DNA from: Candidatus Moraniibacteriota bacterium
GTDB taxonomy: Bacteria > Patescibacteriota > Minisyncoccia > Moranbacterales > JAPLXC01
Assembly (NCBI GenBank): GCA_026396275.1
Contig: JAPLXC010000002.1
Coordinates: forward strand, 10,618-74,617
Length of the DNA: 64,000 nt
Reading direction: 5' to 3'
Part shown: positions 1 to 64,000 of the stretch, one piece after another
How positions within the stretch are numbered: position 1 is the stretch's first letter
Layout of the letters: every line of letters begins with the position of its first letter
Made by a program: the position numbers and the translations under genes
Notes under the pieces: model-generated
Seen by the model: the letters and a program-made list of their open reading frames with translations, nothing else
Databases searched by the model: none
Told to the model about the DNA's origin: nothing

Positions 1-1794
1 GTCATTGTTACCGGCCCACACGCCGACTACCAATGACGGCGTATATCCTACCGTCCAGCCGTCCCGAAACTCATTGGTCGTGCCGGTTTTAACTGCCACC
101 GGGCGGTCATCAAAACGGAGAGGGCTGTTTGAGCCGAAAACGGGGGAGCGGTAATCATTGGTGGAAAGAATATGGTCAATCATCGCCACGTATTTTTCTT
201 CAACCACTTTTTCTCCTTCTTCCTGCTTAAATTCTTCCAATACCTCGCTGTGGCTATCCTCTATTTTTAAAACCGCAGTCCGGGGATACCGAACACCTTT
301 GGTGGCTAATGTTCCAAAGGCGCTGGCGTGATCAATGAGCTTTACTTCCCCTCCGCCCAGCACCAGTGAAAGACCATAGCGTTCCGGCTGGTTCAGCCCG
401 GTAATTCCCATTCGTTTGGCAGTAGCAATTGAGTCCTTAACTCCAGCCAGGTACAACGTCTCTACTGCCGGAATGTTGAGCGACATTCCCAGTGCCTCTT
501 TCATTTTGACCGGTCCTCGGAATTTCCCATCGTAATTTCGCGGCTTATATTCTTTTCCGTCCTGGGTCTCAAATTCCGTTTCCATGTCAAAAATCATCGT
601 TTCTGGAGTATAACCCTTGGCAAAGGCAGTAAGATAAACATAGGGCTTAAACGATGATCCCGGCTGGCGATCGCGAATAGCCACGTTTACCTGCCCGTCA
701 ATTGACTTGTCAAAATAATCCTTTGAACCCACCATGGCCAGAATTTGGCCGGTTTTAGTATCAAGAGCCACCAAGGCCGCGTTCTCCGCGCCCCATGCTT
801 TTTGGTTTTTTTCGGCTCCATCTCTCACTGCTTTTTCGGCAATCGACTGCTTTTCCCAGTCCAAAGTGGTATAAACCTTGAGTCCTCCTTGTTCTACTAC
901 CTGCTGTCCGTATTTTGACTCCAGATATTCTTTCACGTACATAACAAAATGGGGGGCATCAATTCGCTCGCGATAGGGAAAAACTTTGCCAAGCACATCG
1001 GTTTTTTTGGCCTCCTCAGATTGATCCTGGGTGATGTATCCCAAATCCACCATTCTTTTCAGTGCCGCTTCCTGCCTTTTTTTCAGTTCCTCAAAATGAG
1101 ATCCGTATGGCGAGTAATAGGTCGGCGCCTTGGGAAGAGCCGCCAGGAGCGCTGCTTCATCAAGAGTCAGCTCCCGAGCGGGTTTTCCGAAATAAGTTTG
1201 CGCTGCCGCTTCAATGCCATAAGCGTTGGAACCGAAAGGAATTTCATTTAAATACATTCCCAAAATCTCATCCTTGGAAAATTTTTGCTCTATCTCAATG
1301 GCTAAAATCACTTCTTTGACTTTGCGAGTCAAAGTCCGCTCGGGGGAAAGAATGGAGTTTTTCACAAATTGCTGGGTTATAGTTGACCCTCCCTGCATCA
1401 CGTCCTGGCGCAAAATATCTTTCATGGCCGCCCGAATAATGGAGGAAAGTTTAATACCGCGATGGGAATAAAAATCCTGGTCCTCAAGAACAATGGTTGC
1501 GTATTTCACCGTATCCGGAATTTCAGAAAAAGAAATAAGAGTCCTTTTTTCTTCTCCATGAACTTCATAAAGAAGATGCTCGCCAGTGCGGTCATAAATT
1601 TTAGTGGATTCAATGATGACTCTTCTGTTTACTTTTCCAGGACTAGGCAGGTCCTTGGCAAAATAGATGAAGGTTCCGGCGACAACGAGAAAAACAAGGC
1701 CAGCCAGATAACCAGCCGCTCTTCCCGCCATTTTCCAGTGCTCTCGGGCGGAAAGGTTTTTGAAATTTTTTACGAAAATGAAGGTGGGTTTCAT
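1..1794 (-). CDS. Class A penicillin-binding protein (GT51 transglycosylase + transpeptidase), C-terminus runs off the window
   Basis: Minus-strand translation from the ATG at 1792-1794 gives MKPTFIFVKNF with a TM anchor, then ATIVLEDQDFYSHRGIKLSS (the GT51 EDxxFxxHxG motif) at about 1441-1500. The window edge encodes GWTVGYTPSLVVGVWAGNND, the transpeptidase C-terminal region. Not in the track because no stop falls inside the window. Confidence 0.85.
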   Translation of the reverse strand, partial: MKPTFIFVKNFKNLSAREHWKMAGRAAGYLAGLVFLVVAGTFIYFAKDLPSPGKVNRRVIIESTKIYDRTGEHLLYEVHGEEKRTLISFSEIPDTVKYATIVLEDQDFYSHRGIKLSSIIRAAMKDILRQDVMQGGSTITQQFVKNSILSPERTLTRKVKEVILAIEIEQKFSKDEILGMYLNEIPFGSNAYGIEAAAQTYFGKPARELTLDEAALLAALPKAPTYYSPYGSHFEELKKRQEAALKRMVDLGYITQDQSEEAKKTDVLGKVFPYRERIDAPHFVMYVKEYLESKYGQQVVEQGGLKVYTTLDWEKQSIAEKAVRDGAEKNQKAWGAENAALVALDTKTGQILAMVGSKDYFDKSIDGQVNVAIRDRQPGSSFKPYVYLTAFAKGYTPETMIFDMETEFETQDGKEYKPRNYDGKFRGPVKMKEALGMSLNIPAVETLYLAGVKDSIATAKRMGITGLNQPERYGLSLVLGGGEVKLIDHASAFGTLATKGVRYPRTAVLKIEDSHSEVLEEFKQEEGEKVVEEKYVAMIDHILSTNDYRSPVFGSNSPLRFDDRPVAVKTGTTNEFRDGWTVGYTPSLVVGVWAGNND

Positions 1795-1838
1795 AAATCA
1801 TCAGCGTTTATAATTAGCCTTCTTTTCATTAAGGAAAA

Positions 1839-2795
1839 TTAAACATTAAGTCTGCTTTTGAATATTCTTAATAATTCTTTATACAATTTAACCATGTACG
1901 GTTTTTCATTTGGGGTAAAAAATAGACCCGGCATTGAATTCAATTCCACTACCCAGGGCTTTCTCTTTTTGTCAAACATAAAATCAATGGAAAACACTCT
2001 CGGTTCAAAAGTTTCAAAAATTTTATTGGCGTAGTTTACCGCCGCAAAAACTGATTTGGGAATCTTTTTAAACGGTATAATTTTCAGTGTTCCGCCCTGG
2101 GCGAGATTAGCCAGCAAATTTCCTTTCTTGGGCTCGCGAATGTAAGCATAAATCACTTTATTATTTACAAAAACTAATCGAAGATCATGATAATAATTAC
2201 TTACACCGGGAACGCCAAAAGAAGAATCAATAAACTCCTGGGCAAGATAAACTTTGTCTAAAAGAGCTTTGGAAATTGCTTCTTTTTTATTTAGTATTTG
2301 TATATCCTTACCGCCACTTTCCAAAAGGGGCTTTAGAACGACTTTATTAGTTTTTATTTTTGGCAAAACCTTCCTTAATTCTTCCTTGTTATTCACCAGC
2401 CAGCATTTTTTGCTCCATTTTTCGAAAAAAAGACTGGTGATAAATTTGTCGTCAACGAGCTGGGTAAATTGCAAATCATTAATGAATGGATAATTTTCTT
2501 CGATTAGTTCTTTTTTATAATAGACTTCGAGGCGAGCTTTTGTTTTGTCATAAATCAAATCCGGTTTCAAATTTTTTACCTTTTTCCATTTTGCTCCTTC
2601 ACCCTCGAAAACCCAGGCGTACCTAAAAATATTCTTTTGGTAATCATACCACTCGTAGGAGGCGCGATATATCTGAATCCCATTTATTCTGCAAAGATTA
2701 TAAAAATACTCGTAAGAATATTGATATTGCTTGTTTTTAAATGGTTTAGCAGATCGCCAATCACTTTTGCCGAATAATATTAAAACTTTTTTCAT
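1839..2795 (-). CDS. ATP-grasp family ligase (RimK/YheCD-like)
   Basis: 318 aa. ATP-grasp signatures: KVVLKPLLESGGKDIQIL and a C-terminal VVELNSMPGL (E-x-N...PG). First of three consecutive ATP-grasp genes. Confidence 0.55.
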   Translation of the reverse strand: MKKVLILFGKSDWRSAKPFKNKQYQYSYEYFYNLCRINGIQIYRASYEWYDYQKNIFRYAWVFEGEGAKWKKVKNLKPDLIYDKTKARLEVYYKKELIEENYPFINDLQFTQLVDDKFITSLFFEKWSKKCWLVNNKEELRKVLPKIKTNKVVLKPLLESGGKDIQILNKKEAISKALLDKVYLAQEFIDSSFGVPGVSNYYHDLRLVFVNNKVIYAYIREPKKGNLLANLAQGGTLKIIPFKKIPKSVFAAVNYANKIFETFEPRVFSIDFMFDKKRKPWVVELNSMPGLFFTPNEKPYMVKLYKELLRIFKSRLNV

Positions 2796-2868
2796 ACTTT
2801 TCTGTCGTCTATTTATATTAACTACGACTTAGACCAACAACGTAAAGGTCTATATATAACAAAATTAG

Positions 2869-3852
2869 TTATTTAATCTTTAGCTTGGGGAAAAGATTTT
2901 TCAATATTTTTCCTGAGACATCAATTCCGGCTCCTTCTACTAAGGGACTCTCGCTCATATTGTAAAATGGATTAGAGTTTATTTCCAAAATGACATAATT
3001 TTTTTTCGAAGAAAGATTATTGGTCATCAAATCCACGCCTCCCCACGAAAGTCCGGATGCCTGGATAGATTTTACGCAAGTTTTTTTAAGAAATGCGCTC
3101 ATTTTATTGGTGCTTTCAATGGCTCTTCCGCCATCAGACATATTGAGATTATCTCTTAGCTTAAGCTTGGTATTTTTTATTAGTATGCTGTTTAAAGTAA
3201 GGTTATTTTTAGAGAGCGTTTTCTTAGCTACCTTGTCTATTTTTATCTCAAATCCTTTTTTTCTCTTTTTATTAAAAATGTTTACGAGCTCTTGAATTGT
3301 AGAAATACCATCACCCACAATGGTTGCTGGGATTTTTTTCACACAGGAAATAACCTCTCCATCAAAAACTAAGACTCGATATTCATCCCCGATATACATC
3401 TCTTCGATTAGAAATTTGTCGGATCGCAACCACTTTCTAATCTCACGACTATTAATAAGACGAACGGCTGTTTTTAGCTCTTTTTTTGATCGTACATTCC
3501 AAGTTACCCCCTTGGCACATGTTCCGTCAATCGGCTTGGCAATGAACGGATATTTTATTTTTTCTTTTCGGATTAAATTTATTGCCTCGCCATAGGAACT
3601 GGCTACAATCCCTTTGGGAGTTCGTATGTCCATAAGACCAAGAATTGTTTTAGTTAGATCTTTATTAACAACCAATCTGGCCGGATGGACCGACAATGGG
3701 ATAATTCCCATGCGAGAAAAAATAACGTCCTCTCCCAAATAAAATTTTACTAAAGAAAATCGGCCAGGATAAAATTTTACCTTAATTCCTAATTCCAGCG
3801 CTCTTTTGACAAGAGAAGCAAATCCTCCATGAGCTATTTCTTTTTTAATCAT
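2869..3852 (-). CDS. ATP-grasp ligase, cyanophycin-synthetase N-terminal-like / RimK-like
   Basis: 327 aa. YPFIAKPIDGTCAKGV, TIVGDGISTIQELV (cyanophycin-synthetase-like) and VILEINSNPF are ATP-grasp motifs. Starts 17 nt from the upstream gene. Confidence 0.6.
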   Translation of the reverse strand: MIKKEIAHGGFASLVKRALELGIKVKFYPGRFSLVKFYLGEDVIFSRMGIIPLSVHPARLVVNKDLTKTILGLMDIRTPKGIVASSYGEAINLIRKEKIKYPFIAKPIDGTCAKGVTWNVRSKKELKTAVRLINSREIRKWLRSDKFLIEEMYIGDEYRVLVFDGEVISCVKKIPATIVGDGISTIQELVNIFNKKRKKGFEIKIDKVAKKTLSKNNLTLNSILIKNTKLKLRDNLNMSDGGRAIESTNKMSAFLKKTCVKSIQASGLSWGGVDLMTNNLSSKKNYVILEINSNPFYNMSESPLVEGAGIDVSGKILKNLFPKLKIK

Positions 3853-3869
3853 CTGGCTGTTTATAAATT

Positions 3870-5318
3870 TTATTTATTCACATCAACTAAAAATTTTCCT
3901 AAATTTCTCTTTCCTATGATTACGGGATATTTTAAATGAGACCGTTCAATTATGGAAATTTTAGCAGGAATAACCTTCTCGCCTATCATAATATCTATTT
4001 TCACCATTGGACGATAAGTTGTTCCGTGTGATGAATGGATAATGGCCGTGTCAGCTAAATCCGGTATTTCTTTAAGAAGCTGCTCTTTATTTTGATTGTC
4101 AATTTCTCTTGCTTTTTCAGGAGTTAACAGATCAGGAAAGTTTTTCCTTTGAAACTTTTCCATTACTTCTTTAAATCCTAATTGTTCTGCAATATCCTTA
4201 TCAATGGAAGAAAATCCGGCTCCAGTATCAATTCGCGCTTCCACTTCAACTTCCTTTTCCTCTTTTCCAATTAATTTTACTTTTTCAACCGTGCCAATAA
4301 CTTTTCTTCCGGAAATATCCTCGATCTCGCCTTCAATTTCTCCTCCGAAAAGGTTCATTCCGACCCGGATTCCCCGCTCGGCGGTTTTAATTTTTATATC
4401 TGCGATTCTTTCCAATCTCCTTTTCAAGCCCGCGAGATTGGCGATTTGAATGGAAAGACCCGGTCGGGCGTTGAGTTCCAGAAAAACCGGACCGCGCTCG
4501 CGATCAATAGCAATATCGGCTCCTAAAAATCCTAATCCTGAAATCTCTTGAGTACGGACTGCCAACTTCAGAATATCATTCCAGTAGGGAATTTTGATTC
4601 CTGATAAAAGCAGGCGAGTGTCCGGAACATACTCAATGATTTTCCCTTTTCCTAAAACGGCAGTGGTAGTTACGCCGGAAGCTAAGTCAATCCCGACGCC
4701 AATTGCCCCTTGTTGGAGATTGGCCTTACCTTGCGATTCCTTAGTAGGAAGCCGGAGCATTGCCATTACCGGAACTTTGTTATAGACAATTACCCGGATA
4801 TCGGGAATTCCCCGATAAGCGTAGGGCTTGAATAGTTTGAGAAGCTGAAGACGCTCTTCAAAAAAAGCCGTGTCGGGAATATTGGAAAGAGAAAATGAAC
4901 CATCAATGATATTACGAATGTGATTTTTCAGGTCCTCAATGGTAACTAACGATCCATCTGCTTTAATCCAGGTATCTTCCAGTTCCCCGCCTGCATCCTG
5001 TCCGGGGTAGGAAGCATCGCGGGCAGGCTTTTTCTTTCCATAAACAACCAGAATTCCCTCGCCGCCAAATCCGCGGTTGGGCTTCAAAGCGAAACTCGTC
5101 GGTAGGATGCTCCAGTCAAATTTTTCCAGATCCTCAAGAGTTGTTATTCTGGCAATCAGTCGGGGAACAGGAATTTCATTCTTTTTTAAAATTCTCTTAC
5201 TTAGAATCTTGTTATCAGCTATCCGCTTGGCTTTTTTGAGGTTAAAAGGGCGGATGTACTGAAGATTGCGGGAATTCATTCCCAAGATCTGGCCGGTTTT
5301 TCGAAAAAACTTGAACAT
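3870..5318 (-). CDS. Fusion of an alpha-L-glutamate-ligase-like ATP-grasp (RimK-related) with a C-terminal retropepsin-like Zn_protease (PF05618/COG4067) domain
   Basis: 482 aa. N-terminal approx. 330 aa has ATP-grasp motifs (FALKPNRGFGGEGILVV; VFLELNARPGL). C-terminal approx. 140 aa (ARIDTGAGFSSID ... HGTTYRPMVKIDIMIGEKVIPAKISIIERSHLKYPVIIGKRNL) matches the DTGA-containing retropepsin-like domain usually encoded next to rimK. Domain assignment is from recall, not a search. Confidence 0.6.
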   Translation of the reverse strand: MFKFFRKTGQILGMNSRNLQYIRPFNLKKAKRIADNKILSKRILKKNEIPVPRLIARITTLEDLEKFDWSILPTSFALKPNRGFGGEGILVVYGKKKPARDASYPGQDAGGELEDTWIKADGSLVTIEDLKNHIRNIIDGSFSLSNIPDTAFFEERLQLLKLFKPYAYRGIPDIRVIVYNKVPVMAMLRLPTKESQGKANLQQGAIGVGIDLASGVTTTAVLGKGKIIEYVPDTRLLLSGIKIPYWNDILKLAVRTQEISGLGFLGADIAIDRERGPVFLELNARPGLSIQIANLAGLKRRLERIADIKIKTAERGIRVGMNLFGGEIEGEIEDISGRKVIGTVEKVKLIGKEEKEVEVEARIDTGAGFSSIDKDIAEQLGFKEVMEKFQRKNFPDLLTPEKAREIDNQNKEQLLKEIPDLADTAIIHSSHGTTYRPMVKIDIMIGEKVIPAKISIIERSHLKYPVIIGKRNLGKFLVDVNK

Positions 5319-5321
5319 AAT

Positions 5322-5972
5322 TTATAGTTTTTTAAACACTTCCCGAAAACGCAGGTATTCAATCAAGCGTAGTCCAGTCCATTTCCCCAAAAATATATTA
5401 ATTAAAATTACAAGCAAAACAATCCAAGGGAAAGAGATAATTAGGATTCTTAAAAGCTCCCACTTTGCCAGATAATACCCTCCCAGAGAAATAAGGAGTG
5501 TTTCCAGCGCCAGAATAAAAGCTGTTCTGTTTCCTTTTTCAATCTGGGCCGCTACGAATTTTTCTACAATGGTGATCATAATAAGTAAGGGAAAAATGGA
5601 AACGGCGGCGAGACCCGTCCGATGCTGCGATCCTCCAACGACTAAAATTCCCAAGATTGCCAAGGCAACGATGCTTAATGTTATTGCTACTCGAGGCAGA
5701 TAAAGTATTCTTAATTTTTTTAGCAGGTAACGAACCAGCATTCCGACTAAAATGACGCTCACGAAAATAGCAATTCCGTATTTCAGTCCGGTTGCTAAAA
5801 AAGCAAAAATCACGATCGAAGGAGTATAAATGCCGAAGGCCTTAATTCCCACTACCTGGCGGAGAAAGGCAATGAGGGTGGCGATGATCGGAAACATCAG
5901 CAGAAGAATCACGGTATCAAGCGGAACACCTTGGGAGATAAAATATTGAGTAATTGGGCTGATATTATTCAT
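5322..5972 (-). CDS. 7-TM membrane protein; likely the 7TM partner of RimK-like ATP-grasp systems (7TM_transglut-like)
   Basis: 216 aa. Seven hydrophobic helices read by eye. Starts 4 nt after the ligase-protease fusion gene and shares its strand. Confidence 0.5.
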   Translation of the reverse strand: MNNISPITQYFISQGVPLDTVILLLMFPIIATLIAFLRQVVGIKAFGIYTPSIVIFAFLATGLKYGIAIFVSVILVGMLVRYLLKKLRILYLPRVAITLSIVALAILGILVVGGSQHRTGLAAVSIFPLLIMITIVEKFVAAQIEKGNRTAFILALETLLISLGGYYLAKWELLRILIISFPWIVLLVILINIFLGKWTGLRLIEYLRFREVFKKL

Positions 5973-6098
5973 ATTTTTTAGTTATTGGTTATTAGTTAAA
6001 AGCGGTTGTTTTGGTCTAAAGTTTAAGGTTATTGGACAATTTTGATCAGCAGACCATGATTAATTACTAAACCAGAAGCTAAAACTGACAACTAATGA

Positions 6099-6587
6099 CT
6101 ATCTATCTAGATTCTTGAACTTTCTACTATGTATATGGCATATGGCAATCGCCAGCGCGTCAGCAACATCATCCGGTTTGGGAATTTGTTTCAGCTTCAA
6201 AATATTTTTCACCATTAATTGAACCTGCCTCTTTTCCGCCCGGCCGTAACCAGTAATCGCTTGTTTCACCTGGAGCGGCGTGTATTCAGCAATTCTAATT
6301 TCTTGCTTTTCCAAAGTCAAGAGAATGGCGCCTCTGGCTTGGCTGACTTTCACTGCGGTCTTCAGATTTTTAAAAAAGAAAATATCTTCAACGGCCGACT
6401 CCTGAGGATTATATTTTTTTATAATTTTTTCAATGTCTTTGCTTATTTCTTTAAGCCGTTCGGCCGTTTGTTTTTTCGAGGATGTGCTAATGTGCCCCCA
6501 GGCGTCAGGAGTCAATCTCCCTTTATTTTCAGAAATAACAGCCCACCCCACTGTTGCCGTACCCGGATCTATCCCCAGTATTTTCAT
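6099..6587 (-). CDS. ruvC: Holliday junction resolvase RuvC
   Basis: 162 aa. MKILGIDPGTATVGWAV at the N-terminus; typical RuvC size. Confidence 0.9.
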   Translation of the reverse strand: MKILGIDPGTATVGWAVISENKGRLTPDAWGHISTSSKKQTAERLKEISKDIEKIIKKYNPQESAVEDIFFFKNLKTAVKVSQARGAILLTLEKQEIRIAEYTPLQVKQAITGYGRAEKRQVQLMVKNILKLKQIPKPDDVADALAIAICHIHSRKFKNLDR

Positions 6588-6601
6588 ACAAAGTCGACTA
6601 T

Positions 6602-7354
6602 TTATAAATTATCAAAGATTTCTTGAACATCGTCTTGGTTATCAAGCGCTTCCAAAAGTTTTTCATAGTCCAGCTTTGTATCCTGATCTAAAGAAATTTT
6701 CTGAAGCGGGGCAAATACAAGACCGGCGTTTTCAATTGATACTTTATGCTTTTCTAAATGTTCTTTTACTTTCTGTAACTCTTCTGATTTCGTAAAAACC
6801 GTTAAAGTTCCGCCGGAATAAATTATGTCTTCTGCGCCTGCTTCAATGGCTTTCAATTCCAGCTCATATGGGTCTTCATCAGCTCCTACTGGAATATTAA
6901 TATTTCCCACTTGCTTAAAAAGATAACTTACTGAACCAGCGGGGACTAATTTGCCTCCGGCTTTAGTTAAAATATTTTTTAACTCTCCGAGTGTCCGATT
7001 TTTATTATCCGTCGCGGTTTTAATGAGCATTGCCACCTGCCCGGAACCACCCGCCTGCTGTACGGGCAGGTAGGCCTCATAAATTACTTCTTCCACTGTT
7101 TCGCCTTTAAGCTCGCCGGTTCCTCGCTTGATAGCCCGCTCAATATTTTCCTTCGGCATGTTAACACTTTTGGCTTGGTCAATGGCTAACTTTAATTTCC
7201 AGTTTGTTTCCGGATTGCTCCCGCCTTCCCGAGAAGCAATGGAAATTGCCCGTCCGAATTTGGTAAAAACATTCGCTCGCTTGGCATCCGTTATCGCCTT
7301 TTTATGTTTTATTCCCGCCCAATGGGAGTGACCTGACATATGATCATGAAGCAT
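6602..7354 (-). CDS. yebC: YebC/PmpR family transcriptional regulator
   Basis: 250 aa. MSGHSHWAGIKHKKAITDAKRANVFTKFGRAI is the conserved YebC N-terminus. Confidence 0.9.
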   Translation of the reverse strand: MLHDHMSGHSHWAGIKHKKAITDAKRANVFTKFGRAISIASREGGSNPETNWKLKLAIDQAKSVNMPKENIERAIKRGTGELKGETVEEVIYEAYLPVQQAGGSGQVAMLIKTATDNKNRTLGELKNILTKAGGKLVPAGSVSYLFKQVGNINIPVGADEDPYELELKAIEAGAEDIIYSGGTLTVFTKSEELQKVKEHLEKHKVSIENAGLVFAPLQKISLDQDTKLDYEKLLEALDNQDDVQEIFDNL

Positions 7355-7420
7355 AAAACATATAACATGCGGCAGGCCTGATTTCTTAATTTGTTACATG
7401 TCTCATGTTGTATGTTATAT
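7342..7420. repeat. Inverted repeat of the CAYRTAACA/ATGTAACAT family between yebC and the LTD-protein gene
   Basis: atgaagcataaaacatataacatg ... catgtctcatgttgtatgttatatg: the two arms are near reverse complements. Same motif family as 11785-11815, 18038-18118, 24368-24435 and 60975-61020. Confidence 0.45.
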
Positions 7421-7544
7421 GATACAATGATAGCATTTTAAAGGCCTAATTTCAAGAAAAAGTCGCCTCTCCTTTTTGTTTTTAATACTGTTAACTTTTG
7501 CTGCATATACAACGAAAGTTAACAGACTAATGACAAAGGAATGA

Positions 7545-9500
7545 TCACCAACTGGAAATTAATAGAATTGCTTTATTAATAAAGAAGTTTATCTCTGTTC
7601 CTAAGTTTTTGAAAAATTTTACTGCGTAGTGTTCTTCTTCCAAAATCGGAGAAGTGAAGGTGTAAATATTTTCCTCGCTTCTGACCGTTTTGGCACCCAA
7701 AACTCTGCCTTGGTTACCCTGAACATAGCTGGCCAGTTTAATATTCGTCCCATAATTGAATAGCTCGTTTTGTTTTTCCTCGCCGGATAAATCCTCCGAC
7801 TGCCCGTCCATAAATTCTTCAAAATCTTCTTCTTCAATGACTTCATTTTCCTGTGTTTCTGTTTCTACGTTTTCTTGTTCTTCTGTTTTTATGTTTTTTG
7901 GTGATTTGATCCACTGCCATCCGCTTTCCATCTTTTTGTAAACCTCGTTTTCCTCCGCTTTTTTCCCGTCCTTGTCATATTTAACTTGATAAGCTTTTTT
8001 GCCATCCGGATAGCGCAATTCTACTTTTCCTTTTTCATTATTAAGAGCAAAGCTCACGTATTTTCTGGTGATTATTCTTTCTTCTCCCGGACTAATACTA
8101 AAATCGTCCTTGATCCAATGATTGTAAAGTTTTTTGGACCCGGTGGCGATGCTCCAGCTTTTGAGATTGATTTCGTCATCCGAATAGTTTTTAACTGATA
8201 CCCATTCATTCTTGCTATCATTGCCGACGGGATTTGGGCAGATTGATTTTATCTTTACTTTATCGCGGGGAAATTTTTTGACTTTAATCTTAAAAGTTTC
8301 AATTTTTTCTTCACTACCATCAAATATCTTGAGAGTCACTTTGTATTTCCCGGCCTTTTCGTATTTGTGCTTCGTTTCCTTTTTGTAACTCTTGTGGCCA
8401 TCCCCAAAATCCCAGGTGTATTTTAACTTATCTTTATCCTTGTCCTTGGCTTTGGCGGAAAATTCGGCATAGACCCCGACATAAATTTTTTTGTCATTCT
8501 TGGACTTGGAATCAGGCAATTGATTAAATTTATTTTCTTCCCCGGGAGTCAAAAACCGGCTCCAGCGCCAAGACGCGCCGTCGAAATTGTAAGAAACACC
8601 TTCTTTGGCACTTCCCTTATATTCAACTGAGGAAACTGGGATTTTGTCCTGTGGATTATAAAGTTTTAAGATCTCTCCACTAGTATCATTAAGAGCAAGC
8701 TCACAATTTGTATTGCCTTTTCCGATTAGTAAAAAACCATTGCCTGAAATTTCTTTTCCGGAAAGATCGCATTTCTTGCCGGCTCGGTCTTCAATCCGCC
8801 AATTAGTTAATTTTTCAAGCTTATCACTGGAATTATACAGTTCAACAAATTCGTCTTGCGTCAGAGGATCATTCGGATGAGGATATATCTCATTTATACT
8901 GATTTTTTCCGTGTATACTTTTGGTTTTGAAGCTTTCTTTCCCGGTGTTCCTCCAGGATCATAGCTTTCCTGCCAGTTATAACTATTTTCCATTCTTTCA
9001 ATACTGTAATTTTTTATTGGATTTGAGAGATTATATGAACATTTTTGGGAATTTCCCCAACAAATTAAATCAATAACATCAACGTTTTTAGTCGCCGAGG
9101 TACTGATATATACCGCTCCGTTTGAAACAAGTGAAGCGGAATAAACCGTACCGATCGTCGTTTCTTGTTTATATTTTTCATAATAATCAACGGAGGAGAT
9201 CAGATAATAGTTCCCCGCTTCAATAATAGAATTTTTGAAAGAAAGCGTTTTATTAGTATCGGTTCCAGCGGAATTAACAATATGCAGTTTTAAGGGTAGG
9301 GTCTGCAGATTAATATCGTCATCGGTTGGATTGAACAGTTCAATAAATTCCTCGTTGGCTGAATTGGTGCCGATTAAAACTTCAGAGATAATTAATTGAT
9401 TAAAATTTTTCGCCAGAATAGGTTGGGAAAAACCAAAAAATCCCGCTGTAAGCAGGATTGAAAACAAAAATAAATTTACTTTTGTATTTTTGTTTTTCAC
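7545..9500 (-). CDS. Secreted surface protein with two lamin-tail (LTD) domains and a PKD domain
   Basis: 651 aa. N-terminal signal peptide. LIISEVLIGTNSANEEFIELFNPT and INEIYPHPNDPLTQDEFVELYNSS are LTD signatures. YTWDFGDGHKSYKKETKHKYEKAGKYKVTLKIFDG is a PKD signature. Lys/Asp-rich linkers. Confidence 0.6.
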   Translation of the reverse strand: MKNKNTKVNLFLFSILLTAGFFGFSQPILAKNFNQLIISEVLIGTNSANEEFIELFNPTDDDINLQTLPLKLHIVNSAGTDTNKTLSFKNSIIEAGNYYLISSVDYYEKYKQETTIGTVYSASLVSNGAVYISTSATKNVDVIDLICWGNSQKCSYNLSNPIKNYSIERMENSYNWQESYDPGGTPGKKASKPKVYTEKISINEIYPHPNDPLTQDEFVELYNSSDKLEKLTNWRIEDRAGKKCDLSGKEISGNGFLLIGKGNTNCELALNDTSGEILKLYNPQDKIPVSSVEYKGSAKEGVSYNFDGASWRWSRFLTPGEENKFNQLPDSKSKNDKKIYVGVYAEFSAKAKDKDKDKLKYTWDFGDGHKSYKKETKHKYEKAGKYKVTLKIFDGSEEKIETFKIKVKKFPRDKVKIKSICPNPVGNDSKNEWVSVKNYSDDEINLKSWSIATGSKKLYNHWIKDDFSISPGEERIITRKYVSFALNNEKGKVELRYPDGKKAYQVKYDKDGKKAEENEVYKKMESGWQWIKSPKNIKTEEQENVETETQENEVIEEEDFEEFMDGQSEDLSGEEKQNELFNYGTNIKLASYVQGNQGRVLGAKTVRSEENIYTFTSPILEEEHYAVKFFKNLGTEINFFINKAILLISSW

Positions 9501-9518
9501 CCGAATTTATATTTTTTT

Positions 9519-10094
9519 CTATTGTTTTATTTTTTCCATTATTTCTCCCAGTTCATTCACCCTCTTTGCTTCCTGCTGTTTCTGCAAGTCCATAACGATG
9601 CTTTTTATGCCGTAAGGATCGGGAATCTGGCGGAAAATAAATCGCTCCTCTTCTCCAGCTGTCTGAATATGAACGTCTCCATAGTTAAGAATAGTTGGAA
9701 AAAATCCTTCCACCTCGGCTGTTACATCCTGAATTTTGGCGAATTTTAGTTCGCTTACCTGACGCATAAAAAGCCCTTTTTGCTCAATATTCACTACCCG
9801 CTCAGAGGTAATGATCCAGACGTCAAAATAGTAATCAATCCAGACAAAAAACGCATAGATCCAGATAAAGAGGACAAAAATGGTCTCTAAAAAAAGCATT
9901 AGAGCATAAAAGTTATTCTGCTGAAAAACAGAAAACAGCGCCGGCAAGACAAAAAATCCTGACGCCAGAGCCGCGACCAGAAAAATAACAATAAAAAACT
10001 GCTGAAGAATGTCAAACCAGTGGCGATGGATAACTTTAATTATCCTCTCCTGCTCGCCTATCTCTTTAAAATGAAACGCGTGCAATCTTTTCAT
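9519..10094 (-). CDS. Membrane protein with a bacterial PH (bPH_2, YdbT-like) domain
   Basis: 191 aa. Two TM helices followed by WIITSERVVNIEQKGLFMRQVSELKFAKIQDV, which is bPH-like. Confidence 0.4.
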   Translation of the reverse strand: MKRLHAFHFKEIGEQERIIKVIHRHWFDILQQFFIVIFLVAALASGFFVLPALFSVFQQNNFYALMLFLETIFVLFIWIYAFFVWIDYYFDVWIITSERVVNIEQKGLFMRQVSELKFAKIQDVTAEVEGFFPTILNYGDVHIQTAGEEERFIFRQIPDPYGIKSIVMDLQKQQEAKRVNELGEIMEKIKQ

Positions 10095-10103
10095 TGTCGT
10101 GCT

Positions 10104-10325
10104 TTAGAGATTTAAGTTGGAAAATATTTCATCCCACCGCAGGGATAAAAACAGCATCAGGTTGGAAAAAAGAAGCGCGCCGAACACGGAAAGGAAAATA
10201 GTCAATGTTAAAACCATCACGCTTTTGCTAAAAGAATACTTGATAACGTGATAAACAATAAAAAGCGCGGCGATAGTGAAAAATAAAAAAAGGATGAGAT
10301 AGAAAATTCCAAAAATAGCGATCAT
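10104..10325 (-). CDS. Small two-TM membrane protein, hypothetical
   Basis: 73 aa, entirely hydrophobic, packed 9 nt downstream of the bPH gene. Confidence 0.3.
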   Translation of the reverse strand: MIAIFGIFYLILFLFFTIAALFIVYHVIKYSFSKSVMVLTLTIFLSVFGALLFSNLMLFLSLRWDEIFSNLNL

Positions 10326-10385
10326 ACTAGTTTGTCTACTAATTATCCCGCTAAAGCGGGACCCCGCTGAGGCGGTGGCGAATCA

Positions 10386-10468
10386 AGTACTAATATACGA
10401 ATTTCAATTATGCCTAAGAAGGGTTTTGATAATTAGTATATTCGTATATGATTCGTAGTTCGTAGAGA
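10386..10468. repeat. TACGAAT/ATTCGTA heptamer cluster (inverted arms around a spacer) directly 3' of ruvB
   Basis: agtactaatatacgaattt ... ttagtatattcgtatatgattcgtagttcgtagag. One of seven similar clusters at gene boundaries. Confidence 0.55.
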
Positions 10469-11479
10469 TTACATCAGTTTTTGCTGATGATTACTGGGCA
10501 ACTTATGCCCCAAATGCCGAAAAGCGTTTTCGGTGACAACGCGCCCGCGGGGAGTCCTGGCTAAAAAGCCAATCTGAATGAGATACGGCTCAAATACATC
10601 TTCAATTGTTTGAATTTCCTCGGATGTCGCCGCCGCGATGGTCTGCACTCCCACCGGGCCTCCGTTGAATTTTAGAATTATTGTTTCCAGAATATGCCGG
10701 TCAATCAGTTCCAAGCCCACATCATCAATGTCCAACATTTTTAACGCCTGGCAGGTAACTTCGGCTGTTATCACATCGTGGTTGCTAATTTGAGCAAAGT
10801 CGCGCACGCGCTTTAGAATCCTGTTAGCCACCCGGGGGGTCTGCCGGCTGCGGACCGCCATTTCCCTGGCTGCGTCATTTTCCACATTCACGTCCAATAT
10901 CTTGCTGGAGCGATTAATTATTTTTTGAATTTCCTCCTCACCATAAAAGTCTAGACGGTGGATGATGCCGAACCGGTTGCGCAATGGATTGGAAATAGCG
11001 CCTAATCGGGTAGTGGCGCCAATCAAAGTAAAATGGGGAAGTTCCAGCTGAAGTGTGCGCGCTGATGGGCCCTTGCCGATGATTATATCAAGCTTGTGAT
11101 CCTCCATTGCTGGGTAAAGCACTTCTTCAATTAATTTATTAAGCCGGTGTATTTCATCAATAAAAAAAATATCTCCATCCTGAAGATTGGTAAGAATTGA
11201 TCCCAGATCTCCTACCCGCTCAATCGCCGGACCGGAAGTGATCTTGATGCTCGCTCCCATTTCCTTGGCAATAATGTAGGCCAGGGTTGTTTTCCCTAGT
11301 CCTGCCGGGCCGTAAAGGAGAACGTGTTCGATTGGCTCGCCGCGTTTTTTGGCTGCTTCAATGACAATTCGCAAATTTTTCTTTACTTTTTCCTGCCCGA
11401 CGTATTCAAAAAAGCTATTGGGCCGAAGCGTAGTGTCCAGTTTAACATCCTCAATTTTCTCACTGGAATTGGTGATCAT
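10469..11479 (-). CDS. ruvB: Holliday junction branch-migration helicase RuvB
   Basis: 336 aa. Walker [20 protein letters not shown]; full AAA+ and winged-helix layout. Confidence 0.92.
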
Positions 11480-11851
11480 AAGCTGATGTAGATTTGTTCC
11501 TTAATTACCCGTTATTTGACCCCATATTAGAGAGTATACTACGATTTGACAAACTTTGAAAGTCGTGCTAAACTGGTCTGTCATCTGTAAATATGCGCTT
11601 TTGGGTGCAATTTCCGATGACTAGCAGTAAGCTGTAGACAATTGGTGGTGACTATCTTTTGCCATCAATTCAGGGAACTTTCTTGTCCAGATATGGGTGC
11701 AGGGGTTTCGGCTCTTGTTCTCCTCGACATTGTTCTCTCCCTGGGGATCACATTTCCAGGATTGTCTACAGATTAGTGATATATTCATGAAGCATGAAAC
11801 ATGCAACATGAAACAAATTAAAAAAGTTTTTTAACAAAGGAGGGAAGAAAG

Positions 11852-12019
11852 ATGGAAACGAGGTATTTAATTCAAATAATGATAACTTTCTTGGTTGGAG
11901 CGACTGTTGTTGGCTTTTCGGCTATCACAGGGATTTGGCATCCAAATAACCCTTGGGTTTTTGCTAGCGCGATGGCAATTGGGGGATTTGTTGGTTTTAT
12001 TGTTATTCCTATTTTCTGA
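11852..12019 (+). CDS. Small (55 aa) two-TM membrane protein, hypothetical
   Basis: ATG preceded by aaggagggaagaaag (RBS). Translates to METRYLIQIMITFLVGATVVGFSAITGIWHPNNPWVFASAMAIGGFVGFIVIPIF. Absent from the track because it is under 60 aa. Confidence 0.35.
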   Translation: METRYLIQIMITFLVGATVVGFSAITGIWHPNNPWVFASAMAIGGFVGFIVIPIF

Positions 12020-12049
12020 ACAAAAGTTTTGAGGAAGGAGGAGAAGACA

Positions 12050-12394
12050 ATGAAAATTGTTATTCTTGTGGGACTTTCAATATTAGCAGTAGGAGCTATT
12101 GGAGCAGCGATCAAATTCAGGAAAGACAAACTCGGGCTAGTGTTATTAATTCTTATGATTATAGGAGCTGCTGCAACATCCTTTGGTTTTTTAGCACTAG
12201 GTAAGCAAGACGGTTATTTGACATTACAAAATGAGTTGACAAAAGAAGTTGACCTCAACAAAGTTCCCATTAAAGGATACCATTCGTCTAATGCTAAAAT
12301 AACGATTGTTTACAAGGATGGTGAGATTGAAAAGGTTTTCCTGGTTAAAGGAACGACGGTCGAGGCGACAAAGAAATATCAACCCGGAGAATAA
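12050..12394 (+). CDS. Membrane-anchored hypothetical protein
   Basis: Start re-set to MKIVILVGLSIL behind the RBS gaggaaggaggag. Two TM helices, then a soluble beta-rich tail. Confidence 0.45.
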   Translation: MKIVILVGLSILAVGAIGAAIKFRKDKLGLVLLILMIIGAAATSFGFLALGKQDGYLTLQNELTKEVDLNKVPIKGYHSSNAKITIVYKDGEIEKVFLVKGTTVEATKKYQPGE

Positions 12395-12473
12395 TTGTGC
12401 TATTGCTCAAAAAAACTATAAAGGGACACGGAGAAATCCATGCCCTTTATTTTTTTATTAAACCCAAATGAAT

Positions 12474-12532
12474 TGTCATGCTGAACTCGATTCAGCATCT
12501 AATTAGATTCCGGCTCGAAGGCCGGAATGACA
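12474..12532. repeat. GTCAT-type modular double-hairpin palindromic element, full copy
   Basis: tgtcat-GCTGAActcgaTTCAGC-atctaattagat-TCCGGCtcgaagGCCGGA-atgaca. Ends 6 nt from the GIY-YIG stop codon. Confidence 0.7.
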
Positions 12533-12537
12533 AATAC

Positions 12538-12828
12538 TTATCCAAGCAATGTTTCACTTAAATCTTTCCATTTGGGATTACTTTTATTGATTAAATCAAT
12601 TTTCCATTCACGTTTCCAATTTTTAAGCTGTTTTTCTCTGGTTAAGGCGCTTCTGACATCTTCAGTCTGCTCAAAATATACTAATTTTTTCAAATTGTAT
12701 CTTTTAGTAAAACCATCAACCAGTTTATTTTTATGCTCATAAATTCTTTTAGATAAATTACCAGTAACTCCGGTATAAATTACTGTATTAATTTTATTGG
12801 TCAAAATGTAAACACAATATTGTTTCAT
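12538..12828 (-). CDS. Small stand-alone GIY-YIG nuclease (YhbQ/YazA-like URI domain)
   Basis: ATG start re-set; the track begins at an upstream TTG. MKQYCVYILTNKINTVIYTGVTGNLSKRIYEHKN is a GIY-YIG signature. About 96 aa. Confidence 0.7.
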   Translation of the reverse strand: MKQYCVYILTNKINTVIYTGVTGNLSKRIYEHKNKLVDGFTKRYNLKKLVYFEQTEDVRSALTREKQLKNWKREWKIDLINKSNPKWKDLSETLLG

Positions 12829-12831
12829 AAA

Positions 12832-12863
12832 AATTAGATCCCGGGTCAAGCCCGGGATGACAT
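12832..12863. repeat. GTCAT-type element, single-hairpin half copy, immediately 5' of the GIY-YIG start
   Basis: aattagat-CCCGGGtcaagCCCGGG-atgacat. Same scaffold as the 48139 copy. Confidence 0.55.
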
Positions 12864-12902
12864 TAAAGCAAAACTTTTGATTTTTGCATTTTGATTTTTT
12901 AT

Positions 12903-15900
12903 TTATTCTTCCGTTACTCTCTCCACTTCCTCCAATGTCGTCTCGCCTTCCAAAACCTTAAGGATCCCGTCCTGCTGCATAGTGAGCATTCCGTTTTCAA
13001 TGGCTTTGTCGCGGATGTGGGTGGAAAGTTCGTTAGCATAAATCATTTCCTGGACGGCTTTGTCAATTACTAAGACCTCACTCACAGTGGTACGGCCTTT
13101 GTAGCCGATGCCGTTGCATTTGGCGCACCCTTTGGGCTTGTAAATGTAACTTCCGGGGGGAATTTTTACTCCCGCTTTGGGTGAAATTGACTTAATAATA
13201 TTTTTTATCTTTTCTTTTTCTTCCGCGGTGGGCTTAATTTTTTCCCGGCACTCACAAAGTTTTCGCACCAGCCGCTGCGCCATAAATCCATTGGCGGCGG
13301 TGGCTAAATCATCGGTTCTCACTCCCATATTGAGAAGGCGGGGAATAGCGCCGGGCGCGTCATTGGTATGCAAAGTTGATAAAACCAAATGTCCAGTGAG
13401 CGCCGATTGAACAGCGATGCCGGCTGTTTCCTCATCGCGGATTTCACCAATCATCATAATGTCGGGGTTTTGGCGAAGAAGCGAGCGCAGGGCCGTGGGA
13501 AAAGTGTATCCTTCTTTGTCACTAACCTGTGTTTGTAAAATCCCCGTCAGCTGGTATTCAATCGGATCCTCCACGGTGATTACTTTAACTTCGGGTTTAT
13601 TGAGCACCCGCAGCAAACTGTAAAGCGTCGTTGTTTTTCCGGATCCGGTGGGACCGGTATTGAGAAAAAATCCATTGGGCTTTTTGATTTCATGAAGGAT
13701 TTTATCCAGATTTTGTTTTCTGATCCCCAGTTTATCAACATCCAGCGCCACCGCTCCCCGATTGAGAAGGCGCATCACGACTGTTTCTCCGTAGCCGCCT
13801 AAAATTATGGAAACGCGCACGTCCACTTTTATTTCAGTTATATTTTTAAACGGCCGGTCTATGGCTATGGAAAAACGGCTGTCTTTTACTCCTTGGCGAA
13901 GTTCAGCTTTAAGCCCGGAAAGTATTTTTATCTCTCCTAAAAATGTCGGGTATTCATTGAGGGGAATCCGCCCGATGGTTTGCAAAATCCCGTCAATGCG
14001 AAGGCGCACCAAGACCTCTTTCTCTTCCGGCTCGATATGAATATCGCCGGCGGAAAGCAAAAGCGCCGCCGCGATAACGTAGCGCAGAGCGTCTTTTTGA
14101 TTAGCGCCTTTCAAAAACTCGGCGAATTTTTCGAAGGAGGATGTATTTTTAGAAACCTTTTCCAAATCTTCTTGAGGTATTTCGATCGCCCGGGAAAGCG
14201 ACTGCTCCATTAATTTTTCATAAATCTCTTCAAGGAATTCGGTTTGCCCCGTCACCCGCCATACCTCTTCCAGTGAAGTGATTCCCTCAATGGCTTTCAT
14301 GATCCCATCTTGCGCCATAGTTATCATGCCTTCTTCCAAAGCGGCTTGAGTTATTTCTCCTTCGCTGGCCATGTTTAAAATAAGTTTTTCGATTGATTCG
14401 CTCATGGTGAGAACCTCGAAAACTCCGATTCTCCCCCGATATCCCAGATTATGGCAACGGGGGCAACCTTTTGGCCGATATAATTGAAGGATATCTTTGG
14501 GGATTTCCATTTTTGACTTCGGGGAGATTATCGCCAGAATCTTTTTGATTGAGTTGGCTGTTTCCTTGGCGGGCTGATAGACCTCCCGGCAGTGAGGACA
14601 AATTTTTCGCACCAGGCGCTGGGCGATAAGAGCGCTCACCGCTGGAGCAATAAGGTTGGGTTTGACTCCCAATTCTATCAGGCGCGGAACAGCGCCAGCC
14701 GCGCTGTTGGTGTGAATCGTGGAAAGCACCAGATGCCCAGTTAGTGCGGCGTTAAGGGCAATGTCGGCCGTTTCTTCGTCGCGGATCTCGCCAACCAGAA
14801 TCACGTCCGGATCCTGTCGCACTATCGCCCGCAATCCCTTTTCGAAAGTGTACCCCCGGCTCTTGGACACCTGCGTCTGGGAGATTCCTTTTATTTCATA
14901 TTCCACCGGGTCTTCAATAGTTATTATTTTCACTCCCGGTACATTGATCCGGTTAAGAACGGCGTAAAGCGTTGTGGTTTTCCCGGATCCGGTGGGGCCG
15001 GTGTTGAGAATCATCCCATGGGGCTTTTCTGTCTGTTTTTGCACTTGCTCATAAGCTAGTCCCCGCAATCCCAGTTCCTCAACTCTCAAGAGGACATCGG
15101 CTTGATTGAGAAGACGCATCACGATGCTCTCTCCGCGGTTTCCGGGAATGATGCTGACGCGGATATTGATTAGCCCGTTTTCCAGATTGACATTGAAGTG
15201 CCCGTCCTGGGCAATATCACGGATGTTGAGTTTCATTCCTCCCATCATTTTCACCCGCGATATGATGAAGCGGTAAATATCCAGAGGCAGATATCCGACA
15301 TCCTGCAGAACTCCGTCCAGGCGATAGCGCAGACGCACTTCTTCTTCCTGCGGCTCAAAATGAATGTCGCTGGCTTTCATCTTCACCGCCCCGGCCATAA
15401 TGGTAGTGATAATCTGGGTGGTGGGAATTTCCCGGATCCTTTTTTTGAGTTCCAGCAGATCCTTGAATTCCCTTTCAAATTCTTCAAGGTCTTTTCCGCT
15501 AAGAGACAGGCGGAGAGCGTCCAGATTTTCCAAAAGCGGTGTCTCTTTATACTTATTCAGGGCTTTGCTAAGCGAAGAAAGCGAAACGACATAAAGGCGG
15601 ATGTTCCAACCATTTTCTTGCTGAAGTTTTTTGACGTAATCCAGTGTTTCACGGCTTCCGGGATTGGTCAGCGCCAGCCGGATGTTTTTCCCAGCTTTCT
15701 GAAAGACGGCCACTTGAAAACGGCGCGCCTCCTCTTCGGGAAGAGAGCGAAGCTCATCGCCGCTCAAAGGAAAGAGATTGAGATCAACGTAAAAAAGATT
15801 GTGTTTTTTGGCCAGCGCCGCGGCTTGTTCTTCTTCCGATTCCTTACGCATTCGCCGCAGGACTTGAGACGCCCTGATATCTTTTTCTTTATCAGCCGGC

Positions 15901-15950
15901 AGTGTTTTGCGGAAAACTTTAACCATAGAGTTACGACTATTGTACCGCAT
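12903..15950 (-). CDS. pilB: Tandem-fused double GspE/PilB-type secretion/pilus assembly ATPase
   Basis: 1015 aa = two complete GspE modules. Each has an N1 domain, Walker A (LNTGPTGSGKTTTLYAVL / FLNTGPTGSGKTTTLYSLL), Walker B (DPDVILVGEIRD / NPDIMMIGEIRD), a His box (LTGHLVLSTIHTN / LTGHLVLSTLHTN) and a C4 zinc knuckle (CPHC..CPRC / CECRE..CAKC). Confidence 0.85.
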   Translation of the reverse strand: MRYNSRNSMVKVFRKTLPADKEKDIRASQVLRRMRKESEEEQAAALAKKHNLFYVDLNLFPLSGDELRSLPEEEARRFQVAVFQKAGKNIRLALTNPGSRETLDYVKKLQQENGWNIRLYVVSLSSLSKALNKYKETPLLENLDALRLSLSGKDLEEFEREFKDLLELKKRIREIPTTQIITTIMAGAVKMKASDIHFEPQEEEVRLRYRLDGVLQDVGYLPLDIYRFIISRVKMMGGMKLNIRDIAQDGHFNVNLENGLINIRVSIIPGNRGESIVMRLLNQADVLLRVEELGLRGLAYEQVQKQTEKPHGMILNTGPTGSGKTTTLYAVLNRINVPGVKIITIEDPVEYEIKGISQTQVSKSRGYTFEKGLRAIVRQDPDVILVGEIRDEETADIALNAALTGHLVLSTIHTNSAAGAVPRLIELGVKPNLIAPAVSALIAQRLVRKICPHCREVYQPAKETANSIKKILAIISPKSKMEIPKDILQLYRPKGCPRCHNLGYRGRIGVFEVLTMSESIEKLILNMASEGEITQAALEEGMITMAQDGIMKAIEGITSLEEVWRVTGQTEFLEEIYEKLMEQSLSRAIEIPQEDLEKVSKNTSSFEKFAEFLKGANQKDALRYVIAAALLLSAGDIHIEPEEKEVLVRLRIDGILQTIGRIPLNEYPTFLGEIKILSGLKAELRQGVKDSRFSIAIDRPFKNITEIKVDVRVSIILGGYGETVVMRLLNRGAVALDVDKLGIRKQNLDKILHEIKKPNGFFLNTGPTGSGKTTTLYSLLRVLNKPEVKVITVEDPIEYQLTGILQTQVSDKEGYTFPTALRSLLRQNPDIMMIGEIRDEETAGIAVQSALTGHLVLSTLHTNDAPGAIPRLLNMGVRTDDLATAANGFMAQRLVRKLCECREKIKPTAEEKEKIKNIIKSISPKAGVKIPPGSYIYKPKGCAKCNGIGYKGRTTVSEVLVIDKAVQEMIYANELSTHIRDKAIENGMLTMQQDGILKVLEGETTLEEVERVTEE

Positions 15951-15963
15951 TTTACACTGGCGA

Positions 15964-15996
15964 GCAAAAATAAAAAGTCAGAATATATTCTGGCTT
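15964..15996 (-). terminator. Putative intrinsic terminator after the DHH gene
   Basis: agccagaatatattctgact hairpin (1 mismatch) followed on the minus strand by tttttatttttg. Confidence 0.4.
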
Positions 15997-16032
15997 TCTT
16001 TAATTTCTTTTTCCGAAGGCAGTTAAAAAAAT

Positions 16033-17190
16033 TTAAAACGGAGTCGGGGAGCTTTGCTCTGTTATTTTTGAAAGTTTATTCACGATTTCCTGCTCGGCTT
16101 CGATCATGTCTTTTCCGCGCAGGCGAAAAGTAACAGAGTCCTGAAAGACACTCCCGCCAAAAAGAGAAGAAATTTTACCCAGGTCCTCCGCTTTGGCGCA
16201 TTTGGCTATTCCGGCTAAAGTGTCAGTTGTTTCATTGTAAAATACTAGAAATATTCTTCCCGTTGAATAATTATCTTTAATTTTCTCTAAAATTAAAGGA
16301 AGGTCCTTAGGATTGCTTCGGCTCTGAACAAAGTCCTCTAGATACACCGGAGCCCAGACCAGCCCCAGATTTTCATCCCACTTAAGCCGGGCCATTACCC
16401 GTCCCCAGAGCTTCAAAATATGAAGCGGCTGGGTCTTATACAAGTATCTTACGATTCTCTTCTGATCGGCTCCTTTTTCCATCAGTTTAGCCGCAATGGT
16501 TAAGGCCTTGGGAGTGGTATTTCTTTTTTGAAAACTATTAGTGGCACTGATGATTCCGGCCAAAAGGCAATTGACTATCGTCTCATCCAGGGAGAAAGGA
16601 TCCAGTGACTCAATCAGTCCTGCGAGAATTTCGGCAGTTGATGAAGCGGTCATATCTACAAAATTAATCTGCCCGAAATTATCATTAGTGCTATGATGAT
16701 CAATGTTTACAATTGGAACTTCGTAAAATATGTCTGAGTTTTCTTCGTATAATTTTCCGACTGATTCCTTGTCAGGGCAGTCAAGCACCACCACGAGATC
16801 ATATTTGAACTTTGCCGGAATAAAAGAAAAATCCTGGGGATCAATCGCGCCGCGTTCGGGAGTAATATAGATTTTGAATTCTTCCCCTTCAGTGGCAGTC
16901 CGCACATTTGTTATTTTGTTCAAACGGGTGTTAAAAGACAGCATGAAATCCCGCGCGCCGGAAATACGATGGGTAATTTCTTTGGGCTGGGGAAGAAAAT
17001 GGAATTTTTGAACGCTTCCCGTATCATCGGAAAAAGCGAGAGTTGCTTCAATTCCTTTTCTTTTGAGAAAAAAATAAAAAGCCCAGCCGGAGCCGATAGC
17101 GTCTCCAGTCGGGTTTTGAGGAAGAAATATCAAGACCTGTTTGGCCTGACCTAAAAGATTTTTCAATTGCTGAATTGGCTCTAGGGCCAT
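16033..17190 (-). CDS. DHH-family phosphoesterase (NrnA-like oligoribonuclease/pAp phosphatase)
   Basis: 385 aa. DHH motif VNIDHHSTNDNFG and a downstream DHHA1-like region. Confidence 0.7.
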   Translation of the reverse strand: MALEPIQQLKNLLGQAKQVLIFLPQNPTGDAIGSGWAFYFFLKRKGIEATLAFSDDTGSVQKFHFLPQPKEITHRISGARDFMLSFNTRLNKITNVRTATEGEEFKIYITPERGAIDPQDFSFIPAKFKYDLVVVLDCPDKESVGKLYEENSDIFYEVPIVNIDHHSTNDNFGQINFVDMTASSTAEILAGLIESLDPFSLDETIVNCLLAGIISATNSFQKRNTTPKALTIAAKLMEKGADQKRIVRYLYKTQPLHILKLWGRVMARLKWDENLGLVWAPVYLEDFVQSRSNPKDLPLILEKIKDNYSTGRIFLVFYNETTDTLAGIAKCAKAEDLGKISSLFGGSVFQDSVTFRLRGKDMIEAEQEIVNKLSKITEQSSPTPF

Positions 17191-17282
17191 AATGATGACT
17201 TGTTAGCTTATTAACGAAAGAAAACTGTTTCTGGGTTGATATTACAAGATAGCAGGGTCGCATTTGGGTGTCAAGCCGGCGC

Positions 17283-17311
17283 TTGACTTTTCCCTTGTTT
17301 GGGTGTATAAT
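17283..17311 (+). promoter_or_regulatory. Sigma70-type promoter (TTGACT-17nt-TATAAT)
   Basis: TTGACT at 17283-17288, exactly 17 nt spacer, TATAAT at 17306-17311, about 70 nt upstream of the Gly/Tyr-rich protein start. RBS aaagggaaaggagg. Confidence 0.6.
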
Positions 17312-17385
17312 TGCTGGAAGATTTGGTAAAGACAGATTTGAAATAACATCTATAAATCCCTTAAATAAAGGGAAAGGAGGATGAG

Positions 17386-17757
17386 GTGAAAAGGTTAACT
17401 TTAGTTCTTTTAGTTATTTTCATTGTCGCAGTATTGTTGGTTCCCACGGCATCATTTGCCTGGGACCGGGGACATCGCGGCGGACATGGTGGCGGTTATT
17501 ACGGTGGCGGTCATTACTATCATGGTGGTGGTCATTATGGTGGTAATTTCTGGGGCGGGGTTGCTGTAGGAATTATCGGAGGAGCTGTTGCAGGTGCACT
17601 TACTTCTCCGTACTATTCTCCGTACTATTACACTCCAGCACCAGTCTACACCACGTCTTCGGATTGCCGGAGGATAATGGTAGTGGACCGGTATGGTTAC
17701 CTGGTTCGTGAATATGAAGAGTGTTACCCTAACCCTGTTTACATTCGAAGATGGTAA
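17386..17757 (+). CDS. Secreted Gly/Tyr/His-rich low-complexity protein
   Basis: 123 aa. Signal peptide MKRLTLVLLVIFIVAVLLVPTASFA, then GHRGGHGGGYYGGGHYYHGGGHYGG repeats. Confidence 0.5.
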   Translation: MKRLTLVLLVIFIVAVLLVPTASFAWDRGHRGGHGGGYYGGGHYYHGGGHYGGNFWGGVAVGIIGGAVAGALTSPYYSPYYYTPAPVYTTSSDCRRIMVVDRYGYLVREYEECYPNPVYIRRW

Positions 17758-17775
17758 TACTCTATCAAAAACTAA

Positions 17776-17812
17776 AGGCAGATTGAGTTTCAGTCTGCCT
17801 TTTATCTTTTTT
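17776..17812 (+). terminator. Intrinsic terminator
   Basis: aggcaga-ttgagtttcag-tctgcct followed by tttatctttttt. Confidence 0.55.
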
Positions 17813-17838
17813 ACATTTCTTGTTAACATAAAAACAGT

Positions 17839-18318
17839 ATGAAATCTTATATCACCAACAGCTCCGCGGAAACCAAAAAACTGGGCGAATTACTCGCCCG
17901 CGAGCTTTACGGCGGGGAAATAATTTGTCTTTCCGGTGAACTGGGTTCCGGCAAGACCACATTTGCGCAAGGGCTTCTCAAGGGACTAAAAATAAAAGGA
18001 CCGCACACGAGCCCTACGTTTGTGATAATAAAACAATATCACGTAGCACGTAACACTAAACACATAACAAATAAGAAATCAGAGTTGTTACGTGATATGT
18101 GCTATGTGTTATGTGACATCTACCATATCGACGCCTATCGTGTTACTGCTAAAGATATCTTAAATCTTGGTTGGGGGGAAATTATAAAAGATAAAAGTAA
18201 TATAATAATCGTAGAATGGGCCGACCGGATAAGAAAAATAATTCCCAAAGGGGCCACTCGGATTAAGTTTGAGTGGGTAAGTGAAAATAAAAGAAAAATT
18301 ACCCTCATGTCATCCTGA
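17839..18318 (+). CDS. tsaE: tRNA t6A37 threonylcarbamoyladenosine biosynthesis protein TsaE, carrying an in-frame palindromic insertion
   Basis: GELGSGKTTFAQGL, SPTFVIIKQY and YHIDAYR motifs are present. Between SPTF..Y and YHxDxYR there are about 27 aa (HVARNTKHITNKKSELLRDMCYVLCDI) where E. coli YjeE has about 7. Confidence 0.75.
   Translation: MKSYITNSSAETKKLGELLARELYGGEIICLSGELGSGKTTFAQGLLKGLKIKGPHTSPTFVIIKQYHVARNTKHITNKKSELLRDMCYVLCDIYHIDAYRVTAKDILNLGWGEIIKDKSNIIIVEWADRIRKIIPKGATRIKFEWVSENKRKITLMSS
18038..18118. repeat. CAYRTAACA-family imperfect palindrome inserted in frame within tsaE
   Basis: atcacgtagcacgtaacactaaacacataacaaataag aaatcagag ttgttacgtgatatgtgctatgtgttatgtgacat. The arms pair cacgtaac/gttacgtg and cacataaca/tgttatgtg. 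Confidence 0.6.
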
Positions 18319-18489
18319 ATTCATTTCAGGATCTAATACCAACACATTAAATTACCAGTTGACTTTTTTAACCATGGCTGGAAATTTAAACCGGAATTTT
18401 TGGAAAATAAAAAAGACAGATGAATTACAAACTGCCTAAAATTTGGATTGGGGATGCTCGCGAAGATTCTCGCAAGCATTCCCGAAAAA

Positions 18490-18987
18490 TTAATCCCGCT
18501 GGAGTCTTTCTACTACTACTGCAATAGCTGGAAGAAGAGTTTCCGCTTCATCTTTTGTCCTTATCTCTTCAGAAAAAGCGATTTGCAGTCCGCAACGGTC
18601 ATCATAACTGCTTGTGTAGTTCATAACAACCGCTCCTCTCCTGATTTTTTTAACTTCCTTTTCGAGATCAGCTGTGGTAAACTTCCACGACTCATTGTGC
18701 TTCCAACCGCTTCTGTTTTCGAAACGGTTTGGATACGCAAAGAACCAATAACTGTTGATGTCGTGCGTGATCGCTACATGCCTCGATCTGATAACGGTTA
18801 TGTCGTTAACTGCATCCGTCTTGGCATGCCTGAATTCTTTTATCGGCACAGTTTTGATTTTTCCTGACCGTGCCAAATTTTCCAAACCCTTGAGAACACT
18901 GGCTAATGTTCTCTTTGCTTCTTCTGTTGGAAGGGTAAGTATCCCTTCCACAAGTTCTTCATAACTAAGCGTCTTCTTCTGGTCCAT
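18490..18987 (-). CDS. Hypothetical protein (orphan)
   Basis: 165 aa with no recognisable motif. Flanked by AT-rich non-coding DNA of 171 bp and 381 bp. The overlapping plus-strand ORF 18448..18867 is judged spurious. Confidence 0.35.
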   Translation of the reverse strand: MDQKKTLSYEELVEGILTLPTEEAKRTLASVLKGLENLARSGKIKTVPIKEFRHAKTDAVNDITVIRSRHVAITHDINSYWFFAYPNRFENRSGWKHNESWKFTTADLEKEVKKIRRGAVVMNYTSSYDDRCGLQIAFSEEIRTKDEAETLLPAIAVVVERLQRD

Positions 18988-19368
18988 AATATGGCCTCCT
19001 TAAATTTTTGCTGTCCCGCCAAACTGGTCGGTAATCCTATTGATTAGGAAACAAGTTTTTTACTCTGTCCAAAGGACATTTTGGCAATTACTCAGATGAC
19101 CAAATAACCGCCAAAATGCCCTCTGGAAAATATTAATGAACTGTAACGCTTTATTGTAGCAAAAAAATCAGGCGTTGTCAATAGCTTATTAATAATTTTT
19201 GCTTAAATAAACTATTTTAATTTGCTTCGCTTTTTATATTACTACTTAATGCCTTAATTAAAGCAAAAAAATGGAAATTTAGCTAGAATAAAAAGTGGCT
19301 TTTTAAAGCCAAAAAACAATATATTTTTAGCTATTGTAATATTTATAACAAGCTATATACTTAAAATA

Positions 19369-22071
19369 ATGACAGATAATAAGCCAAAAAAACTCGTCCT
19401 CATCGACGGTAACGCTATTATTCACCGGGCTTATCATGCCCTGCCGCCGCTTACGACCAAAAAAGGGGAACTGGTCAACGCCGTGTACGGCTTTACTAGT
19501 GTCCTTCTTAAGGTTATCAGTGAACTCAAGCCGGATTATATTCTGGCCACTTTTGACTTGAAAGGACCGACTTTCCGCCATGAAGAATACAAAGAATACA
19601 AGGCCACTCGTCCCAAGGCCCCAGATGAACTGATCAATCAAATTGAAAGGGTAAAGGAGGTAGTCCGCGCTTTTAATATTCCTGTTTATGAAAAAAAAGG
19701 GTTCGAAGCCGATGACGTTATTGGCACACTGGCAAGACAAGCCGAGGAGAGCAAAGAGGATGGAGGAATTGAAAATATTATTGTTACCGGCGATTTGGAT
19801 ACCCTGCAATTGGTAGATCTAAAAACAAAAGTATACGCCCTGCGACGGGGAATGAGCGACACGACTGTTTACGATGATCAGGCGGTGAAAGAGCGTTATG
19901 GACTGGCGCCGAATCAGATGATTGATTACAAGGGCCTGCGCGGTGATCCTTCCGACAACATTCCCGGAGTGAAGGGCATCGGCGAAAAAACAGCCATTGA
20001 GCTTTTGCAAAAATATCATTCAATTGAAAATATTTACGCGAATCTGTCTGAAATCAGAGACACCCTTCGCGAAAAACTAGAGCGGGACAAAGCCCAGGCC
20101 ATACTTTCTAAACGGCTGGCAACTATTCATAAAGACGTTCCGGTGGAATTTAACCTGAAGATTTCTGTCACCCAAGAATTTGACCGCGGAAAAATTTTAA
20201 ACCTTTTTCAGGAACTTAATTTTTTTAGCTTGATCAAAAGGATACCCGGCACGAAACAGCCAATGGAATTTGAATCCGCGAGTGCTGAAAGCGGAGGAGT
20301 TAAGGACTTTAAATTTGAATACATAAGCCCGGACAAACTGGACGAATTCGTAAAAAAATTAAAAGAGCAAAAAGAAATTGCACTGTATCTTAGAACCACC
20401 GGGGATAAATACTATAACAGCGACTTGAAAGGAATTGCCTTTGCCTATGAAGCTGGGCGGGCGGGATACGTAGACAATATTAAAAATCAAATATCAAAAA
20501 TAAAAAATGTTATTGAAGATGAGAATATAGAAAAAATTGGATATGACTTAAAATATGTCATTGAGGTTTTAAAAAAATATGACATTAAACTTAAGGGCGA
20601 ATTATCTGACATTATGCTGGCGGCTTACGTTCTTGCTCCCGGAGGAAAAATTGAATTTAAAAATCTGGTTCTGGAGGAATTAGGGGAAGAAATAACGGCT
20701 CGCGGCAAAAAGGGCCAGTTGGGACTAGAAATAGATTCAAAGGAAGAAATAGCCGAGAAAATCTGCCAGGCTGCCGATTACATTTTCAAGCTCAAGCAAA
20801 TTTACGAGCCAAAACTGGAAAAAATAAGCACTGCCCAGAGAAACGAAAACAATCTCAAAAACATCTTCCAAAATATTGAAATGCCGCTCGTTGAAATTTT
20901 AGCCCACATGGAAATGAACGGCGTAAAGTTAAACACCATAATTTTTAAAGGCATATCCAAAAACATCGAGCAGAAAATCGAAAATCTGCAAAAAAGCATT
21001 TATAAGCTGGCCGAGGGTGAATTTAATATCAACTCTCCCCAACAGTTGTCTGAAGTATTATTTTCCAAATTAAAGCTTCCGGCCGAAGATATCAAAAAAA
21101 CCAAAACTGGTTACTCTACTGCTTCCGCGGAACTGGAAAAGCTCCGCGCCAAGCACAAAATAATCGAAAAAATTGAAGAATACCGGGAACTTTTTAAGCT
21201 GAAAACTACTTATCTCGACACTCTGCCGGACCTCGTTGATAAAAATTCCCGCCTTCATACCACTTTTAACCAAGCGGTAACGGCGACTGGCCGTCTTTCA
21301 TCATCAGATCCTAATCTGCAAAATATTCCCATCCGAACAGATTTGGGACAGATTCTTCGCACCGCGTTTGTCACTGAACATGGCTTCCGATTGATAAGCG
21401 GCGATTATTCCCAAATCGATCTTCGCGTGGTCGCTCATGTCAGCGGCGATAAAAAGCTGATTGAGACATTTGCCCGGGGAGAAGATATCCATCGCGCGAC
21501 AGCTTCCGAAATTTTTAAAACTTCTCCTTCCCAGGTAACCGAAACGATGCGCCGCAGCGCTAAAGCCCTTAATTTCGGCATTATTTATGGGATGAGCATC
21601 TTTGGATTTTCGGAGGCAGCGGGAATTGATCGAGATGAGGCCAAAAAGTTCATTGATGATTATATGGAAAAATTCCCCGGCGTGGCTGCCTACATAAGAG
21701 AGACGAAAGAATTTGCCAAGAAAAATGAATATGTGGAAACGCAGCTGGGACGCCGGCGCTATATCCCGGAAATTAACTCTCCCAATTTTCAAGTGGCACA
21801 GGCCGCCGAACGTATGGCTATTAATATGCCGATTCAGGGGCTCGCCGCCGACATTATGAAGCTGGCAATGATCAATATATACAAGGAATACCAAAACGAT
21901 CCGGGGGTAAAAATGGTTCTCCAGATTCACGATGAAATACTGCTGGAAGTCAAGGAAGAAATAGCCGAAAAGGTAGCCGAAAGATTAAAAGAGATTATGG
22001 AAAATGTTTATCAGTTGAAAGTTCCTTTAGTTGCTGAAGTGAAAATAGGAGATAATTGGGGAGAAATCTGA
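19369..22071 (+). CDS. polA: DNA polymerase I
   Basis: 900 aa. N-terminal 5'-3' exonuclease (LIDGNAIIHRAYHALPP). Polymerase motifs RLHTTFNQAVTATGRLSSSDPNLQNIP, DYSQIDLRVVAH and QIHDEILLEV. Confidence 0.92.
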   Translation: MTDNKPKKLVLIDGNAIIHRAYHALPPLTTKKGELVNAVYGFTSVLLKVISELKPDYILATFDLKGPTFRHEEYKEYKATRPKAPDELINQIERVKEVVRAFNIPVYEKKGFEADDVIGTLARQAEESKEDGGIENIIVTGDLDTLQLVDLKTKVYALRRGMSDTTVYDDQAVKERYGLAPNQMIDYKGLRGDPSDNIPGVKGIGEKTAIELLQKYHSIENIYANLSEIRDTLREKLERDKAQAILSKRLATIHKDVPVEFNLKISVTQEFDRGKILNLFQELNFFSLIKRIPGTKQPMEFESASAESGGVKDFKFEYISPDKLDEFVKKLKEQKEIALYLRTTGDKYYNSDLKGIAFAYEAGRAGYVDNIKNQISKIKNVIEDENIEKIGYDLKYVIEVLKKYDIKLKGELSDIMLAAYVLAPGGKIEFKNLVLEELGEEITARGKKGQLGLEIDSKEEIAEKICQAADYIFKLKQIYEPKLEKISTAQRNENNLKNIFQNIEMPLVEILAHMEMNGVKLNTIIFKGISKNIEQKIENLQKSIYKLAEGEFNINSPQQLSEVLFSKLKLPAEDIKKTKTGYSTASAELEKLRAKHKIIEKIEEYRELFKLKTTYLDTLPDLVDKNSRLHTTFNQAVTATGRLSSSDPNLQNIPIRTDLGQILRTAFVTEHGFRLISGDYSQIDLRVVAHVSGDKKLIETFARGEDIHRATASEIFKTSPSQVTETMRRSAKALNFGIIYGMSIFGFSEAAGIDRDEAKKFIDDYMEKFPGVAAYIRETKEFAKKNEYVETQLGRRRYIPEINSPNFQVAQAAERMAINMPIQGLAADIMKLAMINIYKEYQNDPGVKMVLQIHDEILLEVKEEIAEKVAERLKEIMENVYQLKVPLVAEVKIGDNWGEI

Positions 22072-22079
22072 TGCAAATT

Positions 22080-22153
22080 ATGATTCGAATTATATTCAAA
22101 TTAAGATACGAATTTGGATTGTAATTCGAATTTAATTCGTATATAAATTCGCA
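22080..22153. repeat. TACGAAT/ATTCGTA heptamer cluster between polA and fpg
   Basis: tgattcgaattatattcaaattaagatacgaatttggattgtaattcgaatttaattcgtatataaattcgcat. Confidence 0.5.
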
Positions 22154-22154
22154 T

Positions 22155-23024
22155 ATGCCGGAGCTGCCTGAAGTCCAAACAATAATTACTGATCTTAATA
22201 AGAAAATTAAAGGCGATATGATCGTCGGCTTTTGGACTGACTGGCCGAAGGCAATTAAAAATAAATCGGTTAAGAATTTTACAAGAGAAATTAAAGGAAG
22301 AAAAATTTTAGGGGCGCGAAGAATCGGGAAAAATATCTTTATTGATCTTTCCGGCGGAAAGACAATTTACATTCACCTAAAAATGACAGGGCACCTACTG
22401 GTTAAAAATCAAAAATCAAAAATCAAAAATCAAAAATATTTTAGGGAAAAAGTAAACCTGTATATTCACCACGTTTGGAAACTCAAAGCCCAAAACGCAA
22501 AACTTAAAACTTTGGAATTCTCGGATCTTAGAAAATTCGGGAAAATTTTATTAGTTGATACCGGAAAACTTAGGGAAATTAAAGAAATCAAAGAACTGGG
22601 AGTTGATATTATAAGTCCAGGCTTTACTCAAAAATTTTTTAATGCTTTACTGGATAAAAAACAGAACAAGAAAATCCGTGATATTTTAATGGATCAGCGT
22701 TTAATTTCTGGGATTGGAAATATTTACGCTTCAGAAATTCTCTATGAGGCCGGGATGCTGCCGGTAATATTAGCAAAAAATATAAACTCTCAAGAAAGAA
22801 CAAAGCTCTATAATTCCATTAAAGAAGTGCTTGAAAAAGCTATAAAACTAAGGGGAACTTCTGATTCTGATTATCGAGACACTTCCGGGGCGCCGGGAAG
22901 TTTCCAAAAAGTTCTCCGGGTGTACCGGTGCGAAGGACAGCCCTGCCGGAAATGTGGTACAATGGTAAAACGGATAAGAATGGGGCAAAGAAGTGCCTTT
23001 TACTGTCCCCGGTGTCAACATTAA
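22155..23024 (+). CDS. mutM: Formamidopyrimidine-DNA glycosylase (Fpg/Nei family)
   Basis: 289 aa. N-terminal MPELPEVQTI (catalytic Pro2/Glu3). C-terminal zinc finger CRKCGTMVKR...CPRCQ. Confidence 0.85.
   Translation: MPELPEVQTIITDLNKKIKGDMIVGFWTDWPKAIKNKSVKNFTREIKGRKILGARRIGKNIFIDLSGGKTIYIHLKMTGHLLVKNQKSKIKNQKYFREKVNLYIHHVWKLKAQNAKLKTLEFSDLRKFGKILLVDTGKLREIKEIKELGVDIISPGFTQKFFNALLDKKQNKKIRDILMDQRLISGIGNIYASEILYEAGMLPVILAKNINSQERTKLYNSIKEVLEKAIKLRGTSDSDYRDTSGAPGSFQKVLRVYRCEGQPCRKCGTMVKRIRMGQRSAFYCPRCQH
22404..22438 (+). repeat. Heptanucleotide microsatellite (AAAAATC)x4 plus a partial unit inside the fpg CDS
   Basis: aaaaatc aaaaatc aaaaatc aaaaatc aaaaata, encoding KNQKSKIKNQK. The unit length is not a multiple of three. 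Confidence 0.8.
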
Positions 23025-23033
23025 CTGGTTACT

Positions 23034-23138
23034 AATTACGAATTATTTACTAATATACAAATATACGAATATTTTATCCTCTCTTTCTTTTTAGAAAGAA
23101 AATTAAGAGATTAAATTCGTATATTCGTATAAAATTCG
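23034..23138. repeat. TACGAAT/ATTCGTA heptamer cluster with a central palindrome, 3' of fpg
   Basis: ttacgaatt..actaatatacaaatatacgaatatt - ctctttctttttagaaagaaaa - attcgtatattcgtataaaattcg. Inverted arms around the ttctttttagaaagaa palindrome. Confidence 0.55.
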
Positions 23139-23258
23139 CCCGCCTGCTTCAAAATTAATTATATGGCGGGATTAATGAAATTATTTGCTCCGAAAAAATA
23201 ACTAACGATGGCAACTCAACAATGAAGCATTTCGGGCAGGTAATTCGTAAAGAAAATC

Positions 23259-24368
23259 ATGAGTAAAAAGCAAAAAATAGTTATCGCTCTCATCGCCATT
23301 CTGGTCGCTGGATTAATTACTTACGCCACAGTGGGGCGGAAAATGATTCGTTCCAGCAAGGTAAAACAAATTAAAGTAGATCAGCAAGAAGCGGACGCCG
23401 GCTCTGCCAATCAGGGTCCGGTTAGCCCTATTTCCGGACTTTCCTGCGACAATTGGAATCGCCGGCCGATCGCCGTAATGCAGCCAGCTGATGTTCCCGC
23501 CCGCCCGGCTGCCGGCTTATCCGATGCGGACATGGTCATTGAAATGCCGGTTATTACAGCGACAATAACCCGCCTTATGGGAGTTTACGTCTGCAACGAC
23601 CCGGATGACGTTGGTTCAATGAGAAGCGCCCGGCACGATTTTGTCCATCTGGCTAAAGGACTGGATGCTATTTTTGTCCATTGGGGAAGATCGGATTTGG
23701 AGTGGTTTAAGGAACAACTAAACAATGGGGTTATTGATCAGATTAATTGCAACGATGACGCCGGCAAACCAGGTCTTCGGCTCGGATTCTGCTATCGAAA
23801 AGAAGCTAATGGAACGATGCGGGGAGTGGATACTGGGTACGCAAAATTTTCAAAGCTTATTGAAGGGGTAAAATATTACCAATACCGCCTGGAGAATAAA
23901 TTTTCCGGTTATCCTCACCAGGCTGAGCCCCCGATAGATCAGAGGCCAAGCGGCGGGCACTTGAGAGTGGCCTTTGCCGGTCCTTTCGCCGTTGAATATG
24001 ACTATGATAGAAGCGCAAACAGTTATTTGAGGACCTGGGGGAATGTTCTTGATACTGATCGTAATAATGGAAAAAGAATAGTTCCTAAAAATGTGGCGGT
24101 TTTATTTGCCCAATCATCCCAGATTGAAGGCCAATATAATAATGTCCAGCTGGGTGATCCTTGGATGGACACTTCCGACTCCGGAGACGCTTATTATTAT
24201 TTCAACGGAAAAGAATACCGGGGAACTTGGAAAAAAGACAAGGGAAACATTGCCAGTAAATTATTCTTCTATGACACTTCTGGCCAGGAAATAAAATTTG
24301 TTCCCGGCCAAATTTGGGTGGAAATTTTAGAGCCGGGGCAGCGACTGAAATGGGAACCAGTTCAGTAA
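23259..24368 (+). CDS. DUF3048-domain lipoprotein-like protein (YerB-like)
   Basis: 369 aa. N-terminal TM/signal. IAVMQPADVPARPAAGLSDADMVIEMPV resembles the DUF3048 N-terminal motif. Noticeably more GC-rich than its neighbours. Confidence 0.55.
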   Translation: MSKKQKIVIALIAILVAGLITYATVGRKMIRSSKVKQIKVDQQEADAGSANQGPVSPISGLSCDNWNRRPIAVMQPADVPARPAAGLSDADMVIEMPVITATITRLMGVYVCNDPDDVGSMRSARHDFVHLAKGLDAIFVHWGRSDLEWFKEQLNNGVIDQINCNDDAGKPGLRLGFCYRKEANGTMRGVDTGYAKFSKLIEGVKYYQYRLENKFSGYPHQAEPPIDQRPSGGHLRVAFAGPFAVEYDYDRSANSYLRTWGNVLDTDRNNGKRIVPKNVAVLFAQSSQIEGQYNNVQLGDPWMDTSDSGDAYYYFNGKEYRGTWKKDKGNIASKLFFYDTSGQEIKFVPGQIWVEILEPGQRLKWEPVQ

Positions 24369-24435
24369 TCATATAACACGCAACATATAACATGTAACAC
24401 AATAATTGGTTTCATGTTTTGGTTTCATATTTCAT
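24368..24435. repeat. CAYRTAACA/ATGTAACAT-family repeat between the DUF3048 gene and holA
   Basis: catataacacgcaacatataacatgtaacac ... gtttcatgttttggtttcatatttcatg (inverted arms). Confidence 0.45.
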
Positions 24436-25399
24436 GATAATTTTTCTTTACGGCGAGGATGCCTTTCGTTCCCGCCAAAAACTAGATGAGTTAAAAAACA
24501 GGTTTCTTACAAAGTACGGAGCCCAGGCCAGCCTTAGCGTGGTTGATGCTGAAGAGAACAGGGAAGTTAGATTGGCCGACCTGATTAATTCCCCAGGGCT
24601 TTTTTCCTCTATTTATTTAGTTATAATAAAAAATCTTATTTCTGAACTGGGAAAAGATCAGCAGGTAGAGATACTCAATCTTCTGCGGTCAAAAAAATCC
24701 CTTCTCGGGAGCAAAGACATTGTTTTAATTTTCTGGGAAAAAGAAATTCCCAATGCCAAAAGTGTTTTATTTCAGTTTCTGAAAAAAAATGCGCAGACGC
24801 AAAAGTTCGCTAAATTAGAAGGTGCTTCTCTTGCCCGCTGGATGCTTGATCAGCTGAAAGAACTGAATCCGGCGCTGGAAATCTCCCGAAAAGTCCTGGA
24901 AAAAATCGCCGCTTATACCGGAAACGACCTTTTCCAAATCAGCAGTGAATTCAAAAAACTAGCGAGCTTCAGAGAAAAAGGAAAAATAACTGAGGAAGAC
25001 GTGGATTTTCTAGTAACCTCAAAGATTAATATTAACATATTTGATACTATAGAGGCGGCTTCAGAGGGAAATAAAAAAAAGGCCTTGAAGCTCCTTCACC
25101 AACAGCTTCAGAGCGGAGAGGATCCTTTTTATGTCTTTTCTATGTATATTTATCAGTTTAGGAATCTGCTGAAAATCGGTGAGCTGCATTGGCAAGGAGT
25201 GGCAGAAAAACACAAACTGGCTAAAATTACTAAACTCCACCCTTTTGTCGTCCAAAAAACCCTGCCCCAGCTCAAAAATTTTACTCTCCAGAAACTTAAA
25301 AATATTTATCAAAAACTTCAAAAAACAGACGAGGAATTAAAGACAGGTAGAGCTGAAGATATCCAAGTAGAACTGGACAGGTTAATAATGGAGATTTGA
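24419..25399 (+). CDS. holA: DNA polymerase III delta subunit (HolA-like)
   Basis: 326 aa. MIIFLYGEDAFRSRQKLDELK is typical of the HolA N-terminus. The real start is probably the internal ATG near 24434. Confidence 0.65.
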   Translation: MVSYFMIIFLYGEDAFRSRQKLDELKNRFLTKYGAQASLSVVDAEENREVRLADLINSPGLFSSIYLVIIKNLISELGKDQQVEILNLLRSKKSLLGSKDIVLIFWEKEIPNAKSVLFQFLKKNAQTQKFAKLEGASLARWMLDQLKELNPALEISRKVLEKIAAYTGNDLFQISSEFKKLASFREKGKITEEDVDFLVTSKININIFDTIEAASEGNKKKALKLLHQQLQSGEDPFYVFSMYIYQFRNLLKIGELHWQGVAEKHKLAKITKLHPFVVQKTLPQLKNFTLQKLKNIYQKLQKTDEELKTGRAEDIQVELDRLIMEI

Positions 25400-25467
25400 C
25401 TGCCACGCGAGAACATGAAAAATAAAAATTGACCCTGGAGCCAATTTTTTTTAATACAGTTAATTAT

Positions 25468-25737
25468 TTACTTTTCCCCCATATTTTTTACCAGTTTATT
25501 AAGCCGCGTTTTCTTGCGGGCGGCTGTATTTTTTTTAATAACTTTTTTTTGTACTGCCTTATCAAGGGCTTTGACGGCAATTTTTAACCATTTCTTTGCT
25601 TCTTCACTATTTCCGCTTTCGGCAGCTTCCTTTGTTCTTTTTATGGCATTTTTTAAAATCCCTTTTATTTTTTTATTTTTTTCAGTTTTCCGGCCAGTAA
25701 CCCGCATATATTTTTTAGCTGATTTTTTAATAGGCAT
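25468..25737 (-). CDS. rpsT: Ribosomal protein S20
   Basis: 89 aa, Lys/Ala-rich. IKKNTAARKKTRL and KNAIKRTKEA follow the S20 pattern. Confidence 0.8.
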   Translation of the reverse strand: MPIKKSAKKYMRVTGRKTEKNKKIKGILKNAIKRTKEAAESGNSEEAKKWLKIAVKALDKAVQKKVIKKNTAARKKTRLNKLVKNMGEK

Positions 25738-25847
25738 AACATTTCCCTCAAATTCAAGATTTAAAAGTAAAAATCGAATTTGAAAATTAAAATTTATAGC
25801 TTAATATACACTTGCAAAAAATTACAGTTTTAATTATTTAGGCTCCT

Positions 25848-26132
25848 TTAATTTTTTATTTTGATTTCTTCGACTTCTTCTGTTCCTATTTCTTTATTTA
25901 TTTTCCTGATTATGTCGCGCCGGTTCATCCAGATTTCATTGGCCCAATTTGAGTTTTTGGCTTGGAGAAAAAGTGTTTTTTTCTTAAAAAATTGGGGAGT
26001 TACATTTTCAACGCCTCGGCTACCATATTCTTTTTGAACCACTTGTCGGAAAATATAGAAAATGCTTTTGTCATCTAAATTTACTTTGGCCGAGGTTTTT
26101 TTACCTTTCAATAAAAGCTTTATTCTCTTCAT
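25848..26132 (-). CDS. DUF721/DciA-like protein immediately downstream of dnaN
   Basis: 94 aa and basic. NWANEIWMNRRDIIRKINKEIG plus the position after dnaN fit DciA/DUF721. Confidence 0.45.
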   Translation of the reverse strand: MKRIKLLLKGKKTSAKVNLDDKSIFYIFRQVVQKEYGSRGVENVTPQFFKKKTLFLQAKNSNWANEIWMNRRDIIRKINKEIGTEEVEEIKIKN

Positions 26133-26136
26133 AGCG

Positions 26137-27285
26137 CTAGCTTTTTATTGGCATAACTACATAGGCGTATTCTTTCACGGCTTTTTTTGTTTCATCACCC
26201 ATCATTTGAAGAAGAGCAGGTGAAGAATTATTATTAACGGAAAGCGCCAAAGAATAGGTGTTAATGGAATTAATTCCGTCCAGGATGTAACGGGGATTAA
26301 ATACAATTTCTTGATCCGGGCCGGATACTTCCGCGCGCAACTGACTTTTATTTTCTCCCGCTTCTTCTGATTGCGCCTGAATAACGACTTTTTTGTTTTT
26401 GGAATCAATTTTAAAATTTACCTCTCCGGATTTGCCGTGAGTGAAAATACTGGCTACTTTTACCGCCCGGGATAATTCTTCTTTACCAAGATACGCCCGA
26501 GTAGCGAATTCTTTTGGAATTATGTGTTTGTATTCCGGATATTTCCCGTTAATAAGACGGGACACAACCTTAATGGAATCAACCTGGAAGAAAATCTGGT
26601 TCTCTCCGATAGCAATTTTTACTTCCTGGGTTTCGTTGCCAATGATCCGCAATACTTCCGCAAAGGCCTGAGCCGGAATAATGAGTGAATTCACCTTGGA
26701 CATAAATACCGGATATTTTCCGTCTTTTTCCTGCTTTACGGGAAGAATAGCTTCGGCCAGGCGAAAACTGTCAGTGCCGGCTAAATGAATCTCCTTCTCA
26801 AAAAATAGCACGTTCACTCCGGTAAGTTCCGGCCTGGCATTGTCGATTGAAACGCACACAAGCAGTTTTGAAATTATATCCCTTAATTTCTGGGCAGGGA
26901 GAGAAAATAGAAAATCTCCTTCTAATTCAGGAATAATGGGAAATTCTTGGGCGCCCAGTCCTTTAATTTGAGCGTCATACTCTCCGCTAGATATTTTTAA
27001 AATAGAATTTTTAACTTCCAAGGAAATAGTGTCACTAATCGGCAAATTACTGACAAACCCACTAATAAGTTTAGCTGGGACTGTTATTTTTCCTTCTTTT
27101 TCTATTTTTGCTCCTATTTTTAATGATACTCCAATTTCTAAATTAGTAGCTGAAGCTTTCAACATGCCTTTTTCCGTCTCCAATAAAATATTTTCCAGAA
27201 TTGGAAGGGTTATTTGCCTTCCCACTACTCGCTCTGTGTTGTATATCGCTTTTTTAAAATTTTCCTGAGTGCAAATTAATTTCAT
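26137..27285 (-). CDS. dnaN: DNA polymerase III beta sliding clamp
   Basis: 382 aa, three-domain clamp. N-terminal MKLICTQENFKKAIYNTERVVGRQITLPILENILLE. Confidence 0.9.
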   Translation of the reverse strand: MKLICTQENFKKAIYNTERVVGRQITLPILENILLETEKGMLKASATNLEIGVSLKIGAKIEKEGKITVPAKLISGFVSNLPISDTISLEVKNSILKISSGEYDAQIKGLGAQEFPIIPELEGDFLFSLPAQKLRDIISKLLVCVSIDNARPELTGVNVLFFEKEIHLAGTDSFRLAEAILPVKQEKDGKYPVFMSKVNSLIIPAQAFAEVLRIIGNETQEVKIAIGENQIFFQVDSIKVVSRLINGKYPEYKHIIPKEFATRAYLGKEELSRAVKVASIFTHGKSGEVNFKIDSKNKKVVIQAQSEEAGENKSQLRAEVSGPDQEIVFNPRYILDGINSINTYSLALSVNNNSSPALLQMMGDETKKAVKEYAYVVMPIKS

Positions 27286-27580
27286 ATGTTTATAAAATTA
27301 TTATATTATATAAATTAGATTATATTTATTACTATAAAAAGAATAAAATTAGATGTTTATTATTTTTTGCTTTAGTAAAAACAATTTTTTAATATTTAAA
27401 TTGTGGATAAATAGGTTATTAATAGAATTATTTTTTGTGGGAAAAAGTTTATAAATTAGGAGAAAATAATTTCTTAATTTAAATAAACAATTTACGACAT
27501 TCCTTCTTCACAGGTTAATTGAATAGATATTCAAGGGAAATACAAAGGAATATCCGTATTAGTACACATAATATCCACAG
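27286..27580. promoter_or_regulatory. Candidate oriC: dnaA-dnaN intergenic region with DnaA boxes and an AT-rich unwinding stretch
   Basis: Perfect DnaA box TTATCCACA (as tgtggataa, 27402-27410). One-mismatch box atatccaca at 27571-27579. Extremely AT-rich 27290-27400. Confidence 0.5.
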
Positions 27581-28957
27581 CTAGATATTATAAATCCTTT
27601 CTTTTATAATTTCTATTTCCTCTTTGAGCTTTTCATTCTCCTCTACCTCTCTGGATATTTTATCAAACGCGTGAAGGGCAGTGGTATGGTTGCGGCCACC
27701 AAACCGCTCTCCGATGCTAGGATAAGAAGTATTAAGCTCGCTTCGCATCAGATACATAGCAACTTGGCGGGCGCGGGCAATTTCCTTTTTTCTTCCTTTG
27801 ATAATGAGCTTTTTGTCGTCAATGCCATAAAATTCTGAAACGGCGTCAATAATATGTTTGTGTTGTACACCCTTCTTTTTGCCGCTGGTGATTATTTCTG
27901 AAAGGGACTGCCGAACAAATTTCAAAGAAGGGGGTTTTTTATTGAACTCACTGATAGCAATAATTCTGTTTAGTGCTCCCTCAAGCTCCCGGATATTGCT
28001 TTTAATGTTCTCGGCGACAAACCTGATTGTCTCGTCATCCAGGTAAATGTCACGCTCGGCTGATTTTGCCTTTAAAATAGCCATTCTTGTCTCTAAATCT
28101 GGCTTTCCGATATCGGCTATCATACCTCCTTCAAAGCGGGACCGCAAACGCTCTTCAATGGTGGGTATGGCCTTGGGGGGTCGGTCGCTGCTGATCACAA
28201 TCTGTTTGTTAATCTGGTATAAAACGTTAAAAATATGGAAAAATTCATTTTGGGTTTTTTCTTTCCCAGAAAGAAACTGAATGTCATCGATAATTAGCAA
28301 GTCAATTTTCTGGTAATCGGCTTTAAACTGGGCAATACTTTGGTTTTTTATTGATTCAATAAGTTCATTGGCAAATCTTTCAGAAGTTATGTATTTTATT
28401 TTTTTGTGGTCGTCTTTTTTTATAATCTCATTTCCAATTGATTGAAGAAGATGGGTTTTTCCCAGGCCCACCCCGCCGTAAATAAAAAGAGGATTGTAAG
28501 CCCTTCCTAGGTTTTGGGAAACTGCGTAACAAGCAGCACGCGCCAGCTCGTTACTTTCTCCAATAATGAAATTTTCAAATAAATATCTAGGATTTAAGCT
28601 GCTATCTTGGTGGATATCATAAGAATCTGACAAAGAGGCGGACATTCTTTTGCTCTGCTTTGGTATCTGGACGGCATCTACATTTTTTACAGGACTCTGA
28701 GAAGTTCCCTGGAAATTATAAACAGCGCAACTGACTTCTTTTATATCTTGCTGCAAATTGCGAAGAGAGCGGAGAACGTAAGCGTAATACTTATTTTCCA
28801 GCCATTCTTTAGCAAACCCATTAGGAACGCCAATGATCACCCGGCCGCCTTCATTAGAAAGAATAGTGGTATTTTTAAACCAAGTGACAAAATTTGCTTT
28901 AGAAATAGAAAGCTCTATTTCACCTAAGGCAGCTTGCCATAACTCTTCATTAGTCAT
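27581..28957 (-). CDS. dnaA: Chromosomal replication initiator DnaA
   Basis: AAA+ Walker A GGVGLGKTHLLQSIGNE and a C-terminal DNA-binding domain. Start re-set to MTNEELWQAALGE; the track extends to 28990. Confidence 0.92.
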   Translation of the reverse strand: MTNEELWQAALGEIELSISKANFVTWFKNTTILSNEGGRVIIGVPNGFAKEWLENKYYAYVLRSLRNLQQDIKEVSCAVYNFQGTSQSPVKNVDAVQIPKQSKRMSASLSDSYDIHQDSSLNPRYLFENFIIGESNELARAACYAVSQNLGRAYNPLFIYGGVGLGKTHLLQSIGNEIIKKDDHKKIKYITSERFANELIESIKNQSIAQFKADYQKIDLLIIDDIQFLSGKEKTQNEFFHIFNVLYQINKQIVISSDRPPKAIPTIEERLRSRFEGGMIADIGKPDLETRMAILKAKSAERDIYLDDETIRFVAENIKSNIRELEGALNRIIAISEFNKKPPSLKFVRQSLSEIITSGKKKGVQHKHIIDAVSEFYGIDDKKLIIKGRKKEIARARQVAMYLMRSELNTSYPSIGERFGGRNHTTALHAFDKISREVEENEKLKEEIEIIKERIYNI

Positions 28958-28980
28958 ATGTTTTAGAAAACACGATTGTA

Positions 28981-29063
28981 TTATGCACAAGAAAGTATAT
29001 CACGGTCAAGTTGTTCACACCAGTCAAATTAGTTCATAAACTTGTTTATAATATGTGAATAAG
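28981..29063. promoter_or_regulatory. DnaA-box cluster in the dnaA promoter/leader
   Basis: ttatgcaca (28981-28989, fits TTATNCACA), ttgttcaca (29011-29019) and tgtgaataa (29055-29063, reverse complement of TTATTCACA). Confidence 0.45.
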
Positions 29064-29173
29064 ATATCAGATTCCGGGTTCTCGTAATCACTTAATGATG
29101 TATTGACTTTTCCGGGTCTGCTGATAAACTTTCCTATAGCTGTCGTTTATAATTTTTCAAGGGTAAAATCTCG

Positions 29174-29308
29174 ATGAAGCGAACATATCAGCCCAAAAAA
29201 AGGCGAAGAAAAAAAAGACACGGGTTTTTGAAAAGGATGAAATCTAAACAGGGAAAAAAAGTTCTAAAAAACAGAAGAAGAAAAAAAAGAAAGAAGTTGA
29301 CTCCTTAG
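29174..29308 (+). CDS. rpmH: Ribosomal protein L34
   Basis: 44 aa: [44 protein letters not shown]. Not in the track because it is under 60 aa. Confidence 0.85.
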
Positions 29309-29357
29309 CGCAACTAAAATTTGGAAATGTGAATTAAATTATAGTCCCCAAAAAAGA

Positions 29358-29705
29358 ATGCTCCCGGCCAAAAACAGATTGACCAGAAAAGATGATTTTC
29401 AAAGGGTGTACCAAAAAGGAACCTTTTTTTCTTTTGGAGACATTACTCTGAAAGCGACTGAAAACAGCCAGAAAGAGACAAGAGTAGGTTTTTTAATAGA
29501 AAAAAAAACAACGAAAAAAGCGGCTAAAAGAAATAAAATAAAAAGATTACTGCGAGAAGCCTTTTCCCGACAATTAAAAAGAATAAAACCCGGATTTGAT
29601 GTTGTAGTGTTTTATAAAGGAAAAGAAAGGATCGGCAAATTTCAACAAGTCGATTTGGCAGTAAAAAAATTATTGGAAAAAAGTGGCTTAATAAAGGCAA
29701 AATAA
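29358..29705 (+). CDS. rnpA: RNase P protein component
   Basis: 115 aa and basic. Sits in the conserved rpmH-rnpA-yidC-jag arrangement. Confidence 0.85.
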   Translation: MLPAKNRLTRKDDFQRVYQKGTFFSFGDITLKATENSQKETRVGFLIEKKTTKKAAKRNKIKRLLREAFSRQLKRIKPGFDVVVFYKGKERIGKFQQVDLAVKKLLEKSGLIKAK

Positions 29706-29711
29706 AAAACA

Positions 29712-30440
29712 ATGAGCGCAATTTTTCACGACATTTTTTATCAACCTCTGTATAATATTCTGATTACTCTTTATAATGTTCTTCCCGGACAGGATTTTGG
29801 AGTGGCTATAATAGCTTTCACTCTAATACTTCGGACGCTTCTTATTCCTATTTATAAAAAGCAGATCGAATCACAAAAACGCCTCCAAGAACTTCAGCCA
29901 AAAATTAAAGAAATTCAGCAAAAGCATAAAAACGACAAAGAAAAGCAAACCAAAGAAGTAATGGAATTTTACAAAAAGAATAAAACCAATCCTTTCTCCG
30001 GATGTTTGCCATTGATAATCCAGCTGGTTTTTTTGATTGCCATTTACCGGATTCTTATAACTATTTCCAATTCCGCTTTTGCCGTAGAAGAAAAAGAATT
30101 GTATTCTTTTGTCAATAACCCCGGGGCAATCAAGCATTTCTTTTTGGGAATCGTGGATTTAACAAGGCCCAGCATAATTTTGGCGATTCTGGCAGCGGCC
30201 GCCCAATTTTATCAAACAAAAATGCTGATGAAAAAACAACCGGAAAAAGAAAAAAGCGATTCTTCCCGGCCGGATTTTACTCAAATGATGAACAAACAAA
30301 TGCTCTATCTTGGCCCTCTTTTGACGCTATTTATTGGAATTAAATTTGCGGCTGGACTTGCCCTTTATTGGCTTGTTTCAACGATTTTTATGATTATTCA
30401 GCAAGTGTTTATTTCCCGTGAGGAGAAAAAACAATCCTAA
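29712..30440 (+). CDS. yidC: Membrane protein insertase YidC (short form)
   Basis: 242 aa, five TM helices, conserved position downstream of rnpA. Confidence 0.85.
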   Translation: MSAIFHDIFYQPLYNILITLYNVLPGQDFGVAIIAFTLILRTLLIPIYKKQIESQKRLQELQPKIKEIQQKHKNDKEKQTKEVMEFYKKNKTNPFSGCLPLIIQLVFLIAIYRILITISNSAFAVEEKELYSFVNNPGAIKHFFLGIVDLTRPSIILAILAAAAQFYQTKMLMKKQPEKEKSDSSRPDFTQMMNKQMLYLGPLLTLFIGIKFAAGLALYWLVSTIFMIIQQVFISREEKKQS

Positions 30441-30460
30441 CGCTTAAATATAACAATTCA

Positions 30461-30940
30461 ATGGAAAAAAAAGTTCAAGAAATTATCAAACAAACAGCAG
30501 AGAAGCTGGTAAAAGAAATGGGATTTAATCCTAAAGTGGAAATTGAAAAAATAGGAAAGGACGATGAAGAAAATCTGATCTGTAATATCATTGTTGATAA
30601 GGACTCCCATCTTCTTATCGGGCAGTACGGGGTTAATCTTCAGGCGCTTCAGCATATCATCCGGCTGTTAGTGAGAAAGAAAACAGATGAGAAGATAAGG
30701 TTTATTCTAGACGTTAATTCGTACCGCCAGCAGAAAAATCAATCGGTTATTGAACAGGCGCATGCAGCGGCAGAACAAGCTGTGACGGAAGGAAGGGTTG
30801 TAATTATGAGGCCAATGTCGGCTTACGAAAGAAGAATTATTCATTTGGAACTGGCCAACAACGAAAAGGTTATTACCGAGAGCATCGGGGAAGGAGAAAA
30901 CCGGAAAGTGGCAATAAAACCGGCAAAAACATCCTTTTAG
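30461..30940 (+). CDS. jag: Jag/KhpB-like RNA-binding protein (KH + R3H)
   Basis: 159 aa. C-terminal R3H: RRIIHLELANNEKVITESIGEGENRKVAIKP. Confidence 0.8.
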   Translation: MEKKVQEIIKQTAEKLVKEMGFNPKVEIEKIGKDDEENLICNIIVDKDSHLLIGQYGVNLQALQHIIRLLVRKKTDEKIRFILDVNSYRQQKNQSVIEQAHAAAEQAVTEGRVVIMRPMSAYERRIIHLELANNEKVITESIGEGENRKVAIKPAKTSF

Positions 30941-30960
30941 AAAAACAAGTAAAAGGTCCT

Positions 30961-32406
30961 ATGGCTATCGCGCGAAAAATTGCTTACAATATTCTCTTTA
31001 ATGTTGTAGCTAAAATCATCTCAACCGGACTGGCTTTGGTAGGAATAGGATTCATTACCCGCTATCTAGGGAAAGAAGGATTTGGAAATTACGCGACAGT
31101 GCTCGCGTTTTTCGCTTTTTTTGGGGCTTTAGCGGATCTGGGAATGTACGCAGTGGCTACTAGGGAGATTTCCCGTTCTGATGCTGATGAGCGAGGAATT
31201 ATGGGTAATGTGGTGACGTTGCGCATTGCGAGCTCATTTTTTATAGCGCTCCTCTCCCCGCTGATTGTACTGCTGCTCCCCTATCCTCAGGAAGTGAAGA
31301 TGGGAATACTTCTAGTCGCGTCGGCCTTTTTCTTTTCCTCAAGTTACATGGTGCTCAACGGGATATTTCAGAAAAACCTGGCGATGGACAAAGTGGCAAC
31401 GGCGGAACTAATCGGAAAAATGGTACAATTAGGCGTGGTTGTTTTGGCAGTTCACTACCGACTGGGATTTCTGGTTGTGATCGCGTCAATCCTTTTTTGC
31501 ATGATCGTAAATTCTACGCTGGTTTTTCTTTTGAGTCGCCGCTATCTGACTTTTCGTCTTTCTTTCGATTTTACCTATTGGAAAAAATTTCTTCGCGAGT
31601 CACTTCCAGTTGGAATTTCTGTTTTCGTCGCATTTGTTTATTTCAAAGCCGATACAATTCTACTGTCGATACTTAGAAATAGCGCCGACGTTGGAATCTA
31701 TAATGCCGCTTATAAAATTATTGAAAACATAAGCTATTTTCCCGGTATGATTATCGGACTAATTCTACCCATTATGTCACACTCTATTTTTTCCAACCGC
31801 CGGCGTTTTGAAGATGTGTCCAATAAAACCTTTAAATTATTTATTTTGCTGGTCGTGCCGTTGGTTATTGGAACCTTTTTTTTGGCCGATGACATTATTG
31901 AGCTTATCGGCGGAGCAGGATTTTCCGAGTCGGCTTTGACACTTCGCATTCTCATTATAGCGCTGGCCTGCATCTTTTTCGGTAACTTTTTTAATACCAT
32001 TCTTATCGCGGGGAATTTGCAAAAAGCGCTTATGAAGATTCTGATACTGTGCGCGGTGGTAAATGTAGGAACAAACCTGATACTTATTCCCCTTTACTCC
32101 TATACCGGAGCGGCTGTCACTTCGGCGATGACGGAAATTCTGGTAGTGGTTCTTACGTCTTACACAGTGGTGCGAAGATTGGACTATCGTCCCCGGGGTG
32201 AACATCTGGGAAGAATTATTGTTGCTGGACTGGCGATGGGAGCGGTTTTGTTTTTACTTCAGGACATGACTTTTATTATTCGAGCGGTACTAAGCGTTCT
32301 TGTTTATGCAGTCGCGCTTTGGATCACGCGAACGATTACCATCCGGGAGATTAGCAGTATTATTAGCCGGGAACCGCAAATTCCCTCCAAGGAAGTAGTA
32401 GTGTAA
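30961..32406 (+). CDS. MOP-superfamily oligosaccharide/lipid-linked flippase (Wzx/MurJ-like)
   Basis: 481 aa, about 12-14 TM helices. N-terminal YNILFNVVAKIISTGLALV is typical of polysaccharide biosynthesis flippases. Confidence 0.65.
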   Translation: MAIARKIAYNILFNVVAKIISTGLALVGIGFITRYLGKEGFGNYATVLAFFAFFGALADLGMYAVATREISRSDADERGIMGNVVTLRIASSFFIALLSPLIVLLLPYPQEVKMGILLVASAFFFSSSYMVLNGIFQKNLAMDKVATAELIGKMVQLGVVVLAVHYRLGFLVVIASILFCMIVNSTLVFLLSRRYLTFRLSFDFTYWKKFLRESLPVGISVFVAFVYFKADTILLSILRNSADVGIYNAAYKIIENISYFPGMIIGLILPIMSHSIFSNRRRFEDVSNKTFKLFILLVVPLVIGTFFLADDIIELIGGAGFSESALTLRILIIALACIFFGNFFNTILIAGNLQKALMKILILCAVVNVGTNLILIPLYSYTGAAVTSAMTEILVVVLTSYTVVRRLDYRPRGEHLGRIIVAGLAMGAVLFLLQDMTFIIRAVLSVLVYAVALWITRTITIREISSIISREPQIPSKEVVV

Positions 32407-32410
32407 ATTT

Positions 32411-33268
32411 ATGGCACAGCCGAAGGTATTTATTATAATTCTTAATTACAATGCTCGCTCTACCCTCAAAGGATGCCTAGCGAGCATTTTTCAGCTTGAA
32501 TACGAGAATTTTGAAGTAGTTTTGGTTGATAATAATTCAACTGACGGATCGCTGGAAGCGGCAAAAACATTTTTTCCGCGCGCCCACATTATTAAAAACG
32601 GCGCCAATCTCGGCTTTGCGGCAGGAAGCAATGTCGGAATCCGCTATGCGCTGGAAAAAATGGCGGACTATATTTTTCTTATCAATCCCGATGCGATAGT
32701 GGAAAAAGACACTCTGCGCATACTAGTTAAAGAAGCTGAACAAAGTGCTAATGCCGGAATTTTTAGCCCTCTTATTATTAAAGAAGACCATTATTCAGTC
32801 TGGTTTGCGGGAGGAAAAATAAAGTGGCTGACAATGAAAACGGTTCATATTTTCGAGCCCCTTTCAAATAAGCCCTATGAGACCCAGTATATCTCTGGCT
32901 GTACCATGTTTGTTAAAAAAGAGATTTTTCGCCAAATCGGGCTTCTGGACGAGAGATTTTTTCTATATTACGAAGACGCTGATTTTTGCCTGCGCGCAAG
33001 AAAAGAAGGATTTAAAATTATGGTGATTCCTCAGGTCCAGGTCTACCACTATGAGAAAAGTGAAGGAAACCTAGAAAATAAAATTTACTGGCTGGTGATT
33101 TCCGGAATAATTTTCTTCAAAAAAAATGCGCCGGTGATTTTAAAGCCGTGGATAAGTTTTTACACGGCATTAAGAAGAATAAAAAATCAGCTGGATGTAA
33201 AATTCAGGAAAAATAATTTGGCTGAAGTTGTTCAAAGGGCGTACGGTGATTATAAAAATGTTAGTTAA
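32411..33268 (+). CDS. Family 2 glycosyltransferase
   Basis: 285 aa. IIILNYN.. and VVLVDNNSTDGS (GT2 DxD context). Confidence 0.75.
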   Translation: MAQPKVFIIILNYNARSTLKGCLASIFQLEYENFEVVLVDNNSTDGSLEAAKTFFPRAHIIKNGANLGFAAGSNVGIRYALEKMADYIFLINPDAIVEKDTLRILVKEAEQSANAGIFSPLIIKEDHYSVWFAGGKIKWLTMKTVHIFEPLSNKPYETQYISGCTMFVKKEIFRQIGLLDERFFLYYEDADFCLRARKEGFKIMVIPQVQVYHYEKSEGNLENKIYWLVISGIIFFKKNAPVILKPWISFYTALRRIKNQLDVKFRKNNLAEVVQRAYGDYKNVS

Positions 33269-33271
33269 AAA

Positions 33272-33337
33272 TGTCATTCCCGCGAAAGCGGGAATCTAGA
33301 GAATTTTCTAGATTCCGGCTCGGAGGCCGGAATGACA
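33272..33337. repeat. GTCAT-type modular double-hairpin element, full copy between the two GT2 genes
   Basis: tgtcat-TCCCGCgaaaGCGGGA-atctagagaattttctagat-TCCGGCtcggagGCCGGA-atgaca. Starts 4 nt after the upstream stop codon. Confidence 0.7.
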
Positions 33338-33343
33338 TATTAT

Positions 33344-34075
33344 ATGGTTTTATCTTTCATTATCGTCAACTATCAAAGTGAAAAATATTTAGAAAATTGT
33401 ATTTCTTCAATTAAAGAAAAAGTTTTAAGTGTGGATTATGAAATAATTGTTGTGAATAATGACAATGGCAACTTAGAAGCTAAGCTTGCAAATGAAATAA
33501 AAGTTATAAAAAGCGAGGAAAATATTGGTTTTGGAGCAGCAAATAATATTGGTGCGAGGGAAGCAAAAGGTGAAATATTATGTTTTTTAAATCCAGATAC
33601 GAAAGTTATTTCAGAAGATATTAAGAGTCTGCTGGACGAATTTGATAAAAATGACAAATTGGCAATCATTGGGCCGAAATTATTAAGCGATAAAAATGAA
33701 GTTCAATGGTGGTGCGCCGGGAAAGAAGTAACCGTTTGGAGCATTATATTAAATAACTTGGGCTATAGGCGCGACAAAAAAATTTGGGAAAGTTCTAAAA
33801 AAATCAAATGTGCCTGGGTGAGCGGCGCGGCGATGTTTATCCGGCGGGAAGTTTTTGAAAAACTCGGCGGATTCGATGAAAAATTTTTTATGTATTTTGA
33901 AGATATTGATCTTTGCAAAAAGGTGCGAATAGCTGGATATAAAGTTTTATACTATCCAAATTTTGCCATAAAGCATTTTGGCGGCAGGAGTTTTTCACTT
34001 GACAGAAAGGCACAGAAATGCTATTATTATAAATCTCAAAAATATTTTTTGAGAAAATGGCTCATTAGTCAATAA
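33344..34075 (+). CDS. Family 2 glycosyltransferase
   Basis: Start re-set to MVLSFIIVNYQSEKYL. The track start at 33332 uses the atgaca end of the repeat element. GT2 motifs IIVVNNDNGN. Confidence 0.7.
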   Translation: MVLSFIIVNYQSEKYLENCISSIKEKVLSVDYEIIVVNNDNGNLEAKLANEIKVIKSEENIGFGAANNIGAREAKGEILCFLNPDTKVISEDIKSLLDEFDKNDKLAIIGPKLLSDKNEVQWWCAGKEVTVWSIILNNLGYRRDKKIWESSKKIKCAWVSGAAMFIRREVFEKLGGFDEKFFMYFEDIDLCKKVRIAGYKVLYYPNFAIKHFGGRSFSLDRKAQKCYYYKSQKYFLRKWLISQ

Positions 34076-34143
34076 GAGGCAAATTTATGTAAATTTGCCT
34101 CTTTCTTTTTGCAACAAAGCCCGAAGTATGCGAGGATTATTAC

Positions 34144-35496
34144 ATGGTTTATAAACTGCTTTTATTGTTCTGCCTCTATCTTCCCTTTCAAATCGCCTTA
34201 AATCCCAGCGAAGGAATTGACCTTGCTTCAGTAAGGGTAATAATCCCAATCCTGGCTTTATTATGGATTATTTCAGGTCTCAAAAACCGGCGGATTTTTA
34301 TTCCAGCGAAAATACAGACGGTTTTAATCATATTTTTTTTGTTCATAGCTGGCCTTTCACTATTTTGGGCAGATAATCAGGATTGGGGATTCCGGAAACT
34401 TTTGTTCTTGCTTTCAATCTTTCCGGTTTATTTTGTAGTAACCAGTATTATTCAATGTCATTCCCGCGAAAGCGGGAATCCAGAAATAAATGGCGTAGAT
34501 TCCGGCTCAGGGGCCGGAATGACATATCTGAATGTCAAAATTATCAAATTTCTCGTCTGGGGCGCGGGAGTTACATCTGTAATTGGCATAATTCAATTTC
34601 TTCTGCAATTTATGATTGGGCTGGATAATACTGCTGCAATTTGGAGAAATTACGTAACACCTCTGTTTTTAGGAAAATCATTTACTCATGCTGTTTTAGA
34701 ATATCCCAGCTGGCTGGTTAATGTTTCCGGGAAAGATTTTTTAAGGGCCTTTTCGACATTTCCCGATCCGCATATGCTTTCTTTTTATTTAGGGCTTTCG
34801 CTACCTTTGGCAATAGGATTATACTATGCTTTTAAAAAAAATATTTATTTATTTTTTTCTTTAATAATTTTAATCGCGAATCTCCTTACCTTTTCCCGTG
34901 GAGGGTATATCGGCTTGGCTGCCGGCCTGATTTTTATAGTTTTATATTTTGCTGTCAATAAAAAAATATCGGCTAAAAAACTTTTAGCTTCTCTTGTGCT
35001 GACACTGATTGTTTTGGCGTCTCTGGCGCTCACGCCAATCGGGAAGCGGGCCATTACCAGCTTCAGCACTGTTGAGGGCTCAAACAAGGTAAGATTTGAA
35101 AACTGGAATCAAGCGGTTAAAGTAATCAAAAATAATCCGCTGGGAGTGGGAATCGGCAATTATTCCTATGAAATTGAGCCCAGCGCTCCCTACCGGAAGC
35201 CGATTTACGCTCATAATTTATATCTTGACATCGCGGCGGAAACAGGAATTATCAATGCCATAATCTTTATATTGCTGGTCGTTTTTTCAATTAAAGATTT
35301 TGTGAAAAAATCAAAAGATAATATTTTATATCTAGGGAGTGCGGCGGGACTTGTGATTTTTTCAATCCATTCAGTTTTTGACACCGCGCTTTATTCAGTG
35401 CAAGTTCTGCCCCTGCTTTTAGTAATAATAGCTTTATCTGCTTCGAATAATTCCGGTAACACTATACTGCGGCCGCGGCATAGTGTTACCGGATGA
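34144..35496 (+). CDS. O-antigen ligase/polymerase-like (Wzy_C family) membrane protein with an in-frame repeat-element insertion
   Basis: 450 aa, multi-TM. Residues CHSRESGNPEINGVDSGSGAGMTY are encoded entirely by a GTCAT-type element. Confidence 0.55.
   Translation: MVYKLLLLFCLYLPFQIALNPSEGIDLASVRVIIPILALLWIISGLKNRRIFIPAKIQTVLIIFFLFIAGLSLFWADNQDWGFRKLLFLLSIFPVYFVVTSIIQCHSRESGNPEINGVDSGSGAGMTYLNVKIIKFLVWGAGVTSVIGIIQFLLQFMIGLDNTAAIWRNYVTPLFLGKSFTHAVLEYPSWLVNVSGKDFLRAFSTFPDPHMLSFYLGLSLPLAIGLYYAFKKNIYLFFSLIILIANLLTFSRGGYIGLAAGLIFIVLYFAVNKKISAKKLLASLVLTLIVLASLALTPIGKRAITSFSTVEGSNKVRFENWNQAVKVIKNNPLGVGIGNYSYEIEPSAPYRKPIYAHNLYLDIAAETGIINAIIFILLVVFSIKDFVKKSKDNILYLGSAAGLVIFSIHSVFDTALYSVQVLPLLLVIIALSASNNSGNTILRPRHSVTG
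34456..34525. repeat. GTCAT-type double-hairpin element inserted in frame within a CDS
   Basis: tgtcat-TCCCGCgaaaGCGGGA-atccagaaataaatggcgtagat-TCCGGCtcagggGCCGGA-atgaca. The element begins exactly at a codon boundary of ORF 34144..35496. Confidence 0.65.
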
Positions 35497-35508
35497 CCGG
35501 ATTAAAAT

Positions 35509-36777
35509 ATGGCTGCAAAAGTAAATAAAATATTGATTCCGCTGACAATACTTTTAATTCCGGCTTATCTGATCAGGTTTTCTGTTTTTGGCATCCCGAC
35601 TAATTTGCTGGAAATTTTGGTTTTGGTGGTTTTTATTTCGGCGTTTTTGAGCAAGCAAAAAATTGATTACAAAGAATTTTACAAGCAAAACAAAGTTTAT
35701 TTTTTTGGAATACTGCTGGTAATTGCCGGACTTTTTATATCAACGGTGGTGAGTGGACATTACCGAATCGGATTCGGAATAATCAAGGGATGGTTTATTA
35801 TCCCACTTGTTTTTTCTTGGGTTTTAATCAAGGAAATAAAGAAGAAAGAAGATTTAGAAAATATTTTAAAATGGCTTTATTTAGGCATTTTTGGAGTAGC
35901 TGCAATCAGTTTAATTTATTATTTTCAAGGAAATGTAACTTACGACAGCCGGCTCAAGGCCCTTTATCTTTCGCCTAATCATCTGGCGATGTATCTGACG
36001 CCGGGAATAATAATTGGAATCTACTTAATTCAAAATACAATTTCTCAACTAACGGGTGAATCTTACAAAGAGATGCGCTTACTTGCATATACAGGCAAAA
36101 GCTACCACTCGCTGTTTTTTAATACAATCTCCTTTTTAATTATTCTGTCTAGCTTGTACCTCACCTATTCCTATGCGGCGTGGGTAGCGGTGATTTTGAG
36201 TTTAATTATCACGGCGCTTTTTGGCAAAAGAAAATTAAGCAAAAAATTTGTTTTGATTGGAGCAATAATTATTTTACTTATTATTATGAGCCAGTGGAAC
36301 ACTGAAAAAATGGAAAATCTCAAAAACTTTTCCCGATCTTCTCTGGAATCAAGGGTCATCATCTGGCAATCAGCGACGAAGATTCTTAAAGATAATGTTA
36401 TCTGGGGGATCGGACCGGGAAATTTTCAAAATATTTATCTGGAATATCAAAAATATTTTCCACCCTATCTTGAATGGGCGGTTCCCCAACCCCTTAACCT
36501 ATATCTTGCTTTTTGGCTTCAGAGCGGGATTTTTGGATTTATCGGGTTTTTAATTTTAATTATTAAGTGGATGCATGAAACATTAAAAAATGAAAAAAAC
36601 AGCTTATTTTTAATAGAAGCTGTTTTATTGGGAATAATGCTTTATATATTAATTCACGGTTTCATTGACACGCCCTACTGGAAAAATGATCTGGCTGTTA
36701 TTTTTTGGATAATATTTTCTCTGAGAATAGTAGCAAGCCAACTGAAAAATCCGAAGCTATTAGCCCAAACTTCTTAA
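35509..36777 (+). CDS. O-antigen ligase/Wzy-like polytopic membrane protein
   Basis: 422 aa, about 10-12 TM helices, with a Wzy_C-like central loop region. Confidence 0.5.
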   Translation: MAAKVNKILIPLTILLIPAYLIRFSVFGIPTNLLEILVLVVFISAFLSKQKIDYKEFYKQNKVYFFGILLVIAGLFISTVVSGHYRIGFGIIKGWFIIPLVFSWVLIKEIKKKEDLENILKWLYLGIFGVAAISLIYYFQGNVTYDSRLKALYLSPNHLAMYLTPGIIIGIYLIQNTISQLTGESYKEMRLLAYTGKSYHSLFFNTISFLIILSSLYLTYSYAAWVAVILSLIITALFGKRKLSKKFVLIGAIIILLIIMSQWNTEKMENLKNFSRSSLESRVIIWQSATKILKDNVIWGIGPGNFQNIYLEYQKYFPPYLEWAVPQPLNLYLAFWLQSGIFGFIGFLILIIKWMHETLKNEKNSLFLIEAVLLGIMLYILIHGFIDTPYWKNDLAVIFWIIFSLRIVASQLKNPKLLAQTS

Positions 36778-36942
36778 AGATTGATTCCGTATAGCTTCCC
36801 GTCAATCCGGTTGATGAAAAAAAGTTCTTCTTCCGAAGGAGAAAGAAAAAGATGGCTAGCATCAAGGCTTCCTTTCATATCTTCCAGTTCAACAATTCGA
36901 TCCTTTTTCCCGGTGGACATGTCTACTTTCCAGAAAGTATCT

Positions 36943-37836
36943 TTAGTTGTAACCTTTTTTTCTTGATAGTCGTTTGGACGTGAGTGTTGGAATACTAAGG
37001 TTTTGATATCCTCCGCCGTTGCTATTAATTACAGCGAGCATTATTTTTGAGCTTCCTTTCGCTTCAGCGGAGCTAACTAGGGCCTTTTCTCCATTGGGGG
37101 ACCAAAGGTAATCCGCTCCGAATTTTTTCGAAAAGATTGTTTTTGTTTCTCCACCAGTCACTCCCACAATCTGAAGAGATGTTTCTTCAAAACCATTGGG
37201 AGCATTCCAGAAAGAAATTAGGGAGGTCTGGAGAACAGGTGTTAGAGAAATAAAGCGAAGTGTAGTGTCTGCCAATTTTTCCCAGTTGCTTCCGTCAGGA
37301 TTGGCAATATTAATACTCCGCTTTTTTGTTTGAGAATTGAAATGCTTGTAGATAATTTTATCGCCCAGATTAGTCCAAGCAATACTGTCAATTCCATCTT
37401 TAAGCCGTTTTCCTTCCTGGGTAGTGTAGTCGTAGAGATAAAAGATAGTTTTTCCTTCTTTGTTAAACACCGAAATCACTTTATTCTTATCCGGTGACCA
37501 AAAAACATTTTCCAGTCCCTTGAGATCTTCGCTTGAGGTCATTCTTTTATTAGTTCCTTTTAATGTAACTTCATAAACGTTTCCATTAGAGCGGGTGTAA
37601 TAAGTGATATGCTCACCATCTTTGCTTATCGTCGGGGAAATAACCGCTTCGTCAGTGAGAGGATAGATTTTTTCCTTTGACTTTTCTTGTTTTTTCTCCG
37701 GAGCGGCTTTTTCTTCCTTTTTAACAATCTCTGGAGAGCCGGCTTTTTTCTCTTTAAAAGCAAAATTATAAACCCCCCAGAAGAGGAGGATGACAAGAAG
37801 AGCGACGAAAGAAATTATAAAAACCTTTTTAGCCAT
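36943..37836 (-). CDS. TolB-like periplasmic beta-propeller (PD40/WD40-like) protein, apparently frameshifted at its 3' end
   Basis: 297 aa. N-terminal TM/signal, Lys-rich linker, then beta-propeller-like repeats. Another 58 protein-like codons continue in a different frame down to about 36774. The frame breaks at a T7/A7 homopolymer at 36955-36961. Confidence 0.5.
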   Translation of the reverse strand: MAKKVFIISFVALLVILLFWGVYNFAFKEKKAGSPEIVKKEEKAAPEKKQEKSKEKIYPLTDEAVISPTISKDGEHITYYTRSNGNVYEVTLKGTNKRMTSSEDLKGLENVFWSPDKNKVISVFNKEGKTIFYLYDYTTQEGKRLKDGIDSIAWTNLGDKIIYKHFNSQTKKRSINIANPDGSNWEKLADTTLRFISLTPVLQTSLISFWNAPNGFEETSLQIVGVTGGETKTIFSKKFGADYLWSPNGEKALVSSAEAKGSSKIMLAVINSNGGGYQNLSIPTLTSKRLSRKKGYN

Positions 37837-37854
37837 CTTATATTTAAAGCTTAA

Positions 37855-38325
37855 CTAGTTTTTAAGAAGTTGTCCTCCTTCGCAAAAACTTAGCTTATAA
37901 ATACCGCCTCCAAATTTTTCGTTGACCGTATATGGTACAGTAATAGAAACTTTGAGCTTACATGCGTCTTCTTTATTAATTTTAAGAGCTCTTAAAAATT
38001 CCTGCTCTGCCGCAATCTGGGCTTTTTCAGTATCTTTGTTAAGCAGAGCTATAATAAAACCTTGATCCCCGGGATAATATTCAATTAAAAAATCTTCAGT
38101 TGATTGAAAAGTGACACCGCCCATTGAAAGTTTTTCAACAGGATTTTCGGTTATATCAGTTATTTTGACTTCGCCTTGTTCAGTTTTTATTGTTATCTTT
38201 TCCGGGCCATATCTTTCCCTAAGAATAAAAAAAGCAAATATTCCTACCGTCAAAATCACTATAATTGTAATGAGCATTGTTTTTTTTGTAAGCATATATA
38301 AAAGAATTTTAGAAATTACAAACAC
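37855..38325 (-). CDS. Membrane-anchored hypothetical protein
   Basis: 156 aa. One N-terminal TM helix, then a soluble domain. In an operon with neighbours (overlaps the upstream gene by 17 nt). Confidence 0.4.
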   Translation of the reverse strand: MFVISKILLYMLTKKTMLITIIVILTVGIFAFFILRERYGPEKITIKTEQGEVKITDITENPVEKLSMGGVTFQSTEDFLIEYYPGDQGFIIALLNKDTEKAQIAAEQEFLRALKINKEDACKLKVSITVPYTVNEKFGGGIYKLSFCEGGQLLKN

Positions 38326-39211
38326 TATTAGCGCCCCAGGCTCTCCAGCCGCTTGACTGATAAATTGAACAGGCTGCTTGAATATTTGTGCTGGCTGTTT
38401 GAGCGGCGGCGACGCACTGCTGGTATAAAGTTTGATTCGTGACAGTGCAGTTATGATTACGACCTGTATATGGGTTACTAAAAGCTGAAGGGCAATTCAG
38501 GCCAGCGACAGGATTAGCACTAATATTTATTTGAAACAGTCCCCAAGAAACTACCTCGTTGCCCGGCTGGCATCTATCTACTCCACTAGCCCTCCGTTCT
38601 ATTCCACCACTCTCTGCATTGCAGATACCAGAGGCTTGCTCGGCTACAGAAGCAAAACAAGTATTTCTTAAATTTTCTACTGAACAAGGGCCAGTAGATA
38701 GGGGCGCACAACGTACCGGAGGAGGATAAACACCGGGCGGTCGTGCGGGCGGAGCTGGCTTTGGCAATTCTACTGCTTTCAAGGTGAGATTTATCTTAAC
38801 CAAATCCGGATTAATGACATAAAGTAAGAGCCAAGCAGCCAGAGCAATAAGCAAACCAAAAAGAGCATCAAAAATCACCTTTTTGGCCGATTCCATCCGG
38901 GAGGTGTTACCGGCGCTGGTCATATACATAAACCCGCCGATAGTAATCATTAGAAGCGCGGCGATCCCGACCGTCCAGATGGCAAATTTGGTAATGGAAA
39001 GAATGTAGCTGGGAAAAGTAGTGGCTGCGGTCTCAAATCCTGGGATTTTTTCCATCGGGGTATATTCATATGCTGCTGTCTGATAAACAAAAGAAATACA
39101 AAAAACAGCCAATAGTAAGAAACCAGCGATAAAAAAAGGTAAGTAAGAATTAGCTTTTTTCATAAGAAGTTTCTTTAGGCCGATAGGTCTCAGGAATGAA
39201 AGCAAAGACAA
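38309..39211 (-). CDS. VirB2/TrbC-pilin-like membrane hairpin fused to a C-terminal Cys-rich lysozyme-like (lytic transglycosylase-like) domain
   Basis: 300 aa. Two TM helices bracket FMYMTSAGNTSRMESAKKVIFDALFGLLIALAAWLLLYVINP, which is TrbC/VirB2-like. A PAPPARPPGVYPPP linker follows. The C-terminal domain carries NAESGG ... SWGLFQIN (SLT-like E-S ... GLxQ) and 12 Cys. Confidence 0.45.
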   Translation of the reverse strand: MSLLSFLRPIGLKKLLMKKANSYLPFFIAGFLLLAVFCISFVYQTAAYEYTPMEKIPGFETAATTFPSYILSITKFAIWTVGIAALLMITIGGFMYMTSAGNTSRMESAKKVIFDALFGLLIALAAWLLLYVINPDLVKINLTLKAVELPKPAPPARPPGVYPPPVRCAPLSTGPCSVENLRNTCFASVAEQASGICNAESGGIERRASGVDRCQPGNEVVSWGLFQINISANPVAGLNCPSAFSNPYTGRNHNCTVTNQTLYQQCVAAAQTASTNIQAACSIYQSSGWRAWGANSVCNF

Positions 39212-41984
39212 CTCCCGTGGTAATTAGAATAATGGCGATGGTAAGAATAATTCTTAGCAGAAACATAATCTGGGTTGGCAGATGGGAAAGAAGGCCAGCG
39301 AGAAACTTACCGCTATTTTTTAAAGTCAGTGCTTCTTCTTCACTGGATAAAGCAACTTCAACCTGAAGCGAAACCGGCATATATTTTTCCGTGGACTCAA
39401 ACTGGGAAATATTCCAGATTTTGTTGAGCGCTTTTCTTATGTCGTTTGATGTCTTATATAAAGTATTCAGTCCGATGTTATAAACATCTCCGGCCTCTTT
39501 TTCCGCCGTGAGGTTTAATCCAGCCGAGTTTGTTAAATCGCTAAAAAGTGCTCCGTCAATTGTCCATTCGGTCTTTACCCCTTTCCCAATATAGTTTTTC
39601 AACCAGGCAGGATGGAACTCGGCTTCAAGTCCTACTTCGTTTCCCGTGAGTGTTTGGAAAACTGATTCACTGGAATCAGGAAATTGATTACCATCCAGGT
39701 CAATATACATTCCTAAGTATTTTGGCCAGCAGAATTGCTCATTAGTAGAGATTATTTTCACGAAAGGGTCGATAACTTGAAAAACCCGAGTCAAATGAAT
39801 TGTCTGGCCGGTTTCCACGTCATTGGCGGTAACGTCAATAGTATATTTGTCGCCCGGGTCGCCAGTGGCCGGGAAGAAATTAATTTCTTGCTGTTCAGAA
39901 GCAAGACAATTCTTTTCTGAAATATTAGTGGAGTCGCAGAAAAGCGTCTGACCGTTAATTGTCCAGGAAAAGTTTTTAAGATTTTCTTTATCAACTTTAA
40001 GTCCGATAATCTCGTTTTTCAGGACGTAGCAGACGGCCGCTTCTTCGCGGCTGGTGCAAATTTCATTACCCTCGTTTAGTATTAAGGGTCCGCCAGTAGC
40101 GGAAAAATTCGTATCCACCGGGGAAAAAGCCCGAATCTTTTGATCGGTAGTGAAGACCTTAATGATAACATCGCTTCTTCCTTCCCGGGTTGTGTTTTCA
40201 TCCAAGCTTTCTTTCGAAGAAGGATAATTTTCATTAACTACGACGGAGACCTTCAAGTATCCATAGCCGTCGCCAGAAAAGACATTGTCATCAGTAAGAT
40301 CAAGTTTAAACTTTAATGAAGGAATATTAATTCCCTTAAGAGGAGTAGTTTTTAAAATACACTCTTCTTCATCCCCACCTTCGCAGATAGTTTGCCAGTC
40401 GGCGGGATTGGAAGAAGGAAATCCTGTCTTGCTAATAGCTATCTTCCAGGTATAAAGTAGTTGCTGGCTTTCCTGATCAGCATTGGCAATGGTTGCTTGA
40501 GTATTTACTACGTCTCCCATTTCGTCACCGCTCGAGTCATTTATCGGATTTTCCGGAGAATAGGACAGGGAAACATCCAATTTTTTCGGCTGGAGCCCTT
40601 CTTTGGGATCAACAAGATTATCTTCTAGGCAGTCATTGAAAAAATCCTCATAGTCATCGTGATCAAAAGCCGGAATTTTCACGTTGTATCCTTTTATGCT
40701 CTCGTAATAGTACGATTTGCTTGAGTCCGGAATGGAGCAGTCGTTTTTAGGCATCGCCCACATAATCATAAAAGACGAATCGTCGTGTTTGGCGGGAATC
40801 ATCGAAGTCCCTTCTACCAATACTCCGACCTTATCTCTGTCGTCATAATTCCAGGTGAAAGTAAACTGGCCCACTCCGACAGCATTGGCTTCGTCGCGGT
40901 TGCCGTTGTCGGCCGTGTCCGGATCGTGAGGATTAGTCCACCAGAATTCCTCTTCCTCTTCTTTGAAATCATTATCTCCTACTTTCTCATCGTTTAAATC
41001 TCCCTTATAGTCGGGAAAAAGATGATGAGGAAGAAGATCATAGCACTTGTTAGATACACTGGATGATTCTCCAGTAGAGCAAGTTGGTGTTTCAAACCCA
41101 AAAGAACTGCAAGCGTCAAGATTAGGGTCGGGCATATCATTGCACTCTCCTTCAAGATTGTCAGTGTCGATACATAATGGGTCGCCGGAAGAACAGACGG
41201 GGATTTGAGTGGAGGGATCGCAAGTCATAGCTGTTTCAGTATCATTGCAGGTTTTGTATTCAATGTAGTTGCCTGCCCCATCATCGCAATTAAGAGTTTC
41301 AGTTTTTACGCATTTGGCGACTGTGCCACTAGGGCAAGTAAAGCTGGTATTGGAGGTTTCGGCTAACTCATAGTTTATACCACTTACGAAATCGTGAATG
41401 TAGCAGTAAGCTGTTTCATCTTCCTGCTCTTCTTCGTTTTTATTGGCACCTCCCCAGCGGGCAAGATAGCCGTCTTTATCATCATCGGAGCTGTAGTCGG
41501 CCCTTGTTGTATCATAGCCGTTATTGGTGATATAGCGCATCGCTTCCACCTTCCAGTCATTGACAGTTATCTTTCCATTCCCGTCAGCATCGCATTTCTT
41601 CTTTGTTTCAGAGCTGGGCGAGTCGGTGGGGCCGCAGCCGCTGTGGCGCAAATACCAAGTGTAGTAAAGTTGTTCTTTGGCAATGTTGAAATACTGGGGA
41701 AGCGCTTCGGCGGTTATTTTTTCCCCCGGCCTGGGATCAGCAGGATTAAAAAAAAGCATTACTTCCGGAACATTCTTTTTCTGGTCGGACACGTTAAAAT
41801 TTTCTCCCTGATTCTGAATGCTTTCAAGGTTTAGATGATAACGCCTTTCTAATTCGGCAGCCACCGAGGAGGGAGAAGGAATAGACAAAGCAAAAGCGGG
41901 AAAAGCGCTAAGAAAAACTGCTTCAGCGGCAACCGTGAGGACTAAAAGAATTCTCTTTATGATCTTTAATATTTGTTTTTTCAT
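39150..41984 (-). CDS. Giant secreted/surface Cys- and Asp-rich protein with a C-terminal TM anchor
   Basis: 944 aa. Signal peptide, many Cys pairs, acidic low-complexity stretches, C-terminal helix IILTIAIILITTGVVFAFI. No recognisable catalytic motif. Confidence 0.55.
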   Translation of the reverse strand: MKKQILKIIKRILLVLTVAAEAVFLSAFPAFALSIPSPSSVAAELERRYHLNLESIQNQGENFNVSDQKKNVPEVMLFFNPADPRPGEKITAEALPQYFNIAKEQLYYTWYLRHSGCGPTDSPSSETKKKCDADGNGKITVNDWKVEAMRYITNNGYDTTRADYSSDDDKDGYLARWGGANKNEEEQEDETAYCYIHDFVSGINYELAETSNTSFTCPSGTVAKCVKTETLNCDDGAGNYIEYKTCNDTETAMTCDPSTQIPVCSSGDPLCIDTDNLEGECNDMPDPNLDACSSFGFETPTCSTGESSSVSNKCYDLLPHHLFPDYKGDLNDEKVGDNDFKEEEEEFWWTNPHDPDTADNGNRDEANAVGVGQFTFTWNYDDRDKVGVLVEGTSMIPAKHDDSSFMIMWAMPKNDCSIPDSSKSYYYESIKGYNVKIPAFDHDDYEDFFNDCLEDNLVDPKEGLQPKKLDVSLSYSPENPINDSSGDEMGDVVNTQATIANADQESQQLLYTWKIAISKTGFPSSNPADWQTICEGGDEEECILKTTPLKGINIPSLKFKLDLTDDNVFSGDGYGYLKVSVVVNENYPSSKESLDENTTREGRSDVIIKVFTTDQKIRAFSPVDTNFSATGGPLILNEGNEICTSREEAAVCYVLKNEIIGLKVDKENLKNFSWTINGQTLFCDSTNISEKNCLASEQQEINFFPATGDPGDKYTIDVTANDVETGQTIHLTRVFQVIDPFVKIISTNEQFCWPKYLGMYIDLDGNQFPDSSESVFQTLTGNEVGLEAEFHPAWLKNYIGKGVKTEWTIDGALFSDLTNSAGLNLTAEKEAGDVYNIGLNTLYKTSNDIRKALNKIWNISQFESTEKYMPVSLQVEVALSSEEEALTLKNSGKFLAGLLSHLPTQIMFLLRIILTIAIILITTGVVFAFIPETYRPKETSYEKS

Positions 41985-42625
41985 TATTTTGCGAGGCCAA
42001 TAACTAAAGCATCGGCGATGATGATAAAAAATAAGCTGGTTCCGAAGGAGTAAAAAATTGAACGGCTCTGATAAGCGACAATTCCAGCAAAAGGAGAAAC
42101 GATAACATAAAGGGTGGTTGACCAGTCAAGTCCGCCAACCAGGAGGAAAAAAGTCAGAAACACGGCAAATTGCACCGCAATCGACCAGTATCCTATTGCC
42201 CGCGACAATCTCAGCATAATAAACCCCCGGAAAAAAAATTCGTAAAGCGCTGCGAACAACCCAACCAGGAGAAGTTCATACGAGATAAAAAACACAAATC
42301 GTTCGGCTATCAAGCGAGGCGGATGGTAATGTTGTGGGAGATTAGTGTAGTGGAAGAGAATGTAAAAAGTCAAAAGTGAGCCCAGTAGCATTATTCCCAT
42401 CCACAAAATACCTCTTTGCCTGTCTCCTGTCTGAAGACCAAACTTTTTAAGCGACCCTTTTAGTATTATTTTAATATATAATACCGGAATTACCAAGAGA
42501 AATGCCATGGTCGAGACAATCTGCTGGAAGATATTTTGAGTGGGGAAAACACTGTATAAAATCAGGCAAATTAAAGCCACGGCGATAGTTATCAGTAAAT
42601 TCTTGTTATTTACGATGATTCTCAT
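41984..42625 (-). CDS. CPBP-family (CAAX/Abi-like) intramembrane protease
   Basis: 213 aa, about 6 TM helices. LYEFFFRGFIM resembles the CPBP EExxxR motif region. Assignment is tentative. Confidence 0.45.
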   Translation of the reverse strand: MRIIVNNKNLLITIAVALICLILYSVFPTQNIFQQIVSTMAFLLVIPVLYIKIILKGSLKKFGLQTGDRQRGILWMGIMLLGSLLTFYILFHYTNLPQHYHPPRLIAERFVFFISYELLLVGLFAALYEFFFRGFIMLRLSRAIGYWSIAVQFAVFLTFFLLVGGLDWSTTLYVIVSPFAGIVAYQSRSIFYSFGTSLFFIIIADALVIGLAK

Positions 42626-42675
42626 TAAATCTAATGTAAGTTAATCGAGAAAAAATCAATCCTGTTATTATCATA

Positions 42676-43083
42676 CTATAATTTCAAGTATTTTACTAGC
42701 AGCAAAATACCGCCGAGGACGATGAAGCTGTCGGCCAGGTTGAACGCCGGCCAAAACTTAAGGTCAATGAAGTCGATAACGCAGCCAAACATTATGCGAT
42801 CAATGATATTAGAAGTTGCTCCGGCCAGAACAGGAATTATGAATAATGAATTATGAATCACAGATTTTTTGCTAATAAAGGCAAATATTAAAATAGTAAT
42901 TGCTAAAAGCCAAAAAAGCCAAAATAAAATCTCGGGTACTTTTATTCCCCAGGCAATATTTATGTTGCAAATATAAAATCCGCCCCCTTGGCGGATTAGA
43001 TACTTAGAAAACTGGTCGAGAGGGACTAGAGCAAAAAACAACAGCGCAAAAAGTATTTTTTTGGTTTTTATTTCAGGGTCCAT
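42676..43083 (-). CDS. lspA: Lipoprotein signal peptidase II
   Basis: [41 protein letters not shown] is the LspA C-terminal motif. Start re-set to MDPEIK, which ends the overlap with the upstream gene. Confidence 0.75.
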
Positions 43084-43088
43084 AATGC

Positions 43089-43442
43089 CTACTTGCACCG
43101 GATGCATGTCTTGGCGGCGGGATAAGCCCGCAGTCGCTCGATGTTTATCTCTTGACCGCAATTGCCGCAGGTTCCGTAAGTTCCCTCTTCCATTCGTGCC
43201 AGAGCGTCGCCTACATCTTTCAGGCGCTTTTCAAGAGTGCTCTCCAGGGCTAAATTATCAGTGTATTCCTCAACTTCTGACGCGTTTTCATCCACATCGG
43301 TGCCAAGATCGCTAAATTTGGTTTTATAGTCCCCAGGAACTTCGGTAGGGGCGGCAAAGTTTTTCAGCTCGTTTTCAAGACGATTTTTTTCTTTGAGAAG
43401 CTTTTCTTTCAGTTCCGTTTGAATTTGAGGGTCAATGGCCAT
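43089..43442 (-). CDS. DksA/TraR-family C4 zinc-finger protein
   Basis: 117 aa. Coiled-coil N-terminus, then [26 protein letters not shown]. Confidence 0.75.
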
Positions 43443-43521
43443 AGCAAAAGATTGTTAGAAAATTAAAAGATGGAAAATTATTCCGTCTTGTTTTTATTGT
43501 ACTGGTAAACAGTGATATTGT

Positions 43522-43920
43522 CTAGATAAAAATGTTTTCAAGATGGCTTATTTTAAATGCTTTTCGGTTTTCTCCGATCCAAACGGAAAGAGCGTCAAAA
43601 TGATACGGCTTATCCCAGGCGTTTTCCTGCTTAATATAAAACAAGGCGATTTTGTTTAATTTGTGAAGCTTGGCTTTGGTAATATTTTCCTCGGGAAGCG
43701 ACTTATCGCCAGCGGAAAGCTCCCGCGTTTTTACTTCCACAAAAACGATCTCGCCGTTTTTTTTGGCAATAATATCAATTTCACCAAGTCTTCGCCCGAG
43801 AGGATTTTTAAAATTTTTTTCCAGAACCTTGTATCCTTTGTTTTTTAAATATTCTGCCGCAATTTTTTCGCCCAGCTGCCCGGTATTTAATTTCTCTTTT
43901 TTCCAGAATAAAAGCTTCAT
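43522..43920 (-). CDS. yraN: YraN-family (UPF0102) endonuclease
   Basis: GEKIAAEYLKNKGYKVLEKNF ... GEIDIIAKKNGEIVFVEVKTR. Start re-set to MKLLFWKK. Confidence 0.7.
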   Translation of the reverse strand: MKLLFWKKEKLNTGQLGEKIAAEYLKNKGYKVLEKNFKNPLGRRLGEIDIIAKKNGEIVFVEVKTRELSAGDKSLPEENITKAKLHKLNKIALFYIKQENAWDKPYHFDALSVWIGENRKAFKISHLENIFI

Positions 43921-43977
43921 AATCAGATTATAGCAGAAAAAACAAAAAACACCCTTGGCTGGTGTTCTTTTTCCCAA

Positions 43978-44743
43978 TATTTATCAAACAATAACTTTAG
44001 TTATTGACTGATAGATATTGGGAACCGGGCGCTACTAACGCCCATAAAAATATAATTTTTTAGCGAGAGCGCCCGGTGTTTGTTGTATTGTCAACACACC
44101 AAGAGCACTTTTAGCCGGGTGAGAGGCATAAAATGGCATTCTTTGGGTGTGTATTTTGTACAATACCCCATGACATCCACTTCTGACTTAGTAATGTCTT
44201 TCCTCTACTATTCTCTGGCTTTTAGCCTTTTATCAAAGAACAAACTTTTTTATTTTTTGTATTTGTTTAAAAAAGTTTTTTTGTTTTTGTTTTAGGGTCT
44301 TGCTGTCAGATAGCAAGCGCCTAGTCCCGACGGGTAACTACCTTAAGAGACAGTCACTCGTTGGGGACTAGGACTTGAACAGTAGAAGAATTCCAATCAC
44401 AAATAGGGGGAAATTGTGATTGGAAATGCTTCCACCATTCGTTTTTAGGGCTTTTTAAGGTACAACCTGTCCTTATTATAGCAGAAAATAAACTAAGAGT
44501 CAATTCTCCCTAAGAAATTTTTGGCTAATCTTAGCGTTTAATCGGAAAGAAAACATCTCGGTATTATCCCAAATTGTCCTAAGAAATAAATACGGCATTC
44601 AGAAAAGTGATTTACTTTTTCCGGCTTAGTTAGGTAAAGTGTGGAAAATAAGCCGCATTCCTGACAAGTTATCAACAGGTTATTAAGAATTTTAAGCAAC
44701 TATTGTTTTTCTGAGCCTTTTTCTTGGACTTTTCCGAAGGGCT
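43978..44743. other. 766-bp gene-free, hairpin-rich region; candidate structured non-coding RNA locus
   Basis: No credible ORF. Nested stems: cccaatat...atattggg (44010-44060); ccgggcgct...agcgcccgg (44060-44115); cttgct-gtcagat-agcaag; cctagtccc...gggactagg (44305-44380); ccaatcacaa-ataggggga-aattgtgattgg (44395-44430). Confidence 0.35.
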
Positions 44744-45862
44744 CTAAAGAGCTATTTTGTCCAGTATCGCCCGGATGGTATTTTTGCTTGTTCCAATAAC
44801 TAATTGGTCGGCGGTAACAGCGTAGTCAATAGAAAGTGACTCTTCTGGATTAAGATTGGCGTAACGAATCGAGAAGTCCTTGTATGTGCTGCTTTGGAAT
44901 AATTTGTCTTTTTCCTGCGGGACAGCATCGAGAAAAAGGAAAGAGAGATCATTGATAAGTGTTTTTTCCTGGTTCTTCATCGCGGCAGTGGCTCTTCCCT
45001 TGTCTTTAAGATCTGCTGCTATTCCTATTCTAACATTTTCCGAATCGGGATAAAAGAAAAGAGAAAATTCTTCTCCTAAGTTACTTAATACCGGAGAGAG
45101 CTTGAGTCCCGAAAGAACAGCAAAGATATGAAACACTATGGGGTTATTGTTGCTGTCAGTAATGATAAACTCGATGGGAGAAGTTGTTTCTGATTTTTTA
45201 ATTTCAGAAGCAGTTTGAGCAAGTGTTTGCTTAAGTGTTTCAGGAGTGGCTATTTCAGTGTCGATGGAAAGATAGTTAGGTTTCTCCGCTGAAAATTTTT
45301 CTTCGATTTTTTCAACCGCTATCGGCTCTTCAGCGGGAGAAGGAATAACTGCTTCGGGAGTAGGAGCTGGGGCAGACGCGTTTCTGGTCAACCAGAAATA
45401 GTATCCTCCGGCAGCCAAAGCAAGAAAGGAAATAATTAAAGCGCTAACCAAAAGTATTTTTTTCCAATTAAAACCGCGTTTTGGATATTGCTCAACCGGT
45501 GTTTTAGATTCCCGGCGCGGAAGAGACGGACCGCTTTTTTTAGAAAGATCGTCTGGACGAGAAGCCGGAGAGTAGAATTTGGGAGAGGGAGGAACATTTA
45601 AAAAAGGGCTGGAGGATTGAGAAGTATCAGGCCTGTACTCTGCCGAGTTGTGACGCTTGGGAGGGGCGAAAAAATCTTTTTTTCTTTCCGGGTCGCTATA
45701 TTGCCTTGCTTCTTCTGGTGGAGCAGTCAATCCTTCAATAGCATTAAGATCATCCTGCATTGTATGAAGCGGAAAGTCCTCGCCGGCCGTGCCAGATCCC
45801 CTTTTTGGAATGTCGGGACTGACGGGCTGATAATTGTTTTTGTTATTTTTAAAACCGAACAT
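44744..45862 (-). CDS. Hypothetical membrane-anchored protein with a Pro/Ser-rich N-terminal region
   Basis: 372 aa. Cytoplasmic P/S-rich low complexity, a single TM helix (ILLVSALIISFLALAAGGYYFWL), then an extracytoplasmic domain. Confidence 0.4.
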   Translation of the reverse strand: MFGFKNNKNNYQPVSPDIPKRGSGTAGEDFPLHTMQDDLNAIEGLTAPPEEARQYSDPERKKDFFAPPKRHNSAEYRPDTSQSSSPFLNVPPSPKFYSPASRPDDLSKKSGPSLPRRESKTPVEQYPKRGFNWKKILLVSALIISFLALAAGGYYFWLTRNASAPAPTPEAVIPSPAEEPIAVEKIEEKFSAEKPNYLSIDTEIATPETLKQTLAQTASEIKKSETTSPIEFIITDSNNNPIVFHIFAVLSGLKLSPVLSNLGEEFSLFFYPDSENVRIGIAADLKDKGRATAAMKNQEKTLINDLSFLFLDAVPQEKDKLFQSSTYKDFSIRYANLNPEESLSIDYAVTADQLVIGTSKNTIRAILDKIAL

Positions 45863-45950
45863 AAAATTTGCTATGCTGTTAAAAATAAAAATAGAAGCAT
45901 CTCCGCTTCTATTTTACAACAAGAATGTTTTATTGCCAAGACATTGTCAA

Positions 45951-48071
45951 CTATCTCATAGTATGGGTAGCGTCTTTGAGTGAAAGATTGATTCTTCCTT
46001 GCTCGTCGATATTTTTTACTTTTACTGGAACAACATCACCTATCTGAACTATGTCCTCCACGCGGTTTACCCGATAATCAGCTAGTTCGGAAATGTGAAT
46101 CAACCCTTCCTGGCCCGGTAAAATCTCAGCGAAAGCTCCAAAATTTATGATTCGGGTAATCCGGGCATTAAAGAGTTCTCCAGGCTTGACTTCATGAGTG
46201 AGATTATCAATCCATTTTTGGGCTTTTTTAGAAGATGATTCGTCAGGTGAAGTGATAAAAACCGACCCGTCGTCCTCAATGTCGATTTCCACTCCAGTTT
46301 GTTCAATAATTTCGTTAATGATTTTGCCGCCAGCGCCAATGACGTTTCGTATTTTTTCCGGATTAATCTTCATAATAATGATGCGCGGGGCGTACTGGGA
46401 CATTTCGTTGCGGGGAGCTGAAATTGTCTCGGTGATTTTTTTAAGTATTTCCATTCGGTTTTTATGGGACTGATTCAGTGCAGCTTCGAGCATTTCCACT
46501 GTCAAGCCATCCACCTTAACATCCATCTGGAGCGCGGTGATGCCTTTTTCTGTTCCAGTTGCTTTAAAATCCATATCGCCAAAATGATCCTCCAGACCCT
46601 GAATGTCGGTCAGTATTTTGAAATTGCCGTCATGGCCAACAATAATTCCCATCGCAATGCCGCTCACCGGCCGTTTGATCGGTACGCCGGCATCCATCAG
46701 GGACAAAGTGGATCCGCAAGTGGCGGCCATTGAGGAAGATCCGTTGGAAGAGAGTATTTCAGAAACCAGAAGAATAGTGTAAGGAAACTCTTCTTTGGAA
46801 GGGATCACTGGCAAGAGCGCTCTTTCAGCCAGGAACCCATGTCCAATTTCCCGTCTTCCTACTCCCCGCATCTTTTTGATTTCGCCGGTGGAATAGGGCG
46901 GAAAGTTGTAATGGTGAATGTAGCTTTTTTTAGTGTCGGCCTCCATTGAATCAATAAGCTGCTCGTCGCCGGGAGAGCCAAGAGTGGTGACAGTAAGCGC
47001 CTGGGTCTCTCCCCGGGAAAAAAGCGCCGATCCGTGAGTGCGGGGCAAAATCCCGACTTGACAGTCAATCGGCCTGATTTCATCCAGTTTCCTGCCGTCA
47101 GGCCGCAGTTCTTTTTCCAGGATATTTTGGTGCACAATTTCGTCGGCTGCTTCTTCAAAAACCCAGTCGGCAATTTCTCCTAGTTTTTCGCTGTTTTCCC
47201 CGCCTTTGGCTGAACTGCTTTCTTTAATGTAGGTGAATACTTTTTCCCGGATAGCGCTTACTTTTTCCTCCATCACTTTTTTATCTTTTTCGTAAAGCGC
47301 TTCGGCAATTCCTTCTTTGAAAAGAATATCTCGGACTTTACCCTCAAATTCAGGAGTTCCAGTCAGCCGCACTAGTTTGGCTTTTGGCGCTCCCGCTTCT
47401 TTGGCTATGTTTTCAATAAAGGTAGCGATCTTGCGAATGGCTTCATGACCAAACTGGAAGGCCTTGACAATCTCTTCCTCGGGAACTTCCTTGGCGCCTG
47501 CTTCAATCATGTTTATTTTTTCTTTAGTTCCGGAAAGAACGAGATCCAGGTCGCTTTCGGCTAATTCCCCGTTGACCGGGTTAAGGACAAATTCTCCATT
47601 TATTCTCCCGATTCGCACGGCAGCTAGCGGACCATTCCAGGGAATGTTAGAAATAGAAAGAGCGACCGAAGCGGCAATGACGGCAACAATATCCGGATCG
47701 TTCTCACCATCAATGGAAAGAACAGTCACTATTACTTGAACTTCGTTTCGCATTCGCATATCAAAAAGCGGGCGGATAGTCCGGTCTACTACGCGACCGG
47801 TGAGAATTCCCTCGTCTGATGGCTTTCCGTCGCGTTTGATGAATTTTGAGCCCTTTATTTTTCCGGCGGCGTAATAACGCTCTTCGTAGTCAACCATCAG
47901 CGGAAAGTGATCACTGGCTTTGGCGGCGTCCTTGCTCATTACAGCCGTGGCCAGCACCATCGTGTCGCCATAGCGAACAGTTACCGCGCCGTTAGCTTGT
48001 TTAGCCAGCAATCCGGTTTCAATTTCCAAGATTCGCCCTCCGATCTGGAGAGACCATTTTTTATGCTCCAT
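45951..48071 (-). CDS. pnp: Polyribonucleotide nucleotidyltransferase (PNPase)
   Basis: 706 aa. Two RNase PH domains plus KH and S1 at the C-terminus (GELFNARITRIINFGAFAEI). Confidence 0.93.
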   Translation of the reverse strand: MEHKKWSLQIGGRILEIETGLLAKQANGAVTVRYGDTMVLATAVMSKDAAKASDHFPLMVDYEERYYAAGKIKGSKFIKRDGKPSDEGILTGRVVDRTIRPLFDMRMRNEVQVIVTVLSIDGENDPDIVAVIAASVALSISNIPWNGPLAAVRIGRINGEFVLNPVNGELAESDLDLVLSGTKEKINMIEAGAKEVPEEEIVKAFQFGHEAIRKIATFIENIAKEAGAPKAKLVRLTGTPEFEGKVRDILFKEGIAEALYEKDKKVMEEKVSAIREKVFTYIKESSSAKGGENSEKLGEIADWVFEEAADEIVHQNILEKELRPDGRKLDEIRPIDCQVGILPRTHGSALFSRGETQALTVTTLGSPGDEQLIDSMEADTKKSYIHHYNFPPYSTGEIKKMRGVGRREIGHGFLAERALLPVIPSKEEFPYTILLVSEILSSNGSSSMAATCGSTLSLMDAGVPIKRPVSGIAMGIIVGHDGNFKILTDIQGLEDHFGDMDFKATGTEKGITALQMDVKVDGLTVEMLEAALNQSHKNRMEILKKITETISAPRNEMSQYAPRIIIMKINPEKIRNVIGAGGKIINEIIEQTGVEIDIEDDGSVFITSPDESSSKKAQKWIDNLTHEVKPGELFNARITRIINFGAFAEILPGQEGLIHISELADYRVNRVEDIVQIGDVVPVKVKNIDEQGRINLSLKDATHTMR

Positions 48072-48138
48072 ATAGAACGTATCAGCTCTTCTGCTGATGA
48101 CGCTTGAAGTAAAGTCAAAAATGAAGGTTTAATATATT

Positions 48139-48203
48139 TGTCATCCCGGACTTGATCCGGGATCTAATCTAATTAGATGCTGAATCAAGTTCAGCGTGAC
48201 ATT
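48139..48203. repeat. GTCAT-type modular double-hairpin element upstream of pnp
   Basis: tgtcat-CCCGGActtgaTCCGGG-atctaatctaattagat-GCTGAAtcaagTTCAGC-gtgacat. Confidence 0.7.
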
Positions 48204-48285
48204 TATGCTAATTAAACTCTCATTTTTGAGCTTACCTAACGCACCAGCAAAGGACTATTTAATAAATTTGTTAAGTATTAAAACA

Positions 48286-48990
48286 TTAGCTTATTTTGAT
48301 AATTTTGTCAAAAAATAAATTGACATATTCCAATTCTTTCTTTATCTCCTTCATATCGTCACAAACACTTTCAATTATTATCGGTACTTCTTTTTTCGGA
48401 AGCATCTTGATAATTTTATTCTGCCTAGTTTTGAAGAGCGGTTCGTGATATTTTTGAAAGCCGCTTATATGGATCTCACATAGTCTGTTTTTGAAGGCCT
48501 TATAAAAATCCCAAGCCAATCTCAGCGATTTGTCGTTTGAATAGCAATGATTTAAGTCAAGAACGAAGCCATAATCGTTATTTTCAAGGACTTGTTTTAC
48601 ATCTTTGACTGTTTTTCCGAAATTTTTGCGAAAATCCATATTTTCAACTGCAATCGGAAAATTATAGTTGTCAAAAATATCCCAGTTATCAACTCGGTCC
48701 GGATGGATAACCACACATTTGAAAGAAAACCTCTCATGCGCTTCCTGAATGGAATCAAGTACTTTGACGGCTTCCTGGTTTTGACCATATATGACATTAC
48801 TGGGAGCGTGAATTGAAATATAAGAAAAGCCTTGAAAGTCCGAAACTTCAAGGTCTTTGAGTTGTTCTGCCTGGTCTGATCCTAACTCGACCGCGTTTGC
48901 CCCTGTATTTCTGATAATATCCAGCATTTCTTTGGATATCGGGTGGAAAGTGTGATGAAGAACACCGGAATTAAAGCCGATTATTTTCAT
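48286..48990 (-). CDS. Xylose-isomerase-like TIM-barrel protein (sugar phosphate isomerase/epimerase or AP-endonuclease-2-like)
   Basis: 234 aa. Metal-ligand-like pattern ISIHAP ... VVIHPD ... AVENM ... LDLNH. Confidence 0.45.
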   Translation of the reverse strand: MKIIGFNSGVLHHTFHPISKEMLDIIRNTGANAVELGSDQAEQLKDLEVSDFQGFSYISIHAPSNVIYGQNQEAVKVLDSIQEAHERFSFKCVVIHPDRVDNWDIFDNYNFPIAVENMDFRKNFGKTVKDVKQVLENNDYGFVLDLNHCYSNDKSLRLAWDFYKAFKNRLCEIHISGFQKYHEPLFKTRQNKIIKMLPKKEVPIIIESVCDDMKEIKKELEYVNLFFDKIIKIS

Positions 48991-48995
48991 AAAAT

Positions 48996-49493
48996 CTATA
49001 TCAAAAACTTCTTTTTACTTTCCGAAAGATTGGTAAACTCATCCGCTTTTTCGATGAGTTTGGTGCTAGCAGATTCTTTAAAAGCTATGACTTCAACTCG
49101 GCAACTGAGAGTATTTTGAATGTATTCTACTACCGGAAGATAATCTCCGTCTCCAGAAACTAGAATAATAACATCCAGATTTTTAGAAAGCTTAATCGCG
49201 TCCACCGCGATGCCAACGTCCCAGTCGCCCTTCTTTTGGCCTCCGGGGAAAATTTGAAGGTCTTTTGTTTTTACTTCAAATCCCTGTTTTGTTAACGCTT
49301 CGAAAAATTTCTCTTCCTGACCCTCGACAGTTTTTATTCCGTAGGCAATTGCCCGAATCAGTTTGCGCTCACCAACCGCTTCCTCCAGTACTTTTTTGAA
49401 GTTCACTTTTTTCCCGTGAAGCACCCGGGCGCTATAGTACATATTTTGAATGTCAACGAGAACTCCAACCCTTTGTTCTTTAAATTTGGACAT
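48996..49493 (-). CDS. NYN-domain (LabA-like PIN) putative RNase
   Basis: 165 aa. VLVDIQNMYY and SGDGDYLPVV are NYN signatures. Confidence 0.65.
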   Translation of the reverse strand: MSKFKEQRVGVLVDIQNMYYSARVLHGKKVNFKKVLEEAVGERKLIRAIAYGIKTVEGQEEKFFEALTKQGFEVKTKDLQIFPGGQKKGDWDVGIAVDAIKLSKNLDVIILVSGDGDYLPVVEYIQNTLSCRVEVIAFKESASTKLIEKADEFTNLSESKKKFLI

Positions 49494-49760
49494 TTATTTT
49501 AATTCTAGTTTTTTAATTAACTTCTTATATGATTTTTCATTCGTCTTTTTTAAATACTCCATTAATTTTCTTCTTTTGGCCACCATTTTCAAAAGTCCCC
49601 GGCGGGAATGGAAATCCTTCTTATTTTTCTTGAGATGTTCAGTCAGGCGCTTGATTCTTGCGGTAAAAAGCGCAATTTGGTATTCCGGCGAGCCGGAATC
49701 TTTCTCGTGCCTTTTTACCTCTTTAGTCACTCTTTCTTTTTGCTTATGCGTTAACGCCAT
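49494..49760 (-). CDS. rpsO: Ribosomal protein S15
   Basis: 88 aa. [48 protein letters not shown]. Confidence 0.85.
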
Positions 49761-49837
49761 AGTTTTTGGCTAAACACTCGCTTGGGTTTCCCGAAACCAG
49801 TGTTTGCTAGTAAATTATTAGTTTCAAAAAAATCTTA

Positions 49838-50119
49838 TTATCCACCTTCTTCAGTTCTTTCTGCTGCGAACAATTTCATATGCTGTTTTTCTACTTCTGA
49901 AAGCGATTCGGTTTCTTTTATAAAACCAACCAGTGCCTCCCTTAATTTTTCGGCATAATCAGCTTCACCCTCATCGCCAATTGCCACTCCTATCTTTTCT
50001 TGGGCGTCTAGTAATTCTTCCAGAGTTTTCAATCCCCTAATGTATCTTATCATATCCTCCTTTAAAACCTCAATTTCTTTGTTTTCTTTTTGGCCTTCAA
50101 AAAATTTTGATTCATTCAT
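49838..50119 (-). CDS. Hypothetical acidic coiled-coil protein
   Basis: 93 aa, no motif recognised. Confidence 0.3.
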   Translation of the reverse strand: MNESKFFEGQKENKEIEVLKEDMIRYIRGLKTLEELLDAQEKIGVAIGDEGEADYAEKLREALVGFIKETESLSEVEKQHMKLFAAERTEEGG

Positions 50120-50136
50120 AGTTTTTTAGTTGATAA

Positions 50137-50177
50137 TTATTCGTATATTCGTACCTAATTCGTAATTCGTAGAGAAA
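50137..50177. repeat. ATTCGTA heptamer x4 direct cluster immediately 3' of gyrA
   Basis: attcgtat attcgtac cta attcgta attcgtag ag, ending at the gyrA stop. Resembles the post-ruvB copy (attcgtagttcgtagag). Confidence 0.55.
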
Positions 50178-52619
50178 TTACAGCACTGCCGCCGCCGATA
50201 TTTTGTCTCCCGCCTCTGGGCGCATAATCCGCACTCCCTGAGTGGCTCTTCCCAGCACCGATATGCTTTTGAGAGGAATTCTGATTATCTGGCCTTTTTC
50301 CGAAGTAATAATCATATCTCCTTCAATGTCATCTACGTTAGCTATGTTAGCCCCGACTAGTTTTCCGGTCTTGGTAGTAACTTTAGCGGTTTTGATTCCC
50401 GAGCCGCCCCGGCGCTGGACCTTATAAGATCTGAGATCTGTTCTTTTGCCAAATCCGTTCTCACTGATTATCAGAAGTTGATTCCCTTTTTGCCCTTTAA
50501 GTACCGCGTTCATGCCGACGACTAAATCATCCTTTCTTAATTTAATTCCCCGTACTCCGGAAGCATTTCGCCCCATTGGCCGCACATCCGATTCTTTAAA
50601 GTGAATAGCTTGGCCGTGAGAGGTGGTAATGACAATTTCATCCGTTCCGGTCGTTGCCTTTACCCACCCCAGCGTGTCTTGTTTTTCGAGTTTGATAGCA
50701 ATAAGCCCACTGCGGCGTACATTGTCAAAATCGGAGAGGTGGATCTTTTTAACAATGCCGTGCTCGGTGGTCATAAAGAAATATTTGTAATTGTCGCTTT
50801 TGCTATAGGGGATCATTTCGGTTATTTTTTCATCCGAAGCAAGCTGCAAAAAGTTCACGATCGCCTGGCCCTTGGCTGTTCGTGTTGATTCCGGAATCTC
50901 GTATGCTTTGGTTTGATACACTTTTCCGGTATTGGTAAAAAACATTAAGTTATCGTGAGTCATCACACTGGTAACCTGTTCGATGACATCTCCTTCTTTG
51001 GTGGTGGCTCCAATCACTCCTTTTCCGCCGCGTTTTTGCACCCGGTACGCGCCCGGATTCATTCGCTTGATATAGCCATCCTGGCTCAAAGTAATAATCG
51101 CTTCATCATTGGCTATCAGATCTTCCTGCTTGAACTCGCCGATTCCCGAGCGAACCACCTTTGTTTTTCGCTCGTCGCCGTATTTTTCCTGAATTTCCCC
51201 TAGCTCCTTTTTTATGGTCTCCGAGATTTTTTTCGGGCTTTTAAGAAGTGCCTCCAATTGGACAATGAGCTGTTTCTTTTCTTTGAGCTCATCGTCTATT
51301 TTGCGACGCTCCAGCCCAGCCAGTGTTTGAAGTTTCATTTCCAAAATGGCCGTTGCTTGCTGATCAGAAAAACGGAATCGCTTAATCAAATTCTGGTGGG
51401 CTATTTCCCGGGTAGCTGATTTTTTGATGGTGCTAATAATAGCATCAATATGATCCAGCGCCTTTTTTAGTCCTTCTAAAATGTGAGCGCGTTCCTTGGC
51501 TCGAGTCAGGTCAAATTTGACTCGACGGGTTATTACAATCCGGCGGTGATCAATGAAAAAGGAGAGAATCGATTTCAGGTTAATCACTCTTGGTTCAATT
51601 CCCTCAACCAGCGCCAGCATATTGACGTTAAAATTTTTCTGAAGATCAGTGTTTGAATAAAGCGAATTCAGCACTTTTTGAGGATAAGCATCTTTTTTCA
51701 GATCAACCACGATTCTCACTCCTTCTTTGCCGGACTCGTCGCGAATGTCTTTAATTCCCTGAATTTTTCCGTCTTTTGTTAACTGGGCAATTTTTTCTAT
51801 TAGGACTGATTTATTAGTAGCATAAGTTATTTCACTGACAATGATCTGGAAACTCCCTACTTTTGTTTCGGTAATTTCAGCCTTGGCCCGGGTAATGATT
51901 TTTCCTCTTCCAGTAGAATAGGCCTCTTTAATATCTTTAGCGTTGTAAATTATTCCCCCGGTGGGGAAATCAGGTCCCTGAATGAATTTCATCAGTTCCT
52001 CGGTGCCGGCTTCCGGATTATCAATAAGGTAAATCAAAGCGCTTACGACTTCAGAAAGATTGTGGGGAGGAATGCTGGTTGCCATTCCCACCGCGATTCC
52101 CATCGTTCCATTAAGAATGAGCTGGGGAATTTTAGCCGGAAGAACTACCGGCTCCTGATGAACGCCGTCAAAATTGGGGACAAAATCAACTGTCTCTCTT
52201 TCAATGTCAGAAAGTATTTCCTCGGCAATGGGCGCAAGCTTTGCTTCAGTGTAGCGGTAGGCGGCGGCGCTGTCTCCGTCCAGAGACCCAAAGTTTCCCT
52301 GTCCCCAGACTAGCGGGTAGCGCATATTGAAATCCTGGGACAGGCGGACCATTGAATCGTAAACGGCCACGTCTCCGTGAGGGTGGTATTTCCCAATAAC
52401 TTCTCCCACAACGGTAGCGGATTTTCGGAATTTAGCTCCCGGCCGGAGGCCGCTGTTCCACATGGAATAAAGAATGCGGCGATGAACCGGTTTCATCCCA
52501 TCGCGGACATCCGGCAGGGCGCGCGAAACAATTACGCTCATGGCGTAATCCAAATATGATTGCTGAATTTCTTCAGTTATCTCTCTGGGATGGATGGTTT
52601 CCTTTTTCTTCTGTTCCAT
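50178..52619 (-). CDS. gyrA: DNA gyrase subunit A
   Basis: 813 aa. Active-site region [11 protein letters not shown] (Tyr), a GyrA-box-like C-terminal beta-pinwheel with QRRGGSGI. Confidence 0.93.
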
Positions 52620-52649
52620 AAACTTTAATTAGGAAAAAGTATTGGCGTC

Positions 52650-52958
52650 TTAATTTTCAGGCGCCAATTCTGGCTGAGTAATTGTTCCTTCCTCTGAGGC
52701 ATTTTGCTGAAGGTCACCTTCGGATTCTCCGATAAAATCTTGAAGCGAAGGCAGCTCCTCCCGGACATTATTCCAGTCGCTCTGGAGACCGGAAGAATTT
52801 TTTTCTTCAGGCATCGCGTTTTTGAAGGATTCCTGGAGGGAAAAAATCCAGATGATAATAATAAAAACCATAACAATCACCACGCCGCCCAGGACATAGC
52901 GCATCCGAATATGCTCAGGTTGACGGCGGATATTTTCAATTTTGTCAGAAATAGACAT
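52650..52958 (-). CDS. Hypothetical single-TM protein
   Basis: 102 aa, one TM helix, acidic C-terminal tail. Confidence 0.35.
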   Translation of the reverse strand: MSISDKIENIRRQPEHIRMRYVLGGVVIVMVFIIIIWIFSLQESFKNAMPEEKNSSGLQSDWNNVREELPSLQDFIGESEGDLQQNASEEGTITQPELAPEN

Positions 52959-52971
52959 TAGAATAAAATCT

Positions 52972-53076
52972 TTACGAATTACGAATCTAGTACTAATATA
53001 CGAATTTTTTTAACCAAAAATTAAGTGAAGCAATTAAACTTATCTTTGGATATTGGTATATTCGTATTAAATTAGT
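52972..53076. repeat. TACGAAT/ATTCGTA heptamer cluster between a hypothetical gene and the MBL hydrolase gene
   Basis: tttacgaattacgaatctagtactaatatacgaattt ... ggtatattcgtatt. ctagtactaatatacgaattt is identical to the post-ruvB copy. Confidence 0.55.
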
Positions 53077-53088
53077 AATTAGTAAAGA

Positions 53089-53748
53089 TTACTCCACACT
53101 CATTATCACCACTTCCATACTTTTCTCTTCCAAATCCCTTTTCTTAAAAGACAGTTTATTTGATTTTTGGCTGGGGCAATTTCCCATTTCAGCGCAGAAT
53201 TTCTTTTCGTCAGCGATATCAATGGCCGAACCCTTGATTTTGTAGTGCATCGGAATAACAATTGCTGGCTCAATTTTTCTTACCAACTCTGCCGCTTTTT
53301 TGCCATCAAGAGTGATTTTGCCACCCACTGGAATAAACAAGACATCTATTCCGTCAATTTCTTCAAGCTGTTCCGAAGTAAGATCGGTTCCCAAGTCCCC
53401 CAAGTGGCAGATTTTCATTTCTTCCGATTCAATAACAAAAACAGTACTGTGTCCTCTTTCCTCTCCTCCCTTTTCATCATGAAATGTGTCTATCCCAACA
53501 GCGTTTATGCCTCTGGCTGAATACTCCCCCGGAAGATCAATAACAAGCGGGCCATTCTTAAGTGCAGAAGTATTGTTATGATCGTAATGATCATGGGATA
53601 CAAAAACAATATCCGCGTGCCCCTGAGGTGACCGCAGTCCAATGGAGCGATCAAAAGGGTCGGTAAAAATGACCACATCTTCAGTGGCTCTTCCTGCTGG
53701 TTTGGTTGTTATTTTAAAACAAGAATGGCCGTAATATTGGATATTCAC
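53089..53748 (-). CDS. MBL-fold metal-dependent hydrolase (UPF0173-like)
   Basis: Motif VFVSHDHYDHNN. Start re-set to the GTG giving (M)NIQYYGHSCFKI, because the track N-terminal extension to 53799 reads through a repeat element. Confidence 0.65.
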   Translation of the reverse strand: MNIQYYGHSCFKITTKPAGRATEDVVIFTDPFDRSIGLRSPQGHADIVFVSHDHYDHNNTSALKNGPLVIDLPGEYSARGINAVGIDTFHDEKGGEERGHSTVFVIESEEMKICHLGDLGTDLTSEQLEEIDGIDVLFIPVGGKITLDGKKAAELVRKIEPAIVIPMHYKIKGSAIDIADEKKFCAEMGNCPSQKSNKLSFKKRDLEEKSMEVVIMSVE

Positions 53749-53754
53749 GATTTC

Positions 53755-53812
53755 TTTACGAATTACCTGCCTGCCGGCAGGCAGGCGAATAACGTACAAA
53801 TATACGAATTAT
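53755..53812. repeat. TACGAAT heptamer pair around the GC palindrome tgcctgccggcaggca, upstream of the MBL hydrolase gene
   Basis: tttacgaattacc-tgcctgccggcaggca-ggcgaataacgtacaaatatacgaattatt. Confidence 0.5.
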
Positions 53813-54068
53813 TAATTTATTCTTAATTAATATACATAAGCAGTTTATCACAAAAAAACTGTTTTGTCGAAACGGCTCTTGCCAAAAATAGGTAATTAAT
53901 ATATGATTCTCTCTAGTAGTAATTATTAAGAAAATTGAATAGAGGATAAATTAAGATCCTCATTTTTCTTAATAATTTCCTTTATTTTAAGGGAAATTTT
54001 TGTTTTATATCTCGCCCTCTTAATTATTGACTTAATAGTTAGTGTCGGCGTTGATATTTTTTAGATTT

Positions 54069-55409
54069 ATGAAAAAAGACAATAAAAAAAGCAAAGATAT
54101 TTTAGACAAACTGGCGGAAGAAGTTGACAGAATTCCAGAAGAAAAATCCGCCTTGCCGGAGCAAAAGGAGAGCAAAACAGCTGAGGTGTCTGAAGCAAGC
54201 GGCTCACCGATGGGCGATCTTTTGGAAAAGTATCCCATAAGAATTCCCAAAATTAGCGATGTTCTTGAGGGAAAAGTAATTGAGGTATCGTCCAATCACA
54301 TTTTGCTTGATCTTGGACCGCTGGGGACTGGGATTGTGCTGGGAAAAGAAGTTAAGGATGGCTTAAGCGTGACCTCTAAACTGAAAAAAGGGAATGTTGT
54401 TAGCGCGACGCTTACGGATCTTGAGAATGAAGACGGGTTTCTTGAGCTTTCCATCCGGGAGGCCTCTTATGAACGGGCTTGGGATGATCTTGAATCCAAG
54501 CGTGACACCCAGGAAATTATCATTACGAAAATACTCGATGCCAATAAAGGAGGATTGATGGCGGAGGTAAACGGCATTGCCGGGTTTCTTCCGGTGTCAC
54601 AGCTTTCCAGCGAGCACTATCCTCGAGTTGAGGATGGCGACAAAAATAAAATACTGGAATTGCTCAAAAAACTTATAGGAGAAGAAATGCAAGTGAGGAT
54701 TATTGATGCCGATCGCGAGGCGGAAAAATTAATTGTAAGCGAAAAAGCGGCATTAAGCGAAAAAGAGCATGAGGTAATTTCTCAACTCAAAGTAGGCGAT
54801 GTAATTTCCGGAGAAGTCAGTGGCGTGGTTGATTTCGGTGCTTTTGTGAAATTTCTTCCCCCCTCTAAAAAGGACTCTGAAAATGAAAAAGATAAATTAG
54901 AAGGGCTGGTTCATATTTCGGAGCTGGCCTGGCAGCTTATTGACAATCCCCGGGAAATTGTCAAAACCAGCGATCAGGTAGAAGCCCAGATTATCGGAAT
55001 TGACAATACCCGGATTTCTCTTTCCCTCAAAGCGCTCAAAAAAGATCCCTGGAGCGAGATCGAAAAGAAATACAAAGCGGGAGATGTGGTTAAGGGCAAA
55101 GTGGACAAAATAAATCCTTTCGGGGCATTTGTTTATCTTGACAAGGACATCCATGGCTTGGCTCACATCAGTGAATTCCGGGAAGCCGTCCCCGACAAAA
55201 AAATGGAGGAAGTCCTCAAAACCGGCGAGAGCTACAGCTGGAAAATTCTTTCTATTGAACCCAAAGAGCATCGAATGGGGTTGATGTTTATAAAGGATGA
55301 AGAAAAAAAGCCGGTTGATAAAAAATCAGAAGAATTAACTAAAAAAGCAGAAAAGAAAAGTAAAGAGAAAAAGGAAAAGAAAGAAAAGGATAAGGACAAA
55401 AAAGAGTAA
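54069..55409 (+). CDS. rpsA: Ribosomal protein S1 (several S1 domains, Lys-rich C-terminal tail)
   Basis: Repeated S1 motifs (GKVIEVSSNHILLDLGP..; GEVSGVVDFGAFVKF; GKVDKINPFGAFVYL). Start re-set to MKKDNKKSK. Confidence 0.75.
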   Translation: MKKDNKKSKDILDKLAEEVDRIPEEKSALPEQKESKTAEVSEASGSPMGDLLEKYPIRIPKISDVLEGKVIEVSSNHILLDLGPLGTGIVLGKEVKDGLSVTSKLKKGNVVSATLTDLENEDGFLELSIREASYERAWDDLESKRDTQEIIITKILDANKGGLMAEVNGIAGFLPVSQLSSEHYPRVEDGDKNKILELLKKLIGEEMQVRIIDADREAEKLIVSEKAALSEKEHEVISQLKVGDVISGEVSGVVDFGAFVKFLPPSKKDSENEKDKLEGLVHISELAWQLIDNPREIVKTSDQVEAQIIGIDNTRISLSLKALKKDPWSEIEKKYKAGDVVKGKVDKINPFGAFVYLDKDIHGLAHISEFREAVPDKKMEEVLKTGESYSWKILSIEPKEHRMGLMFIKDEEKKPVDKKSEELTKKAEKKSKEKKEKKEKDKDKKE

Positions 55410-55422
55410 AAATTCTGCAAAA

Positions 55423-55445
55423 ATGGACGCCGGCGTCCATTTTTG
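55423..55445 (+). terminator. Intrinsic terminator after rpsA
   Basis: atggacgc-cggcgtccat perfect 9-bp stem followed by ttttt. Confidence 0.7.
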
Positions 55446-55488
55446 GTTATAATATAGTAAATAGCTAAACCTAAGCCACAAAACCATT

Positions 55489-56133
55489 ATGGAAAAATAT
55501 TCTTACGAAAAAGCTTATGAAGAAGCCGCGAAAATGCAGGAAAAAATAAAGAAAGACGAAGCGAGAAATTATTATGATGCCGAGAGACTTGTAGAAAAGG
55601 AAGATGAAGAAAAAGCAAGGCTCAAAAAATATGAGAAAAGCTTTGGTAACGAAGCAGAAATGATTATTGCGGAACTATTGAAGGAAGCTCCATTTATCAA
55701 GTCGGCAGAATTAGGAACAGACAATGAGGATAAAAAGGGTAAGTCGGACGTCTGGTTCAATTTTAGGGGAGACGAAATAACAGATCCAACAGCGCTTCAG
55801 CTTACCACATCAAGCAACCCCGAAAAAGTATCAAGTAAAAGAGAAAAATTACCACCTTTTGCAAAAAAAGAATACAGAAACGATGCTCAGATCAAATTTG
55901 ATAAAAAAGCCGATCTGGTTTTTGTTCATTGCGACAAGATTTATCTGGGAAGAAAATGGAATGAATATCTGGAGAAGAAAAAAGAAAATTCAAATACAAC
56001 CCTAACAAGTGTTTTAGGAAAAAAATTTGTAATTGATATTTTTTTACAAATTCTAAATGGGCTAGGAAAAACAAATCCTCCCAAAAAGACAATGCTTTTA
56101 AATTTTTTGAAAGAGTTTGAAAATTCTTTATAA
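55489..56133 (+). CDS. Hypothetical protein
   Basis: 214 aa, charged N-terminus, no motif recognised. Confidence 0.4.
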   Translation: MEKYSYEKAYEEAAKMQEKIKKDEARNYYDAERLVEKEDEEKARLKKYEKSFGNEAEMIIAELLKEAPFIKSAELGTDNEDKKGKSDVWFNFRGDEITDPTALQLTTSSNPEKVSSKREKLPPFAKKEYRNDAQIKFDKKADLVFVHCDKIYLGRKWNEYLEKKKENSNTTLTSVLGKKFVIDIFLQILNGLGKTNPPKKTMLLNFLKEFENSL

Positions 56134-56170
56134 AAAACAAAAGAGCTGAAGATTATTATTCTCCAGCTCT
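56133..56170. terminator. Bidirectional hairpin between convergent genes
   Basis: agagctgaag-attattatt-ctccagctct. An A-run on the plus side and a T-run on the minus side serve the 56169..56351 gene. Confidence 0.5.
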
Positions 56171-56351
56171 ATGCAACACCAGCCAGCCCTTTTTCTCTTA
56201 CGAAATTTAAAGTAAATACTGCAGAACCCTTAATTGTAAGAACATGAAACTCTCCATCCTTATATTCAACAGAAATAATTTTCGGGCTTTTTAAAAGGTA
56301 ACTAATAACCTCTTCTTTAGTTACTTCTCTGTTATTTTTATTTTTGGACAT
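56169..56351 (-). CDS. Small hypothetical protein
   Basis: 60 aa, convergent with the upstream gene. Low support. Confidence 0.3.
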   Translation of the reverse strand: MSKNKNNREVTKEEVISYLLKSPKIISVEYKDGEFHVLTIKGSAVFTLNFVREKGLAGVA

Positions 56352-56407
56352 TTTCCCTCCTTTCGCAGTCGTTGTGCGAGTTCATAATTTAGCACGGGTA
56401 TAAAAAT

Positions 56408-56986
56408 ATGTCAACAACCGGTAAAAAACTCAACCTTTTCATCATCTCCGGTCCCTCCGGTGCCGGCGAGGACTCTATAATTTCCGGACTCAAGAAATAT
56501 TTTCCCATTGAGCGGGTAATAACTACCGCCACGCGCTTGATGCGTCCCGGCGAATCCCAGAGTAAACCTTATTATTTCATTTCCCGGGATGAGTTTCAGA
56601 AAAAAATAGGAAAAGGGGACTTTATTGAATATGCCAAGGAGTATAACAATAATTTTTATGGGACAGAAAAAAAGGAGCTGGAAAGGGTCAAAAATTCCGG
56701 AAGAGTTGGAATCTGGAAAATTGAATATCAAGGAGTAATTACCGCCAAAAATCTTTTCCCGGAAATCCCGGTGATTTTTATTACAGTTTCCAATCTCAAA
56801 ATCCTCGAAGACCGCATCCGCCGCCGCGACGGGGTTTCGGAGGAATATATTAAGGAACGGATGGAATATACTAAGCAGTGGATGAAGCACAAAGATATTT
56901 ATGATTACAAAGTGGTAAATGAAGAAGGAAAACTGGACGAAGCCATTGCTCAAACCGCCGAGATTATCAAAAATCATGTCAAATAA
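56408..56986 (+). CDS. Guanylate-kinase-like protein with a degenerate Walker A (GPSGAGEDS instead of GxxGxGK[ST])
   Basis: 192 aa. Gmk fold markers TTATRLMRPGESQSKPYYFISRDEF and EYAKEYNNNFYGT. The P-loop Lys/Ser-Thr are replaced by Glu/Asp. Confidence 0.6.
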   Translation: MSTTGKKLNLFIISGPSGAGEDSIISGLKKYFPIERVITTATRLMRPGESQSKPYYFISRDEFQKKIGKGDFIEYAKEYNNNFYGTEKKELERVKNSGRVGIWKIEYQGVITAKNLFPEIPVIFITVSNLKILEDRIRRRDGVSEEYIKERMEYTKQWMKHKDIYDYKVVNEEGKLDEAIAQTAEIIKNHVK

Positions 56987-57025
56987 ACCATCCTCCTTAT
57001 TAGTCGGTAACAATTCAGCTTACTT

Positions 57026-57043
57026 TTCTAGCGATCGCTAGAA
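57026..57043. repeat. Perfect 18-bp palindrome TTCTAGCGATCGCTAGAA
   Basis: Between the gmk-like gene and tilS. Contains the PvuI-like CGATCG core. Could be a protein-binding site or a terminator stem. Confidence 0.4.
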
Positions 57044-57079
57044 ATTTAAACTGGAAATCATTTCTTATAACCGAAATTA

Positions 57080-58033
57080 ATGAGCAAGAATCTAATTAAA
57101 AAATTCCAAAATATCTCCCATCAATATGATCTTTGGCAAAAAGGATCAAAGATTGTCTTGGGTGTTTCAGGCGGGCCGGATTCGGTGGCGATGTTTGATA
57201 TTTTTGCGAAGTTAGCGCCGAAATATAATCTTAAATTAATTATTGCCCATGTGAATTATGGTTTGAGGGGGAAAGATAGTGATTTAGACCAGAAATTGGT
57301 AGAGAAATATGCTTTGCGGAATGAGTTAAGATTAGTTGTTTATAAGCCGGTTATTAAGGGAAAACACAGTGAAGAAATATTTAGGAATATCCGGTATAAC
57401 TTCTTTGAGAAAATCCGGAAGGATAATAATTTTGACTTAGTTGCTGTTGGTCATACGCTCGACGATCAGGCGGAAACTTATCTTATGAGAATTATCAGAG
57501 GCTCGGGACTGGCGGGATTAGCTTCTATGAAATTTAAGAAAGGCAACATTATCCGCCCGCTTTTAGGAATTACCAAGAAGGAAATTTTAGAATATCTTAA
57601 GGGAAATAAGTTAAACTACCGAACCGACAAAACCAACAAAGAAATCCCATTTTTGCGAAATAAAATCAGAAACGAATTAATCCCGCTTCTGGAAAAAAAG
57701 TATAATCCCAGTATAAAAGAAACTTTGTATAAATCTTCTCTCAACATTGCCGAGGATTATGATTTGATTTCTCAAATGGCGGAAGGATATTATAAAAAGC
57801 ATAGAAATTTAAAAATCAGCGAAATCTTGAAACTTCATCCCGCCCTGCAAAAAAGAGTAATTCTGGAAGCTATCAAAAAAGAAAAAAAAAGCTTAAAAGA
57901 CATAGAAAAAACCCACTTGGACGAAATTATTAAAGTTGCCAAGAGCAATAAAAGTAAATCCCAAATAGTATTACTTAAGGGCTTGAAAATTACTAGAATT
58001 GGTGATAAGCTAACCATTAATCGTTTAACTTGA
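57080..58033 (+). CDS. tilS: tRNA(Ile)-lysidine synthetase
   Basis: 317 aa. PP-loop LGVSGGPDSVAM. Sits in the conserved tilS-ftsH neighbourhood. Confidence 0.85.
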   Translation: MSKNLIKKFQNISHQYDLWQKGSKIVLGVSGGPDSVAMFDIFAKLAPKYNLKLIIAHVNYGLRGKDSDLDQKLVEKYALRNELRLVVYKPVIKGKHSEEIFRNIRYNFFEKIRKDNNFDLVAVGHTLDDQAETYLMRIIRGSGLAGLASMKFKKGNIIRPLLGITKKEILEYLKGNKLNYRTDKTNKEIPFLRNKIRNELIPLLEKKYNPSIKETLYKSSLNIAEDYDLISQMAEGYYKKHRNLKISEILKLHPALQKRVILEAIKKEKKSLKDIEKTHLDEIIKVAKSNKSKSQIVLLKGLKITRIGDKLTINRLT

Positions 58034-58035
58034 GA

Positions 58036-58110
58036 ATTCCTAATTCGTACATTTCCGCCAAAGAGAATCCATCTTTGGCGAGCGTCACGAAATTTGTAAT
58101 TCTTATACGA
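58036..58110. repeat. ATTCGTA/TACGAG heptamer pair around a hairpin between tilS and ftsH
   Basis: ctaattcgtacattt-cgccaaagagaatccatctttggcg-agcgtcacgaaatttgtaattcttatacgag. Confidence 0.5.
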
Positions 58111-58112
58111 GT

Positions 58113-59993
58113 GTGAATAAATTACTCAAAAACATTATCTCTATTATTCTTGTCTTCCTTTTTGTTTCGGGACTCTTGATTCTTTATAGCACTCCGGCCC
58201 AAAAACCGGCCAATGTCGCTTTGAGCGATCTGGTTAACCAGATCAATGACGGTAAAGTAAAAAGCATTACTGTTGACGGAAGCAAACTGAATATCGAACT
58301 TCAGGACGGGACCAAAGAACAAGCTACCAAGGAATCAGAAGCATCGCTCACGGAATCGCTGGCTAACTACGGAGTCGATAAAGAAAAGCTCAAGGGAGTG
58401 GAAATAAAAGTGAAGGAGGTCTCTTCATTGGCCTTCTGGGCTGGTGCCATTTTGCCTTTTATCCTCCCTTTTATTCTTATCGGCGCTTTTATCTGGTTTA
58501 TGATGCGCCAGGCACAAAGGGGAAATACCCAGGCCCTTTCTTTTGGAATGAGCCGAGCGCGGATGATTGATCCCAAAGACAAAAAGAAACGGGTGACCTT
58601 TGCTGATGTAGCTGGCGCCCAGGAAGCCAAGGAAGAACTAAAGGAAATCGTTGACTTTCTTAAAAATCCCAAAAGGTTCTTGACCATCGGAGCACGGATT
58701 CCTAAAGGCGTGCTGCTTTTAGGACCGCCGGGAACAGGCAAAACCCTAATGGCTAAAGCCGTGGCCGGGGAAGCCGGAGTGCCATTTTTCAATATCAGCG
58801 GTTCGGAGTTCGTAGAAATGTTCGTGGGAGTAGGGGCAAGCAGGGTAAGAGATCTTTTCAAGCAAGCCAAGAAAAATGCTCCCTCCATCGTGTTTATCGA
58901 TGAAATTGACGCGGTAGGAAGACACCGAGGAGCCGGACTGGGCGGAGGCCATGATGAGCGAGAGCAAACGCTCAATCAAATTTTGGTGGAGATGGACGGA
59001 TTTGAGACCGACACCAGCGTCATCGTTGTGGCGGCCACCAACCGACCGGATGTTCTGGATCCGGCACTCCTGCGGCCTGGGCGTTTTGACCGGCGGGTAA
59101 TTCTGGACCTTCCCGATATTTCCGAACGAGAGGAAATACTCAAAATCCACACGGCTAATAAAACTCTGGAAAAAGGAGCAAATCTGCGCATTTTAGCCGA
59201 GCGCACACCGGGCTTTTCCGGGGCGGATTTATCTAATTTGGTGAATGAAGCGGCCATTCTTTCTGTTCGTCGTGGAAAAAAACAAATCGGAATGGAGGAA
59301 CTGGCTGAATCAATTGAAAAAGTAATTCTGGGGCCGGAGCGCCGCAGTAGAGTCATCAACAAAAAAGAGAAAGAAATTATCGCCTATCATGAAGCCGGAC
59401 ATGCTTTGGTTGCCTCCAATCTTCCCAATGCTGACCCGGTACAAAAAGTGTCCATAATTTCGCGCGGCCAGGCCGGGGGCTATACTCTCGCAGTTCCGGT
59501 AGAAGATAAGCGGCTTTATTCCCGCGCCTACTTTGCCGATGAACTAGCAACCCTTCTGGGAGGATATGTTAGTGAGCAGTTGACTTTCGGGGATGTGACC
59601 ACCGGAGCGGCCAATGATTTGGAACGGGCAACGCATCTGGCCAGAAACTTAGTAACTCGCTATGGAATGAGTCGGCTGGGACCAAGAACCTTTGGCAAAA
59701 AAGAAGAATTGGTGTTTCTCGGAAAAGAACTGGGCGAGGAAAGGGACTACTCCGAATTCACAGCCCAGGAAATCGACAAGGAGGTTTCCCGGCTGATTGA
59801 TGATGCCCAAAAAACCGCCGACAGAATTATCAAAGAAAAGAAAGATGTTTTGGAAAAAATCGTGAAAGTTCTGCTTGAGAAAGAGACAATTGAGAAGGAT
59901 GAATTTTCCGAATTAGTTAGCAAAAAGAGTCCTGAAAAAGTTGAAGAAGTAAAAGCACAGCCACCGGAAGGACAAAAAATCAAAATGAATTAG
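58113..59993 (+). CDS. ftsH: ATP-dependent zinc metalloprotease FtsH
   Basis: 626 aa. GTG start, two TM helices, AAA+ GPPGTGKT and the zinc site HEAGHAL. Confidence 0.93.
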
Positions 59994-60013
59994 AAAAATT
60001 TAAAAGCAGGACC

Positions 60014-60982
60014 ATGAAGAAAATAAACTATCTGGAAATACTTAAAAAGTCCTGGAAAATTACCTGGAGCAACAGGTATCTCTGGTGGTTTGGATTTTTT
60101 TTGGCTCTGGGAAAAGGCGGAGTGAATTTTAATCTTCCTTTAAACTGGAACAATCAGGAAAGCAAAAAGGAAGAGGAATTTATCCGTGTTTTTAACGATT
60201 TTATGGCTGGATACTGGGAATGGCTGCTGGCGGGCCTGCTTTTTATGATAGTTCTAATGCTCGTGATAGTTGTCTTAAAAATCATCAGCCGGGCGGGACT
60301 AATTAAGGGAGCGGCGGAAATTGAAAAAGGGAAAGCATTTAGTTTTAAAGAGGGATTTCTTCAAGGAAAAAAATATTTTTGGAAGATATTCCTTACTGGT
60401 TTTCTGATTGCCTTCTTTCTGATCGGGATAATAATCACTCTTTTTTCTCCAGTGGCTTTTCTTATCTATCTTAAGTCCTATATCTTAGCTGTGATTTTAG
60501 GATTTCTGGCAGTTCTTCTGATTATCGCGCTGGCAATTTTGGTCTCTTTTATCAAGGAATACGCATATATTTACTTAGTCCTTTCCAATCTTAGCGTTAG
60601 GTCTTCACTGGAAAACGCCTACCAGCTTTTTCGCCGCAATATCTGGCCGAGTGTTATTATGATGCTGATTTTCATCCCTATCGGACTCGCGATAGGTATT
60701 GCTGCGATGCTTCTTCTTCTGACGCTGGTCTTGGTTTTCCTGATAATCGGACTTGCGGCTTATCTAATTCTGGCTAAAATTGGCGTTATTTTGACCGTTA
60801 TTCTGGGGTCTTTGGTTTTTCTGGCTCTCGTTTTGCTCCTGCAGTCGATCTTTGAGACCTTCCGCCAGGTCGCCTGGGTGCTGTTTTTCAAAGAAATTGC
60901 TTCAGTAAAAGTTGAGGAAGAAGTAACTGAAAAAGAAACAGTAAAAACCGCAGAAAAGGTCTTGGACGCGGGAGAAGCGTGA
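60014..60982 (+). CDS. Polytopic membrane protein, hypothetical
   Basis: 322 aa, about 7-8 TM helices, acidic C-terminal tail. Confidence 0.45.
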   Translation: MKKINYLEILKKSWKITWSNRYLWWFGFFLALGKGGVNFNLPLNWNNQESKKEEEFIRVFNDFMAGYWEWLLAGLLFMIVLMLVIVVLKIISRAGLIKGAAEIEKGKAFSFKEGFLQGKKYFWKIFLTGFLIAFFLIGIIITLFSPVAFLIYLKSYILAVILGFLAVLLIIALAILVSFIKEYAYIYLVLSNLSVRSSLENAYQLFRRNIWPSVIMMLIFIPIGLAIGIAAMLLLLTLVLVFLIIGLAAYLILAKIGVILTVILGSLVFLALVLLLQSIFETFRQVAWVLFFKEIASVKVEEEVTEKETVKTAEKVLDAGEA

Positions 60983-61101
60983 GATCATGGAACATATAGC
61001 ATGAAACATGTAACATTAACAGGGAAAGATTTTACAAAACAGGAATTGGTAGATTAGTAAAGAAATTCATATTAAGAGCGATGAAAAGTTTAAGTAAATC
61101 G

Positions 61102-61164
61102 GGCAATTAGCTCAGTTGGTTACCCGCCCGAACGTACCGTCGTTCGGTACGGGCGGGGAGTGCT
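61102..61164 (+). tRNA. tRNA 5' portion (acceptor + D-arm) interrupted by a 35-36-nt perfect hairpin; the matching 3' portion appears to lie at about 61612-61665
   Basis: GGGCAAT-TA-GCTC-AGTTGGTTA, then CCCGCCCGAACGTACCGTCGTTCGGTACGGGCGGGG, then GAGTGC. The 3' segment ...GAGTGCCCCGATGTAACATCGGGGAGGTCGCTGGTTCGATTCCAGCATTGCCCA has an acceptor 3' strand ATTGCCC perfectly complementary to GGGCAAT. Coordinates +/-1. Confidence 0.4.
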
Positions 61165-61170
61165 ATATTT

Positions 61171-61431
61171 ATGTATACCGTATACGTGTTACAAGACAAA
61201 GAAGGAAAATTTTACAAAGGTGTTACAAATAATATTAAGCGCCGACTCTATGAACATAAACAGGGCAAAACAAAAACTACAAGAAAGATGGACGAGTTAA
61301 AAATTGTTTACACAGAAAAATACAAAAACTTTAAAGAAGTGAGAAGAAGAGAAGTTTATTTTAAAACTGCAGCAGGAAGAAGATTTTTAAAGAAAATATT
61401 AAATAAAAGGGCGACTAGCTCAGCTGGTTAG
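61171..61431 (+). CDS. Small GIY-YIG nuclease (second copy), embedded in the tRNA locus with its stop codon inside tRNA-Val
   Basis: 86 aa. MYTVYVLQDKEGKFYKGVTNNIKRRLYEHKQG is a GIY-YIG signature. Track coordinates used; my hand count puts the ATG at 61172. Confidence 0.6.
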   Translation: MYTVYVLQDKEGKFYKGVTNNIKRRLYEHKQGKTKTTRKMDELKIVYTEKYKNFKEVRRREVYFKTAAGRRFLKKILNKRATSSAG

Positions 61432-61483
61432 AGCGTCACATTGACATTGTGAAGGTCACAGGTTCAAGTCCTGTGTCGCCCAC
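61410..61483 (+). tRNA. tRNA-Val (anticodon GAC)
   Basis: GGGCGAC-TA-GCTC-AGCTGGTTA-GAGC-G-TCACA-TTGACAT-TGTGA-AGGTC-ACAGG-TTCAAGT-CCTGT-GTCGCCC-A, 74 nt, full cloverleaf. Coordinates +/-1. Confidence 0.8.
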
Positions 61484-61587
61484 TTAGTTCAGTTGGTTAC
61501 CCGCCCGAACGTACCGTCGTTCGGTACGGGCGGGGAGCGCTTCGTTGACATCGAAGAGGTCTGCAGTTCGAGTCTGCACAAGCCCAC
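61484..61587 (+). tRNA. tRNA-Val(GAC)-like pseudo/variant copy lacking a matching 5' acceptor strand and carrying the same hairpin in its D-loop
   Basis: TA-GTTC-AGTTGGTTA-[36-nt hairpin 61501-61536]-GAGC-G-CTTCG-TTGACAT-CGAAG-AGGTC-TGCAG-TTCGAGT-CTGCA-CAAGCCC-A. No GGGCTTG 5' strand. Flanked by the direct repeat GCCCACTT (61479-61486 and 61583-61590). Confidence 0.4.
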
Positions 61588-61675
61588 TTGTTTATATATA
61601 GGCAATTTTAGAGTGCCCCGATGTAACATCGGGGAGGTCGCTGGTTCGATTCCAGCATTGCCCACTCAAAATAAA

Positions 61676-61700
61676 AATCGCCACCTTTGGCGATTTTTTG
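61676..61700. terminator. Bidirectional intrinsic terminator after the tRNA cluster
   Basis: aaatcgcca-ccttt-ggcgatttttt, with an A/T-run on both sides. Confidence 0.7.
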
Positions 61701-61730
61701 TATTGGCAATTTAGCAATGTAACAAATCAA

Positions 61731-62873
61731 TTAATATCTCGGTTTAAACAACGACCCCGGTCCCTGTTGGTTCATTGTATTTCTAACTTGATTCATCATA
61801 TTAGCGTCAACGTTGCGAATTTCCCGGTTAATTTGGGTCTGGACCATACCCACCCCGCTGCGGATAGTGGTAGTTATGACTCGATTGATAGTTGACATCA
61901 CTATTGCCCCTAAAAGTTCAGCCGGATTAGTAGTACCGGCAATAATTTTATTCCCCAAGTCTTGGACGTTGGATTGAATATCTTTTATGGTGCTTCCGGG
62001 AGTAATTACCATTCCTCCGGAGGTCCTAGCCAGATATCCCTGATAAGCAATCGCTTGAATTTCCGCTTTTTTTCTTTCCTCCTCCAGTTTTCTTTGGTAT
62101 TCAGCTTGAGCCATTAAAGAATATCCGAAGGGATTATTGGCGGGGTTAGAGATAAAGGCACTGAAGGCCCGCCAGTTGCCTTGGGCAAACATTTGAGATG
62201 GATCAGACGTGTACTCTTGCAAAGTGACCTGTGGAATTCCGCCTCCCATCGTGGCTTGCCTGGCTTGATTCTCGAGATAAGTGAAATAGCTTCCGGTAGC
62301 AGAACCGCCCCCTATTCCTCCTCCCGAACCCGTACCGATGCATTCTCCCGCTCCCGTAACTTGATCAAATGAACAATTATTACTACAACATTCACTGGAA
62401 GCAGAGCAGCTATCACCTTCATTCTTACACATTGATTGGTTTGATATACACTCATTTCCCTCTGCATCCCAAGTATAATTGGCGGGACAGTAGTTGGATG
62501 TTGATGACCTACCGCCGGTAGTAAGTGTGAAAAAGTCGTTAAGATAAAACTCGGTATTTCTCGCGGGGTTAGTATAGAGAAACTGCTGCCAGTCAGTGAT
62601 AAACATCGCGTTTCCCATTCCGGTTCCCCCAATCAGATTTCCCACTTGGGTATTCATCATCTGAAGAGCTGTCATTTTTAAAGATCCCAAGATTGCCCCT
62701 TCAATCTCGCGCTGGATTACCTCCATAGTTTGCTTCAAAACAGCGGCTGCTATATCTTCTCCCCAAACGCCAGCTTGTGCTCGAGGAACATTATTAAAAG
62801 CAAAGAAAAAAGAAGCGAGGACTAGGACAAAAACAACAGCTGCTCCTTTTACTTTTTTGTTCGTTGGCTGCAT
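61731..62873 (-). CDS. Secreted hypothetical protein with a central Cys-rich module
   Basis: 380 aa. Signal peptide and a CPANYTWDAEGNECISNQSMCKNEGDSCSASSECCSNNCSFD knot-like segment. Confidence 0.45.
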   Translation of the reverse strand: MQPTNKKVKGAAVVFVLVLASFFFAFNNVPRAQAGVWGEDIAAAVLKQTMEVIQREIEGAILGSLKMTALQMMNTQVGNLIGGTGMGNAMFITDWQQFLYTNPARNTEFYLNDFFTLTTGGRSSTSNYCPANYTWDAEGNECISNQSMCKNEGDSCSASSECCSNNCSFDQVTGAGECIGTGSGGGIGGGSATGSYFTYLENQARQATMGGGIPQVTLQEYTSDPSQMFAQGNWRAFSAFISNPANNPFGYSLMAQAEYQRKLEEERKKAEIQAIAYQGYLARTSGGMVITPGSTIKDIQSNVQDLGNKIIAGTTNPAELLGAIVMSTINRVITTTIRSGVGMVQTQINREIRNVDANMMNQVRNTMNQQGPGSLFKPRY

Positions 62874-62887
62874 AAGCAGAGAATTTT

Positions 62888-63901
62888 TTATAATTCAATA
62901 GGAATTTCGCTAATCCCGTAATCTTTTAATTTTTGCTGAACATCTCCGGAAAGTTGGCTAACAAATTCCATAAATCCGCCTATCTTAGAAAGAGAAACGA
63001 TATTGGCCACGGGGTCATCCTGTTCTGGTTTCACTTCTTGTTCCAATTGAGGCGCTAGAAGCGCTAGTTGCAGGCCGCGTTTGTGAATTTCAATAAGATT
63101 GGCCGGGACTTCAACCTCCTCGAGTTGTTCCAGGACTTCTGATTCCTTTTTAACCAAGGAGTCAAGATAGGAAAAGTTGCCAGATGAAATAGCAGAAGTA
63201 ACTTTGGAAGAAAACGCACTAGATGCTTCATTTAGATCGTCTGGTGATTTTATTTCCTCCGGAGAGTTGTTAACGAGAATATAAGAAAGTGCCGTCAGGT
63301 ATTCAAGAGCGTCTTGACGCTCCTTTTCCAAACGCGCCGATTCAGAAAGCTTTGAATAGTTTTGTTTTTTTATTTTAATTGTGCTTTTATCAATTTCCGG
63401 AAGATCTAACTCGTTTGTATTTTGCTGAAGAGCATTATTAATGATAGCGTCAATATTTTCAAGAGTAATTTCCTGATTTTCGGGGGTAAGATTATTCACT
63501 GAAGCAGCGATCTGCTGGGAAAGTTCCTCGGTCAAATTTTTTTCCTCATTAGTAGCAGTTATGTTGCCACTTTCTTCATTGCTGTTGCTTTCCAATTGCT
63601 TACTGCTTACCGCTTGTTGCTTGCCGCTTATCACTACTTTATCCCCCGGCGCTGGTTTCAAGGGATCATAGCCGCTTTTTACTTCCGTACCGTCGGAATA
63701 GCCATCACCGTCAGTGTCGCGATTAAAAGGATCAGTTCCATAGGATTTTTCTTCTTCATCACTTAATCCATCCTGATCAGAGTCCTGAAAAATGTTTTTA
63801 GCGCTTCCCGAATTTTCCTGAGCCACGGTAAAAAACGCGAAACTGGCAACGCACAACCCCGCAAATATCAGAAGCGTTATTTTGGTGTGATTTAATTTCA
63901 C
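62888..63901 (-). CDS. Secreted protein with thrombospondin type-3-like calcium-binding Asp repeats
   Basis: 337 aa. GTG start, signal peptide, DSDQDGLSDEEEKSYGTDPFNRDTDGDGYSDGTEV (DxDxDGxxD repeats). Confidence 0.5.
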   Translation of the reverse strand: MKLNHTKITLLIFAGLCVASFAFFTVAQENSGSAKNIFQDSDQDGLSDEEEKSYGTDPFNRDTDGDGYSDGTEVKSGYDPLKPAPGDKVVISGKQQAVSSKQLESNSNEESGNITATNEEKNLTEELSQQIAASVNNLTPENQEITLENIDAIINNALQQNTNELDLPEIDKSTIKIKKQNYSKLSESARLEKERQDALEYLTALSYILVNNSPEEIKSPDDLNEASSAFSSKVTSAISSGNFSYLDSLVKKESEVLEQLEEVEVPANLIEIHKRGLQLALLAPQLEQEVKPEQDDPVANIVSLSKIGGFMEFVSQLSGDVQQKLKDYGISEIPIEL

Positions 63902-64000
63902 GCCTTTATTATATCACTAGTGAAATTATACAACAAGAAGTTTTAAAAAGAAATGAAAATCCCCGCCTTTTGAATAAGTGCTAGGCGGGGATCATTTTTT

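What the first reader, a model, noticed from the sequence alone, without database searches (positions are those of the whole stretch)
34456..34525. In-frame insertion of a GTCAT hairpin element inside a Wzy/O-antigen-ligase-like CDS
The element begins on a codon boundary of ORF 34144..35496 and is translated as CHSRESGNPEINGVDSGSGAGMTY without breaking the frame. The same element family is intergenic elsewhere. This resembles Rickettsia palindromic elements, which are selfish palindromes tolerated as in-frame peptide insertions in loops of proteins. Here it would sit in a periplasmic or cytoplasmic loop of a polytopic membrane protein.
Basis: partly seen in the sequence, partly recalled or inferred. 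Interest (0 to 1): 0.75.

Follow-up and report, generated by a model that had tools for sequence, protein, structure and literature searches.

The report
Hairpin repeat pair inside a membrane-protein gene
A 69-base pair of small DNA hairpin repeats, of a widespread kind already known from Neisseria and Rickettsia, sits in frame inside an O-antigen-ligase-like gene of a Moranbacteria (CPR) genome and adds 23 residues to a predicted cytoplasmic loop; this is a clean new example of a known phenomenon.

Summary
Window 34456-34524 (69 nt, 23 codons) is two inverted hairpin modules, TGTC + 8-bp stem + loop + stem + C, inside the intact Wzy_C ORF 34144-35496.

Orthologs in conserved synteny have a 16-residue linker at this point. 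The window protein has 37 residues there. AlphaFold gives the extra residues pLDDT below 50, between two helices, and hydropathy places them in the cytoplasmic TM4-TM5 loop.

The element is not a new kind:
- The left module matches the Neisseria NTS consensus at 27 of 28 positions. NTS belongs to the Ssn-related motifs (SRM) of Chenal 2025.
- It also fits the CGTC-tagged REPs of Di Nocera 2013. That paper equates CGTC-1 with dRS3 and Rickettsia RPE-6, and it already reports in-frame intragenic dimers.
- A 96-aa GIY-YIG (Ssn-like) gene at 12538-12828 is flanked by such modules.

What is new here:
- The host phylum is Patescibacteria.
- At least 25 of 120 homologs carry differing inserts in this same loop, most of them hairpin-type.
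- Of exact-pattern dimers found elsewhere, 4 of 10 in Patescibacteria lie inside real genes, against 2 of 116 in other phyla.

How the dimers are mobilised remains inferred. Novelty: new member of a known kind. Interest is moderate.

The parts
34456..34524 (+). Hairpin-repeat dimer (SRM / CGTC-REP heterodimer, heads outward) inserted in frame in the wzy-like gene. 69 nt, encoding CHSRESGNPEINGVDSGSGAGMT.
   Evidence: Absent from orthologs.
34456..34483 (+). Left module: TGTC head, 8-bp stem ATTCCCGC, GAAA loop, stem GCGGGAAT, CCAG tail.
   Evidence: 27 of 28 match to the NTS consensus CGTCATTCCCGCGMAVGCGGGAATCYRG (PMC11893778). Matches the published SRM search pattern.
34495..34524 (-). Right module, read on the - strand: TGTC head, 8-bp stem ATTCCGGC, CCCTGA loop, stem GCCGGAAT, CTAC tail. 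The stem differs from the left module by one compensated pair.
   Evidence: Fails the published SRM pattern but has the same architecture.
34144..35496 (+). Host gene: O-antigen-ligase / Wzy_C family polytopic membrane protein, 450 aa. The insert is residues 105-127, in the predicted cytoplasmic TM4-TM5 loop.
   Evidence: PF04932 E = 1e-22. 100% identical to an NCBI Moranbacteria MAG protein. AlphaFold model. Topology. Best PDB fold match is WaaL 7TPG.
33272..33337 (+). Sister dimer with the same two modules and a different spacer, 66 nt. It lies between the two GT2 genes. Its ATGACA end supplies the ATG at 33332, but the ATG at 33344 aligns with ortholog starts.
12538..12828 (-). ssn-like gene: 96-aa single-domain GIY-YIG nuclease.
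   Evidence: PF01541 E = 9e-16. More than 3500 homologs of 94-102 aa. About 50% identical homologs lie next to the same dimers in Chloroflexota, Planctomycetota and Patescibacteria loci.
12835..12862 (-). Module upstream of ssn (stem ATCCCGGG), in the same orientation as the gene.
   Evidence: All 31 aligned columns of the module and its tail are identical to the syntenic L006 locus, while ssn itself varies at many third-codon positions.
12474..12532 (+). Dimer downstream of ssn (stems ATGCTGAA and ATTCCGGC). With 12835-12862 it gives the arrangement module, ssn, module, inverted module.
   Evidence: The same arrangement occurs in L006, L007 and L009-L013.
48139..48201 (+). Dimer made of the two outer end modules of the ssn unit (ATCCCGGR and ATGCTGAA types) with no gene between them. 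It looks like a deletion derivative of that unit.
18308..18335 (+). Single module (stem ATCCTGAA) that overlaps the last codons and the stop codon of tsaE (ORF 17839-18318).

Best explanation
The insert is a non-autonomous dimer of small DNA hairpin repeats. Each module has a TGTC head, an 8-bp stem starting with AT, a 4-6 nt loop, and a C immediately after the stem. The family has been described three times under different names: CGTC-tagged REPs, Neisseria dRS3/NTS with the wider Ssn-related motifs (SRM), and the short Rickettsia RPE-4/RPE-6.

The same genome encodes the family's partner protein. This is a 96-residue single-domain GIY-YIG nuclease of the Ssn type, whose gene is itself bracketed by such modules. 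In Neisseria and Wolbachia, Ssn binds the hairpin only as single-stranded DNA and cuts a few bases upstream of the head.

I infer that dimers arise from, or are copied through, single-strand intermediates that depend on this protein plus host repair. On that view they land essentially anywhere, and selection removes every landing that breaks a gene. This copy survived for three reasons:
- TGTCA...TGACA is exactly 23 codons.
- The frame in use has no stop codon.
- It fell in a short, variable cytoplasmic loop between TM4 and TM5, far from the periplasmic catalytic loop. There it is translated as a disordered Gly/Ser-rich extension.

Shown here: the element's identity, the insertion state, the loop location, the intact gene and the association with ssn.
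Inferred: that Ssn mobilises the dimers, and that the longer protein is made and functional.
For: Element identity:
- 27 of 28 match to the NTS consensus, plus a hit to the published SRM pattern (PMC11893778).
- All 10 modules keep the GTC head and the C after the palindrome. The paper found these positions critical for cleavage and binding respectively.
- The modules fit the CGTC-REP description of head, 8-bp AT-initiated stem, 4-nt loop and CCA tail (PMC3733652).

Partner gene:
- GIY-YIG ORF flanked by modules on both sides.
- Modules flank ssn in every Moranbacteria locus fetched, and the three-module arrangement is the same in the syntenic L006 locus.
- The modules are almost unchanged between the window and L006, while ssn differs at many third-codon positions and similarity ends at TGTCA/TGACA.
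- Dimer 48139-48201 is made of the two outer end modules of that unit.

Insertion state:
- The baseline linker is 16 residues. Empty sites occur in syntenic orthologs.
- The window copy folds like the intergenic copy (z = -5.2 and -6.0). Ortholog inserts are decayed (z = -2.9 and -1.0).

Tolerance:
- pLDDT is below 50 across the insert, in a cytoplasmic loop.
- Wzy_C domain and WaaL-like fold are intact.

Generality:
- The exact dimer occurs in at least 120 stretches of DNA across many phyla.
- Six lie inside verified genes, in both orientations and several frames: Mur ligase, YfhO-like, GT4, TrmD and two N6_N4 methylases.
Against: - No evidence from this genome shows that the dimers move now. 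No strain with an empty site was found; the nearest homolog is about 70-74% identical.
- GIY-YIG enzymes hydrolyse DNA and are not known to join strands, so Ssn alone cannot be a transposase.
- The ssn locus is syntenic between two genomes, which suggests a resident, domesticated gene rather than a hopping one.
- The left module type of the insert (ATTCCCGC) is not among the three modules flanking the ssn copy in this window.
- I could not compare the ORF with Neisseria SsnA or with CDD cd10448. Its assignment to the Ssn family rests on size, domain and context.
- Expression and function of the longer protein are untested.
Confidence: 0.8

Rival explanations
1. The loop is a true integration hot spot or landing pad. 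An early hairpin insertion, or a local DNA feature, attracts further hairpin elements, which then replace one another by Ssn-stimulated recombination. On this view the pattern reflects targeting rather than mere tolerance.
For: At least 25 of 120 homologs have inserts in this one 16-residue linker. Those inserts include several different module types and a second, unrelated palindrome family. In the clade nearest the window, close neighbours carry different inserts. In L004 an extra hairpin abuts the element.
Against: Insert positions vary: after linker residue 5, 7, 8 or 9. Reading phases also differ, TGT-CAT in some and GTC-ATT in others. That fits a permissive-site filter. The empty sites in L001 and L002 show no shared motif or hairpin. 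Other sites in the same protein family also carry inserts (P0023, P0024, P0077). 108 distinct dimers from other genomes show no target-site duplication and only a Y-rich -1/-2 position.
Confidence: 0.25
2. The dimer has a host function at this place. As proposed for NTS clusters around surface-protein genes in Neisseria, two dimers (33272 and 34456) bracket a segment of the polysaccharide locus and modulate recombination of incoming single-stranded DNA, or they act on the mRNA.
For: Two sister dimers lie 1.1 kb apart and bracket the second GT2 gene and the 5' part of wzy in a surface-polysaccharide cluster. Chenal et al. show that the NTS-gene-NTS arrangement lowers transformation in Neisseria meningitidis. 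Both hairpins of the coding copy are still perfect.
Against: Orthologous clusters lack both dimers. Ortholog inserts are allowed to decay. No terminator-like site lies at the element and no Rfam family matches it. Intragenic copies elsewhere sit in unrelated housekeeping genes, in both orientations.
Confidence: 0.1
3. The gene is inactivated, or the insertion is an assembly artefact of a metagenome-assembled genome.
For: The protein is known from one contig only. Repeats can confuse assemblers. A second Wzy_C paralog lies immediately downstream and could cover a loss.
Against: The frame is open for 450 codons, with family-invariant residues on both sides of the insert. The paralog pair is conserved in the orthologous loci, so it is not a backup specific to this genome. 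Independent assemblies show analogous in-frame inserts at the same loop. A 69-nt insert flanked by unique coding sequence is not a typical misassembly.
Confidence: 0.04

Closest known systems
NTS / Ssn-related motifs (SRM) with the Ssn GIY-YIG single-strand nuclease (Chenal et al., Nat Commun 2025, PMC11893778)
   Same: The head, palindrome and tail sequence is nearly identical: 27 of 28 for the left module. The GTC head and the C after the palindrome are conserved. A roughly 95-aa single-domain GIY-YIG gene is bracketed by the motifs. Distribution spans many phyla.
   Different: The paper reports NTS as rarely intragenic (2% in N. meningitidis 8013). Its text does not mention in-frame coding copies, Patescibacteria, the earlier CGTC-REP literature or RPEs. 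Eight of the ten modules here fall outside its degenerate search pattern. Ssn activity was not tested for this lineage.
CGTC-tagged REPs, families CGTC-1 to CGTC-4 (Di Nocera, De Gregorio, Rocco, BMC Genomics 2013, PMC3733652)
   Same: CGTC/TGTC head, 8-9 bp stem starting with AT, 4-5 nt loop, CCA-like tail. Units pair in opposite orientation, often as heterodimers with different stems. Intragenic dimers encode 20-30 residues in known proteins.
   Different: The family was reported in five phyla, not in CPR, and was said to lack a dedicated enzyme. Several loops here are 6 nt, and most tails are CTA rather than CCA.
Rickettsia palindromic elements (Ogata et al. 2000 and 2002, as cited in PMC3733652)
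   Same: Palindromic repeats tolerated as in-frame peptide insertions in functional proteins of a small genome. According to Di Nocera et al., RPE-6 and RPE-4 are CGTC-1 and CGTC-4 repeats.
   Different: The classic RPE-1 is longer (about 100-150 bp, from my own recollection) and unrelated in sequence. No Rickettsia DNA was compared here; the only link seen is a 12-residue peptide match to a short Rickettsia ORF.
REP / REPIN elements with RAYT tyrosine transposases (PMC2817692, PMC3116915)
   Same: Short hairpins with an unpaired head tag, inverted dimers as the likely mobile unit, and a small gene flanked by its own repeats.
   Different: The head here is GTC, not GTAG. The flanked gene is a hydrolytic GIY-YIG nuclease, not an HUH tyrosine transposase, so a peel-and-paste mechanism cannot simply be assumed.

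Membership tests
NTS / SRM (Ssn-related motif) | Match to the NTS consensus CGTCATTCCCGCGMAVGCGGGAATCYRG or to the SRM search pattern HGTCWYN(0-2)YYVSBRHN(0-5)WNVSBRGN(0-2)RNCYNB | tested here: met
   Left module 34456-34483 matches at 27 of 28 positions and hits the pattern. The pattern gives 2 hits in the window against 0.04 expected. The right module and the other module types do not hit the pattern.
NTS / SRM (Ssn-related motif) | Conserved GTC immediately upstream of the palindrome and C immediately after it. The paper reports these as critical for cleavage and binding. | tested here: met
   All 10 modules read TGTC-AT...AT-C. One has a single stem mismatch.
NTS / SRM (Ssn-related motif) | A single-domain GIY-YIG (ssn) gene of about 94 aa in the genome, flanked by the motifs on both sides | tested here: met
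   96-aa PF01541 ORF 12538-12828 with modules at 12835-12862 and 12474-12532. The same holds in six other Moranbacteria loci.
NTS / SRM (Ssn-related motif) | The protein belongs to CDD family cd10448 and is homologous to N. meningitidis SsnA | not testable with these tools
   Neither CDD nor the SsnA sequence was available. Indirect support only: about 50% identical homologs next to the same dimers in three phyla.
NTS / SRM (Ssn-related motif) | Ssn binds the motif as single-stranded DNA and cuts upstream of it, on one strand only | not testable with these tools
   This is biochemistry. Both strands of the dimer fold into the two hairpins as DNA.
CGTC-tagged REP (CGTC-1-like) | CGTC or TGTC head, 8-bp stem starting with AT, 4-nt loop, CCA tail | tested here: met
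   Left module: TGTC, ATTCCCGC, GAAA, GCGGGAAT, CCA. The right module has a 6-nt loop and a CTA tail, so it fits only loosely.
CGTC-tagged REP (CGTC-1-like) | Units paired in opposite orientation, often with different stems (heterodimers) | tested here: met
   Four dimers in the window, all heterodimers. The exact pair recurs in at least 120 stretches of DNA in other genomes.
Rickettsia palindromic elements | Palindromic repeat inserted in frame in a protein that stays intact, and absent from orthologs | tested here: met
Rickettsia palindromic elements | Sequence relationship to a named RPE family (RPE-6 / RPE-4) | not tested
   This rests on the equivalence stated in PMC3733652. The only direct hint is the peptide CHSRESGNPE in a 40-aa Rickettsia ORF.
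REP / REPIN with RAYT | GTAG head tag and a flanked tyrosine (HUH) transposase gene | tested here: not met
   The head is TGTC in all modules. The flanked gene is GIY-YIG.
Classical MITE | Terminal inverted repeats with a target-site duplication | tested here: not met
   Among 108 distinct dimers, abutting direct repeats do not exceed shuffled pairs. None is seen at the window copies.
Wzy_C / O-antigen ligase family (host protein) | Pfam PF04932 domain above the gathering score, and a polytopic WaaL-like fold | tested here: met
   80.9 bits against a cut-off of 31.7. 12 predicted TM segments. Best PDB match is WaaL 7TPG at E = 1e-5, though TM-score is only 0.36-0.40.

The most novel reading that the evidence does not exclude
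In Patescibacteria, which have tiny genomes with little intergenic room, Ssn-associated hairpin dimers are routinely fixed inside genes. They may be a main source of the lineage-specific loop insertions seen in CPR proteins. Certain loops, such as the TM4-TM5 loop of this Wzy-like family, may act as landing pads where elements are repeatedly gained and exchanged. If so, comparing filled and empty sites across CPR genomes would give the first natural record of how SRM/CGTC elements move, and would tie the Rickettsia RPE puzzle to the Ssn nuclease.
Probability: 0.3. Interest if true: 0.6.

Novelty: new member of a known kind. Interest (0 to 1): 0.42.

Why it matters
The window links three literatures that do not cite each other in the texts I read: Rickettsia coding palindromes, CGTC-tagged REPs, and the Ssn/NTS system. 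It contains an intact partner gene, its flanking motifs, an ends-only derivative, an intergenic dimer and a young in-frame copy.

It extends the family to the Candidate Phyla Radiation. It also hints that compact genomes push these elements into protein loops: 4 of 10 Patescibacteria dimers lie in genes against 2 of 116 elsewhere (Fisher p = 3e-4, small and truncated sample).

For annotation, peptides such as CHSRESGNP, VIPAKAGIQ, SFPRKRESR, WIPAFAGMT and LDSRFRGND inside otherwise conserved proteins should be read as repeat-derived loop insertions. They are not domain features or gene-model errors.

Tried and rejected
- Peptide search for the insert. A 45-residue concatenation found only three short spurious ORFs and gave no census of host proteins.
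- Search of metagenome contigs for the 22-nt left flank, to find a strain with an empty site. The only hit was an unrelated, eukaryote-like contig.
- The published SRM pattern as a census tool. It misses 8 of the 10 modules here and all decayed ortholog copies, so I used a head + stem + C scan instead.
- Sequence search of solved structures with the ssn product. Nothing better than UvrC at E = 0.18.
- Supplementary tables of the Ssn paper. None are held.
- Rfam on the whole window. Only one tRNA was found and nothing at the element.
- A terminator role. No terminator-like site lies at the element.
- Long stop-free frames around dimers in GC-rich genomes. Most were rejected as non-coding: by eye for L036, L043, L051, L131 and L133, and by absence of any Pfam hit for L018, L059, L100, L120 and L127.
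- The Coxiella QMITE paper. The held text gives no sequences that would let me relate QMITEs to this family.
Full report
**1. What is in the sequence**

Window 34456-34524 reads TGTCATTCCCGCGAAAGCGGGAATCCAG, then AAATAAATGGC, then GTAGATTCCGGCTCAGGGGCCGGAATGACA. These are two hairpin modules in inverted orientation with their TGTC heads pointing outward. The first base is codon position 1 of ORF 34144-35496, which stays open for 450 codons.

The unit TGTCA...TGACA is 69 nt, which is 23 codons and encodes CHSRESGNPEINGVDSGSGAGMT. The next codon, TAT, also follows the intergenic sister copy, so the exact edge cannot be fixed.

A scan for head + stem + loop + stem finds ten perfect or near-perfect modules in the window. 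All read TGTC-AT(6 bp)-loop-(6 bp)AT-C. The relaxed scan gives 13 sites against 1.8 in shuffles. The stems differ between modules (ATTCCCGC, ATTCCGGC, ATGCTGAA, ATCCCGGG, ATCCTGAA) but always pair.

As single-stranded DNA the coding copy folds into its two hairpins on either strand (z = -5.2 and -4.1). The intergenic copy at 33272-33337 does the same (z = -6.0).

**2. It is an insertion in an intact gene**

- The ORF is a Wzy_C / O-antigen-ligase family protein (PF04932, E = 1e-22).
- It is 100% identical to a protein of a Candidatus Moranbacteria MAG.
- Orthologous loci keep the order flippase, GT2, GT2, Wzy, Wzy.
- In 120 homologs the linker between the FPxYF motif and the next helix is 16 residues in the great majority. 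In the window protein it is 37.
- At the DNA level, empty sites (L001, L002) run straight through, while the window has the 69-nt unit after ...ATTCAA.
- Residues invariant in the family are present on both sides of the insert.

**3. Where it sits in the protein**

An AlphaFold model built on the 38-sequence alignment has pTM 0.75. Residues 107-124 have pLDDT below 50 and are coil between helices 93-108 and 128-158.

Hydropathy and the positive-inside rule give a self-consistent topology of 12 TM segments with the N-terminus inside. The Lys/Arg-rich loops 44-56, 272-280 and 382-393 are cytoplasmic. The large conserved loop 300-362 is periplasmic. The insert lies in the cytoplasmic TM4-TM5 loop. 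The best solved-structure match is the WaaL ligase 7TPG, at E = 1e-5 but with a low TM-score.

**4. What the element is**

The left module matches the Neisseria Transformation Sequence consensus CGTCATTCCCGCGMAVGCGGGAATCYRG at 27 of 28 positions. It also matches the degenerate pattern for Ssn-related motifs: 2 hits in the window against 0.04 expected (PMC11893778).

That paper shows that SsnA, a 94-aa single-domain GIY-YIG protein, does the following:
- It binds the hairpin only as single-stranded DNA.
- It cuts a few bases upstream of the hairpin, on one strand.
- It is usually encoded between two such motifs.
- The C after the palindrome matters most for binding, and the three bases before it matter most for cutting.

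All ten modules here keep both positions.

The window also encodes a 96-aa single-domain GIY-YIG protein at 12538-12828. One module lies upstream of it and a dimer lies downstream.

Modules flank ssn in every Moranbacteria ssn locus I fetched. Against the syntenic locus L006:
- The three-module arrangement is the same.
- The modules are almost unchanged (all 31 aligned columns of the upstream module identical).
- The gene itself differs at many third-codon positions.
- Similarity stops exactly at TGTCA and TGACA.

The dimer at 48139-48201 consists of the two outer end modules of this unit with nothing between them. A deletion derivative would look like this.

**5. Earlier literature on the same thing**

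Di Nocera et al. 2013 (PMC3733652) defined CGTC-tagged REPs. These have a CGTC or TGTC head, an 8-9 bp stem beginning with AT, a 4-5 nt loop and a CCA tail, and are mostly arranged as dimers, often heterodimers.

They state that CGTC-1 in Neisseria is dRS3. They also state that CGTC-1 and CGTC-4 in Rickettsia conorii are RPE-6 and RPE-4. They list intragenic copies in known proteins, more than half of them dimers or grouped repeats encoding 20-30 residues. They concluded that the family lacked a dedicated enzyme.

The Ssn paper's text does not mention that work or RPEs. I did not compare Rickettsia DNA directly.

**6. Breadth**

The hits came from:
- Gamma-, Beta-, Alpha- and Deltaproteobacteria
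- Chloroflexota
- Planctomycetota
- Acidobacteria
- Actinobacteria
- Bacteroidota
- Gemmatimonadota
- Patescibacteria

Among 108 distinct copies there is no target-site duplication beyond chance. Only the two positions before GTC show a bias, towards pyrimidines. Three of the 8-kb stretches happen to contain ssn homologs about 50% identical to the window protein.

**7. Intragenic copies elsewhere**

Of the 126 dimers, 24 lie in long stop-free frames. Most of those are spurious frames in GC-rich DNA. Six are inside real genes:

| Locus | Host gene | Organism |
|---|---|---|
| L073 | Mur ligase; insert inside the C-terminal domain | Portnoybacteria |
| L089 | YfhO-like membrane protein | Patescibacteria |
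| L122 | GT4 glycosyltransferase | Patescibacteria |
| L115 | TrmD | Portnoybacteria |
| L114, L130 | Two orthologous N6_N4 methylases | Gammaproteobacteria |

Both orientations and several reading frames occur. That argues against any dedicated coding role. Four of 10 Patescibacteria dimers are intragenic, against 2 of 116 elsewhere (Fisher p = 3e-4). The sample is small and truncated.

**8. The loop as a recurrent site**

At least 25 of 120 Wzy homologs carry extra residues in this same linker:
- +8 residues, which is the size of a single module (for example PAVIPSERGESRDS).
- +21 to +39 residues, which is the size of dimers (for example VIPSEAEES...LDPSTP...RDDN, CHSERSEAESRN..., CHPEFISGS...).
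- Inserts of a second, unrelated palindrome family (SPYQGEDKGEV, PLLKAEG).

Inserts begin after linker residue 5, 7, 8 or 9. They are read in different phases: TGT-CAT in the window, GTC-ATT in L004 and L005. On a neighbour-joining tree built without the loop, filled and empty states and different insert types are interleaved.

So there were several independent gains, possibly with replacement. The ortholog copies are decayed hairpins (z = -2.9 and -1.0), whereas the window copy is perfect and nearly identical to the intergenic copy 1.1 kb upstream. This suggests the window insertion is young.

**9. How it most likely works**

Shown:
- The family identity of the element.
- The partner gene and its bracketing modules.
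- The ends-only derivative at 48139-48201.
- The insertion state, the loop location and the intact host gene.

Inferred:
- Dimers are copied through single-strand intermediates that involve Ssn and host repair.
- Survival inside genes is a filter: length a multiple of three, no stop codon in the used frame, and a permissive loop.

Ssn is a hydrolase, so it cannot by itself join DNA. The ssn locus is also syntenic between genomes. Ssn as the mobilising enzyme therefore remains a hypothesis; I put it at roughly 40%.

Rivals considered:
- A true landing pad with element turnover (0.25).
- A host function in recombination control of the polysaccharide locus, by analogy with Neisseria (0.1).
- A pseudogene or assembly artefact (0.04).

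**10. Verdict**

The kind of element, its partner nuclease and the in-frame phenomenon are all published.

What is new is the host phylum, the recurrent use of one cytoplasmic loop in a Wzy-like family, and a first hint that CPR genomes hold an unusually high share of these dimers inside genes. Novelty is a new member of a known kind, and interest is moderate.

Noticed in passing
window 61099-61600: A 66-nt direct repeat (61099-61164 and 61476-61541, 92% identical) looks like the 5' part of a tRNA carrying a 35-nt bulged, near-palindromic hairpin (CCCGCCCGAACGTACCGTCGTTCGGTACGGGCGGG) in its D-loop region. Between the two copies lie a second, different small GIY-YIG ORF (about 61172-61410; PF01541 E = 9e-13) and the only tRNA that was called (Val-GAC, 61409-61483). 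The second repeat copy runs into a tRNA-like body with a Val-GAC-like anticodon loop. ARAGORN and Rfam do not call it, even with the palindrome removed.
   Followed up: partly
window 35455-35495: A 40-nt palindrome without a GTC head (CCGGTAACACTATACTGCGGCCGCGGCATAGTGTTACCGG) lies at the 3' end of the wzy-like ORF. It encodes the protein's unusual C-terminal tail (NNSGNTILRPRHSVTG) just before the next Wzy_C gene.
   Followed up: no
window 33332-33346: The ATG that opens ORF 33332-34075 (GT2) lies inside the intergenic hairpin dimer (ccggaATGACA). Orthologs start at the position of the second ATG (33344, MVLSFIIVNY against MDLSFIIVNY in L004). The annotated start may therefore be repeat-derived.
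   Followed up: partly
window 18308-18335: A single hairpin module supplies the last codons (..L M S S) and the TGA stop of the tsaE ORF 17839-18318.
   Followed up: no
P0002, P0005, P0012, P0015, P0033 (Wzy homologs); L073 Mur ligase: A second, unrelated family of coding palindromes occupies the same Wzy loop in other Moranbacteria, with peptides such as SPYQGEDKGEV, PLLKAEG and PLPNQGGEV. A similar peptide occurs in the Portnoybacteria Mur ligase (PNPLLNRGEGENPPQPSFVKGGSVPLFEKGRLGG).
   Followed up: no
L015, L023-L025, L032, L033, L038, L040 and about 20 more loci (Thiohalobacteraceae MAG JBAYTM01): In this one genome the same dimer is embedded in a longer repeat with constant flanks (aatcccagtttc ... 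ggattgttcaga), present on dozens of short contigs. This suggests a recent burst of a composite element.
   Followed up: no
window 10379-10472, 23029-23147, 50103-50180, 52964-53092, 53777-53811: Another AT-rich repeat family, built on motifs such as AATTCGTATATTCGTATA and CGAATnnnGTACTAATATACGAATTT. It includes a 78-nt inverted pair (72% complementary) separated by 2.8 kb at 50103 and 52964.
   Followed up: no
L114 and L130: Two Gammaproteobacteria from different families (a Chromatiales MAG and a Porticoccaceae MAG) carry orthologous N6_N4 DNA methylase genes with the dimer at the same position and in the same frame (RHSRESGNP...SGSSAGMT). This suggests the gene was transferred or inherited with its insert.
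   Followed up: partly

Follow-up and report, generated by a model that had tools for sequence, protein, structure and literature searches.

A pilin-like, lysozyme-like fusion protein in a probable split type IV secretion locus of a Moranbacterial genome

The type IV secretion systems (T4SSs) of Patescibacteria (CPR), Moranbacteria among them, are MPF-FATA-like and related to the machinery that monoderm bacteria use for conjugation. In the portions available to us of the two reports describing them, Wang et al. 2023 (PMC10633639) and Quinonero-Coronel et al. 2025 (PMC12102498), the loci contain the core neighbours PrgI/VirB3, TraC/TrsD-like and VirB4 together with VirB2-like PF18895 pilins, lie close to the origin, have no relaxases and are indispensable for epibiotic growth; in Southlakia epibionticum both the system and its pilin array are essential (PMC10633639). 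The 2025 survey found few homologues with VirB1 models (VirB1, TrsG, CD419; PMC12102498).

Three further groups of proteins are relevant here. The VirB1-type hydrolases of monoderm systems, such as PrgK of pCF10, TraG of pIP501 and TcpG, are membrane-anchored, extracytoplasmic enzymes encoded in the T4SS locus; their anchor is a plain N-terminal transmembrane (TM) segment, and they often carry an SLT-type domain, often with a CHAP domain added. Classical VirB2/TrbC/TraA pilins are about 70-130 aa long, with a signal peptide, two hydrophobic helices and a short basic loop, and have no enzymatic domain. The X-Tfe/X-Tfi pairs of Xanthomonas and Stenotrophomonas combine T4SS-associated peptidoglycan hydrolase domains, each followed by the gene for a small envelope-anchored protein, with a C-terminal XVIPCD signal and a VirD4 coupling protein.

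The window, a 64-kb stretch of a Moranbacterial genome, contains a run of eight minus-strand ORFs, all eight in the places and order given by a first-pass annotation. The run opens with a yraN (UPF0102) family gene at 43522-43977 (PF02021, E 2e-22; NCBIfam YraN, E 4e-25; likely start ATG at 43920), a DksA/YteA-family C4 zinc-finger gene at 43089-43442 (PF01258, E 6e-10; TIGR02890 yteA, E 4e-24; only 29 bits against the TraR subfamily, cutoff 59.7) and lspA, for signal peptidase II, at 42676-43083 (PF01252, E 5e-20). The lspA ORF reaches 43161, with the ATG at 43083 as the likeliest start; the orthologue in locus L002 has 138 aa. The five genes that follow, here called the block, encode a CPBP-like membrane protein (41984-42625), a 944-aa surface protein (39150-41984), the fusion protein (38309-39163), a small anchored protein (37855-38295) and a beta-propeller (36777-37836). 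As had been claimed, these genes are tightly packed behind lspA, their junctions ranging from -14 to +50 nt. Taking the likeliest starts, the spacings are 79 (yraN-dksA), 5 (dksA-lspA) and 50 nt (lspA-CPBP-like), then -1, -14, 13 and 18 nt down to the propeller gene. We infer from the gene order that the run may form an operon, and that the block may be physically associated with a T4SS. In our view the five genes probably encode the distal, envelope-facing part of a Patescibacterial T4SS, the locus of which is split in this lineage.

The genes of the block are conserved as neighbours, recurring in 20 loci with the small gene present in only some of them. In six of these (L001, L010, L013, L021, L064 and L065), one of which belongs to the closest relative (62% identity), the block directly follows genes for PrgI, a TraC-like protein, VirB4 and a protein of ~165 aa, which ties it to type IV secretion, and yraN-dksA-lspA is absent. 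In the 14 other species-level loci, all with a syntenic yraN, it lies behind yraN-dksA-lspA as in the window. The coupling to envelope housekeeping genes that had been suggested is a lineage-specific juxtaposition and no feature of the module; yraN, which lies outside the T4SS module, the dksA/yteA-like gene and lspA are upstream context. The sequences of the module proteins contain no lipobox that would connect them with lspA. Nine more distant loci have PrgI, TraC-like and VirB4 genes 4-7 kb upstream of pilin-SLT and 156-like genes, and pilin-only paralogues and tandem pilin arrays also sit in T4SS loci. In L006 and L007, genes for VirB4, a ~160-aa protein, the CPBP-like protein and a ~930-aa protein close a cluster that opens with a separate LysM-CHAP hydrolase gene; a VirB1-type enzyme is therefore not always missing. 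The loci we inspected showed no relaxase gene, as in the CPR systems.

Unlike the CPR loci in the published portions cited above, this one appears to be split, with only the distal block inside the window, where no VirB4, VirB6 or VirB3 gene was found. A split was also observed in a second genome of the yraN-dksA-lspA type, in which the block lies ~130 kb from the VirB4 core on the same contig, and that core ends directly after a ~150-aa gene. The present genome does encode a VirB4 elsewhere (MCX6765458.1, 83% identical to the L001 VirB4). The contig recorded for it and that of the block proteins MCX6765409 and MCX6765410 are both 139,204 bp long. As the contigs are equally long and the accession numbers consecutive, VirB4 appears to lie on the contig of the block, about 48 genes beyond it and outside the window. 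The block is a few kb from dnaA (27581-28990), and T4SS genes are found near dnaA in this class, according to the available part of PMC12102498.

The ORF of the fusion protein has 300 codons and extends to a TTG at 39211. Because homologues align from M17, the start is most likely at 39163, giving a predicted protein of 284 aa; residue numbers below follow the 300-aa ORF. The GenBank version has 248 aa, its later start removing the signal peptide. A VirB2-like N-terminus had been proposed, and residues 69-133 do pass the Pfam threshold for T4SS_pilin (PF18895; 38792-39064), with 27.2 bits against a gathering score of 26.6, although at 0.6 bits over the threshold the assignment is marginal. The NCBIfam model for the Mbov_0395 pilin-like conjugal transfer protein gave E 2.4e-5, under its cutoff. 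The module comprises a conserved YxYTPMExIPG segment, two hydrophobic helices (residues 66-98 and 103-133, modelled at pLDDT about 90) and a basic AGNTSRMESAKK loop, and 22,496 cluster representatives match it at E<=1e-3. The fusion shares with classical pilins the signal peptide, the helices, the loop and a gene in T4SS loci, and both ends of its hairpin are likewise predicted to lie outside the cell; it differs in carrying a C-terminal enzyme of 135 residues behind a ~30-residue linker, and is pilin-like by sequence. A profile search found no pilin among PDB sequences, and the match that Foldseek gave to a pilin of archaeal conjugation was not significant (E 4.8). The fold itself, a hairpin of two helices, is simple. 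Mean column identity is 61% in the pilin module versus 49% in the enzyme module, and nearly invariant residues run along both helices.

Following the Pro-rich linker (ELPKPAPPARPPGVYPPPVR) is a Cys-rich lysozyme-like (SLT_3/GH23-like) domain at 38309-38719. The predicted structure is a confident lysozyme fold, and E200-S201 and G224-L-F226-Q227-x-N229 are invariant among 39 homologues, in agreement with the annotated lysozyme/SLT-like domain; PF18896 did not reach E 0.1 on the window's own protein in the Pfam search. The predicted catalytic glutamate is E200 (E184 from M17; codon 38612-38614), and a conserved serine, S222, occupies what we take to be the position of Asp52 in hen lysozyme. The protein resembles the VirB1-type hydrolases in its domain type, in its predicted anchoring on the outer side of the membrane and in its link to a T4SS locus, but has a VirB2-like hairpin behind a cleavable signal peptide in place of the plain anchor, and a small Cys-rich SLT_3 domain. 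The fusion had been described as unusual, which within Patescibacteria it is not: we found 320 homologues, and among the 150 relatives closest to the pilin domain fusions are in the majority, almost all the partner domains that could be recognised being cell-wall hydrolases. T4SS_pilin is matched by 110 of 124 close single-pilin fusions, the recognised second domains being SLT (17), SLT_3 (10), NlpC/P60 (3), CHAP (1) and destabilase (1). Both domain families are already in Pfam; the VirB2-like/VirB1-like fusion family appears to be unreported, as the available portions of PMC10633639 and PMC12102498 contain no mention of pilin-hydrolase fusions, the CPBP-like protein, the ~930-aa protein or the propeller.

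The small protein is encoded by a 156-aa ORF reaching 38325, with a likeliest start at 38295 (146 aa from M11). It has the single N-terminal TM segment expected of the anchored protein in the first-pass annotation, two invariant Cys and a conserved AC...SFC pattern. Pfam and PDB searches returned no relatives and no likeness to known lysozyme inhibitors. Its gene accompanies SLT_3-type fusions only, following 21 of 32 pilin-SLT_3 genes and none of the 33 pilin genes that have a different C-terminal domain or lack one, counts that are uncorrected for shared ancestry.

This pairing recalls X-Tfe/X-Tfi, with an N-terminal pilin-like hairpin here instead of XVIPCD. It is possible, though we consider it unlikely, that the fusions are weapons or tools against the host wall. 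Interchangeable wall-degrading domains, displayed on a T4SS pilus or passed through it, would breach the wall of the epibiont's host bacterium, with the VirB2-like module serving in trafficking or display and the small protein in immunity. An architecture in which the N-terminal module is conserved and the C-terminal enzyme domains are swapped is that of polymorphic effectors. In relatives, the C-terminal domains at the same locus position have ceased to match SLT_3; one is weakly VanY/M15-like and others are SLT, NlpC/P60, CHAP or destabilase domains, and in several genomes two different fusions flank the propeller gene. The distribution of the small gene is that of a cognate partner, and the relaxase-free, growth-essential nature of the published loci would also fit. 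However, the gene is missing beside 11 of the 32 SLT_3 fusions, its product resembles no known lysozyme inhibitor in Pfam or PDB searches, and the counts carry no correction for shared ancestry. In monoderm T4SSs, it is standard for membrane-anchored hydrolases to work on the producer's own wall, with PrgK and TraG as examples (cited in the available part of PMC12102498). Exit of the fusion from the producing cell and its entry into a pilus, like delivery and immunity of the X-Tfe/X-Tfi kind, are hypotheses.

The CPBP-like protein (213 aa, about six hydrophobic segments) is always encoded directly upstream of the 944-aa protein, its stop overlapping the next start by 1 nt. It had been annotated as a CPBP protease, and membership of the Rce1 superfamily stands. 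The window's own protein has no Pfam match and a sole family match to NCBIfam MrtA (E 6e-6), 13 of 23 orthologues match PF02517 (best E 3e-7), and the family matches models of myxosortase-type CPBP enzymes, which cut sorting signals at the C-terminus (best E 7e-10). It shares the polytopic fold of the glutamic intramembrane proteases (myxosortases MrtA, MrtP, MrtS and MrtJ), keeps part of motif 1 (E-x-x-x-R-G) and, as in those systems, adjoins the gene for a C-terminally TM-anchored protein. In contrast to these enzymes, all 23 aligned orthologues lack the first Glu of EExxxR, motif 1 reading (Y/Q/F)-E-F-F-F-R-G, and both His motifs, with no conserved His anywhere. The canonical Glu/His centre is therefore absent, and a processing protease is doubtful. 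The neighbouring protein is Cys/Asp-rich, secreted and C-terminally anchored as described earlier (23 Cys, 77 Asp), with a signal-like N-terminal helix and a conserved TM segment at residues 898-934, directly beside a conserved C-terminal motif. It forms a chain of Ig-like beta-sandwich domains, for which no specific match was found, and has a conserved CDxDxDGxITVxDW loop and a Cys-rich region.

The last gene had been called TolB-like. Its sequence indicates a PD40-type beta-propeller with one N-terminal TM segment and not a TolB orthologue, as TIGR02800 (E 3e-9) and DUF5050 (E 1e-5) both fall far under their cutoffs. The gene is disrupted in this assembly. A frameshift cuts the ORF off after its first 297 codons, with an early stop at 36943 (36943-37836); ~77 nt are missing relative to homologues (segment CAWSxDSKTVYxALP...L), as sized against the L001 orthologue. 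The 67 conserved codons of the C-terminus follow in a different frame (36777-36985; …PNDYQEKKVTTKDTFWKVD…GKLYGINL, three-frame translation) up to a stop at 36777, and the L001 and L002 orthologues match this remainder in a second frame in tblastn. Orthologues range from 350 to 409 aa, and in most loci their gene comes after that of the pilin fusion.

These genes had been read as a self-contained surface fibre or adhesin, with the CPBP protein processing the 944-aa or the pilin-like protein and the housekeeping genes in the same operon. The tight junctions from dksA through the propeller gene, the order kept in 14 species-level loci, the myxosortase-type matches and the C-terminal motif beside the TM segment would agree with this. 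Yet we regard it as very improbable, given the lost catalytic residues, the six loci in which the block comes immediately behind virB4 and without the housekeeping genes, and the missing lipobox. As an interpretation it is also too vague, and the distal part of a Patescibacterial T4SS fits better; the earlier interpretation overall is partly supported. That the hairpin is a generic membrane anchor, the proteins ordinary growth or division autolysins and the T4SS incidentally near, many genes clustering by the origin in this class (PMC12102498, available part), suits the marginal pilin assignment and the generic helical hairpins from structure searches, but is hardly credible when the hairpin is better conserved than the enzyme, bears near-invariant residues needless for a passive anchor, has pilin-only and tandem paralogues in T4SS loci, and belongs to a block beside or 4-7 kb from virB4 in 6 and 9 loci.

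As the distal part of a split T4SS, the block may work as follows. The fusion protein would be exported by Sec and its signal peptide cleaved, leaving the hairpin in the membrane with its basic loop on the cytoplasmic side. The Pro-rich linker, roughly 30 residues, would let the disulfide-stabilised lysozyme-like domain reach peptidoglycan and cut glycan strands with a single catalytic Glu, like lytic transglycosylases and g-type lysozymes. The small protein would be an SLT_3-domain-specific partner that probably acts as inhibitor or chaperone. The surface-exposed component may be the 944-aa Ig-domain protein, held in the membrane by its conserved anchor, which would pair with the catalytically degenerate CPBP-fold protein, and the propeller a further extracytoplasmic subunit. 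The pilin-like hairpin would bring the enzyme to the T4SS or the site of pilus assembly, perhaps through co-assembly with free VirB2-like pilins, and the fusion may in this way fill the VirB1 function that HMM surveys find mostly missing from these systems.

The ORF list of the window contains eight consecutive genes on the minus strand, running from 36777 to 43977. The first three are yraN (PF02021, E 2e-22), a DksA/YteA-type zinc-finger gene (PF01258, E 6e-10; TIGR02890, E 4e-24) and lspA (PF01252, E 5e-20), which probably starts at 43083. They are followed by genes for a CPBP-like polytopic protein of 213 aa, a protein of 944 aa, a fusion protein of 300 aa (38309-39211), a 156-aa protein with a probable gene start at 38295 and a propeller encoded by a 297-aa ORF; we refer to these last five genes as the block. 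If the likeliest start codons are used, neighbouring genes between dksA and the end of the run are separated by -14 to +50 nt. The 944-aa protein matched no family and contains 23 Cys and 77 Asp, with a signal-type N-terminus and a C-terminal transmembrane segment. The first-pass annotation had described both the eight-gene run and this protein accurately, as judged from the ORF list, profile searches and topology. Exact matches to block proteins in GenBank carry the tags NT136_00320 and NT136_00325, from a Candidatus Moranbacteria MAG. M17 (39163) is the probable start of the fusion gene, since its homologues align from this residue. The GenBank version of the gene (NT136_00320), with 248 aa, begins at a Met further inside and so loses the signal peptide; the 284-aa version is P0361, a protein from the Logan assemblies and the other member of the 90% protein cluster of NT136_00320. 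Residue numbers here follow the 300-aa version unless stated.

Elsewhere in the window, a 1015-aa protein (12903-15950) combines an MshEN domain with two stretches of T2SSE (PilB/GspE-type ATPase), and seems to be a secretion ATPase in tandem or fused form. A 651-aa protein (7545-9500), probably another surface protein, has one PKD and three lamin-tail domains. A 24-nt palindrome, GTCATTCCCGCGAAAGCGGGAATC, occurs in two identical copies (33273-33296 and 34457-34480; 0 expected by chance). One of them is intergenic; the other is translated as ...HSRESGNPE... within a Wzy_C/O-antigen-ligase-like ORF of 450 aa, and resembles an in-frame insertion of a small repeat element.

An alignment of 39 homologues gives the order of the fusion protein, from N to C, as a signal peptide, the motif YxYTPMExIPG, two hydrophobic helices with a basic loop, a variable linker rich in Pro, Gly and Ser, and a Cys-rich domain with eight conserved cysteines. 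The T4SS_pilin profile (PF18895) matched residues 69-133 of the window protein marginally, at 27.2 bits for a gathering score of 26.6, and reached up to 38 bits in orthologues at the same locus position. NCBIfam NF045849 scored 23.9 bits on the window fusion, below its cutoff of 40. The protein has hydropathy segments at 4-32, 53-83 and 92-124 (M17 numbering), and its predicted model contains helices at 66-98 and 103-133 (pLDDT ~90), joined in the homologue alignment by the basic loop AGNTSRMESAKK. The pilin-type topology, a signal peptide and then two hydrophobic helices with a short basic loop, is therefore present. This module is also more conserved than the enzyme module, with a mean column identity of 61% vs 49%. 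PDB sequence searches with the pilin module (phmmer and profile) returned no significant match, and comparison of the fusion model with the PDB using Foldseek gave nothing under E 2 and no significant pilin. We regard the hairpin as putatively VirB2-like, a marginal call based on the HMM match, itself marginal and stronger in orthologues, on the topology and on the gene context.

The lysozyme-like assignment of the C-terminal domain is well supported. In the predicted model this domain shows the lysozyme alpha+beta fold, and E200, S201, G224, F226, Q227 and N229 are invariant in the 39 sequences, forming the motifs E200-S201 and G224-L-F226-Q227-x-N229. The SLT_3 profile (PF18896, "Lysozyme like domain") did not match the window fusion at E<=0.1. 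The homologues P0004, P0022 and P0099 scored above its gathering score (27.3-33.1 bits vs 27), and the homologues that reach this threshold also carry T4SS_pilin; in the relative P0115 this position is taken by a canonical SLT domain (PF01464, E 1e-15). The fusion sequence S-W-G-L-F-Q-I-N aligns to what we take to be D52-Y-G-I-L-Q-I-N in hen lysozyme. On this alignment the second catalytic acid of c-type lysozymes would be replaced by a conserved Ser in the fusion family, which points to a possible single-glutamate mechanism, as used by lytic transglycosylases and g-type lysozymes. PDB searches (phmmer and profile) with the whole fusion or the lysozyme-like module returned nothing significant; RNase A matches at E ~0.1-1 in the PDB sequence searches were rejected as noise from the cysteine pattern.

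We propose that the fusion is exported by Sec and that its VirB2-like hairpin would be embedded in the membrane, both ends facing outward as they do in VirB2. The Pro-rich linker could then let the disulfide-bonded enzyme domain reach the wall. The pilin-like hairpin may steer this domain to the T4SS or to the site of pilus assembly, where it would open the peptidoglycan, the role of VirB1.

We searched 1.84 billion cluster representatives with phmmer, using the 91-residue pilin module as query. At E<=1e-3 this gave 22,496 proteins, of which 1,464 reached E<=1e-10. Among the best 150 of the 22,496, 11 were pilin-only proteins (125-147 aa), 15 had three to seven tandem pilin modules and ~124 carried a single module within a protein of 178-542 aa. 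A Pfam scan matched T4SS_pilin in 110 of these 124 at E<=1e-3. The second domains recognised among them were nearly all cell-wall hydrolases: SLT in 17, SLT_3 in 10, NlpC/P60 in 3, CHAP in 1, destabilase in 1 and a C39-like peptidase in 1-2. The joining of a pilin-like module to a wall-lytic domain had been thought unusual; this is not borne out, as most of the best 150 pilin-module relatives are single-module fusions. The 'poly-pilins' P0362, P0365, P0371, P0387, P0398 and P0441, with three to seven tandem T4SS_pilin hairpins in 350-890 aa, may be genuine fusions or may result from read-through across arrays of pilin genes.

In other genomes the gene at the exact position of the window fusion keeps the pilin module (56-68% identical) and has a C-terminal domain that gave no SLT_3 match. 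The alternative domain in the related locus L054 has weak Pfam matches to VanY (E 0.026) and M15 (E 0.04); LAS/M15-type metallopeptidase motifs in the alternative domains are a lead, for which the Pfam backing is weak and comes from this one case. Some genomes have two different fusions on either side of the propeller gene. A second pilin-fusion paralogue with another C-terminal domain lies directly downstream of the propeller in L014 (12018-12671) and L026 (12342-12998), and also in L009, L012, L015, L016, L028 and L030; it is absent from the window. The 156-aa gene follows 21 of 32 SLT_3-type fusions vs 0 of 33 other pilin genes, in raw counts that ignore kinship. Its family has an N-terminal anchor and two invariant cysteines, and no known relatives were found in family profiles or PDB sequence searches. 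It is possible that these proteins are host-directed polymorphic effectors, the hairpin being a display or delivery module and the 156-aa protein providing immunity; SLT_3, SLT, NlpC/P60, CHAP, destabilase and possibly M15-like domains would be loaded onto or through the T4SS pilus to breach the host wall. The swapping of C-terminal domains and the SLT_3-specific partner gene both fit such a role. However, export beyond the membrane is hypothetical, and we consider the effector reading unlikely.

We used tblastn to score 59 loci from species-representative genomes, found with a 12-sequence alignment, and several more found by exact protein look-up. All the related loci are from Patescibacteria. 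In 14 loci the arrangement is that of the window: yraN, dksA, lspA, CPBP-like, ~940 aa, pilin fusion, (156) and propeller (arrangement A). In six loci the order (VirB6-like, ~700 aa), ~530 aa, PrgI/VirB3, TraC-like, VirB4 and ~165 aa is followed by the block as CPBP-like, ~940 aa, pilin fusion, (156) and propeller (arrangement B); the closest relative, L001 (62% identity), is of this type. In nine more distant loci the pilin-SLT and 156-like genes lie 4-7 kb downstream of PrgI, TraC-like and VirB4 genes, and the propeller usually comes next (arrangement C). In L006 and L007 the CPBP-like and ~930-aa genes end a T4SS cluster whose first gene encodes a LysM-CHAP hydrolase. With the family profiles, the contiguity of the block with virB4 in relatives bears out the domain identities of the fusion and the T4SS link suggested by the first-pass annotation. 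Among binchicken-derived MAGs with the Moranbacteria-type block, many organism labels clash with gene content, such as 'uncultured Bdellovibrionales' or 'Candidatus Saccharibacteria' (L033-type loci, e.g. L008, L012, L013 and L020), and are probably wrong taxonomic assignments.

The locus can also be split. In L002/L067, of arrangement A, the block lies ~130 kb from the VirB4 core on the same contig, and the core in an arrangement-A genome consists of two pilin genes, PrgI, TraC-like, VirB4 and a 151-aa gene, ending where the block would start. Queried by tblastn with the small pilins and T4SS core proteins of three relatives, the 64-kb window showed no T4SS core gene and no additional T4SS gene of any kind. 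The VirB4 of this genome is 83% identical to that of L001 and is recorded on a 139,204-bp contig, the same size as that of the block, with an accession number 48 above that of the 944-aa protein. From the contig size and accession order, this VirB4 very probably lies past coordinate 64000, ~48 genes on from the block. The block is ~8 kb from dnaA (27581-28990) and is therefore origin-proximal. This position fits the available text of a 2025 survey, which places T4SS genes near dnaA, rnpA and rpmH in the same class (PMC12102498).

The 944-aa gene always begins within the end of the CPBP-like gene. The CPBP-like protein of the window had no Pfam match, its sole match being the NCBIfam MrtA model (CPBP archaeomyxosortase; E 6e-6) at 26.6 bits, well under the cutoff of 200. 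PF02517 was matched by 13 of 23 orthologues at E<=1 (best 3e-7), several orthologues match myxosortase-type CPBP models, and a profile search of PDB sequences with the family returned nothing. The catalytic motifs of CPBP proteins are EExxxR, FxxxH and HxxxN/D. In the alignment of the 23 orthologues there is no conserved His, and motif 1 reads (Y/Q/F/C)-E-F-F-F-R-G with the first Glu lost, so that the canonical Glu/His/His centre is absent. We read the protein as a putative CPBP-fold membrane subunit without canonical protease chemistry. This weakens the proposal of a processing protease acting with a surface fibre in an apparatus coupled to the housekeeping genes. Arrangement B, which has the block without these genes, also counts against such coupling, as does the absence of a lipobox from every module protein, on which a functional link to lspA was rejected. 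We therefore consider this apparatus very improbable. We likewise rejected the idea that the dksA-family gene acts in a TraR-like way: its match to the yteA/DksA models is far stronger, and it is missing from loci that have the block next to virB4. That the hairpin is a generic anchor for an autolysin is hardly credible given its strong conservation and the T4SS context repeated across loci.

The propeller is kept downstream in most loci. The window protein gave only sub-threshold TolB, DUF5050 and PD40 matches, with TolB (TIGR02800) at 36 bits for a cutoff of 343, and no Tol-Pal genes were seen across the loci examined. We read it as a protein with a PD40-type propeller fold only. Relative to all homologues, the window gene lacks ~77 nt between IPTLTSK and PNDYQ, which shifts the frame and truncates the ORF. 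The 3' part, a conserved tail of 67 intact codons, continues out of frame to 36777 (36777-36985, minus strand). As these codons are intact and conserved, the deletion either arose very recently, marks a strain variant or stems from misassembly.

Judged by gene content, we take the locus to be a member of the known Patescibacterial T4SS, which was essential, in excerpts of one study, to the epibiotic growth of the single species tested (PMC10633639). These systems differ from those of other monoderms, among which VirB2-like pilins are unusual. According to the available text of the 2025 survey there are few VirB1 homologues, most genomes with VirB2-like pilins are without a VirB1 wall hydrolase, and the putative pilus needs no VirB1, or other glycosidases might substitute (PMC12102498). 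The fusion family is a direct candidate for the missing VirB1-type hydrolase and suggests a simple answer, namely a wall-cutting enzyme fused to a VirB2-like paralogue and built on divergent domains, which may have escaped published VirB1 searches. As the T4SS locus can be split, surveys of 20 genes around virB4 miss block components. The passages of the Patescibacterial T4SS literature that were available contain no mention of pilin-hydrolase fusions, the CPBP-like protein or the ~930-aa protein. The VirB2-like/VirB1-like fusion family would thus be an unreported variant feature, accompanied by a split layout and by four accessory genes that are conserved. These genes add four conserved candidate T4SS components: the CPBP-fold protein, the ~930-aa Ig-domain surface protein, the SLT_3-specific small partner and the anchored propeller. 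Saccharibacteria are genetically tractable. If the effector reading were true, it would assign the Patescibacterial T4SS, essential yet functionally unexplained, a definite role in how the epibiont feeds.

What the first reader, a model, noticed from the sequence alone, without database searches (positions are those of the whole stretch)
43978..44743. 766-bp ORF-free, stem-rich gap: candidate structured non-coding RNA
This is the largest non-coding stretch in a gene-dense window. It contains several long-range complementary pairs (cccaatat/atattggg; ccgggcgct/agcgcccgg; cctagtccc/gggactagg; ccaatcacaa/ttgtgattgg). A CCACCA sequence follows a hairpin near 44440. I could not match it by eye to RNase P RNA, tmRNA, SRP RNA or 6S RNA consensus, and none of those is annotated elsewhere in the window. 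It could be a divergent version of one of them, a novel ncRNA or a degraded mobile element.
Basis: seen in the sequence. Interest (0 to 1): 0.5.

Follow-up and report, generated by a model that had tools for sequence, protein, structure and literature searches.

The report
New large structured RNA in Moranbacteria
The gap holds a gene for a roughly 520-base, intricately folded non-coding RNA, present once per genome in more than 100 species of the uncultured Moranbacteria, that matches no catalogued RNA family and whose function is unknown.

Summary
All four stem pairs exist, and the region folds far better than shuffles (z about -10). The transcript lies on the window's MINUS strand. A near-consensus promoter sits at 44503-44475, the inferred start is about 44468, and a hairpin plus U-run terminator sits at 43970-43934, giving about 520 nt. 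The organism is a Candidatus Moranbacteria bacterium (CPR). The same element lies between a 372-aa membrane-protein gene and yraN in relatives whose flanking proteins are only 31-48% identical. One copy occurs in each of 113 species-level genomes, and there are more than 100 further copies in metagenomes. About ten helices are supported by compensatory changes. So is a 7-bp kissing interaction between two hairpin loops, and both loops are lost together in some relatives. One strand pairs with either of two partners; the two pairings are mutually exclusive and both covary. The apical loop UUUCCCCCUAU is nearly invariant. Rfam 15 gives only noise for the window and 18 homologous loci, ARAGORN finds no tmRNA, and the RNase P core motifs are absent. 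The searched literature describes nothing like it. Verdict: a new class of large structured ncRNA. Its mechanism is inferred only: a compact scaffold displaying C-rich loops, with a helix-exchange folding switch.

The parts
44475..44503 (-). Promoter: TTGACT, 17 nt spacer, TGcTATAAT (extended -10)
   Evidence: 11/12 match to the consensus. TTGAC and TG-TATA-T are at least 90% conserved in 110 homologs.
43934..44468 (-). The RNA gene, about 520-535 nt, from the inferred start A44468 to the terminator U-run
   Evidence: Promoter and terminator. Homolog length from start to terminator has a median of 519 nt. A covariance model (CM) built without the window hits 44018-44167 on the minus strand at 95.4 bits, E = 4e-19.
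44378..44439 (-). H1: long hairpin of about 25 bp. The 5' strand is 44439-44414 and the 3' strand is 44402-44378.
   Evidence: 95% of cells are paired. 8 of 11 outer pairs and 4 of 10 inner pairs show changes on both sides.
44403..44413 (-). H1 apical loop UUUCCCCCUAU, nearly invariant
   Evidence: Identical in 7/7 loci found through the neighbouring protein. Identical in 106 of 120 metagenome hits of a stem-only pattern; 6 more differ by 1 nt.
44377..44390 (-). 'Mid' strand UUCUUCUACUGUUC. It pairs either with the 5' segment (outer H1) or with the 3' segment 44213-44200 (long-range helix P-LR).
   Evidence: Cognate versus non-cognate duplex energy is -14.9 vs -8.8 and -17.0 vs -11.1 kcal/mol.
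44320..44372 (-). H2 hairpin. It is expanded in the window; in relatives it is an 8-bp stem with loop C-AAC-G.
   Evidence: All 8 pairs covary and 88% of cells are paired (helix 3; alignment view).
44299..44317 (-). H3 hairpin. Its loop (44311-44305, AUCUGAC) kisses the H6 loop.
   Evidence: helices 4 and 5.
44275..44298 (-). Conserved single-stranded A-rich linker ACCCUAAAACAAAAACAAAAAAAC
   Evidence: Many invariant or near-invariant A columns.
44239..44281 (-). H4, an A/U-rich hairpin. It is the site of an optional large inserted hairpin in about 15% of homologs.
   Evidence: I3. Weak pair support because of alignment problems (helices 6-7). Inserts are visible.
44228..44241 (-). Conserved GUUCUUUGAUAAAA junction strand (boxA-like by memory, untested)
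   Evidence: TTC-TT columns are at least 90% conserved.
44217..44227 (-). H5: GGC-loop-GCC
   Evidence: 98% paired, with GGC/GCC changing to GGU/ACC in 6 sequences (helix 8).
44200..44213 (-). 3' strand of P-LR (GAAUAGUAGAGGAA). P-LR closes the multi-helix junction that holds H2-H5.
   Evidence: 91% paired, with UA/CG (15), AU/GC (9) and CG/UA (6) exchanges (helix 2).
44172..44198 (-). H6 hairpin. Its loop GUCAGAA (44187-44181) is complementary to the H3 loop.
   Evidence: Kissing loop is 95% paired and 4 of 7 pairs change on both sides (helix 5). Partner loops change together: UUCUGAG/CUCAGAA x12, UUCUAAC/GUUAGAA x5, UUCCUAC/GUAGGAA and others. Homologs lacking H6 have degenerate H3 loops.
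44085..44166 (-). H7/H8 long-range helix (44166-44146 with 44100-44085) with a conserved AAAU bulge. It encloses H8a and H8b.
   Evidence: RNAalifold finds it independently. 87-88% paired on MAFFT and 95-98% on the CM alignment.
44114..44127 (-). H8b stem with the conserved C-rich loop UCUCACCC
   Evidence: TCACCC is invariant in A5/A7. The stem covaries: UGGUU/AACCA, CGCC/GGCG, UGCGC/GCGCA (helix 5).
44024..44077 (-). H9, a G+C-rich hairpin (ACCGGGCGCU/AGCGCCCGGU), followed by UUCCCA
   Evidence: 10 of 11 pairs covary. 99% paired on the CM alignment (helix 6).
43971..44023 (-). H10: a 26-bp hairpin that is variable or absent in homologs
   Evidence: I1. Absent in L052, for example.
43934..43970 (-). 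Intrinsic terminator: AACACC-loop-GGUGUU plus a U-run
   Evidence: A comparable hairpin plus T-run is found in 74 of 103 homologs by a crude rule.
44640..44677 (.). Upstream spacer with two 1-mismatch DnaA-box-like 9-mers (44669-44677 and 44640-44648). Not part of the RNA.
   Evidence: In relatives, CTGTGGATAACTTGTG sits 160-200 nt upstream of the -10 in 91 of 115 loci, and 74 have a perfect TGTGGATAA.

Best explanation
SHOWN: window 44468 to about 43934, minus strand, is an independent gene for a non-coding RNA of about 520 nt. It has its own near-consensus sigma-70-type promoter and an intrinsic terminator. It belongs to a family found once per genome in Candidatus Moranbacteria (CPR/Patescibacteria). 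The RNA has about ten conserved helices. These are a long hairpin H1 capped by the nearly invariant loop UUUCCCCCUAU; a multi-helix junction (H2-H5) closed by the long-range helix P-LR; hairpin H6, whose loop forms a 7-bp kissing interaction with the H3 loop; and a 3' domain (H7/H8, H8a, H8b, H9) that presents a second conserved C-rich loop, UYUCACCC. One strand ('mid') can pair either with a 5' segment, extending H1, or with a 3' segment, forming P-LR. The two pairings exclude each other and both are maintained by compensatory evolution. INFERRED (mechanism): the RNA acts in trans as a compact, tertiary-folded scaffold. Its two invariant C-rich loops and the single-stranded A-rich linker would be docking sites for a conserved partner, either a protein or a G-rich RNA. 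The 5'-segment/mid/3'-segment exchange would be a programmed folding or activation switch. The extended H1 forms first during transcription. The later-made 3' segment then displaces the 5' segment to close the junction, bringing H6 next to H3 for the kissing contact. The biochemical role is not known.
For: Promoter and terminator on the minus strand, with the promoter conserved in 110 homologs. The gap persists in 6 of 6 relatives whose neighbouring protein is 31-48% identical, while the gap DNA is far better conserved. One copy occurs in each of 113 species genomes. Synteny is hyp372 upstream in 107/113 and yraN downstream in 102/114. Covariation on MAFFT alignments not fitted to the structure: scores 0.356, 0.411 and 0.439 against 0.17-0.19 for shuffles (0/500 reach them) and 0.05-0.15 for slid controls. 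On a CM alignment of 78 sequences, 90.7% of cells are paired and 37/38 pairs change on both sides. RNAalifold recovers H7/H8 and H9 independently. Kissing-loop covariation and joint loss of both loops. Three-way covariation of the alternative helices. The two conformers are energetically close. G-U outnumbers A-C 351:178 overall and 80:13 in H1, which fits this strand. A CM built without the window hits only the minus strand at E = 4e-19. The loop stays invariant when it is not imposed by the search.
Against: There are no expression data, so the transcript ends are inferred from sequence motifs only. No partner has been identified. Searches of the window for sequences complementary to the two loops gave chance-level results. 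Nearest-neighbour energies favour the extended-H1 conformer by a mean of 6.8 kcal/mol, so P-LR may need tertiary contacts or a protein, or may be transient. A terminator was detected in only 74/103 homologs and a clear yraN promoter in only 25-51 of 102, so read-through into yraN is not excluded. I could not scan complete Moranbacteria genomes to confirm that canonical rnpB, ssrA, ffs and ssrS exist elsewhere.
Confidence: 0.6

Rival explanations
1. It is an extremely divergent form of a universal housekeeping RNA (RNase P RNA, tmRNA, SRP RNA or 6S RNA) that the Rfam models miss. This has been reported for some CPR RNase P RNAs.
For: It is single-copy, strongly expressed by motif, and of similar size. 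CPR RNase P RNAs are known to fall below Rfam thresholds (PMC8172020). In the window alone, AGAGGAAAGAC and CCCGGCUAA loosely resemble the RNase P CR-I and CR-V motifs.
Against: None of these families appears even at E<=10 in the window or in L052, and none at gathering score in the window or 18 homologous loci. ARAGORN finds 0 tmRNA in 121 loci. The RNase-P-like words are not conserved: GAGGAAAG becomes GAAGUAAA or CACAUAAG in relatives. They lie only about 90 nt apart and do not form a P4-type pseudoknot. The topology (long H1, 5-way junction, kissing loop, two C-rich loops) fits none of the four.
Confidence: 0.06
2. It is a very long cis-acting 5' leader (riboswitch or attenuator-like) that controls the downstream yraN-dksA-like-lspA genes. 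The alternative helices would serve as the expression platform.
For: It sits on the same strand, directly upstream of yraN, in 102/114 loci. It has mutually exclusive helices. A terminator is not detected in 29/103 homologs, and an own promoter for yraN is seen in only a minority.
Against: The alternative helices lie 300-450 nt upstream of the terminator and do not overlap it. A terminator is followed by a separate extended -10, with ATG 7 nt downstream, in the window. In 12 loci yraN is absent or 1.6-4.5 kb away, yet the RNA is kept. About 500 nt with ten helices and a pseudoknot is far beyond known leaders. yraN homologs elsewhere have no such leader (my own knowledge).
Confidence: 0.1
3. 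It is a DNA-level element and not an RNA gene. Candidates are a replication origin or DnaA-binding locus, a cluster of REP/MITE-like palindromes, or a degraded mobile element.
For: DnaA-box-like motifs are conserved just upstream. The window contains other families of small palindromic repeats. Both strands fold about equally well.
Against: It is single-copy and syntenic. Long-range helices and a loop-loop interaction covary, which DNA palindromes do not need. The G-U excess is strand-specific. It has a conserved promoter and terminator. The CM scores 95 bits on the minus strand against 19 bits on the plus strand. The window has only two 1-mismatch boxes, no GC-skew turn and no change of gene strand here.
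Confidence: 0.02
4. The gap encodes one or more small proteins, such as the 58-aa gene called in L002 or the mechanical ORFs of 42-71 aa.
For: Mechanical ORFs exist, and one pipeline called a 58-aa gene in L002.
Against: Homologs carry about 8 stops per frame in 490 nt, and the longest sense ORF has a median of 45 aa with no conserved position. Indels are not multiples of three, and the substitution pattern follows base pairs.
Confidence: 0.01

Closest known systems
Large 'ornate' bacterial ncRNAs of unknown function (OLE, ROOL, GOLLD, HEARO, raiA)
   Same: It is several hundred nucleotides long and a stand-alone gene. It has many covarying helices, pseudoknot-type tertiary contacts, highly conserved unpaired nucleotides and a narrow phylogenetic range. 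Its function cannot be deduced from its neighbours. Like ole with oapA, it sits next to a gene for a membrane protein.
   Different: There is no sequence or structure match to any of them in Rfam 15. The host lineage is different (CPR, not Bacillota or phages). The helix-exchange feature and the two C-rich loops are not features of those classes, as far as I know.
Programmed RNA folding pathways with three-way covariation (hok mRNA tac/fbi/ucb elements; ColE1 RNA II alpha/beta/gamma)
   Same: One strand has two mutually exclusive partners, one made early and one made late in transcription. Both pairings are conserved by compensatory changes.
   Different: Those are an mRNA and a replication primer on plasmids. 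Here there is no ORF, no antisense partner and no plasmid. The analogy is functional only and rests on my memory of those systems.
Bacterial RNase P RNA, including the diverged CPR forms (PMC8172020)
   Same: It is a single-copy structured RNA of 350-500 nt with long-range helices. CPR versions can escape the Rfam thresholds.
   Different: There is no conserved CR-I/CR-V sequence, no P4 pseudoknot and no hit even at E<=10. The architecture is unrelated.
C-rich-loop regulatory sRNAs (RsaE/RoxS type)
   Same: Conserved C-rich motifs are displayed in hairpin loops, which in those sRNAs bind G-rich ribosome-binding sites.
   Different: Those sRNAs are about 100 nt with simple structure. No targets were found here. 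The resemblance is recalled from memory and was not tested.

Membership tests
RNase P RNA (bacterial type A/B) | Match to the Rfam covariance models RF00010/RF00011 | tested here: not met
   No hit at gathering score or at E<=10.
RNase P RNA (bacterial type A/B) | Conserved CR-I (GAGGAAAGUCC) and CR-V (ACAGAAnnCGGCUUA) forming helix P4 | tested here: not met
   Look-alike words in the window are not conserved in homologs and lie about 90 nt apart.
RNase P RNA (bacterial type A/B) | Cleaves pre-tRNA 5' leaders | not testable with these tools
   Needs biochemistry.
tmRNA | tRNA-like domain plus a tag reading frame | tested here: not met
   ARAGORN finds 0 tmRNA in the window and in 121 loci. Rfam gives none. 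The A-rich tract has no conserved frame.
6S RNA | An irregular hairpin of about 180 nt with a central bubble; match to RF00013 | tested here: not met
   About 520 nt with a multi-helix junction. No Rfam hit.
SRP RNA | Domain IV hairpin motif; match to the Rfam SRP models | tested here: not met
   No Rfam hit.
OLE / ROOL / GOLLD / HEARO / raiA | Match to the family covariance model | tested here: not met
   No Rfam hit.
Cis-regulatory leader / riboswitch | Part of the 5' UTR of the regulated gene, with the alternative structure overlapping a terminator or ribosome-binding site | tested here: inconclusive
   It is upstream of yraN in 102/114 loci. However, it has its own terminator in 74/103, and the switch helices are far from it. 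The yraN promoter is seen in a minority only.
REP/MITE or other repeated element | Several copies per genome | tested here: not met
   No second copy in the 64-kb window (CM search). One match per genome in 113 genomes.
oriC | Cluster of DnaA boxes with an AT-rich unwinding element, at a GC-skew turn or gene-strand switch | tested here: not met
   Two 1-mismatch boxes. No skew minimum here. Genes from 36.9 to 53.8 kb are all on the minus strand.
Structured ncRNA gene (generic criteria) | Own promoter and terminator, conserved structure with compensatory changes, and no conserved ORF | tested here: met
Bistable / sequential-folding RNA (hok, RNA II type behaviour) | Mutually exclusive helices that each show covariation | tested here: met
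   helices 1-2; helix 1. The energies of the two conformers are within a few kcal/mol in many homologs.

The most novel reading that the evidence does not exclude
The RNA is the core of a lineage-specific ribonucleoprotein or RNA-only machine (a ribozyme, or a homo-oligomeric 'ornate' assembly) that is essential to Moranbacteria. Its conserved helix exchange would be a true conformational switch that gates this activity. That would make it the first large functional ncRNA class specific to the Candidate Phyla Radiation.
Probability: 0.3. Interest if true: 0.88.

Novelty: categorically new. Interest (0 to 1): 0.78.

Why it matters
New classes of large, intricately folded bacterial RNAs are rare; OLE, GOLLD, ROOL, HEARO and raiA are the usual list. 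Each has opened new biology or new RNA structural principles. I found no such class described for the Candidate Phyla Radiation. CPR organisms have tiny genomes of about 1 Mb and are thought to shed everything non-essential. These genomes keep a 0.5-kb RNA gene with a strong promoter, nearly invariant loops, a covarying kissing loop and a covarying pair of mutually exclusive helices, which argues for an important and so far unknown function. The family already has more than 200 diverse sequences, enough for structure prediction and cryo-EM. It also offers a clean natural example of a programmed helix exchange. In addition, it would improve annotation of CPR genomes, where this locus is currently blank or mis-called as small ORFs.

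Tried and rejected
- The search for related loci with the 372-aa neighbour in genome contigs found no relative.
- An exact-protein lookup for that neighbour was not on record. Homologs were reached instead through the search for homologous proteins and the look-up of encoding contigs.
- Rfam at gathering score and at E<=10 gave only noise, such as miRNA and snoRNA hairpin models and Phe_leader at 21 bits.
- ARAGORN gave no tmRNA.
- The viral-contig scan for the loop 17-mer gave one hit. It is a chance match in a ribosome-binding site and has no H1 stem.
- Whole-length MAFFT plus RNAalifold recovered only H1 and H9, so the RNA was analysed in blocks.
- A search of the window for targets complementary to the two C-rich loops gave chance-level counts.
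- oriC was considered because of the DnaA-box-like motif and rejected.
- A coding role was rejected.
- Six library searches and term searches inside three ncRNA-discovery papers found no description of this RNA. One search covered the CPR RNase P report.
- A partnership with YraN was considered, but YraN is reported as a D-loop resolvase in transformation (bioRxiv 10.1101/2024.02.06.579203), and the RNA persists without it in some loci.
- A structure prediction of the 372-aa protein was not run. Its folded part lies beyond a transmembrane helix, so it is unlikely to touch a cytoplasmic RNA.

Full report
**Observation.** The region sits between two minus-strand genes. One is a YraN/UPF0102 gene (43522-43920, Pfam PF02021). 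The other is a 372-aa ORF with no Pfam or NCBIfam match (44744-45862), and PNPase lies further upstream. The stretch 43940-44470 folds with z = -10.9 on the minus strand and -9.8 on the plus strand relative to dinucleotide shuffles. It is the largest gap between ORFs of at least 110 aa in the window. The small mechanical ORFs inside it are not conserved. The 'CCACCA' is on the non-transcribed strand. In the RNA it is UGGUGG, part of a helix.

**Strand and boundaries.** The minus strand carries a near-perfect sigma-70-type promoter, TTGACT-17-TGcTATAAT, at 44503-44475. A terminator-like hairpin with a U-run lies at 43970-43934. This predicts an RNA of about 520-535 nt starting near A44468. Directly after the terminator, a second TGCTATAAT (43935-43927) lies 7 nt before the yraN ATG. 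In this genome, therefore, yraN appears to have its own (leaderless) start; this is inferred.

**Organism and conservation.** The 372-aa protein is 100% identical to NT136_00350 of a Candidatus Moranbacteria bacterium. Its best relatives are only 31-48% identical. I fetched six contigs that encode such relatives. All keep a gene-free gap of 670-890 nt directly upstream of yraN. This holds even in L005, where two other genes have been inserted between the 372-aa homolog and the gap. The gap DNA aligns much better than the flanking proteins would suggest. Conserved blocks include the promoter, a 36-nt hairpin, an A-rich block, TCACCCG and a G+C-rich hairpin, and compensatory changes are obvious by eye.

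An exact-pattern scan for the hairpin top found 113 species-level genomes with one match each. Almost all are labelled Moranbacteria, Moraniibacteriota, Parcubacteria or Patescibacteria. Median pairwise identity over the core is 57%. The 372-aa homolog lies upstream on the same strand in 107/113 loci, and yraN lies downstream on the same strand in 102/114. Twelve loci keep the RNA without an adjacent yraN.

A metagenome scan used only the stem of the hairpin and left the 11-nt loop free. Of these, 106 carry exactly UUUCCCCCUAU and 6 carry one-base variants. The loop is therefore under very strong constraint.

**Not a known family.** Rfam 15 at gathering thresholds finds only a tRNA in the window and only tRNAs in 18 homologous loci. 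At E<=10, the region in the window and in the typical member L052 gives only hairpin-type noise. There is no RNase P, tmRNA, SRP, 6S, OLE, ROOL, GOLLD, HEARO or raiA hit. ARAGORN finds no tmRNA in the window or in 121 loci. CPR RNase P RNAs can be divergent (PMC8172020). However, the RNase-P-like words seen in the window (AGAGGAAAGAC, CCCGGCUAA) are not conserved in relatives and cannot form P4. Six library searches and term searches inside three ncRNA-discovery papers found no description of such an RNA in Moranbacteria, Parcubacteria or CPR.

**Structure.** Working in blocks, I mapped helices from one typical member (L052) onto MAFFT alignments that were not fitted to any structure, and then counted pairs.

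- 5' hairpin H1 (48 sequences): 95.2% of cells paired, and a covariation score of 0.439 against 0.168 for shuffles and 0.05-0.13 for slid controls.
- Central domain (36 sequences): 79.1% paired, and 0.356 against 0.167 and 0.06-0.15. H2 has all 8 pairs covarying, P-LR is 91% paired, H5 is 98% paired, and the H3-H6 loop-loop interaction is 95% paired with 4 of 7 pairs changed on both sides.
- 3' domain (39 sequences): 79.2% paired, and 0.411 against 0.190 and 0.06-0.13. H7, H8 and H9 are each about 87% paired.

RNAalifold independently predicts H7/H8 and H9, and 21 of its 24 pairs are compensated. A covariance model of the 3' domain was built from 28 homologs without the window. It hits the window once, at 44018-44167 on the minus strand, with 95.4 bits and E = 4e-19; the plus strand reaches only 19 bits. 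The same model finds one copy on the H1 strand in 81 of 100 loci. In that alignment 90.7% of cells pair and 37 of 38 pairs show changes on both sides. This alignment is fitted to the model, so it leans towards the structure. G-U pairs outnumber A-C mismatches 351:178 overall and 80:13 in H1, as expected if this strand is the RNA.

**Tertiary contact.** The H3 loop (UUCUGAC) is the exact complement of the H6 loop (GUCAGAA). The two change together: UUCUGAG/CUCAGAA (12 sequences), UUCUAAC/GUUAGAA (5), UUCUAAG/CUUAGAA (2), UUCCUAC/GUAGGAA, UCUGGC/GCCAGA, UUCUGAU/AUCAGAA and others. Homologs that lack H6 have unrelated H3 loops or lack H3 altogether. This is the signature of a functional kissing loop and of a compact three-dimensional fold.

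**Alternative helices.** The strand 44390-44377 ('mid') pairs with the 5' segment to extend H1, or with the 3' segment 44213-44200 to form P-LR, which closes the junction holding H2-H5. The two pairings use the same nucleotides. Both are specific to the cognate sequence. Mean duplex energy is -14.9 (cognate) against -8.8 (non-cognate) for 5'-segment/mid, and -17.0 against -11.1 for mid/3'-segment. The control pairing of 5' segment with 3' segment gives -3.0 against -2.9. Both helices show changes on both sides in the pair counts. A divergent subgroup has replaced the sequences (CUUCCCC/GGGGAGG) but keeps the pairing, as read. In constrained folds of 75 homologs, the extended-H1 conformer is on average 6.8 kcal/mol more stable. 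In 16 homologs the two are within 3 kcal/mol, and in the window P-LR is favoured by 2.2. These energies ignore the kissing loop and any protein.

I infer a programmed exchange. Extended H1 forms first, and the later-transcribed 3' segment then takes over the mid strand, placing H6 beside H3. The closest analogies known to me are the hok mRNA folding pathway and the alpha/beta/gamma segments of ColE1 RNA II.

**What it does.** This cannot be read from the sequence. The conserved unpaired elements are two C-rich apical loops (UUUCCCCCUAU and UYUCACCC), an A-rich linker (AAAACAAAAACAAAAA), GUUCUUU and an AAAU bulge. My best guess is a trans-acting scaffold or RNP core that presents the C-rich loops to a conserved partner. 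I found no complementary targets in the window beyond chance. The neighbours give little help. YraN is reported as a D-loop resolvase in natural transformation (bioRxiv 10.1101/2024.02.06.579203). The 372-aa protein is a single-pass membrane protein with a basic, disordered cytoplasmic N-terminus. Its constant adjacency recalls oapA next to ole, but that is only an analogy.

**Rivals.** A cis-acting leader of yraN remains possible at about 10%. A terminator was found in only 74/103 homologs by a crude rule, and a yraN promoter in only a minority. A DNA-level element is very unlikely, for the reasons given above. The DnaA-box-like motif upstream is conserved, but it lies outside the RNA. The locus shows no GC-skew turn, no gene-strand switch, and only two degenerate boxes in the window.

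**Verdict.** This is a real, strongly supported, previously uncatalogued class of large structured ncRNA specific, as far as seen, to Moranbacteria. Its existence and architecture are shown. Its transcript ends, its switch behaviour and its function are inferred.

Noticed in passing
window 44640-44648 and 44669-44677; relatives e.g. L003, L005, L006, L007 upstream of the RNA promoter: A DnaA-box-like motif, CTGTGGATAACTTGTG, sometimes followed by a second TGTGGACAA 11 nt later. It sits just after the stop codon of the 372-aa gene, 160-200 nt upstream of the RNA's -10, in 91 of 115 loci (74 with a perfect 9-mer). The window has only 1-mismatch versions. It is not an origin by skew or gene orientation, and its role is unknown.
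   Followed up: partly
window 61099-61670: A cluster of tRNA-like pieces around tRNA-Val(GAC). A tRNA 5' half and a second Val-like tRNA body each carry the same 35-nt G+C-rich palindrome in the D-loop. A small GIY-YIG-like ORF lies in between. A 3' tRNA piece has an acceptor strand (ATTGCCC) that matches the 5' strand (GGGCAAT) found about 500 nt upstream. ARAGORN and Rfam call only one tRNA. This may be an interrupted or rearranged tRNA gene.
   Followed up: partly
window 12471-12535, 12833-12862, 33309-33340, 34496-34527, 48139-48204: A family of short intergenic palindromic repeats (TAGATTCCGGCTCGAAGGCCGGAATGACA and relatives), resembling REP elements.
   Followed up: no
window 10379-10472, 23030-23147, 50103-50180, 52964-53092, 53751-53811: Repeated A/T-rich 'ATTCGTATATTCGTA'-type blocks in several intergenic regions. 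They include a 78-nt inverted pair that flanks the gyrA-like gene (50178-52619).
   Followed up: no
window 43918-43935: yraN appears to be leaderless. An extended -10 (TGCTATAAT) ends 7 nt before its ATG, and the same 14-mer ATTATAGCAGAAAA (plus strand) also forms the -10 of the RNA promoter (D3).
   Followed up: partly
window 44744-45862 (minus strand): The 372-aa ORF has no Pfam or NCBIfam match. It has a basic, disordered N-terminus of about 135 aa, one transmembrane helix and a C-terminal domain of about 210 aa. It is restricted to Moranbacteria-like genomes and lies directly upstream of the RNA in 107/113 loci. It could be a partner or could simply be syntenic.
   Followed up: partly
window 44228-44241 (minus strand, inside the RNA): GUUCUUUGAUAAAA, with GUUCUUU conserved across the family, resembles the boxA (NusB/S10-binding) element of rRNA leaders in Gram-positive bacteria. 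This is from memory and was not tested against the rrn leaders of these genomes.
   Followed up: no
L013, L021, L033, L041, L050, L069, L072, L104, L109 (after the A-rich linker): About 15% of family members carry an extra conserved hairpin of about 60-70 nt (AUUGGGACCUAC...GUAGGAUCCCAAU) inserted at H4. It may be an optional peripheral domain or a small inserted element.
   Followed up: no
L008, L011, L025, L028, L036, L055, L059, L062, L074, L076, L079, L089, L097, L115; also L016, L026, L084, L118: There are two divergent subgroups. The first lacks both H3 and H6 but keeps H1, P-LR (with replaced sequences) and the 3' domain. The second lacks the usual synteny and most of the 3' domain motifs.
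   Followed up: partly
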